Assembly: GCF_006345805.1 (NCBI RefSeq) | Contig: NC_043003.1 | Span: 45,942,001-46,006,000, forward strand | Reading direction: 5' to 3' | From: Octopus sinensis | Lineage: Eukaryota | Length of the DNA: 64,000 bases | Translations under genes and position numbers: made by a program | The notes under the pieces: model-generated | Told to the model about the DNA's origin: nothing | Seen by the model: only the letters and a program-made list of their open reading frames with translations | The model's database searches: none | Part shown: positions 1 through 64,000 of the stretch, one piece after another | Position numbering within the stretch: the first letter of the stretch is position 1 | Layout: each line of letters opens with the position of its first letter

Positions 1-214
1 AATATTGAAAGTACTAAAGAGCATCTCAAGAGAAAGCTATTGTGTGCCCTTTGATTCTTCAATGAGAAAAGTTCATGTACAGCGAAGTAATCGATAGAAG
101 TGCATACAGTAAGTTCCAATGAATCTGATTCATAAGTTCAATATTCCTATAGGTAGTAAAATTATTGCAGTCAAGGAGGTACACTGTCTTCAAGAGTTTT
201 AGAAGATCATGTCA

Positions 215-412
215 ATATTGGATTCAAATTTTGGCATAAGGCTAGCAATTTCGGGTAAGGGTTAAGTCCATTACATCGATCTCAGTATTCAATTGGTACT
301 TATTTTATCGATCCCGATAGGATGAAATCAAAAGTCGGTCTCGGTGGAATTTGAACTCAAACGTAAAGACGGTCGAAATGCAGCCCGGCGTGCTAACGAC
401 TCTGCCATCTGG
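215..412 (-). mobile_element. SINE family A (tRNA-derived), degenerate copy
   Basis: Reverse complement matches the family A consensus seen at 44261 (…gagttcaaattccgccgaggtcgactttgcctttcatcctttcggggtcgataaattaagtacc…). Confidence 0.8.
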
Positions 413-714
413 CTGCTCTAAATCATCAATAATATTAATACGCTTTTGTACGTACCTGTCGTGTGCGTCACACTTCTTTGAAGTGGAAAAGCGAGAGAGA
501 GGAGAAGAGAGAGAAAGAACTAGACAAAGGGAGAGGGAGTGAGGGAGTGTGAGAGAGAAAATGAGAGACAGTGAGTGGTGACGGCGTTCGCTTTCTTTTT
601 AAATGTTTCAGAGAGGACGTAAAAGAGAAAGAAAGAGAGTGCTGTGATATTTTGGTTGGATTATATAGTCATAGGTTTTACGTTAGTTTCTATATTCTGT
701 AACTGTCACAATAT

Positions 715-865
715 ACTTTTCTAGGCCTAAAATTTTTATGGGGATGGAGCCCGTTGATTAGATCGAAATCAGTATACAACTGGTACTTAATTTATCGAAC
801 ACGAAAGGACGAAAGGTAATGTCGACCTCGGAAGAATTTGAACTCAGAACGTAAAGACAGACGGT
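715..865 (-). mobile_element. SINE family A, partial
   Basis: tggtacttaatttatcga…gtcgacctcgg…tttgaactcagaacgtaaagacagacg, same as copies at 21.2-21.9 kb. Confidence 0.75.
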
Positions 866-1137
866 CATAATATGCAAACATTTCTCATGACACCAGTACA
901 CTGTTTACAGATGCTTACATTTTTTACGCTTTCTGTTAATTTTTCACGGGTCCACCTAGTATGAATATTAATACACGTCTCGGTGTGGTATACATTCACT
1001 ATTTACCAAATAGCTGAGTTACAACCTCATGTAATGATTACCACCGCTATGGATAACGTAGATACATACATACGCATATATAATTGTAATATAGCTATAT
1101 ATCTATTTATCTCAGTTTTCTCTCCCCCCTCTCTCAC

Positions 1138-1463
<326 letters not shown>

Positions 1464-1965
1464 TGTTCATAATGCGTCTGCGTGTGTCAAAAAGTGAAGA
1501 CAGTTTATTAATTATAGAGAAAAGAATGCCGCATGTATTCAAAGAGACGAAGGAAACAATTTTCATAAATTTCTTACTGAAAGACGTCGGACTATGTATA
1601 TATCTCAATAAAATATTCTCAATAATTCGTAAGCGTGATTGAAGATGCTGTCCGTGAAATGATGGATATCAATATTATATAAACTTACAGCCAACTGTAA
1701 CGTCAAGGAGGACAGCGATTTATTCTTTAGTTTCCTCTTAGTATTTTTTAGTGATCTAGTGAACTTAATAAAAAAATATAGGAATTAAATTTGAAATGGT
1801 GATAGTATATCTTCAAAATATTACCGAATAATTCACAAAACATTGAGAGATTAAACTAATTATAATTATAATTCCAAATATTCTTTTAGAAATAGAAGTA
1901 AAAGTGTCTGTCCCATAAAACTTCCATGCATATTCACATATGTATACTTATGTAGGCATTTGTGC

Positions 1966-2053
<88 letters not shown>

Positions 2054-2066
2054 GATAACTTTACAC

Positions 2067-2140
2067 CTCGGACTGATCAGTTTCTGCCTCTTTCTAGCAA
2101 AACACAGAATATGTTTGCTAAGGCTGGCTTCATCAACGAG
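2067..2140 (-). ncRNA. Type I hammerhead ribozyme motif (family 1, inverted copy)
   Basis: Near-exact reverse complement of 2500-2573. Confidence 0.65.
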
Positions 2141-2499
2141 TCGCCTAAATTGAATCGAGGTCTGCAGCGATGTGAGACCATGTGTTGATCTCGACTACTA
2201 GCAGATCTTAACTTTTCAAATCTCTGCGCAGACGCAAAACTTACACGGCAGTATAGGGCATGCCGGGAAGAATTTTACGAATAAATCCATCAAGTAATAT
2301 GCGAATATAAACAAGAAGGGTAGTAATAATATTGGTTACTACCAGGTGCCCAGCACAAAAGACGAATTAGTCATAAGACAAAATATTATTCATATAGAAA
2401 AATATAATTAAGGGCTCCTAAATTAGGATGCCGAGTGCTGGGAAGTCGAGATCAACACATGGTCTCACATCGCTGCAGACCTCGATTCAATTTAGGCGA

Positions 2500-2573
2500 C
2501 TCGTTGATGAAGCCAGCCTTAGCAAACATATTCTGTGTTTCGCTAGAAAGAGGCAGAAACTGATCAGTCCGAG
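2500..2573 (+). ncRNA. Type I hammerhead ribozyme motif (family 1)
   Basis: CUCG-UUGAUGA-A-GCC…(UAGCAAACAU/GUGUUUCGCUA hairpin)…GGC-A-GAAA-CUGAUCA-GUC|CGAG; stem I CUCG/CGAG, palindromic stem III ACUGAUCAGU, GUC cleavage triplet. Confidence 0.65.
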
Positions 2574-2956
2574 GTGTAAAGTTATCGGTAAACGTTTTTG
2601 ATTTTCACTCTCGATAAATTCATCCCCTTTTTGTGTTCCCAGCACTCGGCATCCTAATTTAGGAGCCCTTAATTGTATTACTACATGAATAATATTTTTC
2701 TATATGAATAATATTTTGTCTTATGACTAATTCGTCTTTTGTGCTGGGCACCTGGTAGTAACCAATATTATTACTACCCTTCTTGTTTATATTCGCATAT
2801 TACTTGATGGATTTATTCGTAAAATTCTTCCCGGCATGCCCTATACTGCCGTGTAAGTTTTGCGTCTGCGCAGAGATTTGAAAAGTTAAGATCTGCTAGT
2901 AGTCGAGATCAACACATGGTCTCACATCGCTGCAGACCTCGATTCAATTTAGGCGA

Positions 2957-3028
2957 CTCGTTGATGAAGCCAGCCTTAGCAAACATATTCTGTTTTGCTA
3001 GAAAGAGGCAGAAACTGATCAGTCCGAG
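2957..3028 (+). ncRNA. Type I hammerhead ribozyme motif (family 1, second direct copy)
   Basis: Same motif; predicted cleavage after 3024, 455 nt downstream of the site after 2569. Confidence 0.65.
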
Positions 3029-3130
3029 GTGTAAAGTTATCGGTAAACGTTTTTGATTTTCACTCTCGATAAATTCATCCCCTTTTTGTGTTCCCAGCAC
3101 TCGGCATCCTAATTTAGGAGCCCTTAATTG

Positions 3131-3197
<67 letters not shown>

Positions 3198-3200
3198 ATA

Positions 3201-3460
3201 CCGGAGTAAGCACATGAATGTGAAACAAGGTGGAAAAAAAGAGTACTTAAACACCACAGGAAGAGTAATATGCTTTATTTAAAAGCAGCAGAAATATAAC
3301 AAAAGCTGTTACTCGGATTTTCACGTTCCCGTTCGTCAGGAACGTGAATCTCCGAGTAACAGCTTTTGTTATATTTCTGATGCTTTACTGTCCGACTAAT
3401 GGGAACGTGAAACTCCGAGTAATAGCTTTTGTTATAGTTCTGCTGCTTTTAAATAAAGTA
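3201..3460. mobile_element. Foldback Penelope-type terminus with degenerate HHRs (family 2); homologous to 54018-54247
   Basis: Left arm 3273-3340 is inverted twice (3339-3386, 3388-3458); the minus strand reads CUGACGA-ACG-GGAA-CGU-GAAA-AUCCGAGUA-ACAG. Confidence 0.7.
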
Positions 3461-3469
3461 TATATATAT

Positions 3470-5400
3470 ACTTTATTTTCGAAGGGGTACGTCCTACATA
3501 ACTGCGATCTGATGGATCTCCCTGGCTTTTCAATGATCTTAATTTTGAGTTTGGTCTCCTTCAGAGCTGTCCTAAATCTACGGGTTAGTTTCCCATGAGG
3601 TGTGGCCTCTACAAACATCCCTCCTTGATATTTGTTAGCCATATACCCTGTGTTTACTTTGCTTATGTCACAAACTCACTGCAAATTATTCCAGCCTTTA
3701 CCGTTGTGTCCAGGGCGGATACCACTGGCTTCATTACAGATAATGCTAACTTCTTTCTAGCTCGCCTGTATACACGAATCCTATCTTTCTGGTCATATCC
3801 AGAGAATTGCATGCGATGCATGAAGTTATGAACATTTTTCCTTGTTTCATAGGGTTCGCATAGGGTGGGAGGGGACACGTTATTCATTATCCTAAGTCTG
3901 CTATCAGTATGTTGATGTTCGTATTGTGTGACAAAGCTATGGGTTTCATGTAATAGGAGTGAAGGAGCGACACTCTGTTTACATTCTCTAACCAAAGTTC
4001 CGTATCAAGGACGGGGAGTCTACTGTTAGGGTGCCTAGTGGGGTAATCTATAGTTATACTTTGGTGGATGGAGTTATCTACTTGTTGGATACTCTCCATT
4101 GTGCTTCTCTCGGTTTCTACATTACATTTACTAGGATTTGTCCTAACTAGAATAATGATGCCATCTACAGTAAAGCAAAACGGTTGTGGACTGTTTAGCT
4201 AAGAAGTGTTTACGTTTTGTCACGCCAAGTCATGAAGAAGTCAGCCATATCTCCAGCCACATCGACACCAATGGCAGCACCTTGAACCTGCATGTATAGT
4301 TTCCTGTCAAATTTCATTATGTGACTCTTCAAGGTGGTTCTTACGCTAGCTCCTTTAGCATGCGCAATCATTCTTTTCATCTAATTGTCGTTCTCAGGGT
4401 CCAGGGAGGGTATGGTCCAACCACTCTAGCGCTCTGTTAGGTGCTTTTCTTTACTGCCGAGGTGATGGTGGGTAGTCTTCCCCTTTGTGAACTGGTGGGG
4501 CAGATTCTACTTAGGCCATGGTTGTCTAAGTAGTTACGGTCGTAGTTTAGTGTAAGGAGGCGGCCCAGTTCAAACGTGTTGACTTCGCGGAACACTACTT
4601 CACTTTCACAGATAATCTCAATGCATTTCTCCACTTCAAAATTTATCTCTAGATGGGCAGAGTGAAACCACATCCATACTACCCATTACACAACCTGCGA
4701 GGTCGCTGGAGTGGTTACAACCACTGATTCTCCTGAGGAGGTCCTCTGTGTTCACACAGACATCCGGGGATATTTCAGTGAGTGGTTGTGACACATAAGT
4801 AGGATAGCCTATAATTGCTGAAGATATTGGCTCCACAAACTGGCCGAGTTGGGGGCCCCATAACAAGGTTAGGGGTTTATGGATCTTTCGAAAATTGTAC
4901 AACGTAGGAACATCTTGGCTGAATGCTTGGAAATTGTGTGCAGTCCGTTTCCTGAGTTGGGAGTATGTTGCATTGAGAAGTTTTCCTACTCTTTCGTGTT
5001 CCTGCGGTGCAATCTATCTCATGCTACTTATGTGTTGTTGTATGATCTGGACATAATTCTGTGGCCTGTCTGTCGACAGTTTTCCAGACTTGTCCGTAAG
5101 GAGGCACACTAATTACTTTTCGTAATTCACTGTTTCAGTTTTTGAAGGCCTTTGGCGACTGTTGAACTGAGCTGGTGGGTCTCCCACTCCTTAAATCTTT
5201 TAGTGGTTTTGTTATATCGGTCTAAGATGTGTTGGGGTCTATTTGTAGCAAAAAAAATCTTCGTTTCGGTCTCACTGTCAGTTAGTGGAGGGATACATAC
5301 CCTTTTGCTGAAGGATAAGTCTGTGGGGTAGATCCTCGTCATGTCGTACGATTTGTCGTTGAGTTTATAGAAGACAGTCTAGGGTGCTACCTGTGTTATT
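3470..5400 (-). pseudogene. Decayed Penelope-like retroelement reverse transcriptase (no GIY-YIG domain visible)
   Basis: Ordered fragments: KIHKP; GSMDVVSLCPS (motif A); LYMQVQGAAIG (motif B, ~4270-4300); SIHQSITIDYPTRHPNSRLPVLD…LLHSYYMKP; MQFSGYD; FVEATPHGKL…IIEKPGRSIRSQLCRTYPF; many stops and frameshifts. Confidence 0.8.
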
Positions 5401-5684
5401 GTTGTTGCTGTAGTAGTTGTTGTTGCGGTTGTCGGTGTTGTTGTTGCTGCTGTTGGCGATGTTGTTATTACTGTTGTTGTAGTTGTTATTGTTACTGCTG
5501 CTATTGTTGTTCTTCTTCATGTGGGTGTTGATGGTCTTGAATGTGGTGCTGGTGTTGGTGATACTGTTGTGTGTATTTTTATTTGCGTGCGGGGTATTGT
5601 GGTCGTTATTGCTATTGTAGACACTATTGTTGTTATTATCATTGCAATTATTGTTGTTACTGTTATTGTTTTGGTTTCGTAATT

Positions 5685-5805
5685 TGTGTTGTTGTTCTGG
5701 TTTGTTGTTCTAGTTTTGTATGTGTGTTGTTGTTCTGGTTTGTTGTTCTAGTTTTGTATGTGTGTTGTTGTTCTGGTTTGTTGTTCTAGTTTTGTATGTG
5801 TGTTA
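5685..5805. repeat. 38-bp tandem repeat x3 in GTT-rich low-complexity DNA upstream of the Penelope RT
   Basis: ctggtttgttgttctagttttgtatgtgtgtt at 5697, 5735, 5773. Confidence 0.9.
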
Positions 5806-6111
5806 TTATAGTTATTTATGTGAAGGATGTTGTGGTGATTTTCACTTTTGTTGTCACTAACATTGCTATTGTTGCTGTTTTGGTTTCGTATGTTTGTCTT
5901 GATGTTATATTGTCCTAACCTCCATCTTATTTTCAAGAATATTTTTCCGATATCAAACAATCAATTTTTCACACCTTACATGTAACGAATTTCGGTTGTA
6001 ACTCTAAGGTATGCACTTCATCCGTATCTAGCTGTACTACGCCGTATATTCAGAAGTGTAATTGCTGCTCTTCGTGTATGTATATATATAAATATATATT
6101 CCTTTTCCTAT

Positions 6112-6146
6112 GTTTCTGACGAAGAGCTCCGCTCGAAACGTTAAAC
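6112..6146 (+). ncRNA. Minimal type I hammerhead (family 3) in a short Penelope-type terminal fragment (~6095-6250)
   Basis: GUUU-CUGACGA-A-GAGC-UCC-GCUC-GAAA-CGU-U|AAAC; stem I GUUU/AAAC, palindromic ACGU stem III. Confidence 0.8.
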
Positions 6147-6379
6147 CCTCCTTCTTTCCTTCTTTCCTGAGCGTCCAATAATACTATACTTGTTCCACGT
6201 CATCGCGTTGTTGTGTTTTCTCTTTGTGTTTTCATGTTTAGATTAACTATATATATATATATATATAATATATATATATATATATGTATGCATGTATGTA
6301 TATATATATACATTTATATACATATATATACATATATATATACATACATACACACATATATATATATGCACGTGTAGTT

Positions 6380-6494
6380 TCAGTCATTATAATGTGACCA
6401 TGCAGTGGCGCCACCTTAAAGAATTGGAGTCGGAGTTATCGACAACACACGCGCACACACACACATACGCACACACACACACACATTCACACAA

Positions 6495-6559
<65 letters not shown>

Positions 6560-6822
6560 CATTGATGCACACATACAAGCGGCATACAGGATTGGGAGAC
6601 AAATAAACATACATAATACATGCATGCATATATACATACACACGCAAACACACACACACACACATGACGATCTTCTTTCAGTTTTCGTCTACCAAATCCA
6701 CTGACAAAGCCTTGGTCAGCCCGAAGCTATAGTAGAAGAACTTGCTCAAGGTGCCACGCAGTGGGACTGAACCTAGAACCATGTGGTTGGGAAGCAAGCT
6801 TCTTACCACACAGCGACGCCAG
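6380..6822 (-). mobile_element. SINE family B (tRNA head + CORE-like segment), degenerate
   Basis: ctaccaaatccac…caaggtgccacgcagtgggactgaacc…accatgtggtt…ttaccacacagc. Confidence 0.75.
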
Positions 6823-7139
6823 TATCTAACATACAAAAAAATATTTATTCTTATGGAGACAGAAAATCATGACAAAGACGATTTTTCATCTTCCGTTCGT
6901 AGTAAGAACAGAACTCTGATGTAACATGTATAATAAACCTTGTACGTACCTACTGCCAGATTGCGTGGACTAATAACAGTTATGTGCCCCAGCCTTGAAC
7001 AAAACTTAACATAGGCGACAGGATATAAATCTTCGATAATCTAACCGCTCGATTGTCAACAGTTCAGCGTGTGAATGTAAATATATGAGAGCCATTCACA
7101 CTCTTCTCATTATCATCTTCCCTCACTTCTTTCTTCATG

Positions 7140-7180
<41 letters not shown>

Positions 7181-9524
7181 TGTCTTTCCTCTTCCTCCGT
7201 TTGCTGTGTTTCCATTACATTTATTTATTTATTTATTTATTTACATACTTATTTATCATTTAAATGGCATAGACTTCATCTCGTGTTGCTAAGAACAGTT
7301 GGGGGATGAGAAGAAGGTCAGTGGTTCGCTAACGGGGTGGCGCTTGGATGAGCGAGTGCTGAGTGGAGTAGGTTATGGTGGAATGATAAATGTTGTTTTG
7401 TTGCAGTATGTATTGGTGTTTTAATAAGAAAATGGCCATATGGTGTGATTTCAGGAAACATATGGTGTCTGCCATCACACCAAGTCTGAACACGTGAATA
7501 ATGGGAGAATACGGCACTCTAATACATTGTCAGCCAATAATTCCTTCAGCACACATATTCTCTCTTATATAACATCTCTCTATGTCTTCCCATTCTGTTT
7601 GCTTTCCTTTCATGCTTTCTAGATCTAATTCTTTTGTTTTTTTCTTCCTGGTTCCGATTATAGTATATCTCGTTCCTTTGCATTTTCTTCTCTGCATTTT
7701 CTCTCACTTTCAAATAATCTTTTTTCTTTTGTTCTTAATTACATTTCATACCTGTTTCTCGTTTCTTTCATTCTTTTCAACTTGCTTTAATATCTATTTA
7801 TTTCCTCCTTTTTGCCTCCATCGCCCCTGCCGTCTCCTTTTTTTTTCTACATTTGTTCCTCTTCCTCCTTTTCTCCTCCTCCTTCCTCTCCTCGTCCTCA
7901 TTCTCCTATTTTTCTTCTTCTCGTTCTGTATTTTCTCTCATTCTCTCCCTTTCTCTCTGTGCACTTTATTTGTACCTTCGTTTCTTCGTTTCGTCTCAAT
8001 TAATCTTTCATTCTCTACTCCTTCCCTATTCTCGCTCTTATTTCTCTCTCTCTCTGTTTTTCTCTGTCTTTCTCACTCTTCCTCTGTCTCTGTCTTTCTC
8101 ACTCTTCCTCTGTCTCTGTCTTTCTCACTCCTCCTCTGTCTTTGTCCTTCTCCCTCCTCCTCTATCATTGCCTTTCTCATTCTCTCTCTCACTCCTTCTT
8201 TCTCCCTGCCCCCATATTTCGTTTCTCGTGTCCTTCTGTCCCACGTCAGCCCTGAACAAACAGATCAATTGTGAAAGGCGTTCCAGCGATGGCTTACACA
8301 ACATTCATCATTCTGGTCGTTTCTATTTTAGGATGGTGGTAGAATGAATATTGAAGGATATTTTGCAACTAATTTTAGTAGGTCGAGTGACTTATATATC
8401 TCCTGTTGTATGATAATTTGTACTACACTGGACTATATTGAATAATCAGTGATATGCTATGGTATATTATAGTGTCGTATGGCGTATTGTGATTTGATTG
8501 TAGTCTAATATAGTATTTCGTTGAATAGATTTTGTTGCTGCTTCTGCAGTTGTAGTAGTTGTTGTTATGCCTCGGGTATTCTCTGATTAGGCATCCCTCT
8601 GATCCCAGCAAAGATTATCCAATCCTTTTAGGAACATACAGGACCATATTATCCAACACCTTACTTCTTTTCTGAAACCGAAATTTGAATAGGATTACAA
8701 AGAGATTCTATTGCTATTTCTTGTACCACGTGTAGCCGCACAGTGGCTCCATCGTTGGCGCGAAGTGGGTAATTAATATTACATGGTATGGCATCCTATG
8801 ACAAGGTAGAGCATGATATAATGCGATGGGGCATAGTATCGTGTGATAGGATTTAATATGGCCAGATGTGACAAATATGTGATATTGCATGGTATGGTAT
8901 GATAACGTATCGTTTATACCAGCACGATGTCATGTGGCGTAATATAGTAGTTATATATCATACTCTGTTATGAGTATGGAAAGGAATGGTGTAGTGAGGT
9001 GTAATATATTGTCGTTGTATCAGGTACAGTATTGAAGTACGTTGTAGTTCACTGTTCTACAATAAACTAACGGTATTCTATAGCACACTGTGTAGTATAT
9101 GAGCACATGGCTGTGTAGTCAAGACGGTGTTCCTTCAGTATTCACGAGCTTCATTCAGTAAATATTTTCTTCCTTAGCCTTAGGTCGTCTAAAGGTTGTG
9201 GATGGAATTGAACAGACTAAAACTATATTGCTTGAAAAAGGCTAGCTTCTTTACACACAGTTTCACCTTTTATCCGCCTAAAGATTACGTTAACGGAGAG
9301 ATGCATGCGGAGTAGTCAGTCTTTTACACTGTATAATGAATAGGTAATTCTGTTTATACAAGCGAAATACTTGTTAGTAGAAATCAACGCGAAAGCCCTT
9401 GCTGCTGTTTAGCTCAGGTCAGAGATCGGACGTAATTGTTTAGAGATGATCAAAGGAATTCCAGCCGTGGCCTTCCCGTATTTTCCCCTGTGTAGGGAAC
9501 CCCATACACCATATACGAACATGC

Positions 9525-9830
9525 AGGGCCGGATTAAGACATATCGAGGCCATAAGCACTTAAAAGATTATGTAATCCAAAATATTTAACAATAACGAAA
9601 CCATAAAATACATTTTTATTTTCCGATACGAAACAGAACAACAAGAGAGAAAATAATGTTTATTTTTGTATACTTCCCCTTTATTTATATTTGGAAAGTT
9701 TCCTCCTACATTTTTGAATTGCAGTCTTTGATCAGATCCTCAAATTTAATTTTAGGTAACACATCCGCATCTAACTTAGTAGAGATAAAGGCATCCCGAA
9801 TATTATATTAGCAAGTTTAAAGTGATTTCT
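9525..9830 (-). mobile_element. hAT DNA transposon 3' end remnant
   Basis: Terminus cagggccggattaag at 9524; minus strand with frameshifts reads LSLLS…DADVLPKIKFEDLIKD-AIQKCRRKL, resembling the hAT C-terminal dimerisation region. Confidence 0.55.
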
Positions 9831-10669
9831 TTTGTGCCGTATACTATTTACCATTCTTGCGGTGCCCCTTTCTTCCATTGATGTCCTCAGCACGTGCTTA
9901 TTTTGCTTAATGGTTAACCCAGCGCTGCGTATATGGCTTTCTTTTAAGACTATAGACACGTGGTTGAGTGTTGCAATATCAGGTTGCAATATGCGCTTTG
10001 AAATTGTTGTTCAACCGTAAGAGAGCTCTTACCGAGCATACATTTGACCACAGGCGTTCCAGCTATGACCACACTTACCTCTTTGATTTTGTTTTTTTTT
10101 CTTCATTTTTTTATATATATTGCAAGGTTTTCTCCCTTTTTAAGACATTAGTGATTTCAGTGAGTTTTAGCATGTTTAGTATGCATTCGTGTGTTTATTG
10201 TTGTTCCTTAATTGTAGGTCAACCATTATTTAGGACTACATTACGAAATGTATCTGTCGTGTTTTTCTTTTATTGGTAGCAGGATGTGCTTTGAAGTTGA
10301 TTTGGCTAATAGATGTTCCTATGTAAATGTGATGGCTTCATATTGCTGTCGAGGAAGATAAGTGTGGTGGCTCAGTACTAATGGGGTTGAATAGTGTTAA
10401 TGTTGGTAATTAAAGGTTAGTATTAGTGATAGAATATCCTTATTTTTTCATCCAAGTTCACATCCGATTAAGCATGTTTCACAGCAAAGGCGTTCCAATC
10501 GTGACTATCCGTTCAATGTTTCACAGAAATTATATTGTCAAATGTGTCCTTTAACATTTGGCATGGCTCGTTGAGTCATGTCGAATTTCGTTGCTGTTTT
10601 CAGCAAATCGAGTGACCATATAGAGGCACCGTTGTTGGATGGGGCTGGTAGTGAATTTTGTGGCTGTTG

Positions 10670-11405
10670 TGTCGTCATAGTGATGGTAGTAATGGTGTGA
10701 GTATGGGTGTTTGTAAAGGATGTAGGAGTGGGTAGTGTTGATATCAGTGATGCTGGAGATGGCGAGGGGGGTTGATGATGTTGATATTCGAGGTGGTGAC
10801 GGTGGAGGCAGCAGTGGTGGTGGAAAAGACGGTGGTGATGGTAATGATGGCGGTTGTGGTAGTAGTGGTTTTTATGGTGGTGGTGGTGGTCGTCGTCGTC
10901 GTGTTTTTTGTTATGATGGGGGTGGTGGTGGTTGCGATTTTGGCAGTGGTGGCTGTGGCAGTGGTTGTGGTAGTGGCAGTGGTTGTGGTAGTAGTTGTGG
11001 TAGTGGTGGTGATGATGGTGGTGATGGTGGTGGTGGTGGTGATAGTGTTGGGGGTTGTTGTGGTAGTGGTGGGGGTGTGGTGTGTGGGTGGGGGTGGGGT
11101 TTTTTTTTGTGATATTGGGAGGGTTATAGTGGTAATGGTTGTGGCGGTAGTGGTACGAGTTGTGGTGTTCATTTTAGCGCTGGCATTAATTGTGACATGA
11201 GCAGTATAGGCATTGATTATTAGTACCAGAGGCTAAAATAGTACTGAGAGGAGGTGATGTGTCATTGAAAGTGGTGGAGGAAGCGGTGGCGGCGGTGGCG
11301 GCGGCGGCGGTGGTGATGGCGGTGGGGGTGGTAGTGGTGGTTGTGTTGGTCGTAGTGATGTTTGTTATAATAATGCTGATGTTGATGGCGATGGATGATG
11401 TGACA
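10670..11405. repeat. (GGT/GGC/GAT)n trinucleotide low-complexity tract
   Basis: Direct inspection. Confidence 0.9.
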
Positions 11406-11878
11406 TTCTTAGAATTTTTTTTCATTACTTTTTTCATTAATTACATCCGCAGAAAGAGATTGTATGCATGACCTTTTGCAACCTCCCACGAGTCTAGTGA
11501 AATCGAAGCCGTTACCATTCCGATTAAACTGTTGCAAGTCGATGACTGCAAGGAAAAAATACGAGTAAGGAGGGAATTCCTCAATGCCGATGTCCAGGGA
11601 AAAATAAAAGTATTTGGTATTATCGTTAGAGGAAGGAGTGGGGAAAAAGGAAAGAAGAGTGAGTTGAGCGTAACTCAGTGGAGATGGCATGAGAAGAGCC
11701 AAATCAAAAAAGCAGAAGCCAACGTAATAATGAGAGACAGGGAAGGAGTATGCGAAGAGAGTGAGAAAGACAGAGAGAGAAAGAGAGTATGTTTGTAGGT
11801 CAGTGGCTAGAATAGTGTCTGTTGAACGATTTCATGCTAAGAAACGCAGTACCAAGGTTTCTATGCGCATGCGCTTGT

Positions 11879-11952
<74 letters not shown>

Positions 11953-12045
11953 CATAGATAGATAGATAGATAGATTGATAGGCAGACATACAGACAGACA
12001 GATAGACAGACAGATAGACAGACAGACAGACAGATAGATAGATTA

Positions 12046-12200
<155 letters not shown>

Positions 12201-12600
12201 TGTTGGAGACAGAGAGAGATGAGCGAAAGAGAGATAGTTAAAGAGAGATATATGTATATAGTGGGATAGACAATGTGTGGATGTGGTTGTTTATGATAAG
12301 GAAAATAAGTGATACAGATATAAAGTATCAGAGATTGAGCATGCGCGTGCATGAGTATCAAACAGGGAGAGAGAAAGAAAGAGAGAAGAGAGAGGAAGAG
12401 AGAGGAAGTGAGGGACAGAGAGATGAGAGAAAGATGAGAAGAAAGGATGTGTGTGTGTGTCTGTGTCAGTGTTTGCGTTTGTGTTTGTGTGTGCATATGT
12501 GTACACGTATTTGTGCGTAGGATGTGGTTGTGGATGTATAACTGTTCAAAAGAGAACGAGGAGTTTGTGTGTGTGTATGTGTGTATGTATGTGTGTGTGT

Positions 12601-12633
<33 letters not shown>

Positions 12634-12774
12634 TGTTCTAGTTTATATAACTCTTAGGAAAGGAAGAAATTTGTGCGTGTTTGTGTGATTGTGAAACTGG
12701 ATGTGTGCACCTGTTTGACAGCTTGTGTGTGTACATGCAGGTTGTAATTGCGAGGATATAACTGTTAAAAAGAT

Positions 12775-12839
<65 letters not shown>

Positions 12840-14651
12840 TGAATATGTGTCTGAGTCTGTAACGTCAGTGTGTGTGAGCGTGTGTGTGTGTGTGTGTGTG
12901 TGTATTTGTCTGAGTCTGTGCGTGAATGTATGTAAGCGCGTGTGTGTGTGTGAGATAGTATGTGCGTGAGTCTGTTCGTGAATGTGTGTGCGTGCGCACG
13001 TCCTTGCGCGCATGCGTGCGTCAATGTGCCTGAGCGAGAAAAGAGAAAAAGACATTGTGTGTGTGTGTGAAAGCCATATTCTTTCTGTGCATGCGTGTAG
13101 GTTTTGACTAGAGAGAGAGAGAGAGAGACAGACAGAGAGACAGAGAGAAGTGTGTCTATCAGTGTGTGAATGTGCATATGTGTTCGTGTATGTGCGTGAG
13201 CGCACGCATGTGTGTTAGTGTGTGTATGCGTGCGAGCACTTGTGTGTGCGTATGTTCGCCTGTGTTATTTGATAATTCAGCTTAGAAAACCCACGACGGC
13301 CATTCTGAAGTCATTGCGAATTAAGGAATATTTAACACGTAATATTGACCTTAAACTACCCCGACCAATTTCCTGACAACTACCTACGGGCATCAGAAAA
13401 TCAATCTTCATTTCATTACGTTAAATTTCACTAATTTGAACTTTAATTAAATCCTAACTTTGCACTTCCTCTCATTAAGCCGTTTCTTGTTTTATTTTCT
13501 TTGCTGTTGTTAAAGGGTGATTTTCTCATCGTTTGTCACGGTCGTTCTTATTACTGTTTTTGTTGTGATGACTGTTGCTGCTGCTGGTGATGATGATGAT
13601 GATGGTGGTGGTGATGGTTTTGGTGATGTTTAAACAGATTTTGTTGCTCAAATGGAGAGAAAATATCCTTAATTATAATGAAACCGATCCCTGTTAACAA
13701 CACCACTAATCCATTTTCCCCGCCTACTCCTCCTACAGCTAACACTACCACGACGGTGACGATGTACACGCACACACACACATATACATATACATATATA
13801 CACGTATATATATATATATATACGTATATAAATATGTATATGTGTGTGTGTGTATGCATGCGAACGTGAGATTTCAAAGAGTCAGAGTAAAAGAGAGAGA
13901 GCTTTATTAGCCATTTGTTTGTCGTGTGTATGTTTATCTGTGTTTGCGTGTATGTATGTGTGGGGAAGCGTGTGTGTGTAAAGATGTGTGTGTAGAGTTT
14001 TAATAGTTTGGTTAATGTCGAGCTTTTCTTATTTCCAGCTAAGAACTGGTTAGTATACGAAGCGAATATAACTCGTTTTATGCCAAGAGTATAGAAAAAT
14101 TTAACTGATCTTTTGGTTCAACATGTACGCTTCATTTACGGTTAAAACGTTAGAGTAAGGAAGTGAACTAACACGCCATGGAGCATTGGTTGCAATTCCT
14201 TAGTTAATGGCATAGGAAAAGAAAGGTTGCAAACAAGTCATTGAATTAATAGGTAAATATTCCCTTGTATTTGGTCGACATAATGAATAGATGTTATTGC
14301 TTGCAATTGATTGGTGTTTAGAATAGTGGTTGGTTTTTATATTGTAGAAGTGAAAATGCGATGCTCCAGCATGAGCGCAGTCAAATGACTGAAAAAAGGA
14401 AAAGAATAAAAGAATACGATATAATAGAAGAGAGACGGTTCTATTTTTCATTCGTCCCTGTCGTTAGATTGTTGTCGTGCCGGGCCATCGCCATGAAAGG
14501 TTTAGTTGAACAAATTGACATTAGCACATAGTTTTTAAATCTGATATTTAGTCTATCGGCTGCTTATGTCGAACTGCTAATGTTACAGGGAGGTAAAACG
14601 GTTGTCAAGCAGGTATGTCGGTGTGTGGGACAGAGAAAGGCATGCACTCGT

Positions 14652-14715
<64 letters not shown>

Positions 14716-14717
<2 letters not shown>

Positions 14718-15041
14718 ACTTATAATAACTTAGAATAACTTAGAAAGGTTTTGGCCAGTATTGGCCCAGGCCATGTCTAACTTAATAGCACCACCTGATG
14801 AAGTCTTTCAGTTCAGGATTTGGGCACCAAGGCCCATTCGAGCAGAGAGTTATTGTTTGCGGAGACATATCCGGGTGTGGGTGGTTTGTCCGGTACTGTT
14901 TGAAGGAATTTGTCCAAAGACTTCTTGAATTTTGTGTGGTCAGTTTCTTTTTTGACGTGCCCTGGTGTAATGTTGAAGAGAGCAGGTCCAATTGAGGTGA
15001 AATAGTTGTGCCGTATTGTCGTTATGTGATGCGATTTAGAT
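14716..15041 (-). mobile_element. CR1-type LINE 3' end, heavily 5'-truncated; same subfamily as 32633-33685
   Basis: Near-identical to 32635-32960, including the 10-bp tandem tail (aacttagaat)n. Confidence 0.85.
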
Positions 15042-15781
15042 TAAAAGAAAAATTCTAATGCCAGATATGCCGAAAATAGACAAAATTGTCAATAACCATT
15101 ATAATTTATGCGTCTCGAAACAAGCCGATAGAAATTTCTAAAAAATTCCGTTATTACCGTATTGCTCCCAATTTCAGAGTTAATTCATAAGAATTTTCTC
15201 CTCCTCAGCGATAAATATGTAGTACATAAATGAAATACTTACTCATACTCATGGAAAAAGCAAGCAGACCTAAGTACCCCAAATATATCCAAAATAGAAA
15301 ATCTTCAGCACATCTCGAGACACGTGTGATTCGAACTAGAAACTTTCACAGAGTGAGAGAGGCCAGAAATGTGAATTTACATCTAATGTAGGATAAAATT
15401 ATTTTTTGGAAAAAAAATTATCAATGGCCAGCATATTAAAGAATACCTTTTTTTAATATGGTATGAATTAGCGTATAGGAGCATACACACGTAACATAAT
15501 TTTCAGGTAGAATCAACGAACAGAGTATAAGATAAGGCTGGATCATTAATTAACAGGAACAATCCTTCTGATGGACTTCCATACAGTTTCCGCTCATCTA
15601 TTCTCATTGACAAGAGCTGAGTCGACCCATGGCTACAGAAAAATGATACTTTTTCCAAGATGCTGCGCATCTGCGATTTGGGACCGAAACCTCGTGATTG
15701 CAAAGATAGCTTCACAACAGGCCATAATATGTATTATGCTTATATACATATATATATAGATATATATATACATATACATAC

Positions 15782-15822
<41 letters not shown>

Positions 15823-17334
15823 TATGTGTGTATATGAGGGAGAGAGAGAAAGAAAGGGAGGGGGAGAGGGAGAGAAACATATATATATACACACACACAT
15901 TAGGATGTATATGTGACTATATAAATGTGTTTTGTATGTCATGAATAGCAGAGTTTCTTATATATGAGTGTGAGATAATATGTATACAAGTGTATGTATA
16001 TGTATACGCGCACACATATAGTTACACATGTACATCTAAGAGACAGTTTAGAAGTTTAAATGTTTCGATTACTTTAGATCACCGTATTTATCTTGTGAGT
16101 AGATTCTATTATTTCGTTGTTTTAAGTGTTCATTTTCCTTATTTGAATATGTCGCATTATTTCTTCCACTGTTGCCTTACGTTTGCTTCCAAAGATTGAT
16201 CGCTCTCTTTTAGTTCTGAACATACATTTCAGGCATTAAAATGTTTGTCTCTTATCATACATACATACATACATGCATACATACATGCTTGCATACATAG
16301 AATGAATGCTATTTGTCATGTGGTCATTTAGAGAATCAGAGATATTTGACTGTTTGCGCCTACTTCGCATCGAATCAATCCACATTTCAGCATCTGCATA
16401 ATGTAATTAATGCTATTCTATTCGCCCTATACTATGGAGGCCAGCCTTTAGAATGATTGCTTCAACATCAAACTAGTCAACAAACCTTCGCACTCCTGAA
16501 ATTAAACAAACAGATATCCGTTGAGATGTTTAAGGAAATTACTTTGACATAAATAAGTAGGTAAGACAATATAATCCAAAGAATCATTTCTTTATGAGAG
16601 TTCTTCTTCAATCGTTTTGAATAAGGAAGCTACGTCATCTTCTCTATATAATGAAAAATACAAAAGCCTTAGTGATTTAAAAATTATACTATGGAACTAC
16701 ACAACCTTTCATTGTTTCCTTTTGTTTCGGTTGTGGTTTAATCCGTTGCCTAGTTCAGCACTTTCATTCTGCCCTTGATGTAAGTATTCGGGGCCCCTTG
16801 ATGTAAGTATTCGAGCCAGGTTTGTGGCTCGTTAATACTTTTCTCTATCCCTTTCACCGTTTCTATGGGCCATCGGAGCTGCTATTTGTTTCGAATAACC
16901 GAGCGTGTGTATATATTCATACTTAAATACAAACATACATGTGTGTGTGTATGTGTGTGTTTGTGTTTTTGTGTGTGCATGCGTGTGTGTGTGCGCGCGC
17001 GCGTGTGTGTTTTCTACGATTATTTCTTAAGTGGTGCCAAATTTTACAATTTGTAAATAATAATACAAATAATAACTTTATTTTTATAAGCTTAAAGCTT
17101 ATAAGCGATCACCATGCATTGACTAAGTTAAATAGACTAATATTGAGGCATATAAGCCCTCGACGGAAAAAAAGTAGGGTTTGCCGTACGCATGGGAACC
17201 TACACCTCTTTTTTATTCGCAATAAGTGTGCTACCATTTACACTAAGTTCCTACTGCCAGATTTAAAAACTATTATTTCATAGTGTTGTTTTTGTAACCA
17301 AACGTTCCATGTGCGTTTTTACGAATTTCAAGTT

Positions 17335-19005
17335 GTACGTGGGACTTTTACTCAGGCGAAGGTTGTATAGCAAACTCAGTAATCTCAGTTCTGCATGGAT
17401 TGATTGCAAAAAGCATTCGAAGCATACCGCATTCATGAATCTTGAAATCACTGGATATCTTTAAAATTTCTCCTGTGGTTTCAAACTTCTTGTAGCACAT
17501 GTCAATTTGGAATAAGAACCTCCAATTTATACCACTATAAAAAAGTACTAACTACAAAAACTATTAACATCAACTACGGCATTTTCCAAGGTGACTCATT
17601 TCCACCTTTAATTTTCTGTATGGCCCTAATATTCCTTACAAGAGAACTTAACAGAACCGGGTATGGATATAAAACTGGCGACAAGAAAATAAGTCATCTG
17701 TTTTATATGGATGACTTAAAACTCTATGGCAAAGACGATAAGCTTGAAGGACTACTATTTACTGTAAAAGCCTTCAGGGATGACATTGGGATGGAATCTG
17801 GTCTTGATAAATGTGCCAAAGCCACTTTCCAGAAAGAGAAATTGAAGACCGCACATTCAGTAGTGTTGGATGTTGCCACAGTTATAAAAGAACTCGAGCA
17901 GAGACAGACTTAGAAATAACTTGGAATAAATGAGGGCTCTGGTATTCAACATACAAGTTTGAAAGAGATGATCAGGAAGGAGTGTTACAGGAGTGTTCGA
18001 TCAGTCGTCAAATCCGAGTTAAATGCACTTAACAAGGTGTCAGCTATAAATTCCTCAGCAGTTCCGGTTGTTATTTACAGTTTCAATGTGTTGAACTGGA
18101 ACATGAGCGAAGTAAAGACGATTGACAGGAAAATCCGGAAGCTGCTGACTTGCAATAAGATGCAACACTCAAACGCAGATTGTCTTTACCTACACAGATC
18201 TCAAGGAGGTCGAGGCTTGATCCAATTTGAAATGTCCTACAAAACCCAACCACCACAATTGGACTGGCAAAATATCTTGAAACATCTAGCGACTTCATGC
18301 TAAAGCTCGTTGAAAACCATGAAAGACGTAACAAGCTTCATTCTGTTATGAAGGAGAGCAAAAAGTTTTCAAGTGAGTTTATACATAATACCTGACAAAT
18401 GATACAAGTACCACCATGAGACTGTAACGTTGTGACATCCCAATATGTACAGACCGGACCATCAAGACAAATAAACCAGATATTGTTGTTAAAGACAAAA
18501 ACAATAAAGTCTGCTTATTGATTGATATGAGCATACCCTGTGACTATAATAGAATTTGATAGGCTCAGAAAATATAAAGATTTGCTAATCGAAATATAAA
18601 AGATGTAGCATCTCAAGACGGTTACAATACCTATCAATGTAGGAGAATTTGGAATGATTAGAAAAGGAACTAAAAATTATTTAAGAATTATTCCTGGCTT
18701 ACCATTCATGCAGGAAGTTTAAAGATTGTCTTAACTGGTACGACACACGTATTGAGAGGAGCATTGTCGCTTTGAATTTTCTTTCCTTTCCCCCTTTTTA
18801 TTTTATTTGTTTACTTTTCAATTTTTTCCTTTTTCTCACTGTCTTCCCTTTTTTTCTCTGTCACATGACTCTGCAAATGAACAATCTGATGTGTTTGTTT
18901 TAATGGCCTACCAATATATACAGTATGTTTCTCTGCCCTAAGTGTCAGGAAGGCATACGGCAAGAAACAGAAACAGAATTGACAGAAGATGCTAACGAAA
19001 ATAAT

Positions 19006-19070
<65 letters not shown>
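17335..19070 (+). pseudogene. R4/Dong-clade non-LTR retrotransposon, decayed and internally deleted, with (TAA)n tail
   Basis: GIFQGDS; ISHLFYMDDLKLYGK; GLDKCAK; LYLHRSQGGRGL; restriction-like endonuclease NKPDIVVKDK…CLLIDMSIP…KYKDL; ends in (TAA)n. Confidence 0.85.
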
Positions 19071-19071
<1 letters not shown>

Positions 19072-19508
19072 CTTTTACTTGCTTCAGTCATTTGAATGCC
19101 GCCATGCTGGAAAACCACCTTTGGTCGAGCAAATCGACACCATGACGTATTCTTTGTAAGCCTAGTACTTATTCTATCGGTCACTTTTGCCTAAACGCTA
19201 GGTTACGAGGTCGTAAACACACCGGCATCGGTTGTCAAGCGTTGTTGGATGAGACAAGCACAGACGCAGAAACAAACACACACATACACACACATATACA
19301 CACTCACAAACACACACACACAAACACACACACACACTTATATATATATATATGTACGTTGGGCATCTTTCAGTTTCCGTCTACCAAATCCACTTACAAA
19401 GCTTTCGTCGGCACCGGGCTATAGTAGAAGACACTTGTCCAAGGTGGCACGCAATGGGGTTGAACCCGGAACAATGTGATTGGTAAGCAAGCTGCTTACC
19501 ACACAGCA
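19071..19508 (-). mobile_element. SINE family B, near full length
   Basis: Reverse complement of the copy at 43033-43452. Confidence 0.85.
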
Positions 19509-19514
19509 CACAAT

Positions 19515-20160
19515 CACTCTTATATAGGAGTTATGTCATCATGAAAATTTTCAGCCATCCATTCCTGTGTTACCAGAGCCATTTGTGATAGTGCAGAGAC
19601 TTGCTGAAACACATATGGCCTTCCTTTGCATACATTCTCTATCCAGGGCTTAACAATTATTTCCAGGAACTCAATGAAGGCGGCAGAGTTAGTTCGAAGT
19701 TCTTGTGGAAATAAGTAAGGAGGCATTACATGTTCTTCATTGGTGACAACTCCTAACACCATGATAGTTGCAGGACATGTTGTATGCATAACACTTGGAA
19801 CTTCAGAAGGGTCTGTACATAACCATCTGTCATTTCTTCTGTTAACTTATTGATATTGATCGAAGTTTTCTCGTTTGAGAAAAAACAAATCAAACCCTTT
19901 TCTAGATTTTTCAGTTTGTTTAAGAGCCTTTTAGATCTGATGTAGTGATTTTGTTTTGCTTTGTATGACAAACTGAACATTCCTCATCGTATAAGACTCA
20001 TATCTGATGCCTTAGCGGACAACATTTCTGGCTGTTCATTCTAACACTTGGAGATCTTTTGCAATTGACCTCATGGACATTCTGGGATTGTAATCAATGG
20101 TATGTTGAACTTGTTGGATAAATTCAGGTCTTCTGATGATTTCAGAGCGTTTACCTTACG
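19515..20160 (-). pseudogene. Tc1/mariner-superfamily transposase fragment (DD37D/maT-like)
   Basis: FFSNEK (= FSDEK), PATIMVLGVVTNEEHVMPPYLFP, KPWIENVCKGRPYVFQQVSA…TQEWMAENF. Confidence 0.8.
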
Positions 20161-20323
20161 TACCCTGTATGTATATAGTTCGTATTTATTATTACCGGCA
20201 TAATGCCCTTTCCCAACTTTAAAAAGTGTATGTCTTTAAATCCTTAAAAATGTTTTAGCCCGAAGGCCGCGGCCATGCTGGGGCAGACAGCTAGACAGAT
20301 AGATAGATAGATAGATAGATAGT

Positions 20324-20402
<79 letters not shown>

Positions 20403-20403
20403 T

Positions 20404-20479
<76 letters not shown>

Positions 20480-21054
20480 CATGCATAGACTTAAAGAGCT
20501 AAGTAGGCCGACTAAACTTTTGATGGTGGTTCCCTACCATGTCCGTAGTTCAATCATGGCAACAAGTATAAGATAAGATATATTTATGAGCATGGAGTCA
20601 GTTCCTTGATTTTTATCTAAGGGAGGAGGACGTGGGAAATGTTATTTAAAATTTCAATGGAAAATAACTTAAGGCAATGCAATTTTTCATATGAAATCAA
20701 TAATAATCTCTCTATCTTCGAGCTGGACGTCTCAACTTCATGTATATTATCACTGCGGCGTGTTTCGGGAATACGTTATAATTTATTTATGCATTTCAGA
20801 GGAGAAGGACGATCAATTTTCAATTAATAAAGTAAAAGCAATAAAGTTTATGAATTCCAGTTATTTAGTTTTCAGAAATATGGAGACAGAAAACTTAACT
20901 TCGTTTTAGTGTAAAATATTAAAATATTAGATAACTCCTGTTTTTTTTGTTTGTTTGTTTTGCCAAAGATACTTTTGCCGTTAATCAGAAACACAATGCA
21001 AAAAATAGTTTTCCTTTGGGCTTCAACCATTTTACTCTTCTCTCTGTCTCTGTC

Positions 21055-21112
<58 letters not shown>

Positions 21113-21185
21113 GACGTTTGTGCCTGTTTGCTTCTACTTGAGTAGAGAACTAGGCATTGCATAGAGTGTTCTGCCTTAAGTAAAT

Positions 21186-21912
21186 ATTCTTTTCTACTCT
21201 AGGCACAAGGCCGAAGTTTTGGGGGGAGGGGGGCCAGTCGATTACAGCGACTCCAATACGGAACTGGTACTTAATTTATCGTCTCTGAAAGGATGACAGG
21301 CAAAGTCGACCTCGGCAGAATTTGAACTTGGAACATAAAGACAGACGAAATACCTATTTCTTTATTGCCCACAAGGGGCTAAACATAGAGGGGAAAAATA
21401 CCTATTTCTTTACTACCCACAAGGAGCTAAACACAGAGAGGACAGACAAGGACAGACAAACGGATTAAGTCGATTATATCGACCCCATTCCGTAACTGGT
21501 ACTTAATTTATCGACCCCAAAAGGATGAAAGGCAAAGTCGACCTCGGCGGAATTTCAACTCAGAACATAAAGACAGACGAAATACCTTTTTCTTTACTAC
21601 CCACAAGGGGCTACACACAGAGAGGACAAACAAGGGCAGACAAACGGATTAAGTCGATTATATCGACCCCAGTGCGTAACTGGTACTTATTTAATCGGCC
21701 CCGAATGGATGAAAGGCATAGTCGACCTCGGCGGAATTTCAACTCAGAACGTAAAGACAGACGAAATACCTTTTTCTTTACTACAAGGGGCTACACCCAG
21801 AGAGGACAAACGGATTAAGTCAATTATATTGACCCCAGTGCGTAACTGGTACTTATTTAATCGGCCCCGAACGGATGAAAGGCAAAGTCGACCTCGACGT
21901 AATTTGAACTCG
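21186..21912 (-). mobile_element. Nested/tandem array of SINE family A units
   Basis: Four body repeats (gtcgacctcggcggaattt) separated by an alternative tail (tttctttactacccacaagggg…). Confidence 0.9.
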
Positions 21913-22169
21913 ATGAGACGGATTGATCTTATAGACTGTGTGTATATTGAATAATTTATTATACATATTTGTAATGGACTATTAAGTCCAATAATTGTCG
22001 GTTTTGATGGGAAAAAAGAACAACGTTTTAGAGAAGCAGAAAAAGGCGGGCGTTTTCTGCCTTCTCTCAACAATATCATCCTTGTTTCATCATTCACCTC
22101 ATCAATGTATATGTCCAGCCCGCAAGCTGCTCTTTGTAATGCCTTTATGGCAAATCTTAATGAAATAAA

Positions 22170-22535
22170 GTAGCTTGCTTACGAACCACATGGTTCCGGG
22201 TTCAGTCCCACTGCGTGGCACCTTGGGCAAGTGTATTCTACTGTAGCCTCGGGCCGACTAAAGCCTTGTGAGTGGATTTGGTAGACAGAAACTGAAAGAA
22301 GCCCGTCGTATATATGTATGTGTGTGTATATGTTTGTGTGTCTGTATTTGTCCCTCCAACATCTCTTGACAACCGATGCTGGTGTGTTTACGTCCCCGTA
22401 ACTTAGCGGTTCGGCAAAAGTGACCGATAGAATAAGTACTAGGCTTAGAAAGAATAATTCCTGGGGTCGATTTGCTCGACTAAAGGCGGTGCTCCACATG
22501 GTAACAGTCACATGACTGAAGCGAGTCAAAGAGTA
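22170..22535 (+). mobile_element. SINE family B
   Basis: ggttccgggttcagtcccactgcgtggcaccttgggcaagtg…gactaaaggcggtgctcca. Confidence 0.9.
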
Positions 22536-23024
22536 CCAAATGTAACGGTATAACAATAAACAATGTAACCATGCTTGGTTATCTTATTATAACCGTTCTC
22601 ACAATAACAATCCAATACTCCATTGCATAATCAATAACGAGACGAACGCTTCCACAGTTCAACCTCAACTGGCTACTGGCTCATCTGTTTATAAGAGACA
22701 TTTAGTCCCCAAACAGTAACGAGCGGGGGTGTCAGGTCACTCTACAACACAGAGGATAAAATATAACTGAACAGTTAAAATGGGTTACCGAGAGAAAATG
22801 AAAGCTTTGTGCTACAGAGGAGATTAAGAAGTGTTGTTTGAATCTCAAGTTATATGTATGAATGCATAGAACACGCCCCAACTCATCAGATACTAGGAGT
22901 AGAATAGATGGGAGTTTCGGGAGAAAACCCAAGATGGTTAACACAAGCATACATATATATATATCGACAGACAGACAGACAGACAGACCGACAGATAGAT
23001 AGACAGACCGACAGACAGACAGAC

Positions 23025-23083
<59 letters not shown>

Positions 23084-23120
23084 AAGACAGACAGGGAGAG
23101 ATAGATATATATATATATAG

Positions 23121-23211
<91 letters not shown>

Positions 23212-23672
23212 CAGGCAGACAGTCAGAGATGTACACACACATATAGAAACAGAAAGGTATGTGTGCTGTGTGTGGGTGAAGGGGTGCATTTGGATGTGTG
23301 AATAAGATATAAAGTAACTAATATATGCATTAGTGCTTATTCATTTATTTTAATTTAAAGCTTCAGTGAATCACAACGCCAAGTTTTCTGTTAATAGCAT
23401 TTTTTTTCTGAATATATACATATACACACGCGGACGCTCTCATATGTATGTGTGTATATTTTATATATCTATACACACACACACACATGCCAATACATTC
23501 ACTTTCATATGTATGCACATGTATATGTATTTACACATACATATATAAACACACAAATATATACACACACACACACACACATACTGTGTGAAGGGACTAA
23601 GAAACAAATAACCTGACAGACATGTGCGCAGAAAGATTCGCAGATGGAAAGGTTGCTATAGAGAGATCTTGA

Positions 23673-23707
<35 letters not shown>

Positions 23708-24483
23708 GAAGGAGTGATGCACAGCCAAACACAAACATTCTCCGAGAAATATCATTGCTTTCAATATAGCAAAGAAAAAAATATTTAGGGCCAGATTTCA
23801 AGAAGAAATATTGTATAAACTCTCTGAGCAAACAATAAAACAGACAACAAAACTAATGAAATATTGAGCTTAGATATTCTCTATAGCCGCCATATTCACT
23901 GAATCTAATATTCATATTCGTTGATATATGTAGTGTTGTAGCATCTCTTTTTGCCTCGGGCTAGCCCTGATAGAGAAGACTTACAATTGAAAGCGTTCCA
24001 TTTGATTACGTCAGCAGCGAGTGATTAGAGATGAATTTAACTGCTACATCTAGCACGTGTTGTAACCACCATCTAGAAATCATTTTGCTAGGTACCTATA
24101 TACTTCTTTTTATCTTTTATCTTTTATTTGTTTCAGTCATTTGACTGCGGCCATGCTGGGGCACCGTCTTGCATGGTTCTTAGTCGAACAAATCAAGCGT
24201 TATTAAACGTTGATATGTTCGCATCTTTTTTCAGGGATGTTATATTTTAACACACATGGATATACGCAGGATTGCACCTAAGGACTTACACTCATGGACC
24301 TAAGCAGGATTCCACCTAAGGACTCATGCTCTGGTTTCTATAATTTTGGAAAGTTGATCTATGAGCTTTTATGCTTCTTTTTCCTTCTTTCCTTCTATCT
24401 CCTTATTCTTTTACTCCCTTCCTCTACATCGTCATGTTATCAATATATGCCATTCTCATTTTCCCTATTCTTCCTCCCTATTT

Positions 24484-24539
24484 GTCTTTGATGACGGAAT
24501 ATCCCAAACTCGGAAATATCCTAGAAACAGCTGTAAGAT
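24484..24539 (+). ncRNA. Type I hammerhead motif (family 4)
   Basis: GUCU-UUGAUGA-[imperfect GGAAUAUCCC/GGAAAUAUCC stem II]-GAAA-CAGCUG-UA|AGAU; palindromic ACAGCUGU stem III. Confidence 0.6.
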
Positions 24540-24628
24540 TTTGAATTTCTTCCTATAATACTGTATACTACATGAGATGTTTACTATCCTGTTTAACAAT
24601 TATATATGCGTATATATATATATGTGTT

Positions 24629-24693
<65 letters not shown>

Positions 24694-24732
24694 ATATATA
24701 TATATGTGGGTGTGTGGGTGTATATATATATA

Positions 24733-24763
<31 letters not shown>

Positions 24764-24784
24764 GTGTGTGTGTGTATATATATA

Positions 24785-24829
<45 letters not shown>

Positions 24830-24889
24830 CACACACACTCGCTCACGCATACATACATACACCTTTGTGCATATATACATATATGCACA

Positions 24890-25037
24890 AAGGGCTTCTT
24901 TCAGTTTCCATCTACTAAATCCACTGACAAGGCTTTGATCGGCACGAGGCAATTTTTGAAGACACGTGCCCAAGGTGACACGCAGTGATACTGAACCCAG
25001 GCTCATGTGGTTGGGAAACAAGCTGCTTACCTGTGCC
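24890..25037 (-). mobile_element. SINE family B 5' half
   Basis: ggcttctttcagtttcc…caaggtgacacgcagtg…catgtggttgg. Confidence 0.75.
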
Positions 25038-25591
25038 TGTCAAGATATTGTTGTTGCTATTGTTTCGCCAGTTGTTGTTCCGGCTGTGCCCATCGCGTTT
25101 TCCTCCCTTTTTGTTATATAATATACTTAGGACCACAATATCCAATGAATTCACTCGTTCAAAGGGAGCATGATCCGAGGGACGCTTGACTGCTACAACC
25201 TATACGCCGAGTGACCACATAGAGTTTCTCCGCGTAGGCTTGTTATATCTGTTTGGATGTTGAAGTATGAGATAAGTGAAAGAGACGGCCTTCATAAATA
25301 AACTTGACTACCATGACAGTTTGGAGTAGGGGGTTATTAGAATTCGCAATAGCTATGAATCTATATTAATGACAACAGCTAAAAGCGAATATGATATCTG
25401 TAGACAAAATTATCAAATGCCAACAAAGCCATTAGTTTTAAGTTGGGATGGGAGAAGCGTTGAGTGGAAAATAAAAAGATAAAAGAGAAACTGTATGCGG
25501 TGGAGGGACAAATAGCGAGGAGGTAATGCGAAGAGAAAGTGAGAGTAATGGTTGGCAAAGAGACGTAGAGAATGTAGGAGTGAGTTACACT

Positions 25592-25643
<52 letters not shown>

Positions 25644-25656
25644 TATATATATATAA

Positions 25657-25702
<46 letters not shown>

Positions 25703-25730
25703 ATATAAATATACACACATATACTTATGT

Positions 25731-25786
<56 letters not shown>

Positions 25787-27439
25787 GTATATATTTATAT
25801 ATATATATATATATGAATATATATGCATTGTATATACATATATGTATGTATATATATGTATATATTTATATATAATATATGATGTGCATATATATATATA
25901 TATATACACACACATCATATATAAAATATATATATAATGAGAAAGAACTATTGGAAAAAGACGGATAAAGGAAACGGTACACAAAGAATAAATATGAGAG
26001 TGAGAAACAACGTGTGTTTGCGCGTGTGGAGGACAGTGAGAGAGAGAGAGAAAGAGAGAGAGAGAGACGCGCGGATTAGAGAGATTCGGATTGAAAGAGA
26101 AAGTGTGAGAGACTGACACATACGTTGAGTCAGAGAGCGTCAGTGATAATGCAAGTAAGAGCCAGGGAAAGATAATTTAGTTCAAGAGAACATTCGTTAA
26201 ATGAATTCCAGGAAGAAAAGACATCATGAATAAATCAAATGAACGATTGAAAATAAGAAAAAAGACAAGAAAGAAAAGAGAAAAGGCGGAGAGAATAAAT
26301 AGTTTGTGTAGAAAAGATTTGTAATTAGTTTTAATTAGAGGATCACTGTCTCAGTGGACCAATTGTTCTCTATTTACCTCTTTTTTTATTCTCATATATA
26401 TCACTGCCAATCTATTATCATACATTCATATATTCTGTCATTCCGCCACGATACATATTTAAACACGGGTACACTTATATACAGACATAAACATATATGC
26501 TTATGCACACATATATATGCATACATACATACATTCATGCATGCATGTGTACATACATACATTACATACATGCATGTCTACATACATACGTACATAGATA
26601 CATACATTACATGCATAGATACATACATACGTGCAAGCATGAGATGGTGCATGGATTCTGTAAATCACGAACTTCGAAACAAGAACGTGTAGTCGAAGAT
26701 GAAGAAACTCCTTGAAATTCTATACCCGAGCCTCTGTTACAACCTTTATTGATAGTAACAGAAAGCGTAATAATTCCTATGAGGTGGGATGCTTTATTCT
26801 ACGAAAAATACTACTGGAACACTCGAGGATAAATACAGATTCAGAATGTAAAAATATCCCGCCTCCATAATTTTTAAAGTTCAATACGATTGTAAACTGA
26901 AGGAAGCCGACAATATGGAAAACATCCTGTGCAATTACAAGAAGCACATTTAAACAACCGCACATCAGCCGGATACTTGCAGGCGAAACGAGTTCAATGA
27001 ACGAAATGCATTCTAAACAATACCCTCTAAACCCAAAACGTTAAAAATAAACCGCTCTATAATTTCTAAAGCATAAACGTAAAAGCAAAAGAATCTGTCT
27101 CTCAGCTAAAAAAACAAAATAATAATAATAACGAATACACCGAGTATCCATTTATGTGCAAAGCATACTTAAGGACCAGATATCAATACTCTCTTCATTC
27201 ACTTCTATCATGCGGTTACTTAAAATCTTGGGAATTATATTGGGCTTAGTCAACAATGATATTGCAGATGCAGGTGAGCAGCCGTGACAGAAGGGGCTTC
27301 AAAAGTATTCACTACAAAGCACGCTGAAGATTCAATCAGTTCTAGTTACTGAAATTCTCATTTATACCCCGATACAAATATAAAATTGAACCCTTTGAAA
27401 TTGCTCTCATATCTATTTTATTCTTTCCTTCTATTTTTT

Positions 27440-27965
27440 TTTTTTCAGACATTGAACTGTGGCCTTGCTGGGAAACCGCCTTGAAGGGTTTCAGTCGCAC
27501 GAATCGACCCCGTTACTCATAATTTTTTAAAGCCTGATACTTATTCTATTGCCCTCTTGTGCCGAACCGCTAAGTTACGAGCGTGTAAGAAAATAAACAA
27601 ACCAACGACGGTTGGAAAGCGATGATGGAGACCAACATGAGCACAAAGGCACACACACACACACGTACATACACACACACACGCGTATACATATGCACAC
27701 ATACATGTACATATATATGTGTGTGTATACACATACACATCCATGTATATATATGTGCGTATATATATATATATATATAAACACACACACATACATATAT
27801 ACATATATATGTGACACACTTCTTTCAGTTTCCGTCTAATAAATCCATTCACAAATCTTTGGTGGGGCCAGATCTATGGCGGAGCTATTGCCCAAGGTGT
27901 CACGTAGTGGGACTGAACCAAAAACCATGTGGTTAGGAAGCAAACTTCTTACCACATATCCACGG
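27440..27965 (-). mobile_element. SINE family B, degenerate
   Basis: gccgaaccgctaagttacg…aaatccattcac…gtagtgggactgaacc…accatgtggtt. Confidence 0.75.
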
Positions 27966-28494
27966 TTGCTAGTTTGTAGTGTGTAAACTTAAGGGCATCA
28001 ATTTTACAATGTGAGTACCCGTGATAAACTAGAAACATCAAGCAATCAAGTATCACATTGTTAACAAGACTAGCATTCTCTAAGTGCTTGTGCAGGCGGT
28101 ACTGTCTTCTACGGAGCTGAGAAGCTGGTCTATAAAGAAGAATCTTTACGATTGCCTTCTCGTTTCATACAACAGATTCCTCACGAATCCATAAAATATC
28201 CTATTACATGAGCACAGGTCCAGAGAGGATATATTCTTTCTAACTCTATAATTACAAAATTAGGCCATGCTAATTATTGCTATCGTGCTGAAAATTAGGC
28301 CCAGAATGTTATAGTTTGAAAAAAAAAATCCGCATCTTAGTAGATGAATTTCACTTTTGATGATGAATAGAGAGATAAGTCGTTTCTCAATTAAAGGGTT
28401 ATACATATTTTTTTTATTTTGGTCGCAGCATAGGCAAATACATCATACCGGCTGCATTGCGAAGAAAAGTAAATAAACATACAACACATTACTG

Positions 28495-28635
<141 letters not shown>

Positions 28636-28647
28636 ATGTTTGTATAT

Positions 28648-29300
28648 ACAGGGTTGCCGAAAAATAGGTTTACAGTTGTCACGTAAGCACTTTAAATTTC
28701 TTTTAAAAGATTTTATTATATTTAAATTCCTACCTTACATTCATGTTGCTTATACACATCTTATACAGACAATGTTTAATCTCTCAGATGCTAACAATGC
28801 AACATTGGTGGATCTATTTGAAACTCCTTCCTAAACTGTCTTTGCACTTCAACTGCGTTTTCACACTTCCAGTAGCATCTAAGAATGAATTTCCTTTGTT
28901 CAAAGCTTAGTCTGACTGCCATCATTAATACCAATGGGTTTCATCCGGAAGGAGAAAACATCAATTGAGTTACCTGCTGCTAGAGTGTGTATACCCTCTA
29001 CGGACAGATACATGATAGGTCGAAATAGAAAATGGAGTTCGCAAGAATCTTTATTCTATACAGCTATCGTTTCAATCTATCCTGCATCTGTCCCAGCCGC
29101 GAGGAGCAGATGCAGGATGGGTCGAAACGATCGTTGTGTTGAATAAAGCTTCTTCCGAAATCCATTTTTCCGTTTCCCTCATTCACTATAAGCTCAACGA
29201 ACAGTGCAGAATTCCTGTAGTAAATCCAGTGACACTTATATCAAAACTGTGGTTGACATCACGTAAACTAAACAGTGAAAGTGCATCAATCGGCATTACA
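28648..29300 (-). mobile_element. Internally deleted Tc1/mariner element (DUF4817-type HTH N-terminus)
   Basis: TA-flanked end cagggttgccgaaaaataggtttacagttgt; minus-strand 28925-28805 reads MMAVRLSFEQRKFILRCYWKCENAVEVQRQFRKEFQIDPP; other end not located. Confidence 0.6.
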
Positions 29301-29364
29301 TGTACTACGTCCTTGCGTTTTCTTTTTTTTGTCTTCGTCTTTTGAGATTTATTATATACATCCA

Positions 29365-29432
<68 letters not shown>

Positions 29433-29462
29433 TATATTATATATATATTAATATATATATAT

Positions 29463-32400
29463 AAAACTTACTTAGATAAAACTTAGATATGTTTCGACCA
29501 GAGATTGGTCCAGGCCATGTCTTACTTAATAGCACCACCTGATAGGATTATTCGAATCCTGTTTAAGTCAAGTTTTGTTCAAGTAGTGAGTTCTTGTTGG
29601 GTGAGTTGTATCCAGTTTTGTTCAAGTAGTGAGTTCTTGTTGGGTGAGTTGTATCCAATTATGGGTGGCTTATCTGGTATTCTTTGAAGGATCTATCCAG
29701 ACTCTGTTTGAAGTTGATGGGATCCTTTTCCTCTTTGATCTCCCTCGGGACAATGTTAAATAGGGCAGGGCCTGTTGAGGAAAAGAAATTATGTTGCAGT
29801 GTACATGTATGTTGTGATCTTGAATTTGGCAGGGGACGTATAGCCCGTGGTCCAAGTCTCGGATGAACCTTGAAGCTAATGTTTAGGTCGTTTGGGCAAA
29901 GTTGGCGGTATATTTTCCACATCGTACAAATGATATACCGCTCACGGCGACGCTGGAGGGAGTAAAGTTTCAAGGCTTTAAGGCGATCCCAATAATCGAG
30001 AGCAGCCATGCCTTCAATTGTTTAGTGAGAGCCTCTGGGGTGACTCAATTCTGGAGATGTTTTGTCTTGTGTGAGGAGACCACAGTGGGCAGCAGTATTT
30101 AAGGTGAGGCCGTACAAAGGATGAAAAAAGTGGTATGATGACACCTTGTTCTCTGGACCGGAAAGTTCTTAAGATCCAGGAACTCATCCTACGAGCTGTA
30201 TCGACCTTCTTGTTGATGTGTGCACTCCAACTGAGATCGTCATCAACAATTACACTCAGGTCTCTGATATTGTTAGAGGCTGTGAGCGGTTCCCCTGAAG
30301 GAAGAGAGTATGGTTGTTTTAGTGAGGAATTTCTTCCAAAATGCATCAGCTCAAATTTTCCCTCATTCAGTTGCATTTGTTTCTGTCTGCCCATTGACTC
30401 ACAGCATATAGGTCAGACTGGAGTTGAGTTCGGTCTGCTTCTTCATTGACGATTTGCTGGAGCTTAGTGTCATCAGCGAATATTTTCACTTTGCAGTGAT
30501 GTACGACACTGGAAAGGTCGTTTACATAAATTATGAAGAGTAGCGGACCCAAAACAGTTCCCTGGGGAACACCGCTGGTGACTTTTGCTGGGTTTGAGTG
30601 GACTCCATCAACTACAACATGTTGTGTTCTATTCGCTAGGAAATACTGAATCCAGTGTAGAACTTTTCCACGGATTCCAACATTTGCCAATTTTGAGAGT
30701 AGGATGTTATGGTCTACCCTGTCGAACGCTTTACTGAAGTCAAGGTATATGACGTCAGAGTTCGAACCTGTTCCCAAGGCTTTGAGTACATCTTCAATGT
30801 GGTGTAAGAGCTGTGTTAGACAGTCCCTGCCATAGCGAAAGCCATGCTGATTTGAATTTAGGAGTTTGTGGGTCTCCAGGAAGTCAGCTATCCTTGATCT
30901 TAACACTCTTTCAAACACTTTAATGATGTGGGAAGTGAGTGAGATTGGGCGATAGTTGACTGCGAGGGATCTGTTTCCCTGTTTGAAAACTGGGATGACC
31001 GACTGGGATAGAAACTTTTTCGGTATATAACCTGCGTCTAACGAGTTTCTCCAGAGGTTGGTCAGAGGGACTGCAAGTTGATATCTACATTCCTTCAGGA
31101 GACTGGCGGGAAATCTATCAGGGCCTACAGCAGAGTAATGTTTGACCTCATTTATTGCTGCTACGATGTCGGTGGCAGTGAAGGTTATGTCTGCGATTTT
31201 GTGTTGGGAGTCAGCTTCGTTCGTTTCCCTCACATCAATATCAGTGGGAACACTGAAGACAGAGCAATATTGTTTCTGCAGTATTTCTGCCATTTCTTTA
31301 GCATCGTGTTGGGGAATGCCGTTTTCATCAATCAATGGCCCAATAGGTGAGACAGTGGTTCTATGCTTATTTGCATAAGAATAGAACACTTTTCGGTTCT
31401 GTTTGATGTTTTTGATTACCCATTGTTCCTCCACAGCTCTTTGATTTTCAATGGAGGTTTTCATGTTAGTCTGCAGATGAAGTTTTTCCAGCTCTAGTCT
31501 TTTCATTGTTGTTGAATGTGGATGTTGCGTGTGGGAATATTTTAATTGGTTGATTTTTTTGTTGAGTCTTTTGATGCGCCTGATGAGTGTTTTTTTCTTT
31601 TTAGGGAGCCGGTTTCTGTTTGTGTTAGTAGATTTCTTGGGAGCGTGTTTCGAGCATGTGTCGGTGACAATGGTTTCAAAGTGCTGCCACGCGGTCTCAA
31701 TATGAGGGGAATTGAGAGTAAAAGACCAGTCGATGGAAGACAGATCCTTTCTGATTGTTCCCCAGTCCGCTTTGGGGAATTTATGTTGTCAAATGGGTGC
31801 CATGGAGTGGGATGGCTGGTTTGGTTTTTATACGTCGGGAATTAAGATTGCAGAGTACCATGTCGTGGTCTGAGAGGAGAGTTTTTTCGACTGAAATGCT
31901 GCGAACGTAGCTAGAGTGATTGGTCAGTACCAGATCCAAGATCGTTTTATTCTGTCTCGTTGGTTCAAGCACTAGCTGAGTCAGGAAATACTCATCCATC
32001 AGATTAAAGAGCAGTTCTGCTGCTGCCCTATCTGATGTAGAGCACTTGCCTAACTTCGGAGTATTTGTGGGCCAGTTCACATGAGGGAGGTTAAAATCAC
32101 CCATCACTATTACGTTTCCGGAGTGGTACTTCCGAAGGAAGGACTTGACTTTGCTAAGGCACTCTTCAAAGTACTTTAGAGGTGCATGGGGAGGCCTGTA
32201 AAGACCAACAATGGTTATGTCCTTGGCTTTGTTGTATACTGATACCGATTCACAGTAGCCATTGGAAAATGTGTCCTTGGCATCAAGTGAAAAGGAGTCA
32301 TGGATAAAGATGGCTGTCCCTCCCTTATTTCGGTCTGTGCGATCCGCACGAACAATGGTGAAATCTTTTATTTTCACCTCTGCGTCCATATGGGTGTTGT

Positions 32401-32630
32401 TCAGGTGAGTCTCGGTAAGGATAAAGAAAGGGAAGCAATGTGCCATTTCTGCAAGCCAACTCTCTATATATGGGATCTTCCATTTTTGGGCAATAATTGA
32501 TGGGTTGATGCCACGTACATTTAACAGGAATGTCGAGGTAAGGGAAGTTGGTAATGGGTGAGTGGTCCTTGTGATTTGCATAGATGGTTGGTGATGGCTC
32601 GCTGGATCTCCTGGCTTAGGTCGGCCTTCA
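29463..32630 (-). pseudogene. CR1-type LINE ORF2 (APE endonuclease + RT), nearly complete, few frameshifts
   Basis: EN: LNVRG, LTETHL, GLYRPP, MGDFNLP, LDLVLTN, LSDHD; RT: YRPISLTS, QHGFR, YLDFSKAFD, GVPQGTVLGPLLF, FADDTK; C-terminus YCCPLWSP; short tandem tail next to (TA)n. Confidence 0.92.
29571..29656. repeat. 43-bp exact tandem duplication in the LINE 3' end
   Basis: agttttgttcaagtagtgagttcttgttgggtgagttgtatcc x2. Confidence 0.9.
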
Positions 32631-32632
32631 TA

Positions 32633-33685
32633 TATAACTTAGAATAACTTAGAATAACTTAGAAAGGTTTTGGCCAGTATTGGCCCAGGCCATGTCTAAC
32701 TTAATAGCACCACCTGGCGAAGTCTTTCAATTCAGGATTTGGGCACCGAGGCCCATTCGTGCAGAGAGTTATTGTTTGCGGAGACATATCCGGGTGTGGG
32801 TGGTTTGTCCGGGACTGTTTGAAGGAATTTGTCCAAAGACTTTTTGAATTTTGTGTGGTCAGTTTCTGTTTTGACGTGTCCTGGTGTAATGTTGAAGAGA
32901 GCGGGTCCAATTGAGGTGAAATAATTGTGCCGTATTGTCGTTATGTGATGCGATTTAGATTTTTGTTGTGGACGGATGGCACGTGGTCCAAGCCTTGGAT
33001 GTATTTTGAAAGTGATGCCAACATCATTCGGACAGTGCTGATGGAATATTTTCCACATCATACAGATAATGTAGCGTTCACGGCGTCGTTGGAGTGAATA
33101 CAGTTTCAGCTTCTCTAGTCTACCCCAGTAGTCAAGGTCTGACATGCCATCTATCTTTTTTGTGATTGACCTTTGGGGAGCTTCAATTCTCATAATATTT
33201 TGTTTTGTGTAGGGAGACCACAGTGGACAGCAGTATTCAAGGTGGGGTCGGGCAAAAGTGGAGAAGAGAAGGATAATAGTGTGGGAATCTCTCGACTGGA
33301 AGGTTCTGAGAATCCAGGAACACATTCTGCGGGCCATGTCAACTTTGCTGCTTATATGTGTAGCCCAGCTTATGTTGTTGTCCACTGTTACTCCCAAGTC
33401 TCTGATGTTGTTGGACGCCATGAAAATTTCTCCAGAAGGAAGGGAGTATGGGATTTTCAGAGCGTCCTCCCTTCCAAAGTGGATCAGTTCGAATTTGTCT
33501 TCGTTTAGCAACATGTTCTTTTCCGCCCATTGGACAACAGCCAGTAGGTCTGACTGAAGGCTTATTCGGTCATCCAAGCCATTGATGACCTTCTGGAGCT
33601 TGGAATCATCAGCGAATGTTCTGATGTTACTGTGTTTGGTGGTGTCAGTAATATCATTTATGTAGATGATGAAGAGAAGTGGTGC
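32633..33685 (-). mobile_element. Second CR1-type LINE subfamily, 5'-truncated RT C-half with open frame
   Basis: ORF 32732-33715: PLLFIIYIND, FADDSK, LEYCCPLWSP, LQRRRER; tail (aacttagaat)n. Confidence 0.9.
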
Positions 33686-35450
33686 TGAAAAAAGAGCAAT
33701 ATATATATATATCATTAATAAAGCTGCAAAATGATCACGTTCTGATTCGTCGGACAGCTGTGATGAATACTCTGTATTCGAGAACTATTTTTTTTGCCTT
33801 GTTTTGCATCTGTGTTACTTGTGCGTGTATGTGTATATATACATATTATGATGTACTTCAGTGGTAAATATCCCACACAAGTATCTTCTATTGCAAGCCG
33901 ACGAGAAGGACGGTGTCTCAAATCACTTTTGAACGTTACCTATGACAGAGATAGAGTTATCCTTCGCACAAATATATCGACAAAGCAAAATTAAGTACGA
34001 AATGTATGGAGGTTGATATTCATGAATAGATTAAGAATCTTAACCAAATTAACGTCAGGATATCCAAATCGATTATTATATTACGTTCTTCAAGATGGAC
34101 ATCTTAAACTTTTTATTGTTTTATATTTTCCGATATTTACTTTATATTTGCATTATATGCATATAAAAACTGTATCTAAGCACATTAAGATTCGAGTGAA
34201 TCCAACGTTAGAGTACACTAAAGTATTTTACATAAAATTTCACTCGTGTAGGTTTTGAAATTAATCGCTTTTTTTGTGTGTTGCAGACGTTGATTTTATT
34301 CTTCGATTTATCAATAATTCGATTATATCATTCTATTCTTCAGAATTTCCTCACACCACCACTAATGCACAAACACAAGACAAACTCCTTACACCGTCTA
34401 GGCCCTCAAACTTCTTCCTCAATATCATTATATATGTGTGTGTGTGTAAATATATATACATATATATACATATGTATATAACAGTATGCATCATTTCATG
34501 TATGTATGTGTATGTGTGTATGCATGTATTTGTGTATGCATGTATGTGTGTGTATTTACGTGTGTGTGTATGTACGTGTGTGTGTATGTACGTATGTGTG
34601 TATGTACGTATGTGTGTATGTGCGTATGTACGCATTTATGTGTGGATACAGCATTCACAAAGCCACAGCCAGGGATATACATTTCAACACAGCCAGTCAG
34701 AAACACATATGCATGTGACTGTGCATATATACGTACATATATAGAAGTATATGTATATATACATATACAGATATGAATAGATGATCCTAAGTATATATTA
34801 ATGTGTATATGTCAACGTGTGTATATACGTACACATAAGCACACGTTCATATACGCATACACATACATATATTCCCAAACACAGACACATATATGTATCC
34901 ATCTACCTATATGTGTATGTGTATATATAACCGATTCCAGCATGGACAACGGACGCTAAACGATGATGAGGATGGTGCTGATGATGAGTATGATGATGAG
35001 GATGATGTATCATTAATATTGACTCTCTTTTAGTTTATATATCTCACAGTAATTTATTACTTTTTTCCACAATCCCAATAGATTAAACTCAACATTTAAT
35101 GGGAAAAATCATTTTGAATGTTGAATTCTCGAGTGTCCTTAAACTATAATTAAATTTTTGGAGCTGCATTATTTTGGATTGCCCACACACACACACATTC
35201 ACACACACTCACAAACAGACACACAAATACACACACACACAAGCGCATACACGCACGGACTCAAACTTGCACATATACGCTTGCATAAATGTACATACCA
35301 CACACATGTATGTATGCTGTATGTATATTAAAATTGCGTATGTTTAATAGAATTATTTTCTTTCTATATATGTATATACACACATATACATCTGGATATA
35401 AATACGCCTCTATGTATATTTATATAATTAACATTTACGTATTAATTATA

Positions 35451-35504
<54 letters not shown>

Positions 35505-35510
35505 ATAATA

Positions 35511-35546
<36 letters not shown>

Positions 35547-36803
35547 TGTATGTATGTATGTACGTATGTATATATAATGTATGTATGTATGTACGTATGT
35601 ATATATAATGTATGTATGTATGTATGTATACTATATATGTCTGTATCTATAACAGGTTTCCCACAAGTAAATTTGTGGAACACAAAAGGAGAAAATAATT
35701 TCAGGACTTTATCATAAATAACAGAAATCTCTACATACATTTTTATCAAATTACCTTACCAACTTCAATTGTTTTAGTCTATTTAATCATACGATATGAA
35801 AAGTGTAAATAAATTAAATTATATTGATGTTTCATGAAAACACCTTTTGAAGTCCATATACTTCTTTTACAAAATCTATATAGTAGTGGTTATTGGTATT
35901 AATTTTGGTATTGCTGCTAACAGTTTTGCCTTCATATTATTGATAGCCTTAGTTGTAGCCAATAGTCTACGTCGTAGTAGTAGTTGTATTTCTCCAAAGC
36001 GTCGAAACATACGTAGCAGCGGCAGTAGCAACAGGCTGTATTAGTATTGCAAAAAATGGTAGAAGACGTAGATGCAGTTGTAAAGATTTGTTCTACTCTT
36101 CTAGTAGGACTAGTGGGTTGAGTAACTAAGGACCAGCAACTGTTGTAGCAGAAGCAATAGTTACCGTAGTGGTAGCTGCAGCAGCAGCAGTAGTAGCAGT
36201 AGTAGTAGTAGTAGCAGCAGCAGCAGCAGCTTCAGTAACTTTCACTTTCGGCTTTAGTTTGTATAGAAAATCTACATAGAGAATTGTAAAAAAAATTGAT
36301 TGAATAGCACTACTAACACACGTAGGACACAGTGTTGACAAATAAGCCTTTCATATACTTGGTAGTATATTATGGTTGCAAGACGAAATACGGTGTTTCT
36401 ACAAGTAATATATGTAGCTACAAGTTGTCAGGAATGTTTTTTCTTTATACGTAAAATTGGTATATTCAATTATTACAACGCTAAATTTGGTGGTTATTTA
36501 AGCAAAGTGTTCGTGGATGGTTAAAAGGTTGGATGTGGTACTGAAAACAGAGCAATAACTCGTGAAATATGAATATACACTGATTACCTATGTTTCTTCA
36601 ATCGCAATGTATGCATGGACTTATTCTTATACGAAACGTAATTTTTAGTGCTGACTTTAGTATCTCTAGAAAATATGTAGAGATAATTTAATAAGTGGTG
36701 TGTGTGTGTGAATAGTGTATATAAGCACACACACACACATACGCCATGATAGATCGTTAGCTCCAACACGCATTTTTTCTCTCCTTGTTTTTTTTTCTGT
36801 GTA

Positions 36804-36841
36804 TCTTTCTGTCGAAGAGCGTAGGCTCGAAACGTAAAAGA
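36804..36841 (+). ncRNA. Minimal hammerhead (family 3), core variant CUGUCGA
   Basis: UCUUU-CUGUCGA-A-GAGC-GUAG-GCUC-GAAA-CGU-A|AAAGA; followed by the ttcctgagcg also seen after the 6112 copy. Confidence 0.6.
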
Positions 36842-37249
36842 CTTTTTCTATTCCTGAGCGCTATACTAATACATTTGTCTGTTTGTACTCCACCTGTCTT
36901 CGTCTTTTGTTTATTTTCGTAAACTTTCCCCTTATATCTATATATATACACGAGCAAAACGCCCCCATCCAATGGACGGTGCTGAGCTATCAAACATTTA
37001 AACCAGATTTTCTCAAAACAACTTGTTCGACCGTCCCATAGGACGCCCCTTTGAGAAACACTGATTTAACCTAAATTTCAGACACCAGCAAAAGAAGAAA
37101 TACAAGTAGACTTTTTTCTATTCCAAAGGAAAACAATTTTATTCACATAAATATGCATCCGAAGAGTTTAAAGTACCAGTAAGTGCATCACAACAGCTGA
37201 TGTATTCGCGCGTACAAATGCACGTTCACACGGCTTTGTCGATCGCATT

Positions 37250-37401
37250 CTCACCTGGAATCGATTTTTGTTATTTTTTTCAAGACTTAAACACGCCCTG
37301 ATACCGTCGGTATCTACATATCAAATTTGAGCGCAATCGGATGCAGGATGCCCGAGATCCTAGAATACACACACACAGACAGAACAGATTTTATATAATA
37401 G

Positions 37402-37403
<2 letters not shown>
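37250..37403 (-). mobile_element. Non-autonomous Helitron-like 5' end
   Basis: Minus strand atctattatataaaa…ctgtctgtgtgtgtgt…ccgattgcgctcaaatttg, similar in layout to 56965-57345. Confidence 0.45.
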
Positions 37404-37432
<29 letters not shown>

Positions 37433-37795
37433 TTTATGCTGAGGCATGATGTGTAACTGTGCACATGTTTGTGTAGTGTTGGCTTATCCCAAGCAACATG
37501 GTTTGAGTATAGTAAGATAAGTCGATAACGCGGTTAGTAGGAGAGGCTTGAAACGGTAAGGGAGGAAGATGAAACAAAATAAAAAAAATAGAATAAACCA
37601 AGATAAAATAGAGTAAAAGGTAATGGAGTAAAAGGTATAAGTAGGTTTAATTTTCTTTTATAGGTTTATGGATATAAAAGTTTTAAAAATTCCTAGATAC
37701 AAAACTTTAAGTTTATGGATATAGAAGTAGATATATAAAAAGTTTATGGATATAGAAAAAGATGTACAAGTAGTTAGGTAGATAAATAGATTCAC

Positions 37796-37840
<45 letters not shown>

Positions 37841-37841
37841 T

Positions 37842-37898
<57 letters not shown>

Positions 37899-38019
37899 CG
37901 GACAGGCAGGCAGGCAGGCAGGTAGGTAGGTAGGTAGGAGGTAGGTAGGTAGGTAGTAGGTAGGTAGGAGGTAGGTAAGTAGATATGGGAGGGAGGGAGG
38001 TAGATAGATAGATAGATAT

Positions 38020-38480
38020 ATATGTTTCTTTATTAGCCACACAGGGCTGCACACAGACGGGACAAATTACAAAGTAGAACTTTTCTTTGGGGGAGAAAAA
38101 AAAGGGTGGGTAGGTTTTCGATCAAAAGGGATTGTAAAAAGGAAAGAAAAAAGAAAGAAAGAGGAAGGAAAGGAAAAAAGGGGGGAGGAAAATCGATCAT
38201 TAGGGATCGTGTATCACAGAAAGATAGATAGATAGATAGATAGATATGTAGGTAGGCTCGTAGGTAGATAAGTAGGCTGGTAGATAAATACATAGATAGA
38301 AAGAATGAGTGAGAGAGAGAGAGAGAGAGAGAGCGAGAGACAAAATTTACCCTACATATGGCCGGGGCCCTGGAGTGAGACCTAAAAAGAAAGGTATGGA
38401 TTAGGAATGTCTGATGAAGAACATTTGATCTGAAAACTCTCAAGACATCTGCAATAACCCGCTGAGAAATGCCTGTTTCG
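38020..38480 (-). mobile_element. Probable L1/Tx1-like LINE 3' end
   Basis: Minus strand has a T-rich 3' UTR ending …gtgtgcagccctgtgtggctaataaagaaac; no diagnostic protein motif. Confidence 0.4.
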
Positions 38481-38493
38481 TGCTCTCTCTCTA

Positions 38494-38582
<89 letters not shown>

Positions 38583-38635
38583 GTCTGTCTGTCTGTCTGT
38601 CTGTCTGCTTATTTACGTGTATATCTATCTCTATA

Positions 38636-39048
38636 CTCTTACTCTTTTATTCTTTTACTTGTTTCAGTCATTTGACTGCGGCCATGCTGGAGCACCGCCT
38701 TTAGTCGAGCAAATCGACCCCGGGACTTATTCTTTGTAAGCCCAGTACTTATTCTATCGGTCTCTTTTGCCGAACCGCTAAGTGACGGGGACGTAAACAC
38801 ACCAGCATCGGTTGTCAAGCAATGCTAGGGGGACAAACACAGACACACAAACACACACATACATATATATACATATACATATATACGACAGGCTTCTTTC
38901 AGTTTCCGTCTACCAAATCCACTCACAAGGCATTGGTCGGCCCGGGGCTATAGTAGAAGACACTTGCCCAAGATGCCACGCCGTGGGACTGAACCCGGAA
39001 CCATGTGGTTGGTTAGCAAGCTACTTACCACACAGCCACTCCTGTGCC
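38636..39048 (-). mobile_element. SINE family B, full length, young
   Basis: Complete head-to-tail match to family consensus. Confidence 0.92.
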
Positions 39049-39215
39049 TATATCCATAATTTTTTTATTTCTACAAAGTTTTAAAACTTTTATATCCATA
39101 AACCTATTTAAGAAAATTAAATCTCCTCATTACTCTATTACCATTTATTGTATTCCATCTTATTTCATTTTATTTCTTTCAGATAGATAGATAGATAGAT
39201 ACATATGGCCAGATA

Positions 39216-39610
39216 GGCGCAGGAGTGGCTGTGTGGTAAGTAGCTTGCTAACCAACCACATGGTTCCGGGTTCAGTCCCACTGGGTGGCATCTTGGGCAA
39301 GTGTCTTCTGCTATAGCGCCGGGCCGACCAATGCCTTGTGAGTGGATTTGGTAGACGGAAACTGAAAGAAGCCCGTCGTATATATGTATATATATATATA
39401 TATGTGTGTGTGTATGTCTGTGTTTGTCCCCTTAGCATTGCTTGACAACCGATGCTGGTGTGTTTACTTCCCCGTCACTTAGCGGTTCGGCAAAAAGAGA
39501 CCGATAGAATAAGTACTGGGCTTACAAAGAATAAGTCCCGGGGTCGATTTGCTCGACTAAAGGCGGTGCTCCAGCATGGCCGCAGTCAAATGACTGAAAC
39601 AAGTAAAAGA
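39216..39610 (+). mobile_element. SINE family B, full length, young
   Basis: ggcgcaggagtggctgtgtggtaag (A-box-like)…gggttcagtccc (B-box-like)…gactgaaacaagtaaaaga. Confidence 0.92.
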
Positions 39611-39910
39611 AAAAAAAAAACATACATACATACATACATACATACATACATACATACGTGCATACATATGTATATATACATATATGCATACACATATGCA
39701 CACGCATAAATACATGTGTTCGTTTATACCTATATATCCATCTAGTGTGTGTGTATCTGTATATATATATATATATGTGAGTGTGTATAGCTATGTGTGC
39801 GTGTTTCCGCGCGCGCATATACACACAAATACTATAATAAGCATACACAGATCCTCTCAAAAACATATATTCATACATACATGGATGCATTTCTATGCTT
39901 GTACATACAT

Positions 39911-39941
<31 letters not shown>

Positions 39942-40719
39942 CACCCTTTATCACTGTGCATGTGTATGTATGTATGAATGTATGGATGGATGGATGGATG
40001 GATGGATGGATGGATGGATAGACGTAGAGATGGATGGATAGATGGACGTAGAGATGGATGGATAGATGGATTGATGCACCTATATCTCTCTAACATTCTA
40101 ATTTGTTCTCTACACATTTTCCTCCTATGCACACACGCCGCACTGTGTGTGTGTGCGCAGACCTCATCCTTCAAGTCACGGAATTTCTTAAAGGTTTAAT
40201 AGGCTAAGGGAGAATACCACGAAGTCCAATTATTTAGTTACCTCCCTTGAAAAATCAACACTATTTATATATATATTTTCGTCCTATTACATGGAATAAG
40301 TATTTGATACGTGTAACTGTTTAAAGATTAGAACCCGAATTTCGATCAAGATTTCGTTATACTTTATCAAAAGTATATCGGAGAGTAGATATGAAGCTTG
40401 TAGCTGAGATAAGAAATATATTGTCGCTGGATTGTAGTGAATATGGTGTAGATGGCCAGATAGTGATGGTGGTGGTGGTGGTGGCGGGGTTCGTCGTCGT
40501 GGTCGTCGTGGTCATCGTCGTCGTCGTCGTCGTGGCCGTCGTTGTGGTGGCGATGTAAGTGTTGATGGTTAGCAGTTACTGTGGTGATGGCGATCGCATT
40601 TTAAGCAGAGATATTGAAGAGTGAGTGTTTGCTATGAATAGCTGCAAAACAACACGGTTATTAGCATCGCCAAATCACTAAAAACCAATAACATACAAAC
40701 AGCGCCAAGACTGATACCA

Positions 40720-40796
<77 letters not shown>

Positions 40797-40879
40797 CTAG
40801 ATGGATCGAAAGAATTGTAGAGATTAATAAATATTCTCGTATCTTCTATCTTCCGTCTCTCGCATTAACCAAATATGTA

Positions 40880-41007
<128 letters not shown>

Positions 41008-41037
41008 ATATATATACATACATACATATATACATAT

Positions 41038-41084
<47 letters not shown>

Positions 41085-41127
41085 CATACATATGTATATG
41101 TGTGTGTGTGTGTGCGTGTGTGTATGA

Positions 41128-41348
41128 TTATCCTCATTGTCATTTAAAGTCTGATTTCTATGCTGGCATGAGTTAGACGCTTCAACAGGAAATGGTGAGC
41201 CGGAGAGCTGCACCAGGTTCCAGTTTGATTGGCATGGTTTGTACGACTGATGCCCTTCCTGACGCCAATCACTAGAAGAGTGTAACGAATCTTTTTTATG
41301 TGCCATCGGCACGAGTGTCATTTACAAGACACTAGCAACGGCCACGAT
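41128..41348 (-). mobile_element. Third SINE-like family with (GAT)n tail
   Basis: Minus strand ttggcgtcaggaagggcatc…ccagcatagaaatcagactttaaatgacaatgagg; matching 3' end at 34937-35005. Confidence 0.55.
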
Positions 41349-41869
41349 TCATACATACTTGTTATATACACAGACACGTATATATATATACACAGGCATA
41401 CCTCACCCTACGTCGTTGATTGATTCCCATAGAGACACGACGTAGGTCGAAAAACCACTTAAGTCAAATTAACTTGTCACTAGGCTACACCGATAATAAC
41501 CATTCCCTGTTGTATACTTTATGAATGCATTTTCAATAAAACATGTTTAATAAAAAACAATTTTAAGCTTTCAAATATATATATATATATATGTATATAT
41601 ATTAATGCACTAAAACAAAAAATATAGTTTCTATATGATGTTTTTTATACACACGTCGCCTAAAAGGGAGCCTGATTCATTTTTCTTTTACAAAATTTTA
41701 TCGCTAACATAACATCCGCTAAAAACAATACCATAGTAGTGGTTCATACGTCTGAAAGGTTCTAAACAGTTACAGCCAGGTTGGTGTATTAATAATCATT
41801 TACCTATACCTCATATAAAATCACAAACCTAGTCAGGTGAAATTTATAATTACCTTCTACCCATACCAT

Positions 41870-43203
41870 TGTGCAACCACCAGCAAAAAGAAGAAAATTG
41901 AAAGTTATATCAGTAGCCAAGAGTTCAAACATTTGTGCTGGTGCTAGAACATTCGACGTTATCGAGAAGATGGTACTAGAGTGGAGAAAGAATGAGGAAA
42001 CATTGAGACAAATGATCACACAAAAATGTACAATGAGAAGAGGAAGCACTCGTTGGCCGAAGTTGGGAAAAAATGTAGCAGAATGGGTACTCCAGCAGAC
42101 ACAAGATGGCTACCTTGTAACACGAAATAGAATAAAATTTTAGCCCTAAAATGGGCTAAATCGTATAAAGAAGAAACGTAAGATTTTAAAGCAACATTAG
42201 GCTGGTGCAATTGTTTTAGGAACAGAAAAAATCTGGTAATAAGAGAAAAAAAACAAAAATCGCCCCCCAAACACCCGAGAGATCTGGATCACAAAGTAAC
42301 CAGCATTCCATCATGGAGCTGAGAAAAAGTCGTCAGTTTCCATTGTTTCATATTGGAAATATGGATGGAACTTCATTAAACTTTGACATGCTGGGTAACA
42401 AAATGATAGATTTGAAAGGAGTAAAAACAGTTTACGGTAAAAGTACAGGATATGAGAAAACGAGGTTTATGGTGGTATTATCCTGCGTAGCTGACCGTAC
42501 AAAATGAAAACCCATGGTTTTTTTTAAAACGTAAAGTAAAGTCCAAAATAGATTTTTGCTCTTGGTATTTTTGATCATTTTCACGAGGAAAGGTGGATGG
42601 ACGAGAGTGGTGTGAAATTACGGATTGATAATATTTGGAACAGGCGGCCAAGTGGTATACGAAACAAACGCAGTGTATTGGTTTGGGATATGTTTCGTAG
42701 CCCCGTAGCGGCAAATACTAAAACCCAGTTATCCAAAACCAATGCTGATGTTGCTATTATTCCTGATGGTTTTACTTCTATACTGCAGTCACTTGATGTC
42801 AGTTTAAACAAACCATTTAAAGATAATGTGAGAGAGCAATGGAATGACTAGATGATGAATGGAGAAAAATCTTTTACAAATGGTGGAGCTATCCGTGCTG
42901 CTTCAGTTGATGTTGTCTGTGATTTTGTTATAAAGGTGTAGGATAAAGTAGAAAATGTGGTAAAATCATTTTAAAAATGCGGTATCTCTAATGCAATGGA
43001 TGGTAGTACCGAAGAAGATATTCTCTACAATAGGCGTAGGAATGGCTGTGTGGTAAGTAGCTTGCTTACCAACCACATGGTTCCGGGTTCAGTCCCACTG
43101 CATGGCACCTTGGGCAAGTGTCTTCTACTATAGCCTCGGGCCGACCAAAGCCTTGTGAGTTGATTTGGTAGACGGAAACCGAAAGAAGCCTGTCGTATAT
43201 GTG

Positions 43204-43239
<36 letters not shown>

Positions 43240-43585
43240 CGTTTGTGTGTCTGTGTTTGTCCCACCAACATCGCTTGACGACCGATGCTGGTGTTTACGT
43301 CCCCGTAACTTAACAGTTCGGCAAATAGAGACCGATAGAATAAGTACTAGGCTTACAAAGAATAGGTCCGGGGGGCGATTTGCTCGACTAAAGGCGGTGC
43401 TCCAGCATGGCCACAGTCAAATGATTGAAACAAGTAAAAGAATAAAAGAGTAAATAGCGACGGCCAAGTCGAAATCGATTCACCAGAACCAGCCTGGAAT
43501 CCTTACGATGATGGCATATGTGATGAATCTTGTAATATGTATGAGAAACTTTTAAAAACAGATAATGATGATTGTGAGGAATAAA
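41870..43585 (+). pseudogene. pogo/Tigger-family (POGK-like) transposase, decayed, interrupted by a SINE
   Basis: KLKVISVAK…WRK (Brinker-type HTH); WPKL…VAEWV…FKATLGW (CENP-B HTH); IGNMDGT, GYEKTRFMVVL, LVWDMFRS, IPDGFTSILQSLDVSLNKPFK (DDE); acidic tail after the SINE. Confidence 0.88.
43033..43452 (+). mobile_element. SINE family B, full length, inserted in pogo transposase
   Basis: Full consensus; short aatag repeat at both junctions. Confidence 0.92.
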
Positions 43586-44159
43586 TACATGTGGCAGGTT
43601 TGATACTTTATTAATATTATTTATCTTGGTTGGAAATTAAAAAAAATTTAAAGTCTTATGTTTTGATTGCAGCTACTGTAAAATAATTTTATTAAAAATA
43701 AGAGTTGTGTGTAATCCAAACTGTGTTATTTACCACGAAATGATAATAGATATTTTATTAAAAATATAAATATCTTATACTAAATGTTATTATTATAGTT
43801 ATACATCACCATTAAAATTTTTGAAAAGTTAGCGAAAGATAAAGGTTACTGTGAGCGCAACGATAACTCGATGTTTTCAGTTTCTCTGCCGAGCTGGCAT
43901 AGATAAAAGTTGATTTCAATAATATAGAATTATCTCTCAAATAGGCTATTTATTATGAAGATATGTCGATAATATATAAAGTAAAAATATTTTATTACCT
44001 ATGTTATAATTTTTTTCTTATTTTGTTAATCTGTTCACGTATGTCTGTGGTTATCGCAGAGCGGTCTTGGTTTGCTTATTTATAAAATCACTTAAAATTC
44101 AAGGTTTGATATTTAGAATGGTGGTATAAGACAACCCCAAATTTTTAGGATAAATTAAA

Positions 44160-44705
44160 TATCAGTTGCGTATTAGGGTCGATCTAATCGACAGGCCTCC
44201 TCCCCGAAAATTTCGGGCCTTGTGCCTAGAATAGAAAAGAATACGAAAGAATATACTAAAGGCGGCGAGCTGACAGAAACGTTAGCACACCGGGCGAAAT
44301 GCTTAGCGGTATTTGTCTGCCGTTACGTTCTGAGTTCAAATTCCGCCGAGGTCGACTTTGCCTTTCATCCTTTCGGGGTCGATAAATTAAGTACCAGTTA
44401 CGCACTGGGTTCGATGTAATCGACTTAATACCTTTGTCTGTCCTTATTTGTTCCCTCTATGTTTAGCACCTTGTGGGCAATAAAGAAATAAGAACCGTTA
44501 CCACGCCGGGTGAAATGCTTAGCAGTATTTCGTCTGTTGCTGCGTTCTCAGTTCAAATTCCACCGAGGTCAAGTTTGTCTTTCATCCTTTCGGGGTCGAT
44601 GAAATAAGTACCAGTTACACACTGGCGTCGATATAATCAACTGGCCCTCTTCCCCCACAAAAAATTTCAAGGATTTGTGCTTGGAGTAGAAATAATATTA
44701 AAGAA
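44160..44705 (+). mobile_element. SINE family A: 3' fragment plus dimer (head at 44261)
   Basis: ggcggcgagctgacagaaacgttagc…gagttcaaattcc; first unit has alternative tail, second has standard tail. Confidence 0.9.
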
Positions 44706-45481
44706 TACACGTTGGGTGACGTAAATCCTTCTTTCCCAAGAAAAGTCTGGATTATAACTGTTTGTCATTTATTTTCCAGTAATCTCAGTTATTGGACTGC
44801 GGTCATGCCGAGGCAGCCACTCTAAAAGATTTTGCCGAGCAGATCGATCCTAGTACTTCTATTAGTTTCTTTTAACGAAACACTCAAGTACAGGCACATA
44901 TACAAACCAACACCTATTGTCAAAAATGCACACATACATATACGTGTGTATGTGTGTGTGTATGTGTGTGTGCGTGTGTATGTGTGTGTGTGTGTGTATG
45001 TGTGTGTGTGCGCGCGCGCGCGCGCGTGTGTGTGTGTGTTTGTGTGTGTGTGTATGAATATGCTTTATTAATAATCAGTAGAATTGGTAACTCAAAGTAA
45101 CACAAAGGCTAAGAGTTTCGTTCGTTAGCAATTCTGAAAGCACAAATCTGTTGAGCCTGGTGTCACTGTATCTCCTGCTGATTATTCCTTAAAAAATTAA
45201 TATATATGAATCAACTAGATTATATTCTTCTGCTATTTCATTTCTAACGTTCATTGTAAATTTCGTTTATATTTTCTTTACTGAAAAGTACATTGTCATA
45301 TATAATTAATTAATTAAATTAATTTAATCTAATTCAGTTCAATCATAAATTTGCATTATTTTTATATCTCTGTACGAAACGATCGTCTGCATGAATTAAA
45401 ATTCCTTATATATTTTAACTACTTGTCTTCTCCATTTTTAACTAACTTGATGAGTTGGTGAGGGGAGGGAAAGAAAGGTGG

Positions 45482-45514
45482 TTTTACGTTTCGAGCAAAG
45501 CTCTTCTTCAGAAA
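45482..45514 (-). ncRNA. Minimal hammerhead (family 3)
   Basis: Minus strand UUU-CUGAAGA-A-GAGC-UUU-GCUC-GAAA-CGU-A|AAA; flank homologous to 56200-56320. Confidence 0.75.
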
Positions 45515-45654
45515 GAGGAGACAGAAGAAAGTCCAAAAGGAAAGGAAGGCGGAGGGAAAAAATATTGCCAACGATTCATATGTGGTTACACTTTGAAATG
45601 ACCGAAAGGAAACGGTTGAAGAAAAACCTCTTTCTAAGAGAGATGAATGTAAGA

Positions 45655-46830
45655 GGAGGTATGTGTATGTGAGGGAATGTGTGTGTGCGCACTAATCTGT
45701 GTGTGCGTGTGTGTGTAATAACATGTATGTGTGAATGTGTGTGTGCTGTGTGTGTGTGTTTGGTGTTTGTGTGGTGTGAGTGAACTTTGTGTCTTAATGT
45801 TGTTGGAAGAATTCAGAAGTATGGTAACAGCAATGGTGGTCTTTTGTGTAGTTGTGTAGGAATGGTCAGTAGAGAGGTGTTTCACTGGCAGTTTGAAGAG
45901 TGTGTACGCATGTGTATATGCGTGTATGTATATGGTGTGTGTGTTTTGTGTTTAGTGTGTGAATGCGACTGTGTGTGTGCGTGTGTGTATGTGTATGTGC
46001 ATATGTGTATGTGGAGGGCTGTGTGTGTGTGGAGTTATATGTACGTTCCTGTGTGTATGTGTGTGCGTACATGTGCATGTGTCTATATGTATGTGCGTCT
46101 CTGTATGCTCATGTATGTGCAATTGTGTGCATTTATGTGTTCGTGTGTATATGTGTGTATACGTGGGGTTGTGTGTGTAGTGCGTGTGTGCGTGTGTATA
46201 TGTGTGCATGTGTGTACGTCGGGTTGTGTGTGGCGTGTGTGTATATGTGTGTGCGTGTGTGTCTGTGTGTGCGTGCGTAAATGTGTGTGCGCATGTTTGT
46301 GCGTATATATGTATGCGTGTGTATATGTGTGTATGTGGGGTTGTGTGTGGAGATATATATGCGTTCTTGTGCGTATATGCGCATGTGTGCGTGTGTGTGT
46401 ATGTGCGTGTAGTTGTGTGTACGTGTGTGCGTGTATATATGCGCGTTTGTGTGTATGTAGATGTGTGTATGTGTGTGCGTTGGGTTGCACTTGTAATGTA
46501 TGTGCGCATACCTGTGCGCGTGCGTGTGTGTACGTGTGTGTGTATGTGCGCATACCTGTGCGCGTGCGTGTGTGTACGTGTGTGTGTATGTGCGCATGTA
46601 TGGGTGTGTTGTGTTTGTGCGTGTGTGTGGTTTGTGTGGGAGGTGTGAGGTATATCTGCATTCATGTGTGAGCACGCGCCTGTGTGTGCGTTCGTGTGTA
46701 TGCGTGTATGTATGCATGTGTATGTGTGTGTATGAGTGTATGTGAGTATGTGAGGTGTGGTTGTGTATGTAGAGGTATATGTTCAGTCCTGTTTTCGTGC
46801 GTGTGTGCGCTTGAATGCGCGTGTGTGCGT
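45655..46830. repeat. Degenerate (TG)n-derived low-complexity tract
   Basis: Direct inspection. Confidence 0.9.
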
Positions 46831-47461
46831 GCTGGATTTCAATTCACTTTCAGCCTACCAAATATAATCACGTTGTTATATCAGCCCTAAATGCCACGTA
46901 GTGGGCCTGAACCTTAAACTATGTGATTGAGAAACAAACAAACTTCTTACCACACAGCCATGCCTATCATTTGGGAATTTCGATCATCGTATTTCTAGTT
47001 GTCCCAGAATCGGACAACAACAACTACAGCCTCGCACCACTCTTCCGGCAAAATTACCCCACATCTCCCCGCTCCCTTTTCTGTCTTCCAATACTTCACC
47101 ACCCCTTCCTTTTTCACCTTGGAGCATTAGCATCTCTCATTCTTTCCCTTTTGCTCCCTCTCTACTATTTCTGTTGCACGTCTCAGTTCACTTCATCTAC
47201 ACACACCATACCCATACACCTCGCTTTAATGTCACTCAGACTTAACGTTCGTTCTATCTCACCTTCCTTTAATCCACAACCCCGTACATTTTCTCTATCA
47301 GCCACTAACTACCACAGGAGTGGATGTGAGGTAAGTAGCTTGCTTATTAACCACATGGTTTCGTGTTCAGTCCCACTGCGTGGTACCTTTGGCAAGTGTC
47401 TTCTACAATAGCCTCGGGCCGACCTTATCCTTGTGAATTTAGTAGATAGAAACTGAAAGAA

Positions 47462-47500
<39 letters not shown>

Positions 47501-47706
47501 AGAAAAGAGTGAAAAAACTACAGAAGGTTTGTTTTATAAGGTTAAAGAATATATTTAAGTCGTTATGATAGAAGAATGTTATAAAATTTTTCATATAGTA
47601 ACATAGTTTTTGAAGTAATAACCGGTTTCGTGTTAACTTTTCAAATTTCTCAAATGTCTTTACCTACATCGTGTTATGCCTTCGTTATGCAGTGCATATA
47701 TATATA

Positions 47707-48191
47707 CAGTAAAATTTAATCGCCAACATAATATGGCTGTCCTGTAAAGGACGTTGTTACTGTTTATTAACTACAAGAAACATCGTTCTAGCTGGCTTTA
47801 CAACACATTATCTGTGTCCTTATGTTTTCGAACTGGGAATTCAGCGTCCCCCGCCCCAACACAAAACAAAATCAATGGACTAGTTTCAGGGTTATTGCCC
47901 TTCATCAATACAGAGTAGTTGCATGGATAGTTGACTATATGTTCGAACCGTGAATTCACCAACGCCACTTAGCCAAGCAGCTACTCTGTGTTGATGAAGA
48001 GTTGTAACCCCGAAAGTAGTGCACAGATTTGTTTTGTGCTGGGGCTGGGATGCTGAATTCCTTGTTCGAAAATATAAAGTCACAGACAATGTGTCGTATA
48101 GCCAGCCGGAAACGATGTTTCTTGAGGCTAATAAACTGTAACAACGTCCCTTACAGGACAGCCGTATTATTTTGGCACTTAAATTTTACTT
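47707..48191. mobile_element. MITE with ~190-bp imperfect terminal inverted repeats, TA-flanked
   Basis: cagtaaaatttaa…ggctgtcctgtaaaggacgttgttac… versus …gtaacaacgtcccttacaggacagcc…ttaaattttact. Confidence 0.85.
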
Positions 48192-48246
48192 TATCTAGAA
48201 ATAATTCTATTGCCACACACACACACACACCACACACACACACACA

Positions 48247-48299
<53 letters not shown>

Positions 48300-48312
48300 A
48301 CACACACACACT

Positions 48313-48344
<32 letters not shown>

Positions 48345-48345
<1 letters not shown>

Positions 48346-48843
48346 TCTTTTATTCTTTTACTTATTTCAGTCATTTGACTGCAGCCATGCTGGAGCACCA
48401 CGTTTAGTCGAGCAAATCGAGCCGAGGACTTATTCTTTGTAAGCCTGGTACTTTTTCTATCGGTGGATTTGGTAGTCGGAAACTGAAATATATATATATA
48501 TGTACGCGTGTATATATTTATGTGTATGTGTTGTGTTTGTGTCTGTGTTTGTCCTCGGCCACCAATCGCTTGACATCGAACTTGGTGAAACTGGTAGAAG
48601 GAAACTGAAAGAAGCCCGTCGTATATATGTATGTGTATATGTTTGTGTGTCTGTGTATGTCCCCCCAACATCGCTTCACAACCGATTCTGGTGTGTTTTC
48701 GTCCCCGTAACTTAGCGGTTCGGTAAAATAGACCGATAGAATAAGTACTGCGCTTACAAAGAATAAGTCCTGGTGTCGATTTGCTCGACTAAAGGCGATG
48801 CACCAGCATGGCGGCAGTCAGATAACTGAAAAAAGTAAAAGAA
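48345..48843. mobile_element. Rearranged SINE family B: minus 3' end joined to plus copy with internal duplication
   Basis: 48345-48462 reverse of 48725-48843; ggtag…gaaactgaaa occurs twice. Confidence 0.75.
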
Positions 48844-49289
48844 TATCGTAGAACTATAACCAATTTATTGCAGATAAATGGTAATAAAATCTTAGATGGA
48901 CCCCCAACGGTCTTATGGACCCCGGGTGAGAACCACTGCCCTATAACTTTATAAAAGGAAAATCGTTATGCTAGAAGTAGTAGTCAAGCCATTCTCAGTT
49001 TTTGTCCCACCGCTATAAATAACACAAGGATGCCTTGGTTTATGCAATCATAAGCAAACTCCTAAAAAGTTTAGGTTGTCACGATTGGAATGTCTGATTA
49101 ACATAGGTCAACACAACAGCAACTGACCTAGGGTTAAACAACAGCAAGATTAGCAAAAGAAAGTCACAGTGGACAATGTAGTTCAGAGAGAAGACCACAG
49201 CTGGAAATCCTTTGATCATAGGTCTGCTCAATCAGGGCGGATCTGGGGTTAAATCCATCAAGAACGACGACAACAATGGCTTAATGTCA

Positions 49290-49837
49290 TCAATACACCA
49301 CACCCACCTATGACCCCTATACTACTACCGCGACCAGCACCATGACCACTACCACCACCACGACCACAACCACCATCACACCACCACTATTACCACTGCT
49401 ACCATCACCATCACCATCAGCACCCAGTAAACCGTATCATGAAGAGCATCACTACCAACGCATCACTGACATCAATCCAGCACTACAATACAACTACCAG
49501 GCCCTACCACCACCTCCACCACCACCACTAAACCCTCACAACTCCACTCCGATACCATCACCACACAACTACCATCACCACCACCACCACCACAACGAAC
49601 ACCAACACAGCCACGCTACATCACATCCAGACCACGAGGCAGTCATCATAACCACCTCTCACAACGTTACCTCGTCACTGCTACCACCGCCACTACTACT
49701 GCCACTAACACGTACACCCCACCAAGTACACCCCAAGTACATTACAACATCGACCACCATAACCACAATCACCACCACCACTACTATCACTACTACTACT
49801 ATTGCTGCTGCTACTACTACTACTACTACTGCTGCTT

Positions 49838-49877
<40 letters not shown>

Positions 49878-51310
49878 AACCACACCTATCCACCACCAGC
49901 ATCACCATCACCACCACCATTACTACTGCTACAATGCCGCATCACTAACACACCTATCACAATCCATGACCGCAGACACCACGCCACCACTAATGGACCA
50001 CCGCCTCCGCTGCCAGTAATAATGCACCACAATAACGACCATACCACTACTACTATTACCCAAACACCACCACCACCACCACAATGACCACACCATTACA
50101 ACTATATCTTAAGCACTGAGAGCTCAACGGCTCAACTACCTCACCGCAACCACGATCCAAATAACACCACAATAACTGCACCACCACTTCTACTGCAATC
50201 CAAACACCACCATCGAAATGATCAAATGACTACTCTAACCCTAACTCCGACACCACAGCCAAACCACCTCTGCTACTATTAACGAAATACTATGAAAACA
50301 ACTACCATATCTCTAATACCGTTACTTAAGCATCATCACCACCACATCATCGCACAACAAATACTATTACCAAGACATCACTATTGTACCTACCACACGT
50401 CTACTACATCCACCACATTACTAGTAACGTGACCAATGCATTATCACCACAAATACCTCACCACCGCCACTGCATCACATCACTATGAGCCCTATACTAC
50501 GACTACCACCACCATCACTAATAGTTTACCGCAACAACGCTACAGTAACCACCACGCCACTACAAAAGCCACTACACCTCGGCTATCATTGCCAAGACGT
50601 TATAACCACTAGGAGCACGTCATTACTATCATTAACTGAATAGGCATCAACGCCACCACATCATCATATTACGACCTAATCACGCCGTAGCTACAATTGT
50701 CTAGTTATCGACAGCAGCTCAACAACCTTCTAATACCACTGCAACCATTACCAATACTGTCATTATTACTACCACTACAGGTCAATAATACTATGTACAA
50801 CTACCGCCACCACCACCAAAACTCCACCATCAGAATGACCATATGACCACTGTAACCCTAGTCCCGACAACATAAGACCATATGACCACTCTAAAACCCC
50901 GACACAATAAACAGTACACAGCTATTACCATTATCTGACCAGGCATCAATGCCACCACATCATCATACTACTACCCTATCAGATCACTGCTACAATTGAC
51001 TAGTTGTTAACAGCAGCACAACAACCTTATGATACCACTACAACCATTACCAATACTAGCGTTATTGCCACCACGACACTTCGTTAACAATATTAGCCAT
51101 GTACAACCACCGCTACCGCTACCGCCACCACCGTGAATACAGTTAAAACACACCACTCTACCATTACCAAAACAATACCACTAACCACTAATGTCATTAA
51201 TAAAATATCATTACAAGCACTTTATCACCACTGCCATTATTATTACTACACCAACGACGCATCAACACCGCAGCCGCCGCCGCCACAATCACCACCATCA
51301 CCACCAACGC
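49290..51310. repeat. (CAC/CTA/CAT)n low-complexity region
   Basis: Direct inspection; includes a ~180-bp diverged duplication (50641, 50941). Confidence 0.85.
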
Positions 51311-51809
51311 TGTCCTGCTCATTTCAGCAGCTACCTCGTACACACACGCACTGATGAGTCACTCCAATGCCAAGAAGTGTTACAACAGTTACAGAGGTGT
51401 TAATTCCGACTGATAGATTGTTTGTATCGATTTTTCGTGCTCTCTTGCTGCACCAGCGCCGCTTATGGTGGAAAAACGCATTACCGCTATTCCTCATTAA
51501 CGGCTGTAATCAACGCCACCACTTCAAAACAACTTTATTACACATCATCTGTGCTGTCATTTATCATCATCGTTATCATTACGTTTACTATTCCTAAATG
51601 TATCTACACGTGCCTACATTCTCACATACACATACACAGGCGCACGCTTATGCGTGTGAGTGTGTATGTGTGTGCGTGCATTTGTGTGTAATATAATTTT
51701 ATGTTATATATGTCTTTAAACATACATTCATATATACTTGCTGGATACGTGAAAAATTCACGGAAAGCATTAAAAAATGTAAGCATCTGTAAACTGTAGT
51801 GGTACCATG

Positions 51810-51985
51810 AGAAATGTTTGTATATTATGAGCGTTTCTTTTTACGTTCTGTGTTCAAATTCTGCCGAGGTCGACTTTGCCTTTCGTCCTTTCGGGGTCGA
51901 TAAATTAACTATCAGTTGGGTACTGGGGACGATCTAAAAATTGGCTCCATTCCCACAAAAAATACAGGCATAGGAAAGTAATTTT
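51810..51985 (+). mobile_element. SINE family A, degenerate
   Basis: gttcaaattctgccgaggtcgactttgcctttcgtcctttcggggtcgataaatt. Confidence 0.8.
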
Positions 51986-51999
51986 GACAGTTATCACCC

Positions 52000-53140
52000 A
52001 CCCCGCCCTTTCTCCGCTCCTCGGTACTTTTTAGGAAGTCTCTACGCCCCTCCTCGAACTTTTCCAGGAAGTCTTTCCTGCCCGTCCTCCACCTCGGAAC
52101 TTTCAAGGAAGTCCCTATCCAACTCACAGGATTTTCCCGGAAGTCCTTCCTCCCCTCCATCCCTTCCTTCTCTTCATCCACCTCCTCAGAACTTTCCAGG
52201 AAGTCACCCTGTTGGGAACGTTCCAGGAAGTCCCCCTCCTCGGAACTTTCCATGGAGTCCTTCCTCCCTTTCCTCCGAACTTTCGAGGAAGTTCCTACCC
52301 CATCCTCAGACTTTTCCAGTAAGTCCTTCCTCCCCTTCCTCGGAACTTTCCAGGAAGTCCCTCTTCCTTGGAACTTTCCAGGAAATCCCTACTCCTTCCA
52401 TGAAGAATTCCTTCCGCTCCACTTCCTCGGAACTTTCCAGGAAGTTCTTCCTCCCATTCCTCGAGACGTTCCAGGAAAACCTGCCCCTCCTCAGAACAGG
52501 AATTATCTCTGACCCCCCCTTCCGAGTAAGGACTTTCGGAGTAAGGACTTTCCGAGTAAGTACCAGAGAGTTCTTCCTCTCCCTACCCCTTACTCGAACT
52601 CTCCCAGAAAGTCCCCCTCCTCCCCTTCTTCTACAACACTCCTTGGAACTTTCCAGGAAGTCTCCCTCCACTCCTTCCTTCTCTTCATCCACCATCTTTG
52701 GAGCTTTCCAAGAAGTCTTTACTTCCTCAGACTTTTCTTGAAGTCATTCATCCTCCCCTTCTTCGGAACTTTCCAGGAAGTTCTTCCTCCCCTTCCTCAG
52801 GACTTTCCAGTACAGGAAGGCCTCCAGGAACAGGAAGGCATTCATCCCCTCCTACCCTTTCTCATCTTCATGCCCCTTCTCGAAACTTTCCCAAAGTCCC
52901 CTTCCCGCAACGATCCAGGAAGCGCCCTTCATTGGAACTTTCCAGGAAGTCCTCCTCCCTTTCATCGGAGCTTCCCAGGAAATCCGTACCACTCCTCGGT
53001 CTTTTGAAGGAAATCCTTCCTCCCCTCCTCACCTTCCTTGGGACTCTCCAGGAAATCCTGCCTCCTCCCCTTTCTGGGAACGTTCCAGGAGATACTTACT
53101 CCCTCTAGAACTTTCCTTTCCATCCTCCCTTTCCTCGAAA
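52000..53140. repeat. Irregular minisatellite built on GGAACTTTCCAGGAAGT
   Basis: Roughly 25 degenerate copies by eye, separated by C/T-rich spacers; 15-bp repeat x3 at 52520-52560. Confidence 0.9.
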
Positions 53141-53423
53141 CAGATGCGTATATATGTAACCGAAAAATCCCTCTTTATTATATTTCCTACATATATGAAA
53201 TTTGAAATTTCGATTACTATTATGATAATTTCATTAACTTGCCACTGACCCAAGAAACTTTGAATGTTAAATTGAAAGCTCTGTTAGCTGAGCTATTTCA
53301 GTTCACTCTGAAAAGCATTAATACTTCAATTGTTTGTAGTCAGGCATTAACACTTTACCATAATTAAAATAAACTTATTTTGCTAAAATATATCAAACGA
53401 AATACGTTATATATCAAAAGGTA

Positions 53424-53578
53424 CCGAATTTATTCGAAAATAAAACGCACCCGTAATTTATAGTCAACTCTTGATAAAAGATTTTAGATTTATCCCGTGT
53501 ATAATTTGCATCCCACTTTTTAATTTTCTGTTAAAAACAGATATAAAACAACTACAGCTTATATACGAGCAAATACAG
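53424..53578. mobile_element. pogo/Tc2-type MITE
   Basis: TA|ccgaatttattcgaaaataa … ttatatacgagcaaatacag|TA. Confidence 0.6.
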
Positions 53579-53958
53579 TAACTCTATATTTAAGACCTTT
53601 TTGTTTTTGTACAATTTCACGCCTTTTTGCACGTTTTAGTTTTGTCTAAAATTTAAATATTTACATAAATAGACATATTGCAGATATGGAAAACATATTT
53701 TCTAACATGAAAGACTTTTATCTTCTGACGCGTGAGAGTTTGGCTGAGAGTTACCCAACAAATCAGTTGTCAAACATTCTCCTGAAAATAGAAGCTTCAG
53801 ACTGTCACATACTCCGTAAATGAAGGTCACATTGAAGAACGTAGTTATTGCTATGCAAATGGCGAGTTTGTCACAACTGGGGCAACCTCGATCCGACTGA
53901 TCGTGTAATAATGAAAAGTGAAACTGACAGCCAGTATTTGCTGTGTCTATGTATCGAC

Positions 53959-54019
<61 letters not shown>

Positions 54020-54123
54020 GGAGTAACCACATAAATGTGAAACAAGGTGGAAAAAAAAGAGTACTCAAATACCAGTGGTAGAGTAATATGCTTTATTTAA
54101 AGCAGCAGTAAATTCAACAAAAT

Positions 54124-54161
54124 CTGTTACTCTGAGTTTCTCGTTGCCGTTCATCAGACAG
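54124..54161 (-). ncRNA. Type I hammerhead (family 2), minus arm
   Basis: Exact reverse complement of 54177-54214. Confidence 0.8.
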
Positions 54162-54176
54162 TTTTTCTAGCAAAAA

Positions 54177-54214
54177 CTGTCTGATGAACGGCAACGAGAA
54201 ACTCAGAGTAACAG
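54177..54214 (+). ncRNA. Type I hammerhead (family 2), plus arm
   Basis: CUGU-CUGAUGA-A-CG-GCAA-CG-A-GAAA-CUCAGAG-UA|ACAG; stem I CUGU/ACAG, GNRA-capped stem II, near-palindromic stem III, GUA triplet. Confidence 0.8.
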
Positions 54215-54246
54215 ATTTTGTTGAATTTACTGCTGCTTTAAATAAA

Positions 54247-54289
<43 letters not shown>

Positions 54290-54751
54290 TGTATATATAT
54301 GTGCGTCTGTATTTGTTACACCACCATCGCTTGACAACCGATGTTGCTGTGTTTACATCCCCGTAACTTAGCGTTTCGGCAAACGGTAACCGATAGGATA
54401 AGTACTAGGCTTACAAAGAATAAGTCCTGGGGTCGATTTATTCGACTAAAGGCTGTGCTCCAGCATGGAAGCAGTCAAATGACTGAAAAAAATAGAAGAA
54501 TATATACACATATATGCACACACACACGCACACACACATACGCACGCACACGAAGACACACACACACACTCAGATACACACAAGGGCACGGATACACAAA
54601 CAGGTACACTCACATATTTGTATGAATATACTTGTGTATGTGTGTGTATACATGGTGTTGTATGTACACGCATGTATGTTTATACATGCATAAATAGATA
54701 CATGCATATATGCAAACATGCAAATATGCATTTATAAATATAAATATAATT

Positions 54752-54806
<55 letters not shown>

Positions 54807-54827
54807 ATATATACATATATATATACA

Positions 54828-55034
54828 GGCGCAGGAGTGGCTGTATGGTAAGTAGTTATAGGCGCAGAAGTGGCTATGTGGTAAGTAGCTTGCTTACTAG
54901 CTACATGCTTCCGGGTTCAGTCCCACTGCGTGGCAACTTGCATAAGTGTCTTCTACTATAGCCGAAGACTTGTGAGTGGATTGACTCACGGAAACTGAAC
55001 TGAAATACGCTCGTCGTATATATATATATATATT

Positions 55035-55069
<35 letters not shown>

Positions 55070-55286
55070 CTGTATGTATGTGTGTGTGTGTCTGTGTGTC
55101 TGTGCTTGTCCCCTCCCCTCCACCATCGCTTGACAACCGATATTGCTGTGCTTATGTAACTGGTAGTTAGCGGTTCGTCAAAATAGACCAATAGAACAGA
55201 TACTAGGCTTACAAATAATAAGTCCTGGGGTCGATTTGTTCGACTAAAGGTGGTGCTACAACATGGCCGCAGTCAAATGACTGAAG
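54828..55286 (+). mobile_element. SINE family B with duplicated 5' head (a further 3' half lies at 54300-54500)
   Basis: ggcgcaggagtggctgtatggtaagtag occurs twice, then consensus body. Confidence 0.85.
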
Positions 55287-55575
55287 CAATAGATTAGATA
55301 GATAGATACATACATACATACATAGACAGATAGATAGATAGATATTGTTAATCAAAAAATAGAGAAAAAAGACAAGAAAAAATAACGTGAGGATGTGGTA
55401 CTGTCCAGTGTGTGTATGAATGGAGGATGTATATACGCTTGTGTATTTATACATGCATACATACATACATACATACATACATACATTCATACATACATAC
55501 ATACATTCATACATACATACATACATACATACATACATACATACATACATACATACATACATACATACATACATT

Positions 55576-56160
55576 ATGGCTGCCCCCTCGTTATCGAGTA
55601 TGGCCATTGCACGAAGCTTAACAGTTACTGGTGCTGTGATCAAATGTGACTTTTTAGCCCAGCTAAAGATCTACAATGTCTTGTACAGAATTGGCAACTA
55701 AAACCTTTACTAGTAATAGCCGGCTCTAGTTGTAACTGGGCTTCATGTACCTTTGCATGTCGCTTAAGTCCTCCTGCCGAATTACACTCTCTTCCACATG
55801 CCCGACAGATATGATTAGTATGGTGTGTTACACCACCACCAGTGGCCAGGTTGTCACTCATTTGTCTCGCTTTATGATTGCGAAGATGACTCTTGAGTCC
55901 AGCTTTACTGAGGCAGGGTCTTGCATAGACATTGCATGTCAGCATCAAAGGAAGACCCTTCCCTTCTGGAAGCGTAACAGCGATGCCCTTCCTGACATCC
56001 CTCCTTACTTTCTCATGTGCAACTCGAGATTTCTCAAAAGTGGCTGTCCCCTCATGCACAATCCTTTTCCACCTGCTACAATCAATAGCTATGCCTTCCC
56101 ACGTATCAGGAGAGATGCAAGCATCTCTTAAGGAAACCTTCAGCAAGTCCTTATACCTCT
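55576..56160 (-). mobile_element. RTE-clade LINE 3' end with three C2H2-type zinc fingers, flanked by (TACA)n
   Basis: KRYKDLLKVSL…WEGIAIDCSRWKRIVHEG (RTE C-terminus), then CNVYARPCLSKAGLKSHLRNH, CRACGRECNSAGGLKRHAKVH, CQFCTRHCRSLAGLKSHI*SQH. Confidence 0.85.
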
Positions 56161-56199
56161 TATACATACATACATACATACATACATTGATAGATAGAT

Positions 56200-56415
56200 A
56201 AATTGTGATCACATGTGGACTGTTGGCGACTTTCTTCCTCCGTCTTCCTTTTCTCTTGATTTTCCGTTTTCTGTTTCTGAAGAGTGCTTTGCTCGAAAAT
56301 GAAAACACCCTTTTTCTTTCTCTGAGCGCCTTATTAATACTTTGCATGTACCACGTCGTCGCATTGTTGCTCTTTTGTTGCTTTTTTTACTTCGTTTTTT
56401 TTTCTTCTATTAAGT
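56200..56415 (+). mobile_element. Family 3 Penelope-type terminal fragment with decayed hammerhead (56273-56306)
   Basis: gtttctgaagagtgctttgctcgaaaatgaaaac; flanks homologous to the 6.1 and 45.5 kb copies. Confidence 0.6.
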
Positions 56416-56909
56416 GAGGTAGTCAGAATTTTGAATAATTCTTTATTAGCACTTACGTTTTTCGAAATTGTCAAGACAAAATCAAAATCAAAATGGTGAA
56501 AAACAGAACATTTCATTGTTCATTTATATGAATCTGTTGCTTTTTTGCTTTGTTTAGAAGAGGAGAATATTGTTTTGTTTGGTATTTTGCTTTTGTTTTT
56601 CTTTATAGAGAGAAGGGAGGAAAGAGAGAGAAAGAAAAACAAAGAGAGAGGAAAGAGAGAGAGAGAGAGAGTTTTCAGCACAATTAAAACAGAGGATGAA
56701 AATAATAATAAAAGATTATTTTGATTTTGTCTTGACGAGTTCGAAAAAAACGAACGAAAGTGCTATTAAAAAAAAATTATCTATAATTCTGACTGCCTCC
56801 TTTTTCTCAATATACAATATCTGTGCACCACTTCAAATACCCCATACATATGCGCGCGCGAGCGTGTGTGAATATACACATACATATACATAATATGTAT
56901 ATACCTACA

Positions 56910-56952
<43 letters not shown>

Positions 56953-56964
56953 TATATATATAAT

Positions 56965-57345
56965 ATATATATATATAAACGGCAGTTTGTCTGTGTGTGT
57001 TTCTGTGTGTCTGTTTGCTTGTACCCTCACCCTGACCACGGCTTTCAACCGATTCTGATGAAACTTGACACACATAGCCCAATGTCATAATTCAAAACTA
57101 AAGCAGCGAAAATTTTGAAAAGTTCCCCCAGTTCTGAAAAAAATCGATAAATTCGACATGGGGTCGAGAATCAGGAACACAAACCACAAACTTTGTAGGT
57201 GACGCAACTCCACCTTTTTTAACTATCAAAAAAAAATTTACCATGATTTTTTCCTTTTTTTTGCTATTTTTTGGCTATAACTCTCTAAAAATGCTTTATA
57301 GTTATTTCCCTTACAAACCTGAGCAACGCCGGGCGATACTGTTAG
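56965..57345 (+). mobile_element. Non-autonomous Helitron
   Basis: 5' tatataaa…(ctgt/gt)n…accgattctgatgaaacttg; 3' hairpin cctgagcaacgccggg then ~10 nt to ttag|t (CTAG variant). Confidence 0.7.
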
Positions 57346-57899
57346 TATATATATATATATATATATAAGATAGCCGGTAATACAATCGGCTGTGTGGAGG
57401 GGAGGAATGGTGCTGTGAGACTACCACAGAAAGAACGAATGATAATATCACAATGTGCATATATGAATGAATTGACAGTTTTAAAATGTTGATATTGAAG
57501 CACACAAAGCCGGAAGTTACGAAGAGATAAGAAGGAAAACTTAATTTACCAGTGGGAGAACAATGGTTACCTTGATACACACACACTCACACATACACAC
57601 GCACGTACACACACACACATACACACGCACGTACACACACACACATACAAGAAACAATCATGCATATATATACTTACATATATACATGAATACGTACTCA
57701 CATAAACACATATCTCGCATTTTATTTAATAGCGAAAGTAAATAACCTCCCTCGGTTTCTCGAAGAATTCCTGAAAGCATACTCCAAATCTGAGGCTAAT
57801 CCTTGTGAACTAATTATCGCAGGAGTGATTTACGTACACAGATTTAGAAGGAAGTGCTAAATATTAACAGCAGAAATTATACGTGGGTATATATTGTGG

Positions 57900-58920
57900 G
57901 TATATTAGAAATGACAGTAACTTTGACAAGAAGAGTAGTTATTTCTGGGCCTGTGATGAGTACATCGCATTTCGCTTAGAAGGCTACGCCCTAACGATCC
58001 AAGTCAGATGATAGCTACTAAACAGCTGGACATCAAAAGAGATAAAGTTGCCAGTAAACATCAACATTGTGATTGAAAATGTCAGCTGTGTCATATATTG
58101 CCCATAAGGTGTCATTCATATCATCAGTAGGTTCTTGAGACATGATAGTGTTGCTTAGCCGGTCTACAATGCTATACGTAGAAAAGATCGTCCTCGCCGC
58201 CATGCCGGAATGTATTCACATCGTTAAAGAATATTAGTAGAGCATTCCAATAAAAAAAGAGCGTAAAGTTTAGCTATAGTTTTATTGAACAGGAATCAGA
58301 GAAAGCTGCGCAACGATGTGAACGTCTCTTTAAAATTTGGAGTGAAATGAACATATACGGGGTACTGATGGGAAGCCTACAGCTTATATATTCAGCCTAA
58401 AGGTTTTAGTTCCTTCTTATTCTCATAGGTATAGTGGAATACTTATAAACAAACCTGTGTAAGAATCTACAAATTCTTTCAAATTCTATGAGCAAATTCC
58501 TTTTTCAGTACAACTGGTTGGAAAGGGTACCTGTGTCAAGGACATTATGACAGAAATGTCATTTGATATAGTGTAAGTCACTTGGTGCCAATAGGTTGAT
58601 CTAATCGGTAGATAGACGGTCAAAATGTTTTCCGGATTTAGGTTTATATATTTTTACGCTCTGACACTAAATCTACCCAAAATCAACTTTACATCTTTAC
58701 AATTTGTGGTTGTAGCAGAGATTCGAAACAGAATCCTTGGACACGCAGTGAGGTATGACGAGCAAACCATCATACTTTCACATGGTCGGTCTTTTAACGG
58801 ACCAATCAGCATGATGCTATGGTTTAGGGAAGTTTTCCGGAACATGCTAGAATTTGACTTCTGGTCACCTATAAAAGCCGAAAGTTGCCTTGAGAATTGC
58901 TTGCCGTAAACTCCAAACAG
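57900..58920 (-). pseudogene. Possible very old LINE ORF2 endonuclease region
   Basis: Broken minus-strand traces in expected order: GFYR*P, HHADW, NIL(D), PIGT-SD; very degenerate. Confidence 0.3.
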
Positions 58921-58950
58921 TGTCTCTCTTCAAGTACGTATTCATTGCTG

Positions 58951-59364
58951 TTTCTTTACTGCCCACAAGGGTCTACACACAGAGGGGACGAACAAGGACA
59001 GACAAACAGATTAATTCGATTACATCGACCCCAGTGCGTAACTGGTACTTAATTTATTGACCCCAAAAGGATGAAAGGCAAAGTTGACCTCGGCGGAATT
59101 TCAACTAAGAACGTAGCGGCAGACTAAATACCAATTTCTTTACTACCCACAAGGGGCTAAACACAGAGAGATCAAACAAGGACAGACAAACGGATTAAGT
59201 CAATTATATCGATCCCGAGTTCGTAACTGGTACTTATTTAATCGACCCCGAAAGGATGAAAGGCAAAATCGACCTCGGCGGAATTTGAACTCACAACGTA
59301 ACGGCAGACGAAATACAGCTAAGCATTTCGCCCGACGTGCTAACGTTTCTGCCAGCTCGGCGCC
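58951..59364 (-). mobile_element. SINE family A dimer
   Basis: Head at 59364; two bodies, each with the alternative tail. Confidence 0.9.
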
Positions 59365-59986
59365 TTGAAAATATACCATATACTGTATAGTGTAGGCGTT
59401 GATGTTCACGGAGATGATATTCCCACTACTGGAACGAATGAAATCGTGAGTCTACTCGTTGAGAGTAGGAATTGGTGCTAAGCAGCAACAGTAAAAATGA
59501 CAGAAACATCAGTCTTTGCTGTGAATCATATAAACTGTTACAAAATCTTAAACTTTAGAAGTGAATATGGGAATTGTATTATATTGGAAACCTGTTGTTT
59601 CGATGATAAGAATAAGTATATGATCTGTTAGTTTAGCAATTTCAGTGAGAAATTATGAGAGTGAAACAGCGTGTCTATGTGTATGTGCGGGAGCGTTTGT
59701 ATATGTGTGTGTGTGAGTGGGTGGGTGTGTGACAAAGTGTGAGTACGCACGCGCGTGCGAATTATAAGTACTGAGTCTCTTAGTTGGTGATCTTTGATTT
59801 CTTACGTATGAACACACACAAGGACACACATACGCATACACAGGAATGCTTGCTTATAAGCATACATACAAGTGCAAATATGTATGTGTATATATATACA
59901 TATATACGTATGTACTTATACATGTTTATGTCGGTATGCTTGTATATGCATGCATACATATGCATATATCCTTGTATATAAATAAG

Positions 59987-60023
<37 letters not shown>

Positions 60024-60084
60024 TCCACACACACATAAGAACTTATTAGCAAACACAGAACATAGCTTGATAGATAGATAGCTT

Positions 60085-60126
<42 letters not shown>

Positions 60127-60161
60127 CAGATAGATAGATAGACAGATAGATAGATAGATAG

Positions 60162-60240
<79 letters not shown>

Positions 60241-60557
60241 CCTGACCCCATGAGATCACCCAGCAAATTTAAAGGAATAATTAGTACATGTTTCTCGACT
60301 CATTTCAGCAATATTTGTAAAGTGGCCACTTTTATTGATAAGTTGAGACGTTTAGGAAACGTTACTTATAACAAGACATAAATGTTAAACTAGACCGAAA
60401 TATTTTTCCTTTGGTGACTGATTCAATTAAATACCAGCTGAGGCATTTTCTTCTTATATGCCTACTGGCTGGAAGGACACATTGAAAGATCATGGTTTAT
60501 AAGACGTTTACACACACTCGATTTTCTCATTGCGTGTGCCTGTGCTTGAGTTGGCTC

Positions 60558-60602
<45 letters not shown>

Positions 60603-61033
60603 GTGTGTGTGTGTGAGTGAGTTCAGTGCGTGTATGTATGCGTTCTATGTGACGTGTTTGTATTGAGTGTCCGCACATGTTTTGTAAGAGTCAATTTAGG
60701 ATCAAACTGTTTTTCTTAAGTTACCACCCATATATAGTATTTACTTACATATAAATGTATGAGTGTGTGTCTGTGTGTATATACATAATTATATATATAC
60801 ACGACTGTATACATATGCATATATATATGTATATCTCTCTCTATACACACACTCACACACACAACACACACACACACGTACATATATATATATATATATA
60901 TATATACATACATATAATTTATAAATATATGTATGTATCCATATATATATTTATAAGTTTCTGTATACATATAAATACGTATAATATAATGTATATATCC
61001 ATAATATATATTCATATATACATATGTATATCC

Positions 61034-61092
<59 letters not shown>

Positions 61093-61358
61093 TACACATA
61101 TCTATTTATGCAAATACATGCGCACATGTATATGCATATATATGTACACATAGGCACATACGATATAAATGTTTGTGGAACATATATATGTGTGTGGGAG
61201 TAAACCTTGGCAGTACATCCACCAGAGTGTTAATGGAACGTGCTGCTTTCAAAAGGGTACAAGGTAAAATTATATCACTTCAAAGAAATATTTAGCACAC
61301 TACTATACCTCTTTACACACATCGACATCCATCTATCGCTCTGTCTATCTGTCCATCC

Positions 61359-61390
<32 letters not shown>

Positions 61391-61402
61391 ATGTGTGTAT
61401 GT

Positions 61403-61453
<51 letters not shown>

Positions 61454-61496
61454 GCATATATATATATATATGTATATATATATGTATATATATATG

Positions 61497-61528
<32 letters not shown>

Positions 61529-61726
61529 ATATGTATATATATATATGTATATATATGTTATTTATATATATATGTATATATATATGTATATATATACATA
61601 TATGTATATAATATATATATGTATATATGTAATATATATATGTATATATATATATATGTATATATATATATAAGTATATATATATATATATATATAGTAT
61701 ATATATATAAGTATATATTATATATA

Positions 61727-61787
<61 letters not shown>

Positions 61788-62024
61788 CATACATACATAC
61801 ACACACATGTGTACATATATATAATATACTACACATAGATATATATACATACGGAAGAGTAAAGAATGAAAGAATTACTTTGTACGGAGGTATCTGGAGA
61901 AGAATGTATTTAATTATTGAAATTTTGGGCCTCTTGCTCTTTAACTACGCTGAGTTTCGTGTTTTGAATTCGCCGTCACAAGCGGGGCCACGGAAAACCC
62001 TAAACAGGAAAATAAATTGATATA

Positions 62025-62226
62025 TGAGGTGTGCTGAAAAGTTACTGGCTTTAAGGTTTTCGCGAAACTCTATAGGCCCAAACTTGAGAGTTATTTGACA
62101 GGGCTTAGAGAAACTGTATGACTGCTGCAATAAGTCTGAGAGGGAAATGTGTTGAATAAAGTCATAAATAAGTGATTCTCCTGTATTTTCTTTTGCCTAA
62201 AGCCAGGAACTTTTCAGCTTTCCTCG
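62025..62226. mobile_element. Mariner-type MITE
   Basis: TIRs gaggtgtgctgaaaagttactggcttt / aaagccaggaacttttcagctttcctcg; internal GKCVE* transposase end. Confidence 0.75.
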
Positions 62227-62725
62227 TGTATATCTTCGTGTATGTGTTTATGTGCGTGTTTGAGTGCGTGTAATTTTTTGTGTACATGTATGTATCACAT
62301 ATACATATACTATTAAATTGCTCGTTCATCAGCACTACATCCAACCCATCTAACCAACAATATATGTTGGGATATTATGAAATACGATGGGTTGATTGAG
62401 GTGCTGAAGAAACAGTAATAACCTTTGAAATATGCATATACACACATTGCATTTTATTTCTATTTTCGATCTCATTGTTTACATAGACGTATTCATTCAG
62501 GAAACGTCGTAACTCCTAGTGTTGGCTCTGAATTCCCAAGAAAATAAATAGATGGAGCGAAACAGAAATATACACATGCAATATATAAAAATCTATGTGA
62601 GTGTGTGTGCGCTTTTTCCTGCATGTATGTGTGAGTTTGCCTTTGTGTAAGTATATAACAAATAAAATGAGACAACAAAACCAAGGCTGAGAGGGATTTA
62701 TAGGACGTTTATAAACAGAAAAGTA

Positions 62726-62773
62726 GTCTTACAGCTGTTTCTGGGATATTAGGGATATCCCTTCATGAGAGAC
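62726..62773 (-). ncRNA. Hammerhead motif (family 4) with core substitution (CUCAUGA)
   Basis: Minus strand GUCU-CUCAUGA-A-GGGAUAU-CCCUA-AUAUCCC-A-GAAA-CAGCUG-UA|AGAC; all three stems perfect. Confidence 0.6.
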
Positions 62774-63090
62774 GATATGAGAGAGTTAGCTTGAGAGAAA
62801 TACTTGAGTTCAATATAAGGAGTGATTTTGTAAGTGCTACCGCCTCACCTGCCATTTTGGATCATCTGGATACCAATAACTCCCATATATATATATATAT
62901 ATATATCAAGGAGTTGCGTTAGAGAAACAGACAGCCAAGAAGTTGGTCATGATTTTGGGGGTTTTGTTTCTTTGGTTTTTCTCCTCGCAAATTTAAATTA
63001 TTATCAGGTGCTATTACAATCTACTACTCAATAAATACAGCTCCAACAAATTGAATGCTACTTCCGTTCGTTTATTCACTATCTGTTATG

Positions 63091-63121
<31 letters not shown>

Positions 63122-63132
63122 TTATATATATA

Positions 63133-63175
<43 letters not shown>

Positions 63176-63339
63176 TATATATGTCTGTATGTATATTTAT
63201 ATATGTATGTATATATATGTATGATGTATATATGTATGTATGTATGTATTTGTATGTATTTGTATGTATATATGTATGCATATATATGTATTATGTATAT
63301 GTATGTATGTATGTATGTATATATATATATGTATGTATG

Positions 63340-63393
<54 letters not shown>

Positions 63394-63466
63394 TATGTAT
63401 GTATGTATATATATGTATATATGAATATAGACAGACATACATATAGGTAGATAGATAGATAAATAA

Positions 63467-63544
<78 letters not shown>

Positions 63545-63841
63545 GTAGATAGATGTCCCTACACAGGGACAATCAGAGGGAGCAGTGTGTCAGTACATGC
63601 TACGCCTAAAAAGCACACACTTCTGACAATACGACTGTCGTTGTGACAATTTACTGAGGAAAGAGTCATACGTGATGCATGAGAATAGTGAAGACATTCT
63701 ACTGATTCTTGTCACATTACTGTTATGTTGCCACCTATATTGTGAACATCCAGTTCATATACTAACGAGCTACACAATCGCTAAAACTAGTCACATGCAA
63801 AAACACATACGTACATTAACATATACATATGTTTCCAAGCG

Positions 63842-63879
<38 letters not shown>

Positions 63880-64000
63880 ATTATATGTCTGTCTATCTGT
63901 CTAGCAAGCTATCTATCTTCGTATCTATCTATTTATTGATCTATCTATGTATGTAAATTTGTATGTATGTATGTATGTATTATGTATGCATGTATGTATA

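Follow-up and report, generated by a model that had tools for sequence, protein, structure and literature searches.

How does a noncoding stretch of some 450 nucleotides with a hammerhead motif come to lie in direct and inverted copies inside a TA microsatellite, and which enzyme put it there? The question is raised by an insertion near the left end of the window (the whole stretch of DNA analyzed, 64,000 nucleotides of Octopus sinensis). The best explanation overall is probably that this is an ORF-less tandem of hammerhead-bearing units of ~450 nt, likely a retrozyme, copied into (TA)n by a reverse transcriptase (RT) and endonuclease borrowed from a Penelope-like element (PLE). That it is an ORF-less hammerhead repeat mobilized by a PLE is highly probable. 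The fuller reading, held with moderate confidence, is that a non-LTR retrozyme was retroposed, likely from a circular RNA, by a Penelope-like RT that targets TA and primes on both DNA strands.

Positions in the unit are numbered as q (window coordinate = 2443 + q). The parts of the insertion and of its target site are, with strand:

1968..2051, no strand: (TA)n run, the left half of the target site, into which the 3′ end of the inverted arm runs.
2050..2444, minus: inverted arm, 395 nt, consisting of q193-457 followed by q1-147, with a 17-nt deletion; its 3′ end, at 2050, is an atypical site.
2444..3133, plus: forward arm, 690 nt or 1.5 units (one unit and 235 nt of the next); its 3′ end is the family's second end site, q235.
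2500..2573, plus: hammerhead motif 1, with stem I at 2500-2503/2570-2573, core UUGAUGA at 2504-2510, an extra A, a long stem II at 2512-2554, another extra A, GAAA at 2556-2559, a palindromic stem III and GUC; predicted cut after 2569.
2957..3028, plus: hammerhead motif 2, with its core at 2961 and a predicted cut after 3024.
2067..2140, minus: hammerhead motif 3, with its core at 2136 and a predicted cut after 2071.
2570..3024, plus: predicted excised monomer, 455 nt, 38% GC, with no ATG frame longer than 46 codons.
2660..2678, plus: second 3′-end (putative priming) site, ...CCCUUAAUUGUAU, q235, which recurs at 3133; 46 of 149 arm ends lie within a few bases of it.
2780..2800, plus: main 3′-end (putative priming) site, ...CCCUUCUUGUUUAUAU (2792) and ...UCGCAUAU (2800), just 3′ of a hairpin; it takes 85 of 149 arm ends.
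3134..3195, no strand: short (TA)n and then (TG)n, the right half of the target site, the (TG)n part lying within the 3147-3195 flank.

The original prediction described about one and a half direct copies and one inverted copy, nearly identical. The direct part stands, as 2901-3133 is 98.7% identical to 2444-2678, with a period of 457 that becomes 455 past a 2-nt indel. The inverted part is not a whole copy: read from 2444 to 2050, it covers 0.87 of a unit and matches 2636-3045 at 95.4% over 412 columns, without a single substitution, the differences being one 17-nt deletion and one 2-nt indel. The embedding in (TA)n is confirmed by the run at 1968-2051 on the left and by the short (TA)n with (TG)n (3147-3195) on the right. 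The three hammerhead motifs are also found as described, with GUC sites before the predicted cuts after 2569 and 3024 on the plus strand, 455 nt apart (3024 − 2569), and after 2071 on the minus strand; they are of type I with a palindromic stem III (ACUGAUCAGU). The prediction did not mention that the core of all three motifs is UUGAUGA (U3·G8) and not CUGAUGA. The insertion is a two-arm, back-to-back event, and an atypical one, in that neither arm ends at the main site of the family; it is a single ordinary insertion without sign of a host function. Downstream of the main end site, at 2826-2846, the unit reads ...UCCCGGCAUGCCC in a frame that closes after 2-6 codons; this faintly resembles the start of the ORF of a candidate PLE family (...UCCCGAAAAUGCCA), possibly as a vestige of a parent ORF or else by chance.

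The covariance-model check suggested by the original prediction gave no hammerhead, as the Rfam scan of positions 1-10000 returned none at E ≤ 5 and only microsatellite-driven miRNA hits. A relaxed hammerhead descriptor alone returns 10 rows in the 64-kb window. Minimum-energy folding of the motif regions in the window was rejected as support for a ribozyme, since they fold no better than shuffles (z about 0). Hence, the motif needed support from outside the window. Other hammerhead-like motifs occur along the window. At 6110-6145 (plus strand), a minimal one with CUGACGA, an extra A, a 4-bp stem II, GAAA and a tiny palindromic stem III sits in a short element that ends in (TA)n at 6248. At 54128-54210, two identical minimal motifs lie on opposite strands, back to back between (TA)n runs, and are probably a small twin-primed PLE remnant. 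A further motif, with a U3 core, is found at 24488-24535 (plus strand).

The unit belongs to a family that is spread over the genome. A search of the octopus's own assembly gave 231 matches in 40 scored candidates out of 1037, mostly head-to-tail arrays, and thus the tandem arrays to which the original prediction pointed do exist; there are at least 367 units (367 exact matches to a conserved 25-mer), in arrays of up to ~19 pieces (L031). One hammerhead pattern has 291 exact matches genome-wide, and the marker of one subfamily has 64. The mapped sample comprises 88 loci with 92 insertions (four duplicate loci left out), with 4 loci added later, and it is biased, because the best hits of the similarity search were taken first and the remainder came from the first 100 of the 291 pattern matches. 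Units are 445-457 nt long across the family, and the unit itself has 38% GC and a longest ATG frame of 46 codons. At the mapped loci, arrays consist of units and part units only, without an LTR pair around an internal region, and the ends of the element always abut a microsatellite or a different, unrelated flank. No PLE ORF is joined to the element at any of the 92 loci examined; matches to PLE proteins (with two PLE families as queries) occur at 6 of the 92, each more than 1 kb from the element. Hence, the unit is not an ordinary pseudo-LTR in the loci seen, which agrees with the earlier view of it as retrozyme-like. At the level of sequence, the features tested (tandem units, type I hammerhead, no ORF, low GC, no LTRs) are those of a metazoan non-LTR retrozyme. 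The plant LTR retrozyme, with type III hammerheads and paired LTRs, is ruled out because the motif is of type I and the repeats are tandem.

Two copies at L051, 5.6 kb apart, were considered as a pseudo-LTR-ORF-pseudo-LTR element and rejected, being two separate insertions with no long ORF between them. At L051 (G000:C4:62449500-62459400), L049, and L053, insertions of the family lie within a few hundred bases to 5 kb of one another, as separate events or as duplicates. At least three other, more diverged families, at L111-L126 (G000 C1-C3), have the architecture CUGAUGA-A-GC...GC-A-GAAAC and a long stem II, their copies being 72-90% identical inside each family. The A-GC...GC-A pattern has 704 matches, those of the retrozyme family included, and in the 16 loci of other families examined, the copies are short and solo with no linked ORF; a GIY-YIG piece in L119 was rejected as an ORF linked to such a copy, being part of a separate insertion. 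No relatives were found that combine the stem III of the retrozyme family with a short stem II.

The case that the predicted ribozyme is real rests on conservation across the family, including compensated changes. Among 211 parsed motifs, the core is C3-G8 in 178, U3-A8 in 25, and U3·G8 in 8, and C3·A8 never occurs; genome-wide, all 37 matches with A8 have U3. The four stem III sequences (ACCGCGGU, ACCGUGCGGU, ACUGAUCAGU, and ACUGAUCGGU) are palindromes or nearly so. The junction is intact in 235 of 242 motifs, with N17 being A (136), U (64), or C (35), and never G. The stem II region spans 43-45 nt between the core and GAAA, and at the base of stem II, GCU/AGC is exchanged for GCC/GGC; 16 of the 211 motifs have GCC/AGC, the third pair of stem II then being a C·A mismatch. 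With A8 occurring only with U3, a stem III that stays palindromic, and no G at N17, the ribozyme looks selected. The U3-A8, stem II, and stem III swaps lie within one lineage and thus represent few events, not many.

The U3·G8 core of the window's copies is a minority type (8 of 211 motifs, at 6 sampled loci), and such a core is weaker than C3-G8. The predicted catalytic fold lies 4.8 kcal/mol above the predicted minimum for the window motif and 2.0 for the majority type. On both counts, the insertion is a poor example of self-excision. In the literature, no paper was found on the activity of C3U/G8A. As a circle, the unit folds better than shuffles, with z of −3.3 (the window's 455-nt monomer) and −2.0 (30 shuffles).

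Metazoan non-LTR retrozymes (PMC7229834; bioRxiv 2026.07.22.740005; here and below, papers are cited for the parts of their text that were available) are likewise ORF-less head-to-tail repeats of a few hundred bases, with a type I hammerhead per unit, GC below 45%, dimers to long multimers, and PLEs in the same genome. The octopus unit, at 445-457 nt, is at the top of their 150-450 bp range (PMC7229834). The family differs from them in its 43-45-nt stem II, whose base is flanked by an A on either side, in its strict (TA)n targeting, in its two fixed internal 3′ ends, and in the back-to-back arrays of 51 of 92 insertions. Circles and cleavage are demonstrated for metazoan retrozymes (PMC7229834; bioRxiv 2026.07.22.740005) and are predicted for the octopus family. 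The hammerheads of PLE pseudo-LTRs (PMC4209133) share with the family the extra base between 9 and 10.1, G10.1-C11.1, an enlarged helix II, a palindromic helix III, and the swap of U3-A8 for C3-G8. In contrast to them, GAAA in the family is preceded by a second extra A (which may instead be an A·A mismatch at the stem II base), stem II is much longer, and there is no flanked ORF. A U·U at the base of stem II is present in the axolotl HHR_Amex2 (PMC7229834).

No description of the second extra A or of the 43-45-nt stem II region was found in the available text of PMC4209133, and octopus, cephalopod, and squid are absent from two of its three supplementary files. The terms "inverted," "microsatellite," "octopus," and "cephalopod" are absent from the main text of PMC7229834, as far as available, and its supplement may list further mollusc repeats. 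The literature search found no description of the family or of twin-primed retrozyme arrays, nor a work joining a retrozyme with twin priming; it is possible that Repbase or Dfam list the family by a different name.

The insertions bear Penelope-type marks, i.e., 5′ truncation, an inverted arm, two internal 3′ ends, and a microsatellite target. Of 143 3′ ends, 130 run into TA-rich DNA, and as both flanks are (TA)n, a target site duplication, which in non-LTR retrozymes exceeds 4 bp when there is one, is not readable at the mapped loci. Under a stricter alignment (149 ends), 85 lie at the main site (q349 and q357), 46 at q235, and 18 elsewhere. The two AU-rich sites, ~115 nt apart, thus take 131 of 149 ends, and the other ATAT words of the unit are hardly used; both sites are preceded by a predicted hairpin and show the sequence CCCUU...UGU(UU)AUA. 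An inverted arm is present in 51 of 92 insertions, about half keeping a single arm. Among 54 inverted pairs, exactly one arm ends at the main site in 49, both do in none, and neither does in 5 (including the pair in the window); single-arm insertions end there in 33 of 41 cases. When only simple inverted pairs are counted, 45 of 46 have one main-site arm, against 23 expected under independence (P 6.5e-13). Hence, the two DNA ends were not primed independently, and most likely they share one RNP. The lengths of the two arms in inverted pairs are uncorrelated (rho 0.02), and a correlation was discarded as a sign of two RTs on one circle. The arms cross the predicted cut site in 121 of 143 cases, twice or more in 59 and 16 times in one, without a scar, and 5′ ends fall at this site once in 143 (3.4 expected). 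In 13 of 46 inverted pairs, both arms are longer than one unit, and the long arrays still have both ends at exact priming sites.

This record resembles that of endonuclease-bearing (EN+) PLEs of the Neptune/Nematis type, Naiads, and the anole Poseidon PAc (PMC8557442, PMC11167929), which also show partial tandems, a 5′-truncated inverted arm, a (TA)n bias, a tail at one end only, and two internal RT start sites downstream of the hammerhead; no target site duplication is visible in them. The one-sided use of the main site matches the PLE tails, often present at one end only and biased to (TA)n (PMC8557442), and the two end sites match the anole PLE, whose RT starts inside the RNA at two sites after both strands of AT-rich DNA are cut (PMC11167929). 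The family differs from these elements in having no RT or endonuclease, a "tail" of ~115 nt instead of 30-40, and many whole units per arm. Its ends also show TA microhomology to the target, whereas the start site of PAc lacks homology to the cut DNA (PMC11167929). How the tandem and inverted insertions of PLEs form has been called an open task (PMC8557442).

As for the source of the RT, a decayed PLE lies next to the insertion, at about 3196-5400 on the minus strand, with RT-like and C-terminal pieces broken by many stops and frameshifts and with decayed hammerhead-like motifs in an inverted terminal segment (~3290-3460); six fragments of it gave no Pfam hit. The original prediction was right to place a Penelope remnant ~350 bp away, but a role for it as the RT source is not supported and was rejected, because the remnant is decayed and has no DNA in common with the unit. 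Most likely, it adjoins the element through a shared taste for microsatellites. A young TA-targeting PLE family elsewhere in the genome is a better candidate. Young PLE families of this genome have open frames of 770-800 aa that match RVT_1 and, weakly and C-terminally, GIY-YIG; their endonuclease is preceded by a CX4CX2C linker, a mark of the Neptune and Nematis clades (PMC8557442). One of them has a type I U3-A8 hammerhead whose stem III is ACCGGU, and its two 3′ ends, ...CCUUCUUUCGUAUA and ...ACUUUGUUAUA, are separated by 40 nt and run into (TA)n, with one end site per arm in both of its complete inverted pairs (L119 and L151). Among the loci inspected, L157 (G000:C10:15310000-15316000), L156, L158, and L165 are a young TA-targeting PLE that measures ~5.85 kb between its hammerheads; its 3′ region, of ~1.9 kb, is microsatellite-like, its hammerhead is U3-A8, and stem II has a U·U pair at its base; a second PLE family (L159-L164) also has a U3-A8 hammerhead with an ACCGGU stem III. 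Between the unit and the two PLE families examined, the only match is one of 19 nt, AT-rich (E 0.33-0.38). The end words resemble those of the unit, yet there is no significant DNA match, and the partner PLE is thus a candidate only. Among the PLE families and loci examined (150 of 20077 PLE candidates in the genome were scored), none proved to be an autonomous parent with DNA in common with the unit.

The spread of retrozymes through RNA circles by PLE proteins is a stated hypothesis (PMC4209133, PMC7229834, bioRxiv 2026.07.22.740005). In the octopus, a tandem array would be transcribed and then very likely cut by its hammerheads, probably as dimers through the palindromic stem III, into monomers of 445-457 nt and some multimers. 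The ends of the monomer would, rather probably, be ligated into a circle. An endonuclease would nick both (TA)n strands, and the freed TA ends would prime in the RNA at the two AU-rich sites ~115 nt apart; the positions of the ends are read from the loci, and the priming is deduced from them. One DNA end would be primed at the main site and the other at the second site, both within one RNP; each RT would run past what had been the cut site, from a fraction of a turn to 16 turns, and the resulting cDNAs would be joined back to back; this geometry is that of the mapped arms, and the mechanism is our reading of it. More tentatively, the arrays may be a record of rolling-circle reverse transcription, with a dimeric Penelope-like protein on one ribozyme-made circle making, from two fixed sites, two opposite multimeric cDNAs off the cut (TA)n.

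Of 24 sequencing-run entries, 20 contain the unit, 14 of these being guessed to be RNA and none being on record as RNA. Contigs of 8 runs cover the unit, and 6 of the 8 have the head-to-tail joint, which in contigs cannot separate a circle from a tandem. The contigs of runs guessed to be RNA include the C3-G8 and U3-A8 types; the contigs have no pile-up of ends, strand and RNA ends not being readable from them. A low-depth contig (run X6, record 24), compared with L033:4719-5163, has 19 differences, 8 of the listed ones being T>C (A>G on the other strand), and can be read as a diverged copy or as edited antisense RNA.

Circles are, on balance, the usual template in our view. A selected cut that leaves no mark would most simply have been re-ligated, and the read-through without a scar thus favors re-ligation. 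The divergence between pieces (188 in all) is 0.8% between opposite arms, 0.7% between units within an arm, and 4.2% between different arrays. Three arrays (L037, L038, and L089) carry their variants in all units of both arms and share them with no other locus of the 2.7-Gb assembly. Of the four private-variant tests three held, and the variants of L034 were rejected as private since they mark a subfamily of 64 units at many loci. The nearest neighbors of units are found only in other arrays in 53 cases, only in the same array in 59, and tied in 76. Given this and the failure of L034, homogeneity alone proves little. Variants shared by only some units occur in 12 of 24 arrays with at least two whole units, some of them in homopolymers and others clean. 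Clean patterns include ABAB (L039 and L007), ABBA (L108), and the same TTC pattern in both arms of L038; L107, L109, and L036 are further cases. Such patterns call for later conversion or for templates of several units, be they linear multimers or dimeric or trimeric circles, and the private-variant test is weakened by L038 being both "private" and mixed. The period-2 or ABBA arrays (L039 2255-4178, L007, and L108) are possible traces of dimer or trimer templates.

The first alternative, which we consider unlikely and yet the most serious, keeps the same element and RT and takes as template a linear, uncut read-through transcript of a donor array, the hammerhead acting late, rarely, or in end-trimming, and the arrays being twin-primed multimer copies. 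Mixed-unit arrays with ABAB, ABBA, and mirrored patterns fit this, although dimer or trimer circles explain periodic patterns equally well, and circular dimers are seen in vitro (PMC7229834). In 15 of 42 cases (8.4 expected, P 0.013), main-site arms stop close to the second site (q235), and the reverse, second-site arms ending near the main site, shows no excess (7 of 42), as twin priming on linear RNA predicts. Collision geometry was nevertheless dropped as a test of the circle, being confounded by the 5′ ends of all arms, which are common near the second site. Also in favor of a linear template, monomer folds favor the noncatalytic form, the U3·G8 type nevertheless reached 6 of the sampled loci, and uncut RNA is the main substrate of the anole PLE, whose hammerhead is dispensable for insertion in vitro and at whose cut site no reads ended (PMC11167929). 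In Xenopus, 8 of 9 retrozyme dimers showed no cleavage in vitro (bioRxiv 2026.07.22.740005). Against it, linear copying needs transcripts of 7-8 kb with up to 16-19 selected ribozymes left uncut, and daughters cannot outgrow donors, yet three arrays are without a donor in the assembly.

That retroposed seeds of one or two units were lengthened later in the DNA, satellite-like, by unequal crossover or slippage, with arms homogenized by conversion, is the model favored in the available discussion of bioRxiv 2026.07.22.740005 and would suit the periodic and mirrored variant patterns. We consider it very improbable here. The longest clean arrays, L031 (19 pieces) and L033 (12 pieces), lack shared block variants (no shared columns; 9 and 10 singletons, which overstate age given assembly indel errors), long arrays have both of their ends at exact priming sites, and 13 of 46 inverted pairs have both arms longer than one unit. 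Least probable of all is that the unit is the pseudo-LTR of an unseen autonomous PLE and the loci its 5′-truncated copies, for despite the PLE-type ends and hammerhead, the match of retrozymes to pseudo-LTRs in Xenopus (bioRxiv 2026.07.22.740005), and a sample of 242 inspected motifs from at least 367 units (about a third lying outside it), the arms at 92 loci continue head to tail with further units and in no case with coding DNA, and at L051, the sole pair 5.6 kb apart, the copies are two insertions that enclose no long ORF.

Animal retrozymes are already known, and what the octopus family adds is an unusually clear integration record. The interest lies less in the copy of the window than in the junctions of the family, which is young, has readable ends at ~90 loci, and ties a retrozyme to PLE-type integration by junctions and not by co-occurrence. 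It names two priming sites, offers natural C3-G8, U3·G8, and U3-A8 ribozyme variants, and turns the choice between circle and linear template into a direct experiment, so that the retrozyme-PLE circle model becomes testable. If that model is true, a 450-nt, TA-targeted circular RNA would be a substrate for a telomerase-related RT, and rolling-circle copying would explain the tandem, inverted, and one-sided "tail" structures of PLEs in one mechanism.

What the first reader, a model, noticed from the sequence alone, without database searches (positions are those of the whole stretch)
54018..54247. Perfect palindrome carrying an intact hammerhead on each strand
Two 76-bp perfect arms around a 5-nt loop each encode CUGU-CUGAUGA-ACG-GCAA-CGA-GAAA-CUCAGAGUA|ACAG, pointing outward. 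A transcript from either direction contains the ribozyme preceded by its exact antisense, so hairpin formation competes with self-cleavage; the DNA can also extrude a cruciform. Zero mismatches imply a very recent insertion or arm homogenisation. Inverted pLTRs are known for Penelope elements, but a second locus (3201) with the same ends suggests a reproducible ~230-bp minimal product.
Basis: partly seen in the sequence, partly recalled or inferred. Interest (0 to 1): 0.78.

Follow-up and report, generated by a model that had tools for sequence, protein, structure and literature searches.

The report
Back-to-back Penelope retroelement tail stubs
The perfect palindrome is real and consists of two short tail-end pieces, likely from a Penelope-like jumping gene, joined back to back inside a TA repeat; each piece carries a weak-looking self-cutting RNA motif, and this is a known insertion pattern rather than a new kind of switch.

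Summary
Confirmed: two perfect 76-bp arms (54091-54166, 54172-54247), a 5-nt loop, one arm extended by a 73-nt tail, and both outer ends joined to (TA)n. Each arm holds the whole hammerhead core, but stem II is only two pairs closed by A·A, and stem III is the palindromic, dimer-requiring type, so 'intact' is not shown to mean active. The motif matches hammerheads of Hydra-clade Penelope-like elements (PLEs), which also target (TA)n. An inverted truncated copy with a one-sided tail is the textbook PLE insertion. Public contigs show a very abundant family (3,962-10,001 contigs laid in each of three large runs) with two fixed 3' ends but varying centres. The 3201 copy has the same ends, a different centre, an extra partial tandem and no complete hammerhead. 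So the ends recur; the ~230-bp product does not. 5' ends cluster just upstream of the hammerhead, not at its cut site, so the template was likely uncut RNA. No parent ORF was found, so Hydra membership rests on the motif and target only. Verdict: new member of a known kind; modest interest.

The parts
53960..54017 (.). (TA)29 microsatellite, left half of the target
54018..54166 (-). long copy of the retroelement 3' end (149 nt), reading outward to the left
54018..54090 (-). one-sided 73-nt 'tail' between the two fixed 3' ends; begins with a small stem-loop that is not better than shuffles (z -1.2)
   Evidence: (loose ends before 54021 and 54086)
54091..54166 (-). left palindrome arm, 76 bp
54124..54161 (-). 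type I minimal hammerhead motif, minus-strand copy; C3 at 54157, predicted cut after 54128
   Evidence: (mirror position)
54167..54171 (+). 5-nt loop CTAGC; native upstream sequence of the element, kept on the short copy only
   Evidence: loose ends behind 54166 begin with its complement in 36, 52 and 37 contigs
54172..54247 (+). right palindrome arm = short copy without tail, ending just past AATAAA
54177..54214 (+). type I minimal hammerhead motif, plus-strand copy: stem I CUGU/ACAG, core CUGAUGA and GAAA, stem II A·A plus 2 bp with GCAA loop, palindromic stem III ACUC-A-GAGU, predicted cut after A54210
54248..54285 (.). (TA)19 microsatellite, right half of the target
3201..3458 (.). second, more diverged insertion of the same family (87% identical): long copy 3201-3339 (-), then two partial tandem copies 3339-3386 and 3387-3458 (+); same outer ends, other centre, no complete hammerhead

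Best explanation
The palindrome is a head-to-head pair of 3'-terminal stubs of one very abundant repeat family, set in a (TA)n tract, and is likely a single insertion made by a Penelope-like (Hydra-type) retrotransposon enzyme. Shown: the geometry, the two fixed 3' ends, the (TA)n target, the varying centres and the motif match. Inferred: the enzyme nicked both strands of the TA tract and started reverse transcription at its two start sites, giving one long (tailed) and one short cDNA from the same uncut donor RNA. Both stopped 9-16 nt upstream of the hammerhead core and were joined through a few A/T letters or a fold-back over the 5-nt loop. The two hammerheads are passengers of the terminal repeat. 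In any read-through transcript the 76-bp hairpin would keep them from cutting.
For: Geometry equals the described PLE insertion: inverted 5'-truncated copy, tail at one end, (TA)n bias (PMC8557442 passages; PMC3846280). A purified PLE protein cuts and extends both strands, starts at two sites that define the tail, and uses uncut RNA (PMC11167929). The hammerhead matches Hydra-clade motifs: 28 fixed letters of Hydra-2_aMil hit both arms with 0 mismatches, and a 22-letter stretch of Hydra-2_aJap hits all five family copies in the window with 1-3 mismatches; 0 of 100 shuffles reached either count. 5 of 25 Hydra families in that table have the same ACUC-N-GAGU stem III and 15 of 25 have a non-pairing 10.1·11.1 (counted by hand). 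Penelope-13_HM is listed with an inverted copy and a hammerhead on both strands. Contigs laid on the long arm: 4,877, 10,001, 3,962 and 208 in four runs; (TA)n loose ends before 54021 (52, 64, 65 contigs) and before 54086 (16, 29, 19) in the three large runs; 4 of 4 strand-switch joints have one side at 54163-54165 and the other at four different places. Both arms carry T at 54109 (A in the mirror), where about 99.9% of family depth reads otherwise: one donor. No depth step at the cut site (1.75, 1.81, 1.86 million across 54120-54137 in X2).
Against: No parent ORF (reverse transcriptase plus GIY-YIG) was found: no genome is held, and five collection or supplement searches gave only chance-length hits or none. 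The tail is 73 nt against the 30-40 nt in the papers. None of the 25 Hydra families has A·A or a stem II as short as two pairs. The motif patterns were picked after seeing the best of 25 families, include universal core letters, and one has wildcards where the sequences differ. No listed contig spans this locus, so it is not confirmed independently. The short end shows in only about 6-8% of depth at 54090, so two-ended pairs may be a minority. Joints upstream of 54171 could not be seen, which biases the 5' cluster.
Confidence: 0.82

Rival explanations
1. The stubs are a non-autonomous, SINE-like family of about 155-170 nt with its own promoter, copied in trans by a PLE; the palindrome is one insertion form of it. 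This is a sub-case of the best explanation that differs in the source of the RNA.
For: Very high abundance, little variation in the hammerhead region (no variant row at 1% or more between 54124 and 54166), 5' ends near one place, an internal promoter in Drosophila Penelope (PMC2377424 passages), non-autonomous PLE derivatives in print (PMC8557442; bioRxiv 10.64898/2026.07.22.740005).
Against: 36-52 contigs per large run continue upstream into mixed AT-rich sequence (agreement 0.52-0.59), so longer forms exist; many copies are cut shorter (joints at 54054-54101). No RNA evidence on record.
Confidence: 0.35
2. The whole 230-bp palindrome is a unit that propagates as such, with hairpin-versus-ribozyme competition as a control.
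For: Same outer ends at two window loci. Summed depth on the loop letters is 209 in X1 and 754 in X3, above the 14-123 seen for most listed single contigs, so a few other loci may share this centre.
Against: Centres differ at 3201 and at 4 of 4 contig joints; loop depth is under 0.1% of arm depth, and only 8 in X2; a 5' hot spot would give the same centre independently; one arm alone is not predicted to fold as a hammerhead.
Confidence: 0.07
3. The second arm arose by self-priming on an antisense template, as proposed for rotifer Penelope palindromes, not from two cDNAs.
For: PMC3846280 discussion reads junction palindromes as self-priming; the native TT before the loop can pair with the A run; identical arms with a shared rare variant.
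Against: Simple fold-back does not by itself give two different fixed 3' ends, each joined to (TA)n; both-strand extension from two start sites has been seen in vitro.
Confidence: 0.2
4. Assembly or polishing artefact: a fold-back chimera, or arms made identical by polishing.
For: Perfect palindromes are a known long-read and amplification artefact (my knowledge); no listed contig spans the locus.
Against: The symmetry stops exactly at a family-wide 3' end, the flanks differ, and a diverged second locus and a second family (2050-3133) show the same build. Polishing could still hide one or two arm differences.
Confidence: 0.04
5. A DNA-transposon MITE with terminal inverted repeats and a TA target.
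For: Short, palindromic, TA-flanked.
Against: The inverted repeat is not terminal on the left (73-nt tail), centres vary, copies are 5'-truncated and partly tandem, and a PLE-type hammerhead is present.
Confidence: 0.02

Closest known systems
Hydra clade of Penelope-like elements (Craig et al. 2021, PMC8557442; Hydra-2_Amil, Hydra-2_Ajap, Penelope-3_HM, Penelope-13_HM)
   Same: (TA)n target; type I hammerhead with a 4-bp CUGU/ACAG stem I, ACUC-N-GAGU stem III and often a non-pairing 10.1·11.1; core about 125-140 nt from the 3' end; inverted copy with a hammerhead on each strand in Penelope-13_HM.
   Different: No ORF attached; A·A rather than U·U or G-C at the base of stem II; stem II only two pairs; not the published octopus family Hydra-1_Obim, whose hammerhead differs.
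Inverted pLTR plus one-sided tail of endonuclease-bearing PLEs (Arkhipova et al. 2013, PMC3846280; Frangieh et al. 2024, PMC11167929)
   Same: Head-to-head inverted copies, palindrome at the junction, tail on one end only, partial tandems, uncut RNA as template.
   Different: Here the whole insertion is only the inverted pair (230 bp); the tail is 73 nt, not 30-40; no target duplication can be read in (TA)n.
Minimal PLE hammerheads (Cervera and de la Pena 2014, PMC4209133)
   Same: Palindromic stem III, predicted dimer requirement; that paper already notes pairs of minimal hammerheads 100-700 bp apart on opposite strands.
   Different: The G10.1-C11.1 pair it calls highly conserved is absent; the two cores here are about 25 nt apart.
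Animal non-LTR retrozymes (PMC7229834; bioRxiv 10.64898/2026.07.22.740005)
   Same: Short, non-coding, type I hammerhead, PLE-related.
   Different: Retrozymes are head-to-tail tandem repeats with a hammerhead in each unit that give circular RNAs; this is head-to-head, and the hammerhead is minimal.

Membership tests
Penelope-like element insertion (EN+) | Inverted 5'-truncated copy joined head to head | tested here: met
   four more strand-switch joints
Penelope-like element insertion (EN+) | Optional tail at one end only (two fixed 3' ends) | tested here: met
   both window loci and loose ends before 54021 and 54086 in three runs; 73 nt, longer than the 30-40 nt in print
Penelope-like element insertion (EN+) | Partial tandem copies | tested here: met
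   3339-3458; two go-back joints from 54166, read as partial tandems (table 5c)
Penelope-like element insertion (EN+) | Parent ORF with telomerase-like RT and GIY-YIG endonuclease | not testable with these tools
   no genome held; none attached at either locus; 6 of the window's 39 long frames were scanned and gave LINE-type domains or nothing relevant
Hydra clade | Insertion into (TA)n | tested here: met
   shared with Naiad, so not diagnostic
Hydra clade | Hammerhead near the 3' end of Hydra type | tested here: met
   patterns chosen after the fact
Hydra clade | Protein motifs (RWK, DKT, CxCX5C linker, no CCHH) and RT phylogeny | not testable with these tools
   no ORF available
Active type I hammerhead | Core C3-A9, G12-A14, A15.1-U16.1, H17 | tested here: met
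Active type I hammerhead | Paired 10.1-11.1 (usually G-C) and a stable stem II | tested here: not met
   A·A plus two pairs; natural Hydra motifs often have U·U here but 3 or more pairs
Active type I hammerhead | Folds as monomer or dimer | tested here: inconclusive
   monomer probability 4e-5; stem III self-duplex -7.4 kcal/mol; the two-arm minimum-energy fold was not the hammerhead dimer
Active type I hammerhead | Self-cleavage | not testable with these tools
   needs an assay
Non-LTR retrozyme | Head-to-tail tandem units each with a complete hammerhead | tested here: not met
   head-to-head at 54018; the tandem at 3339-3458 has no complete hammerhead
MITE / TIR transposon | Terminal inverted repeats with fixed ends and constant structure | tested here: not met
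   repeat not terminal on the left; centres vary

The most novel reading that the evidence does not exclude
The stubs are run-off cDNAs, like retroviral strong-stop DNA: reverse transcription starts inside the upstream pLTR of the transcript and falls off the RNA's 5' end just ahead of the hammerhead, so their 5' ends map the transcription start, and priming on both target strands gives a perfect hairpin. A subfamily with a crippled stem II (A·A, two pairs) has spread to thousands of copies because it escapes cutting, seeding the genome with perfect double-stranded-RNA substrates.
Probability: 0.25. Interest if true: 0.6.

Novelty: new member of a known kind. Interest (0 to 1): 0.3.

Why it matters
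As a single locus it matters little: inverted PLE ends and opposite-strand hammerhead pairs are in print. As a family it is a large natural record of PLE integration. Thousands of copies with two fixed 3' ends and readable junctions could test how the inverted structure forms, which PMC8557442 names as open, and whether the hammerhead plays any part. If the host is an octopus (recalled resemblance, untested), such hairpins could feed the high load of near-perfect double-stranded RNA and hyper-editing reported there (PMC5625713 passages).

Tried and rejected
Whole genome: none held, so no genome-wide copy survey and no search for the parent ORF. Rfam: no hammerhead family among the rows shown (150 of 223; 2 of 2); the microRNA-precursor matches over the palindrome are far below their thresholds and reflect any hairpin. 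Pattern scans: metagenomes 26 loci, viral contigs 0 and 2, prokaryote genomes 5; BLAST of all 33 loci gave at most a 30-letter match (L020, unrelated context) and otherwise 22 letters or fewer: chance. Sequencing runs: no RNA holder on record; run X9 is only guessed to be RNA, so its 208 contigs say nothing on expression. Contigs cannot show starts or ends of RNA, and none listed spans this locus, so polymorphism was not tested. Five family and neighbour motifs were absent from the Craig et al. supplement. The tail stem-loop looks by eye like stem-loops at the same place in Hydra-2_Amil and Hydra-2_Ajap, but is not better than shuffles (23 of 200) and is not used as evidence. A 29-codon frame starting in the hammerhead (read by eye) loses its ATG in the 3201 copy: rejected. 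Lunse et al. 2017 is not held. A paper search on 10.1-11.1 mismatches returned nothing relevant. Sequence and place look-ups in earlier findings were empty. Host species was not tested.

Full report
Observation. The sequence at 54018-54247 is as described in outline. The arms 54091-54166 and 54172-54247 pair at 76 of 76 positions around CTAGC, and the inner 129 nt fold far beyond chance (z -24.7). The left copy runs on for a further 73 nt (54018-54090). Both outer ends join TA runs of 29 and 19 units. The insertion therefore has two 3' ends and no free 5' end.

The hammerhead. All core letters are present on both arms, with a 4-bp stem I that can extend by four A-U pairs, and a predicted cut after GUA. 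Two features weaken it. Stem II is A·A plus two pairs. Stem III is the palindrome ACUC-A-GAGU, the type thought to need a second ribozyme. In one arm the hammerhead fold has -1.0 kcal/mol and probability 4e-5; the full transcript folds at -137 (plus) or -138 (minus) as one hairpin. Folding programs miss tertiary contacts, so this is no proof of inactivity. Cervera and de la Pena found no cutting by a single minimal motif and low cutting by dimers (PMC4209133; parts 1-2 of 4 read). No variant row at 1% or more is listed between 54124 and 54166, so A·A seems to be the common form of this subfamily and not a private decay; the 3201 copy has A-U there. Laying may under-sample diverged subfamilies.

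What it belongs to. The supplement of Craig et al. (PMC8557442; passages, section 11, supplement part 2 of 59 and four term searches seen) tabulates hammerheads of Hydra-clade PLEs. Hydra-2_aMil shares stem I, core, stem III and cut site with this motif: 28 fixed letters match both arms. A 22-letter stretch of Hydra-2_aJap matches all five family copies in the window with 1-3 mismatches. No shuffle of 100 reached either count, but the patterns were chosen after the fact and include universal core letters. By hand count, 15 of 25 Hydra families have a non-pairing 10.1·11.1 (14 U·U, 1 U·C, none A·A) and 5 of 25 have ACUC-N-GAGU. Nearly all target (TA)n. The published octopus family Hydra-1_Obim has another hammerhead, so this is not that family. 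No parent ORF could be looked for, so 'Hydra' is a likely assignment, not a tested one. That the host is an octopus is my recollection of its repeat landscape and comes from no call.

The family. 22 of 24 listed runs hold the stretch or part of it, under four organism codes, in 12 studies; the best share is 0.67 of 15 words. I laid 4 of the 24 runs on the long arm plus loop: 4,877, 10,001, 3,962 and 208 contigs. Depth is no copy number, but thousands of distinct contigs mean a very abundant family. (TA)n loose ends pile before 54021 (52, 64, 65 contigs) and before 54086 (16, 29, 19), which are the long and short 3' ends of this locus; 335 weaker loose ends were not shown. All 4 strand-switch joints have one side at 54163-54165 and the other at 54054, 54089, 54098 or 54101. 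Two further rows go back from 54166 with two letters between, which I read as partial tandems. The other 4 of 8 rows in the joint table are internal skips. With this locus, that puts seven of the eight 5' ends tallied from these joints and this locus on the upstream side 6-11 nt ahead of C3 and the eighth about 16 nt ahead, apart from the four shorter ends at 54054-54101. At 3201 the 5' ends lie at about 5 nt upstream, at C3 itself and inside stem II. Limits: joints beyond 54171 could not be seen, near-symmetric palindromes are hard for contigs to cross, and 36-52 contigs per large run continue into mixed upstream sequence. Depth shows no step at the cut site.

Mechanism. Shown: geometry, fixed ends, target, varying centres, and a rare variant (54109) shared by both arms. 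From the literature: inverted truncated copies with a one-sided tail are typical of PLEs; palindromes at inverted junctions are common in rotifer Penelope elements (PMC3846280; passages and discussion); a purified PLE protein cuts and extends both strands, starts at two internal sites that define the tail, and prefers uncut RNA (PMC11167929; parts 1-2 of 4). Inferred: two cDNAs, one per target strand, from one donor RNA, ending just upstream of the hammerhead and joined through the A/T run. If the hammerhead had made the template's 5' end, copies would begin at the 54211 equivalent and lack the core; both arms have the core, so the template was uncut. Arms are expected to be identical at insertion, so no homogenisation is needed. 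Zero mismatches bound arm divergence below 3.9%, or under about 5 million years if the calibration quoted in PMC13282606 (passages) applies.

The ends recur because they are the family's start sites for copying; the centre does not recur. A few loci may share this loop (summed depth 209 and 754 in two runs, 8 in a third), which a 5' hot spot would also give. Opposite-strand hammerhead pairs were noted in 2014 and listed for Penelope-13_HM. A second family at 2050-3133 has the same build without a hammerhead core string.

Novelty. The pattern is known; this family was not found in the one supplement searched or named in ten paper searches, but Repbase, Dfam and subscription journals were not searchable, and the supplement of PMC13282606 was listed, not read. 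None of the 12 listed of 15 papers joins 'Penelope-like' with 'strong-stop', so the run-off reading may not be in print; it stays a hypothesis. Other papers seen: PMC7229834, PMC8969392, PMC5625713, PMC6765202 and PMC2377424 as passages; bioRxiv 10.64898/2026.07.22.740005 part 1 of 5. Earlier AI notes from other genomes describe like stubs; they are leads, not support.

Verdict. Real; a minimal head-to-head insertion of a likely Hydra-type PLE end; ribozyme activity doubtful and untested; new member of a known kind; interest 0.3.

Noticed in passing
window 2050-3133: A second repeat family with the same build: inverted copy (2050-2444), partial tandem (2444-2678) and a copy with a one-sided tail of about 85 nt (2636-3133), both ends in (TA)n, 95-99% identical parts, no hammerhead core string found; may be a Naiad-type PLE end.
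   Followed up: partly
window 6101-6248; relatives at 56262-56369, 45465-45514, 36802-36855: A third family: a solo 148-bp stub with TA runs on both sides and a minimal hammerhead 15 nt from its 5' end (extra A after the core, 4-bp stem II, ACGU stem III); three decayed relatives.
   Followed up: partly
window 38404-38450: A degenerate hammerhead-like string with stem I and core but no proper cut-site triplet; single copy in the window.
   Followed up: partly
window 30367-32638 (-), 32732-33784 (-), 17446-17913 (+): Broken LINE-type frames: AP-endonuclease (PF14529, PF03372) and reverse transcriptase (PF00078) matches; the 32732 frame gave no Pfam match but reads like a LINE C-terminus.
   Followed up: partly
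window 55640-56386 (-): 248-codon frame ending in several C2H2-like zinc fingers, weak Pfam hits only; perhaps a retroelement C-terminus.
   Followed up: partly
window 38837-39427, 19067-19507, 22168-22496, 43030-43260, 48621-48846: Many copies of SINE-like repeats, some as close inverted pairs (215-bp arms, 94%, 161 nt apart).
   Followed up: no
window 51900-53250: GC-skewed degenerate tandem repeat with long open frames on both strands and no Pfam match in the one frame tested.
   Followed up: partly
bin 54162-54167: Run X3 (organism B) has 7-9 times more depth at the extreme 5' end than X1 and X2 (organism A), a possible species difference in full-length stubs; depth is a poor measure.
   Followed up: no
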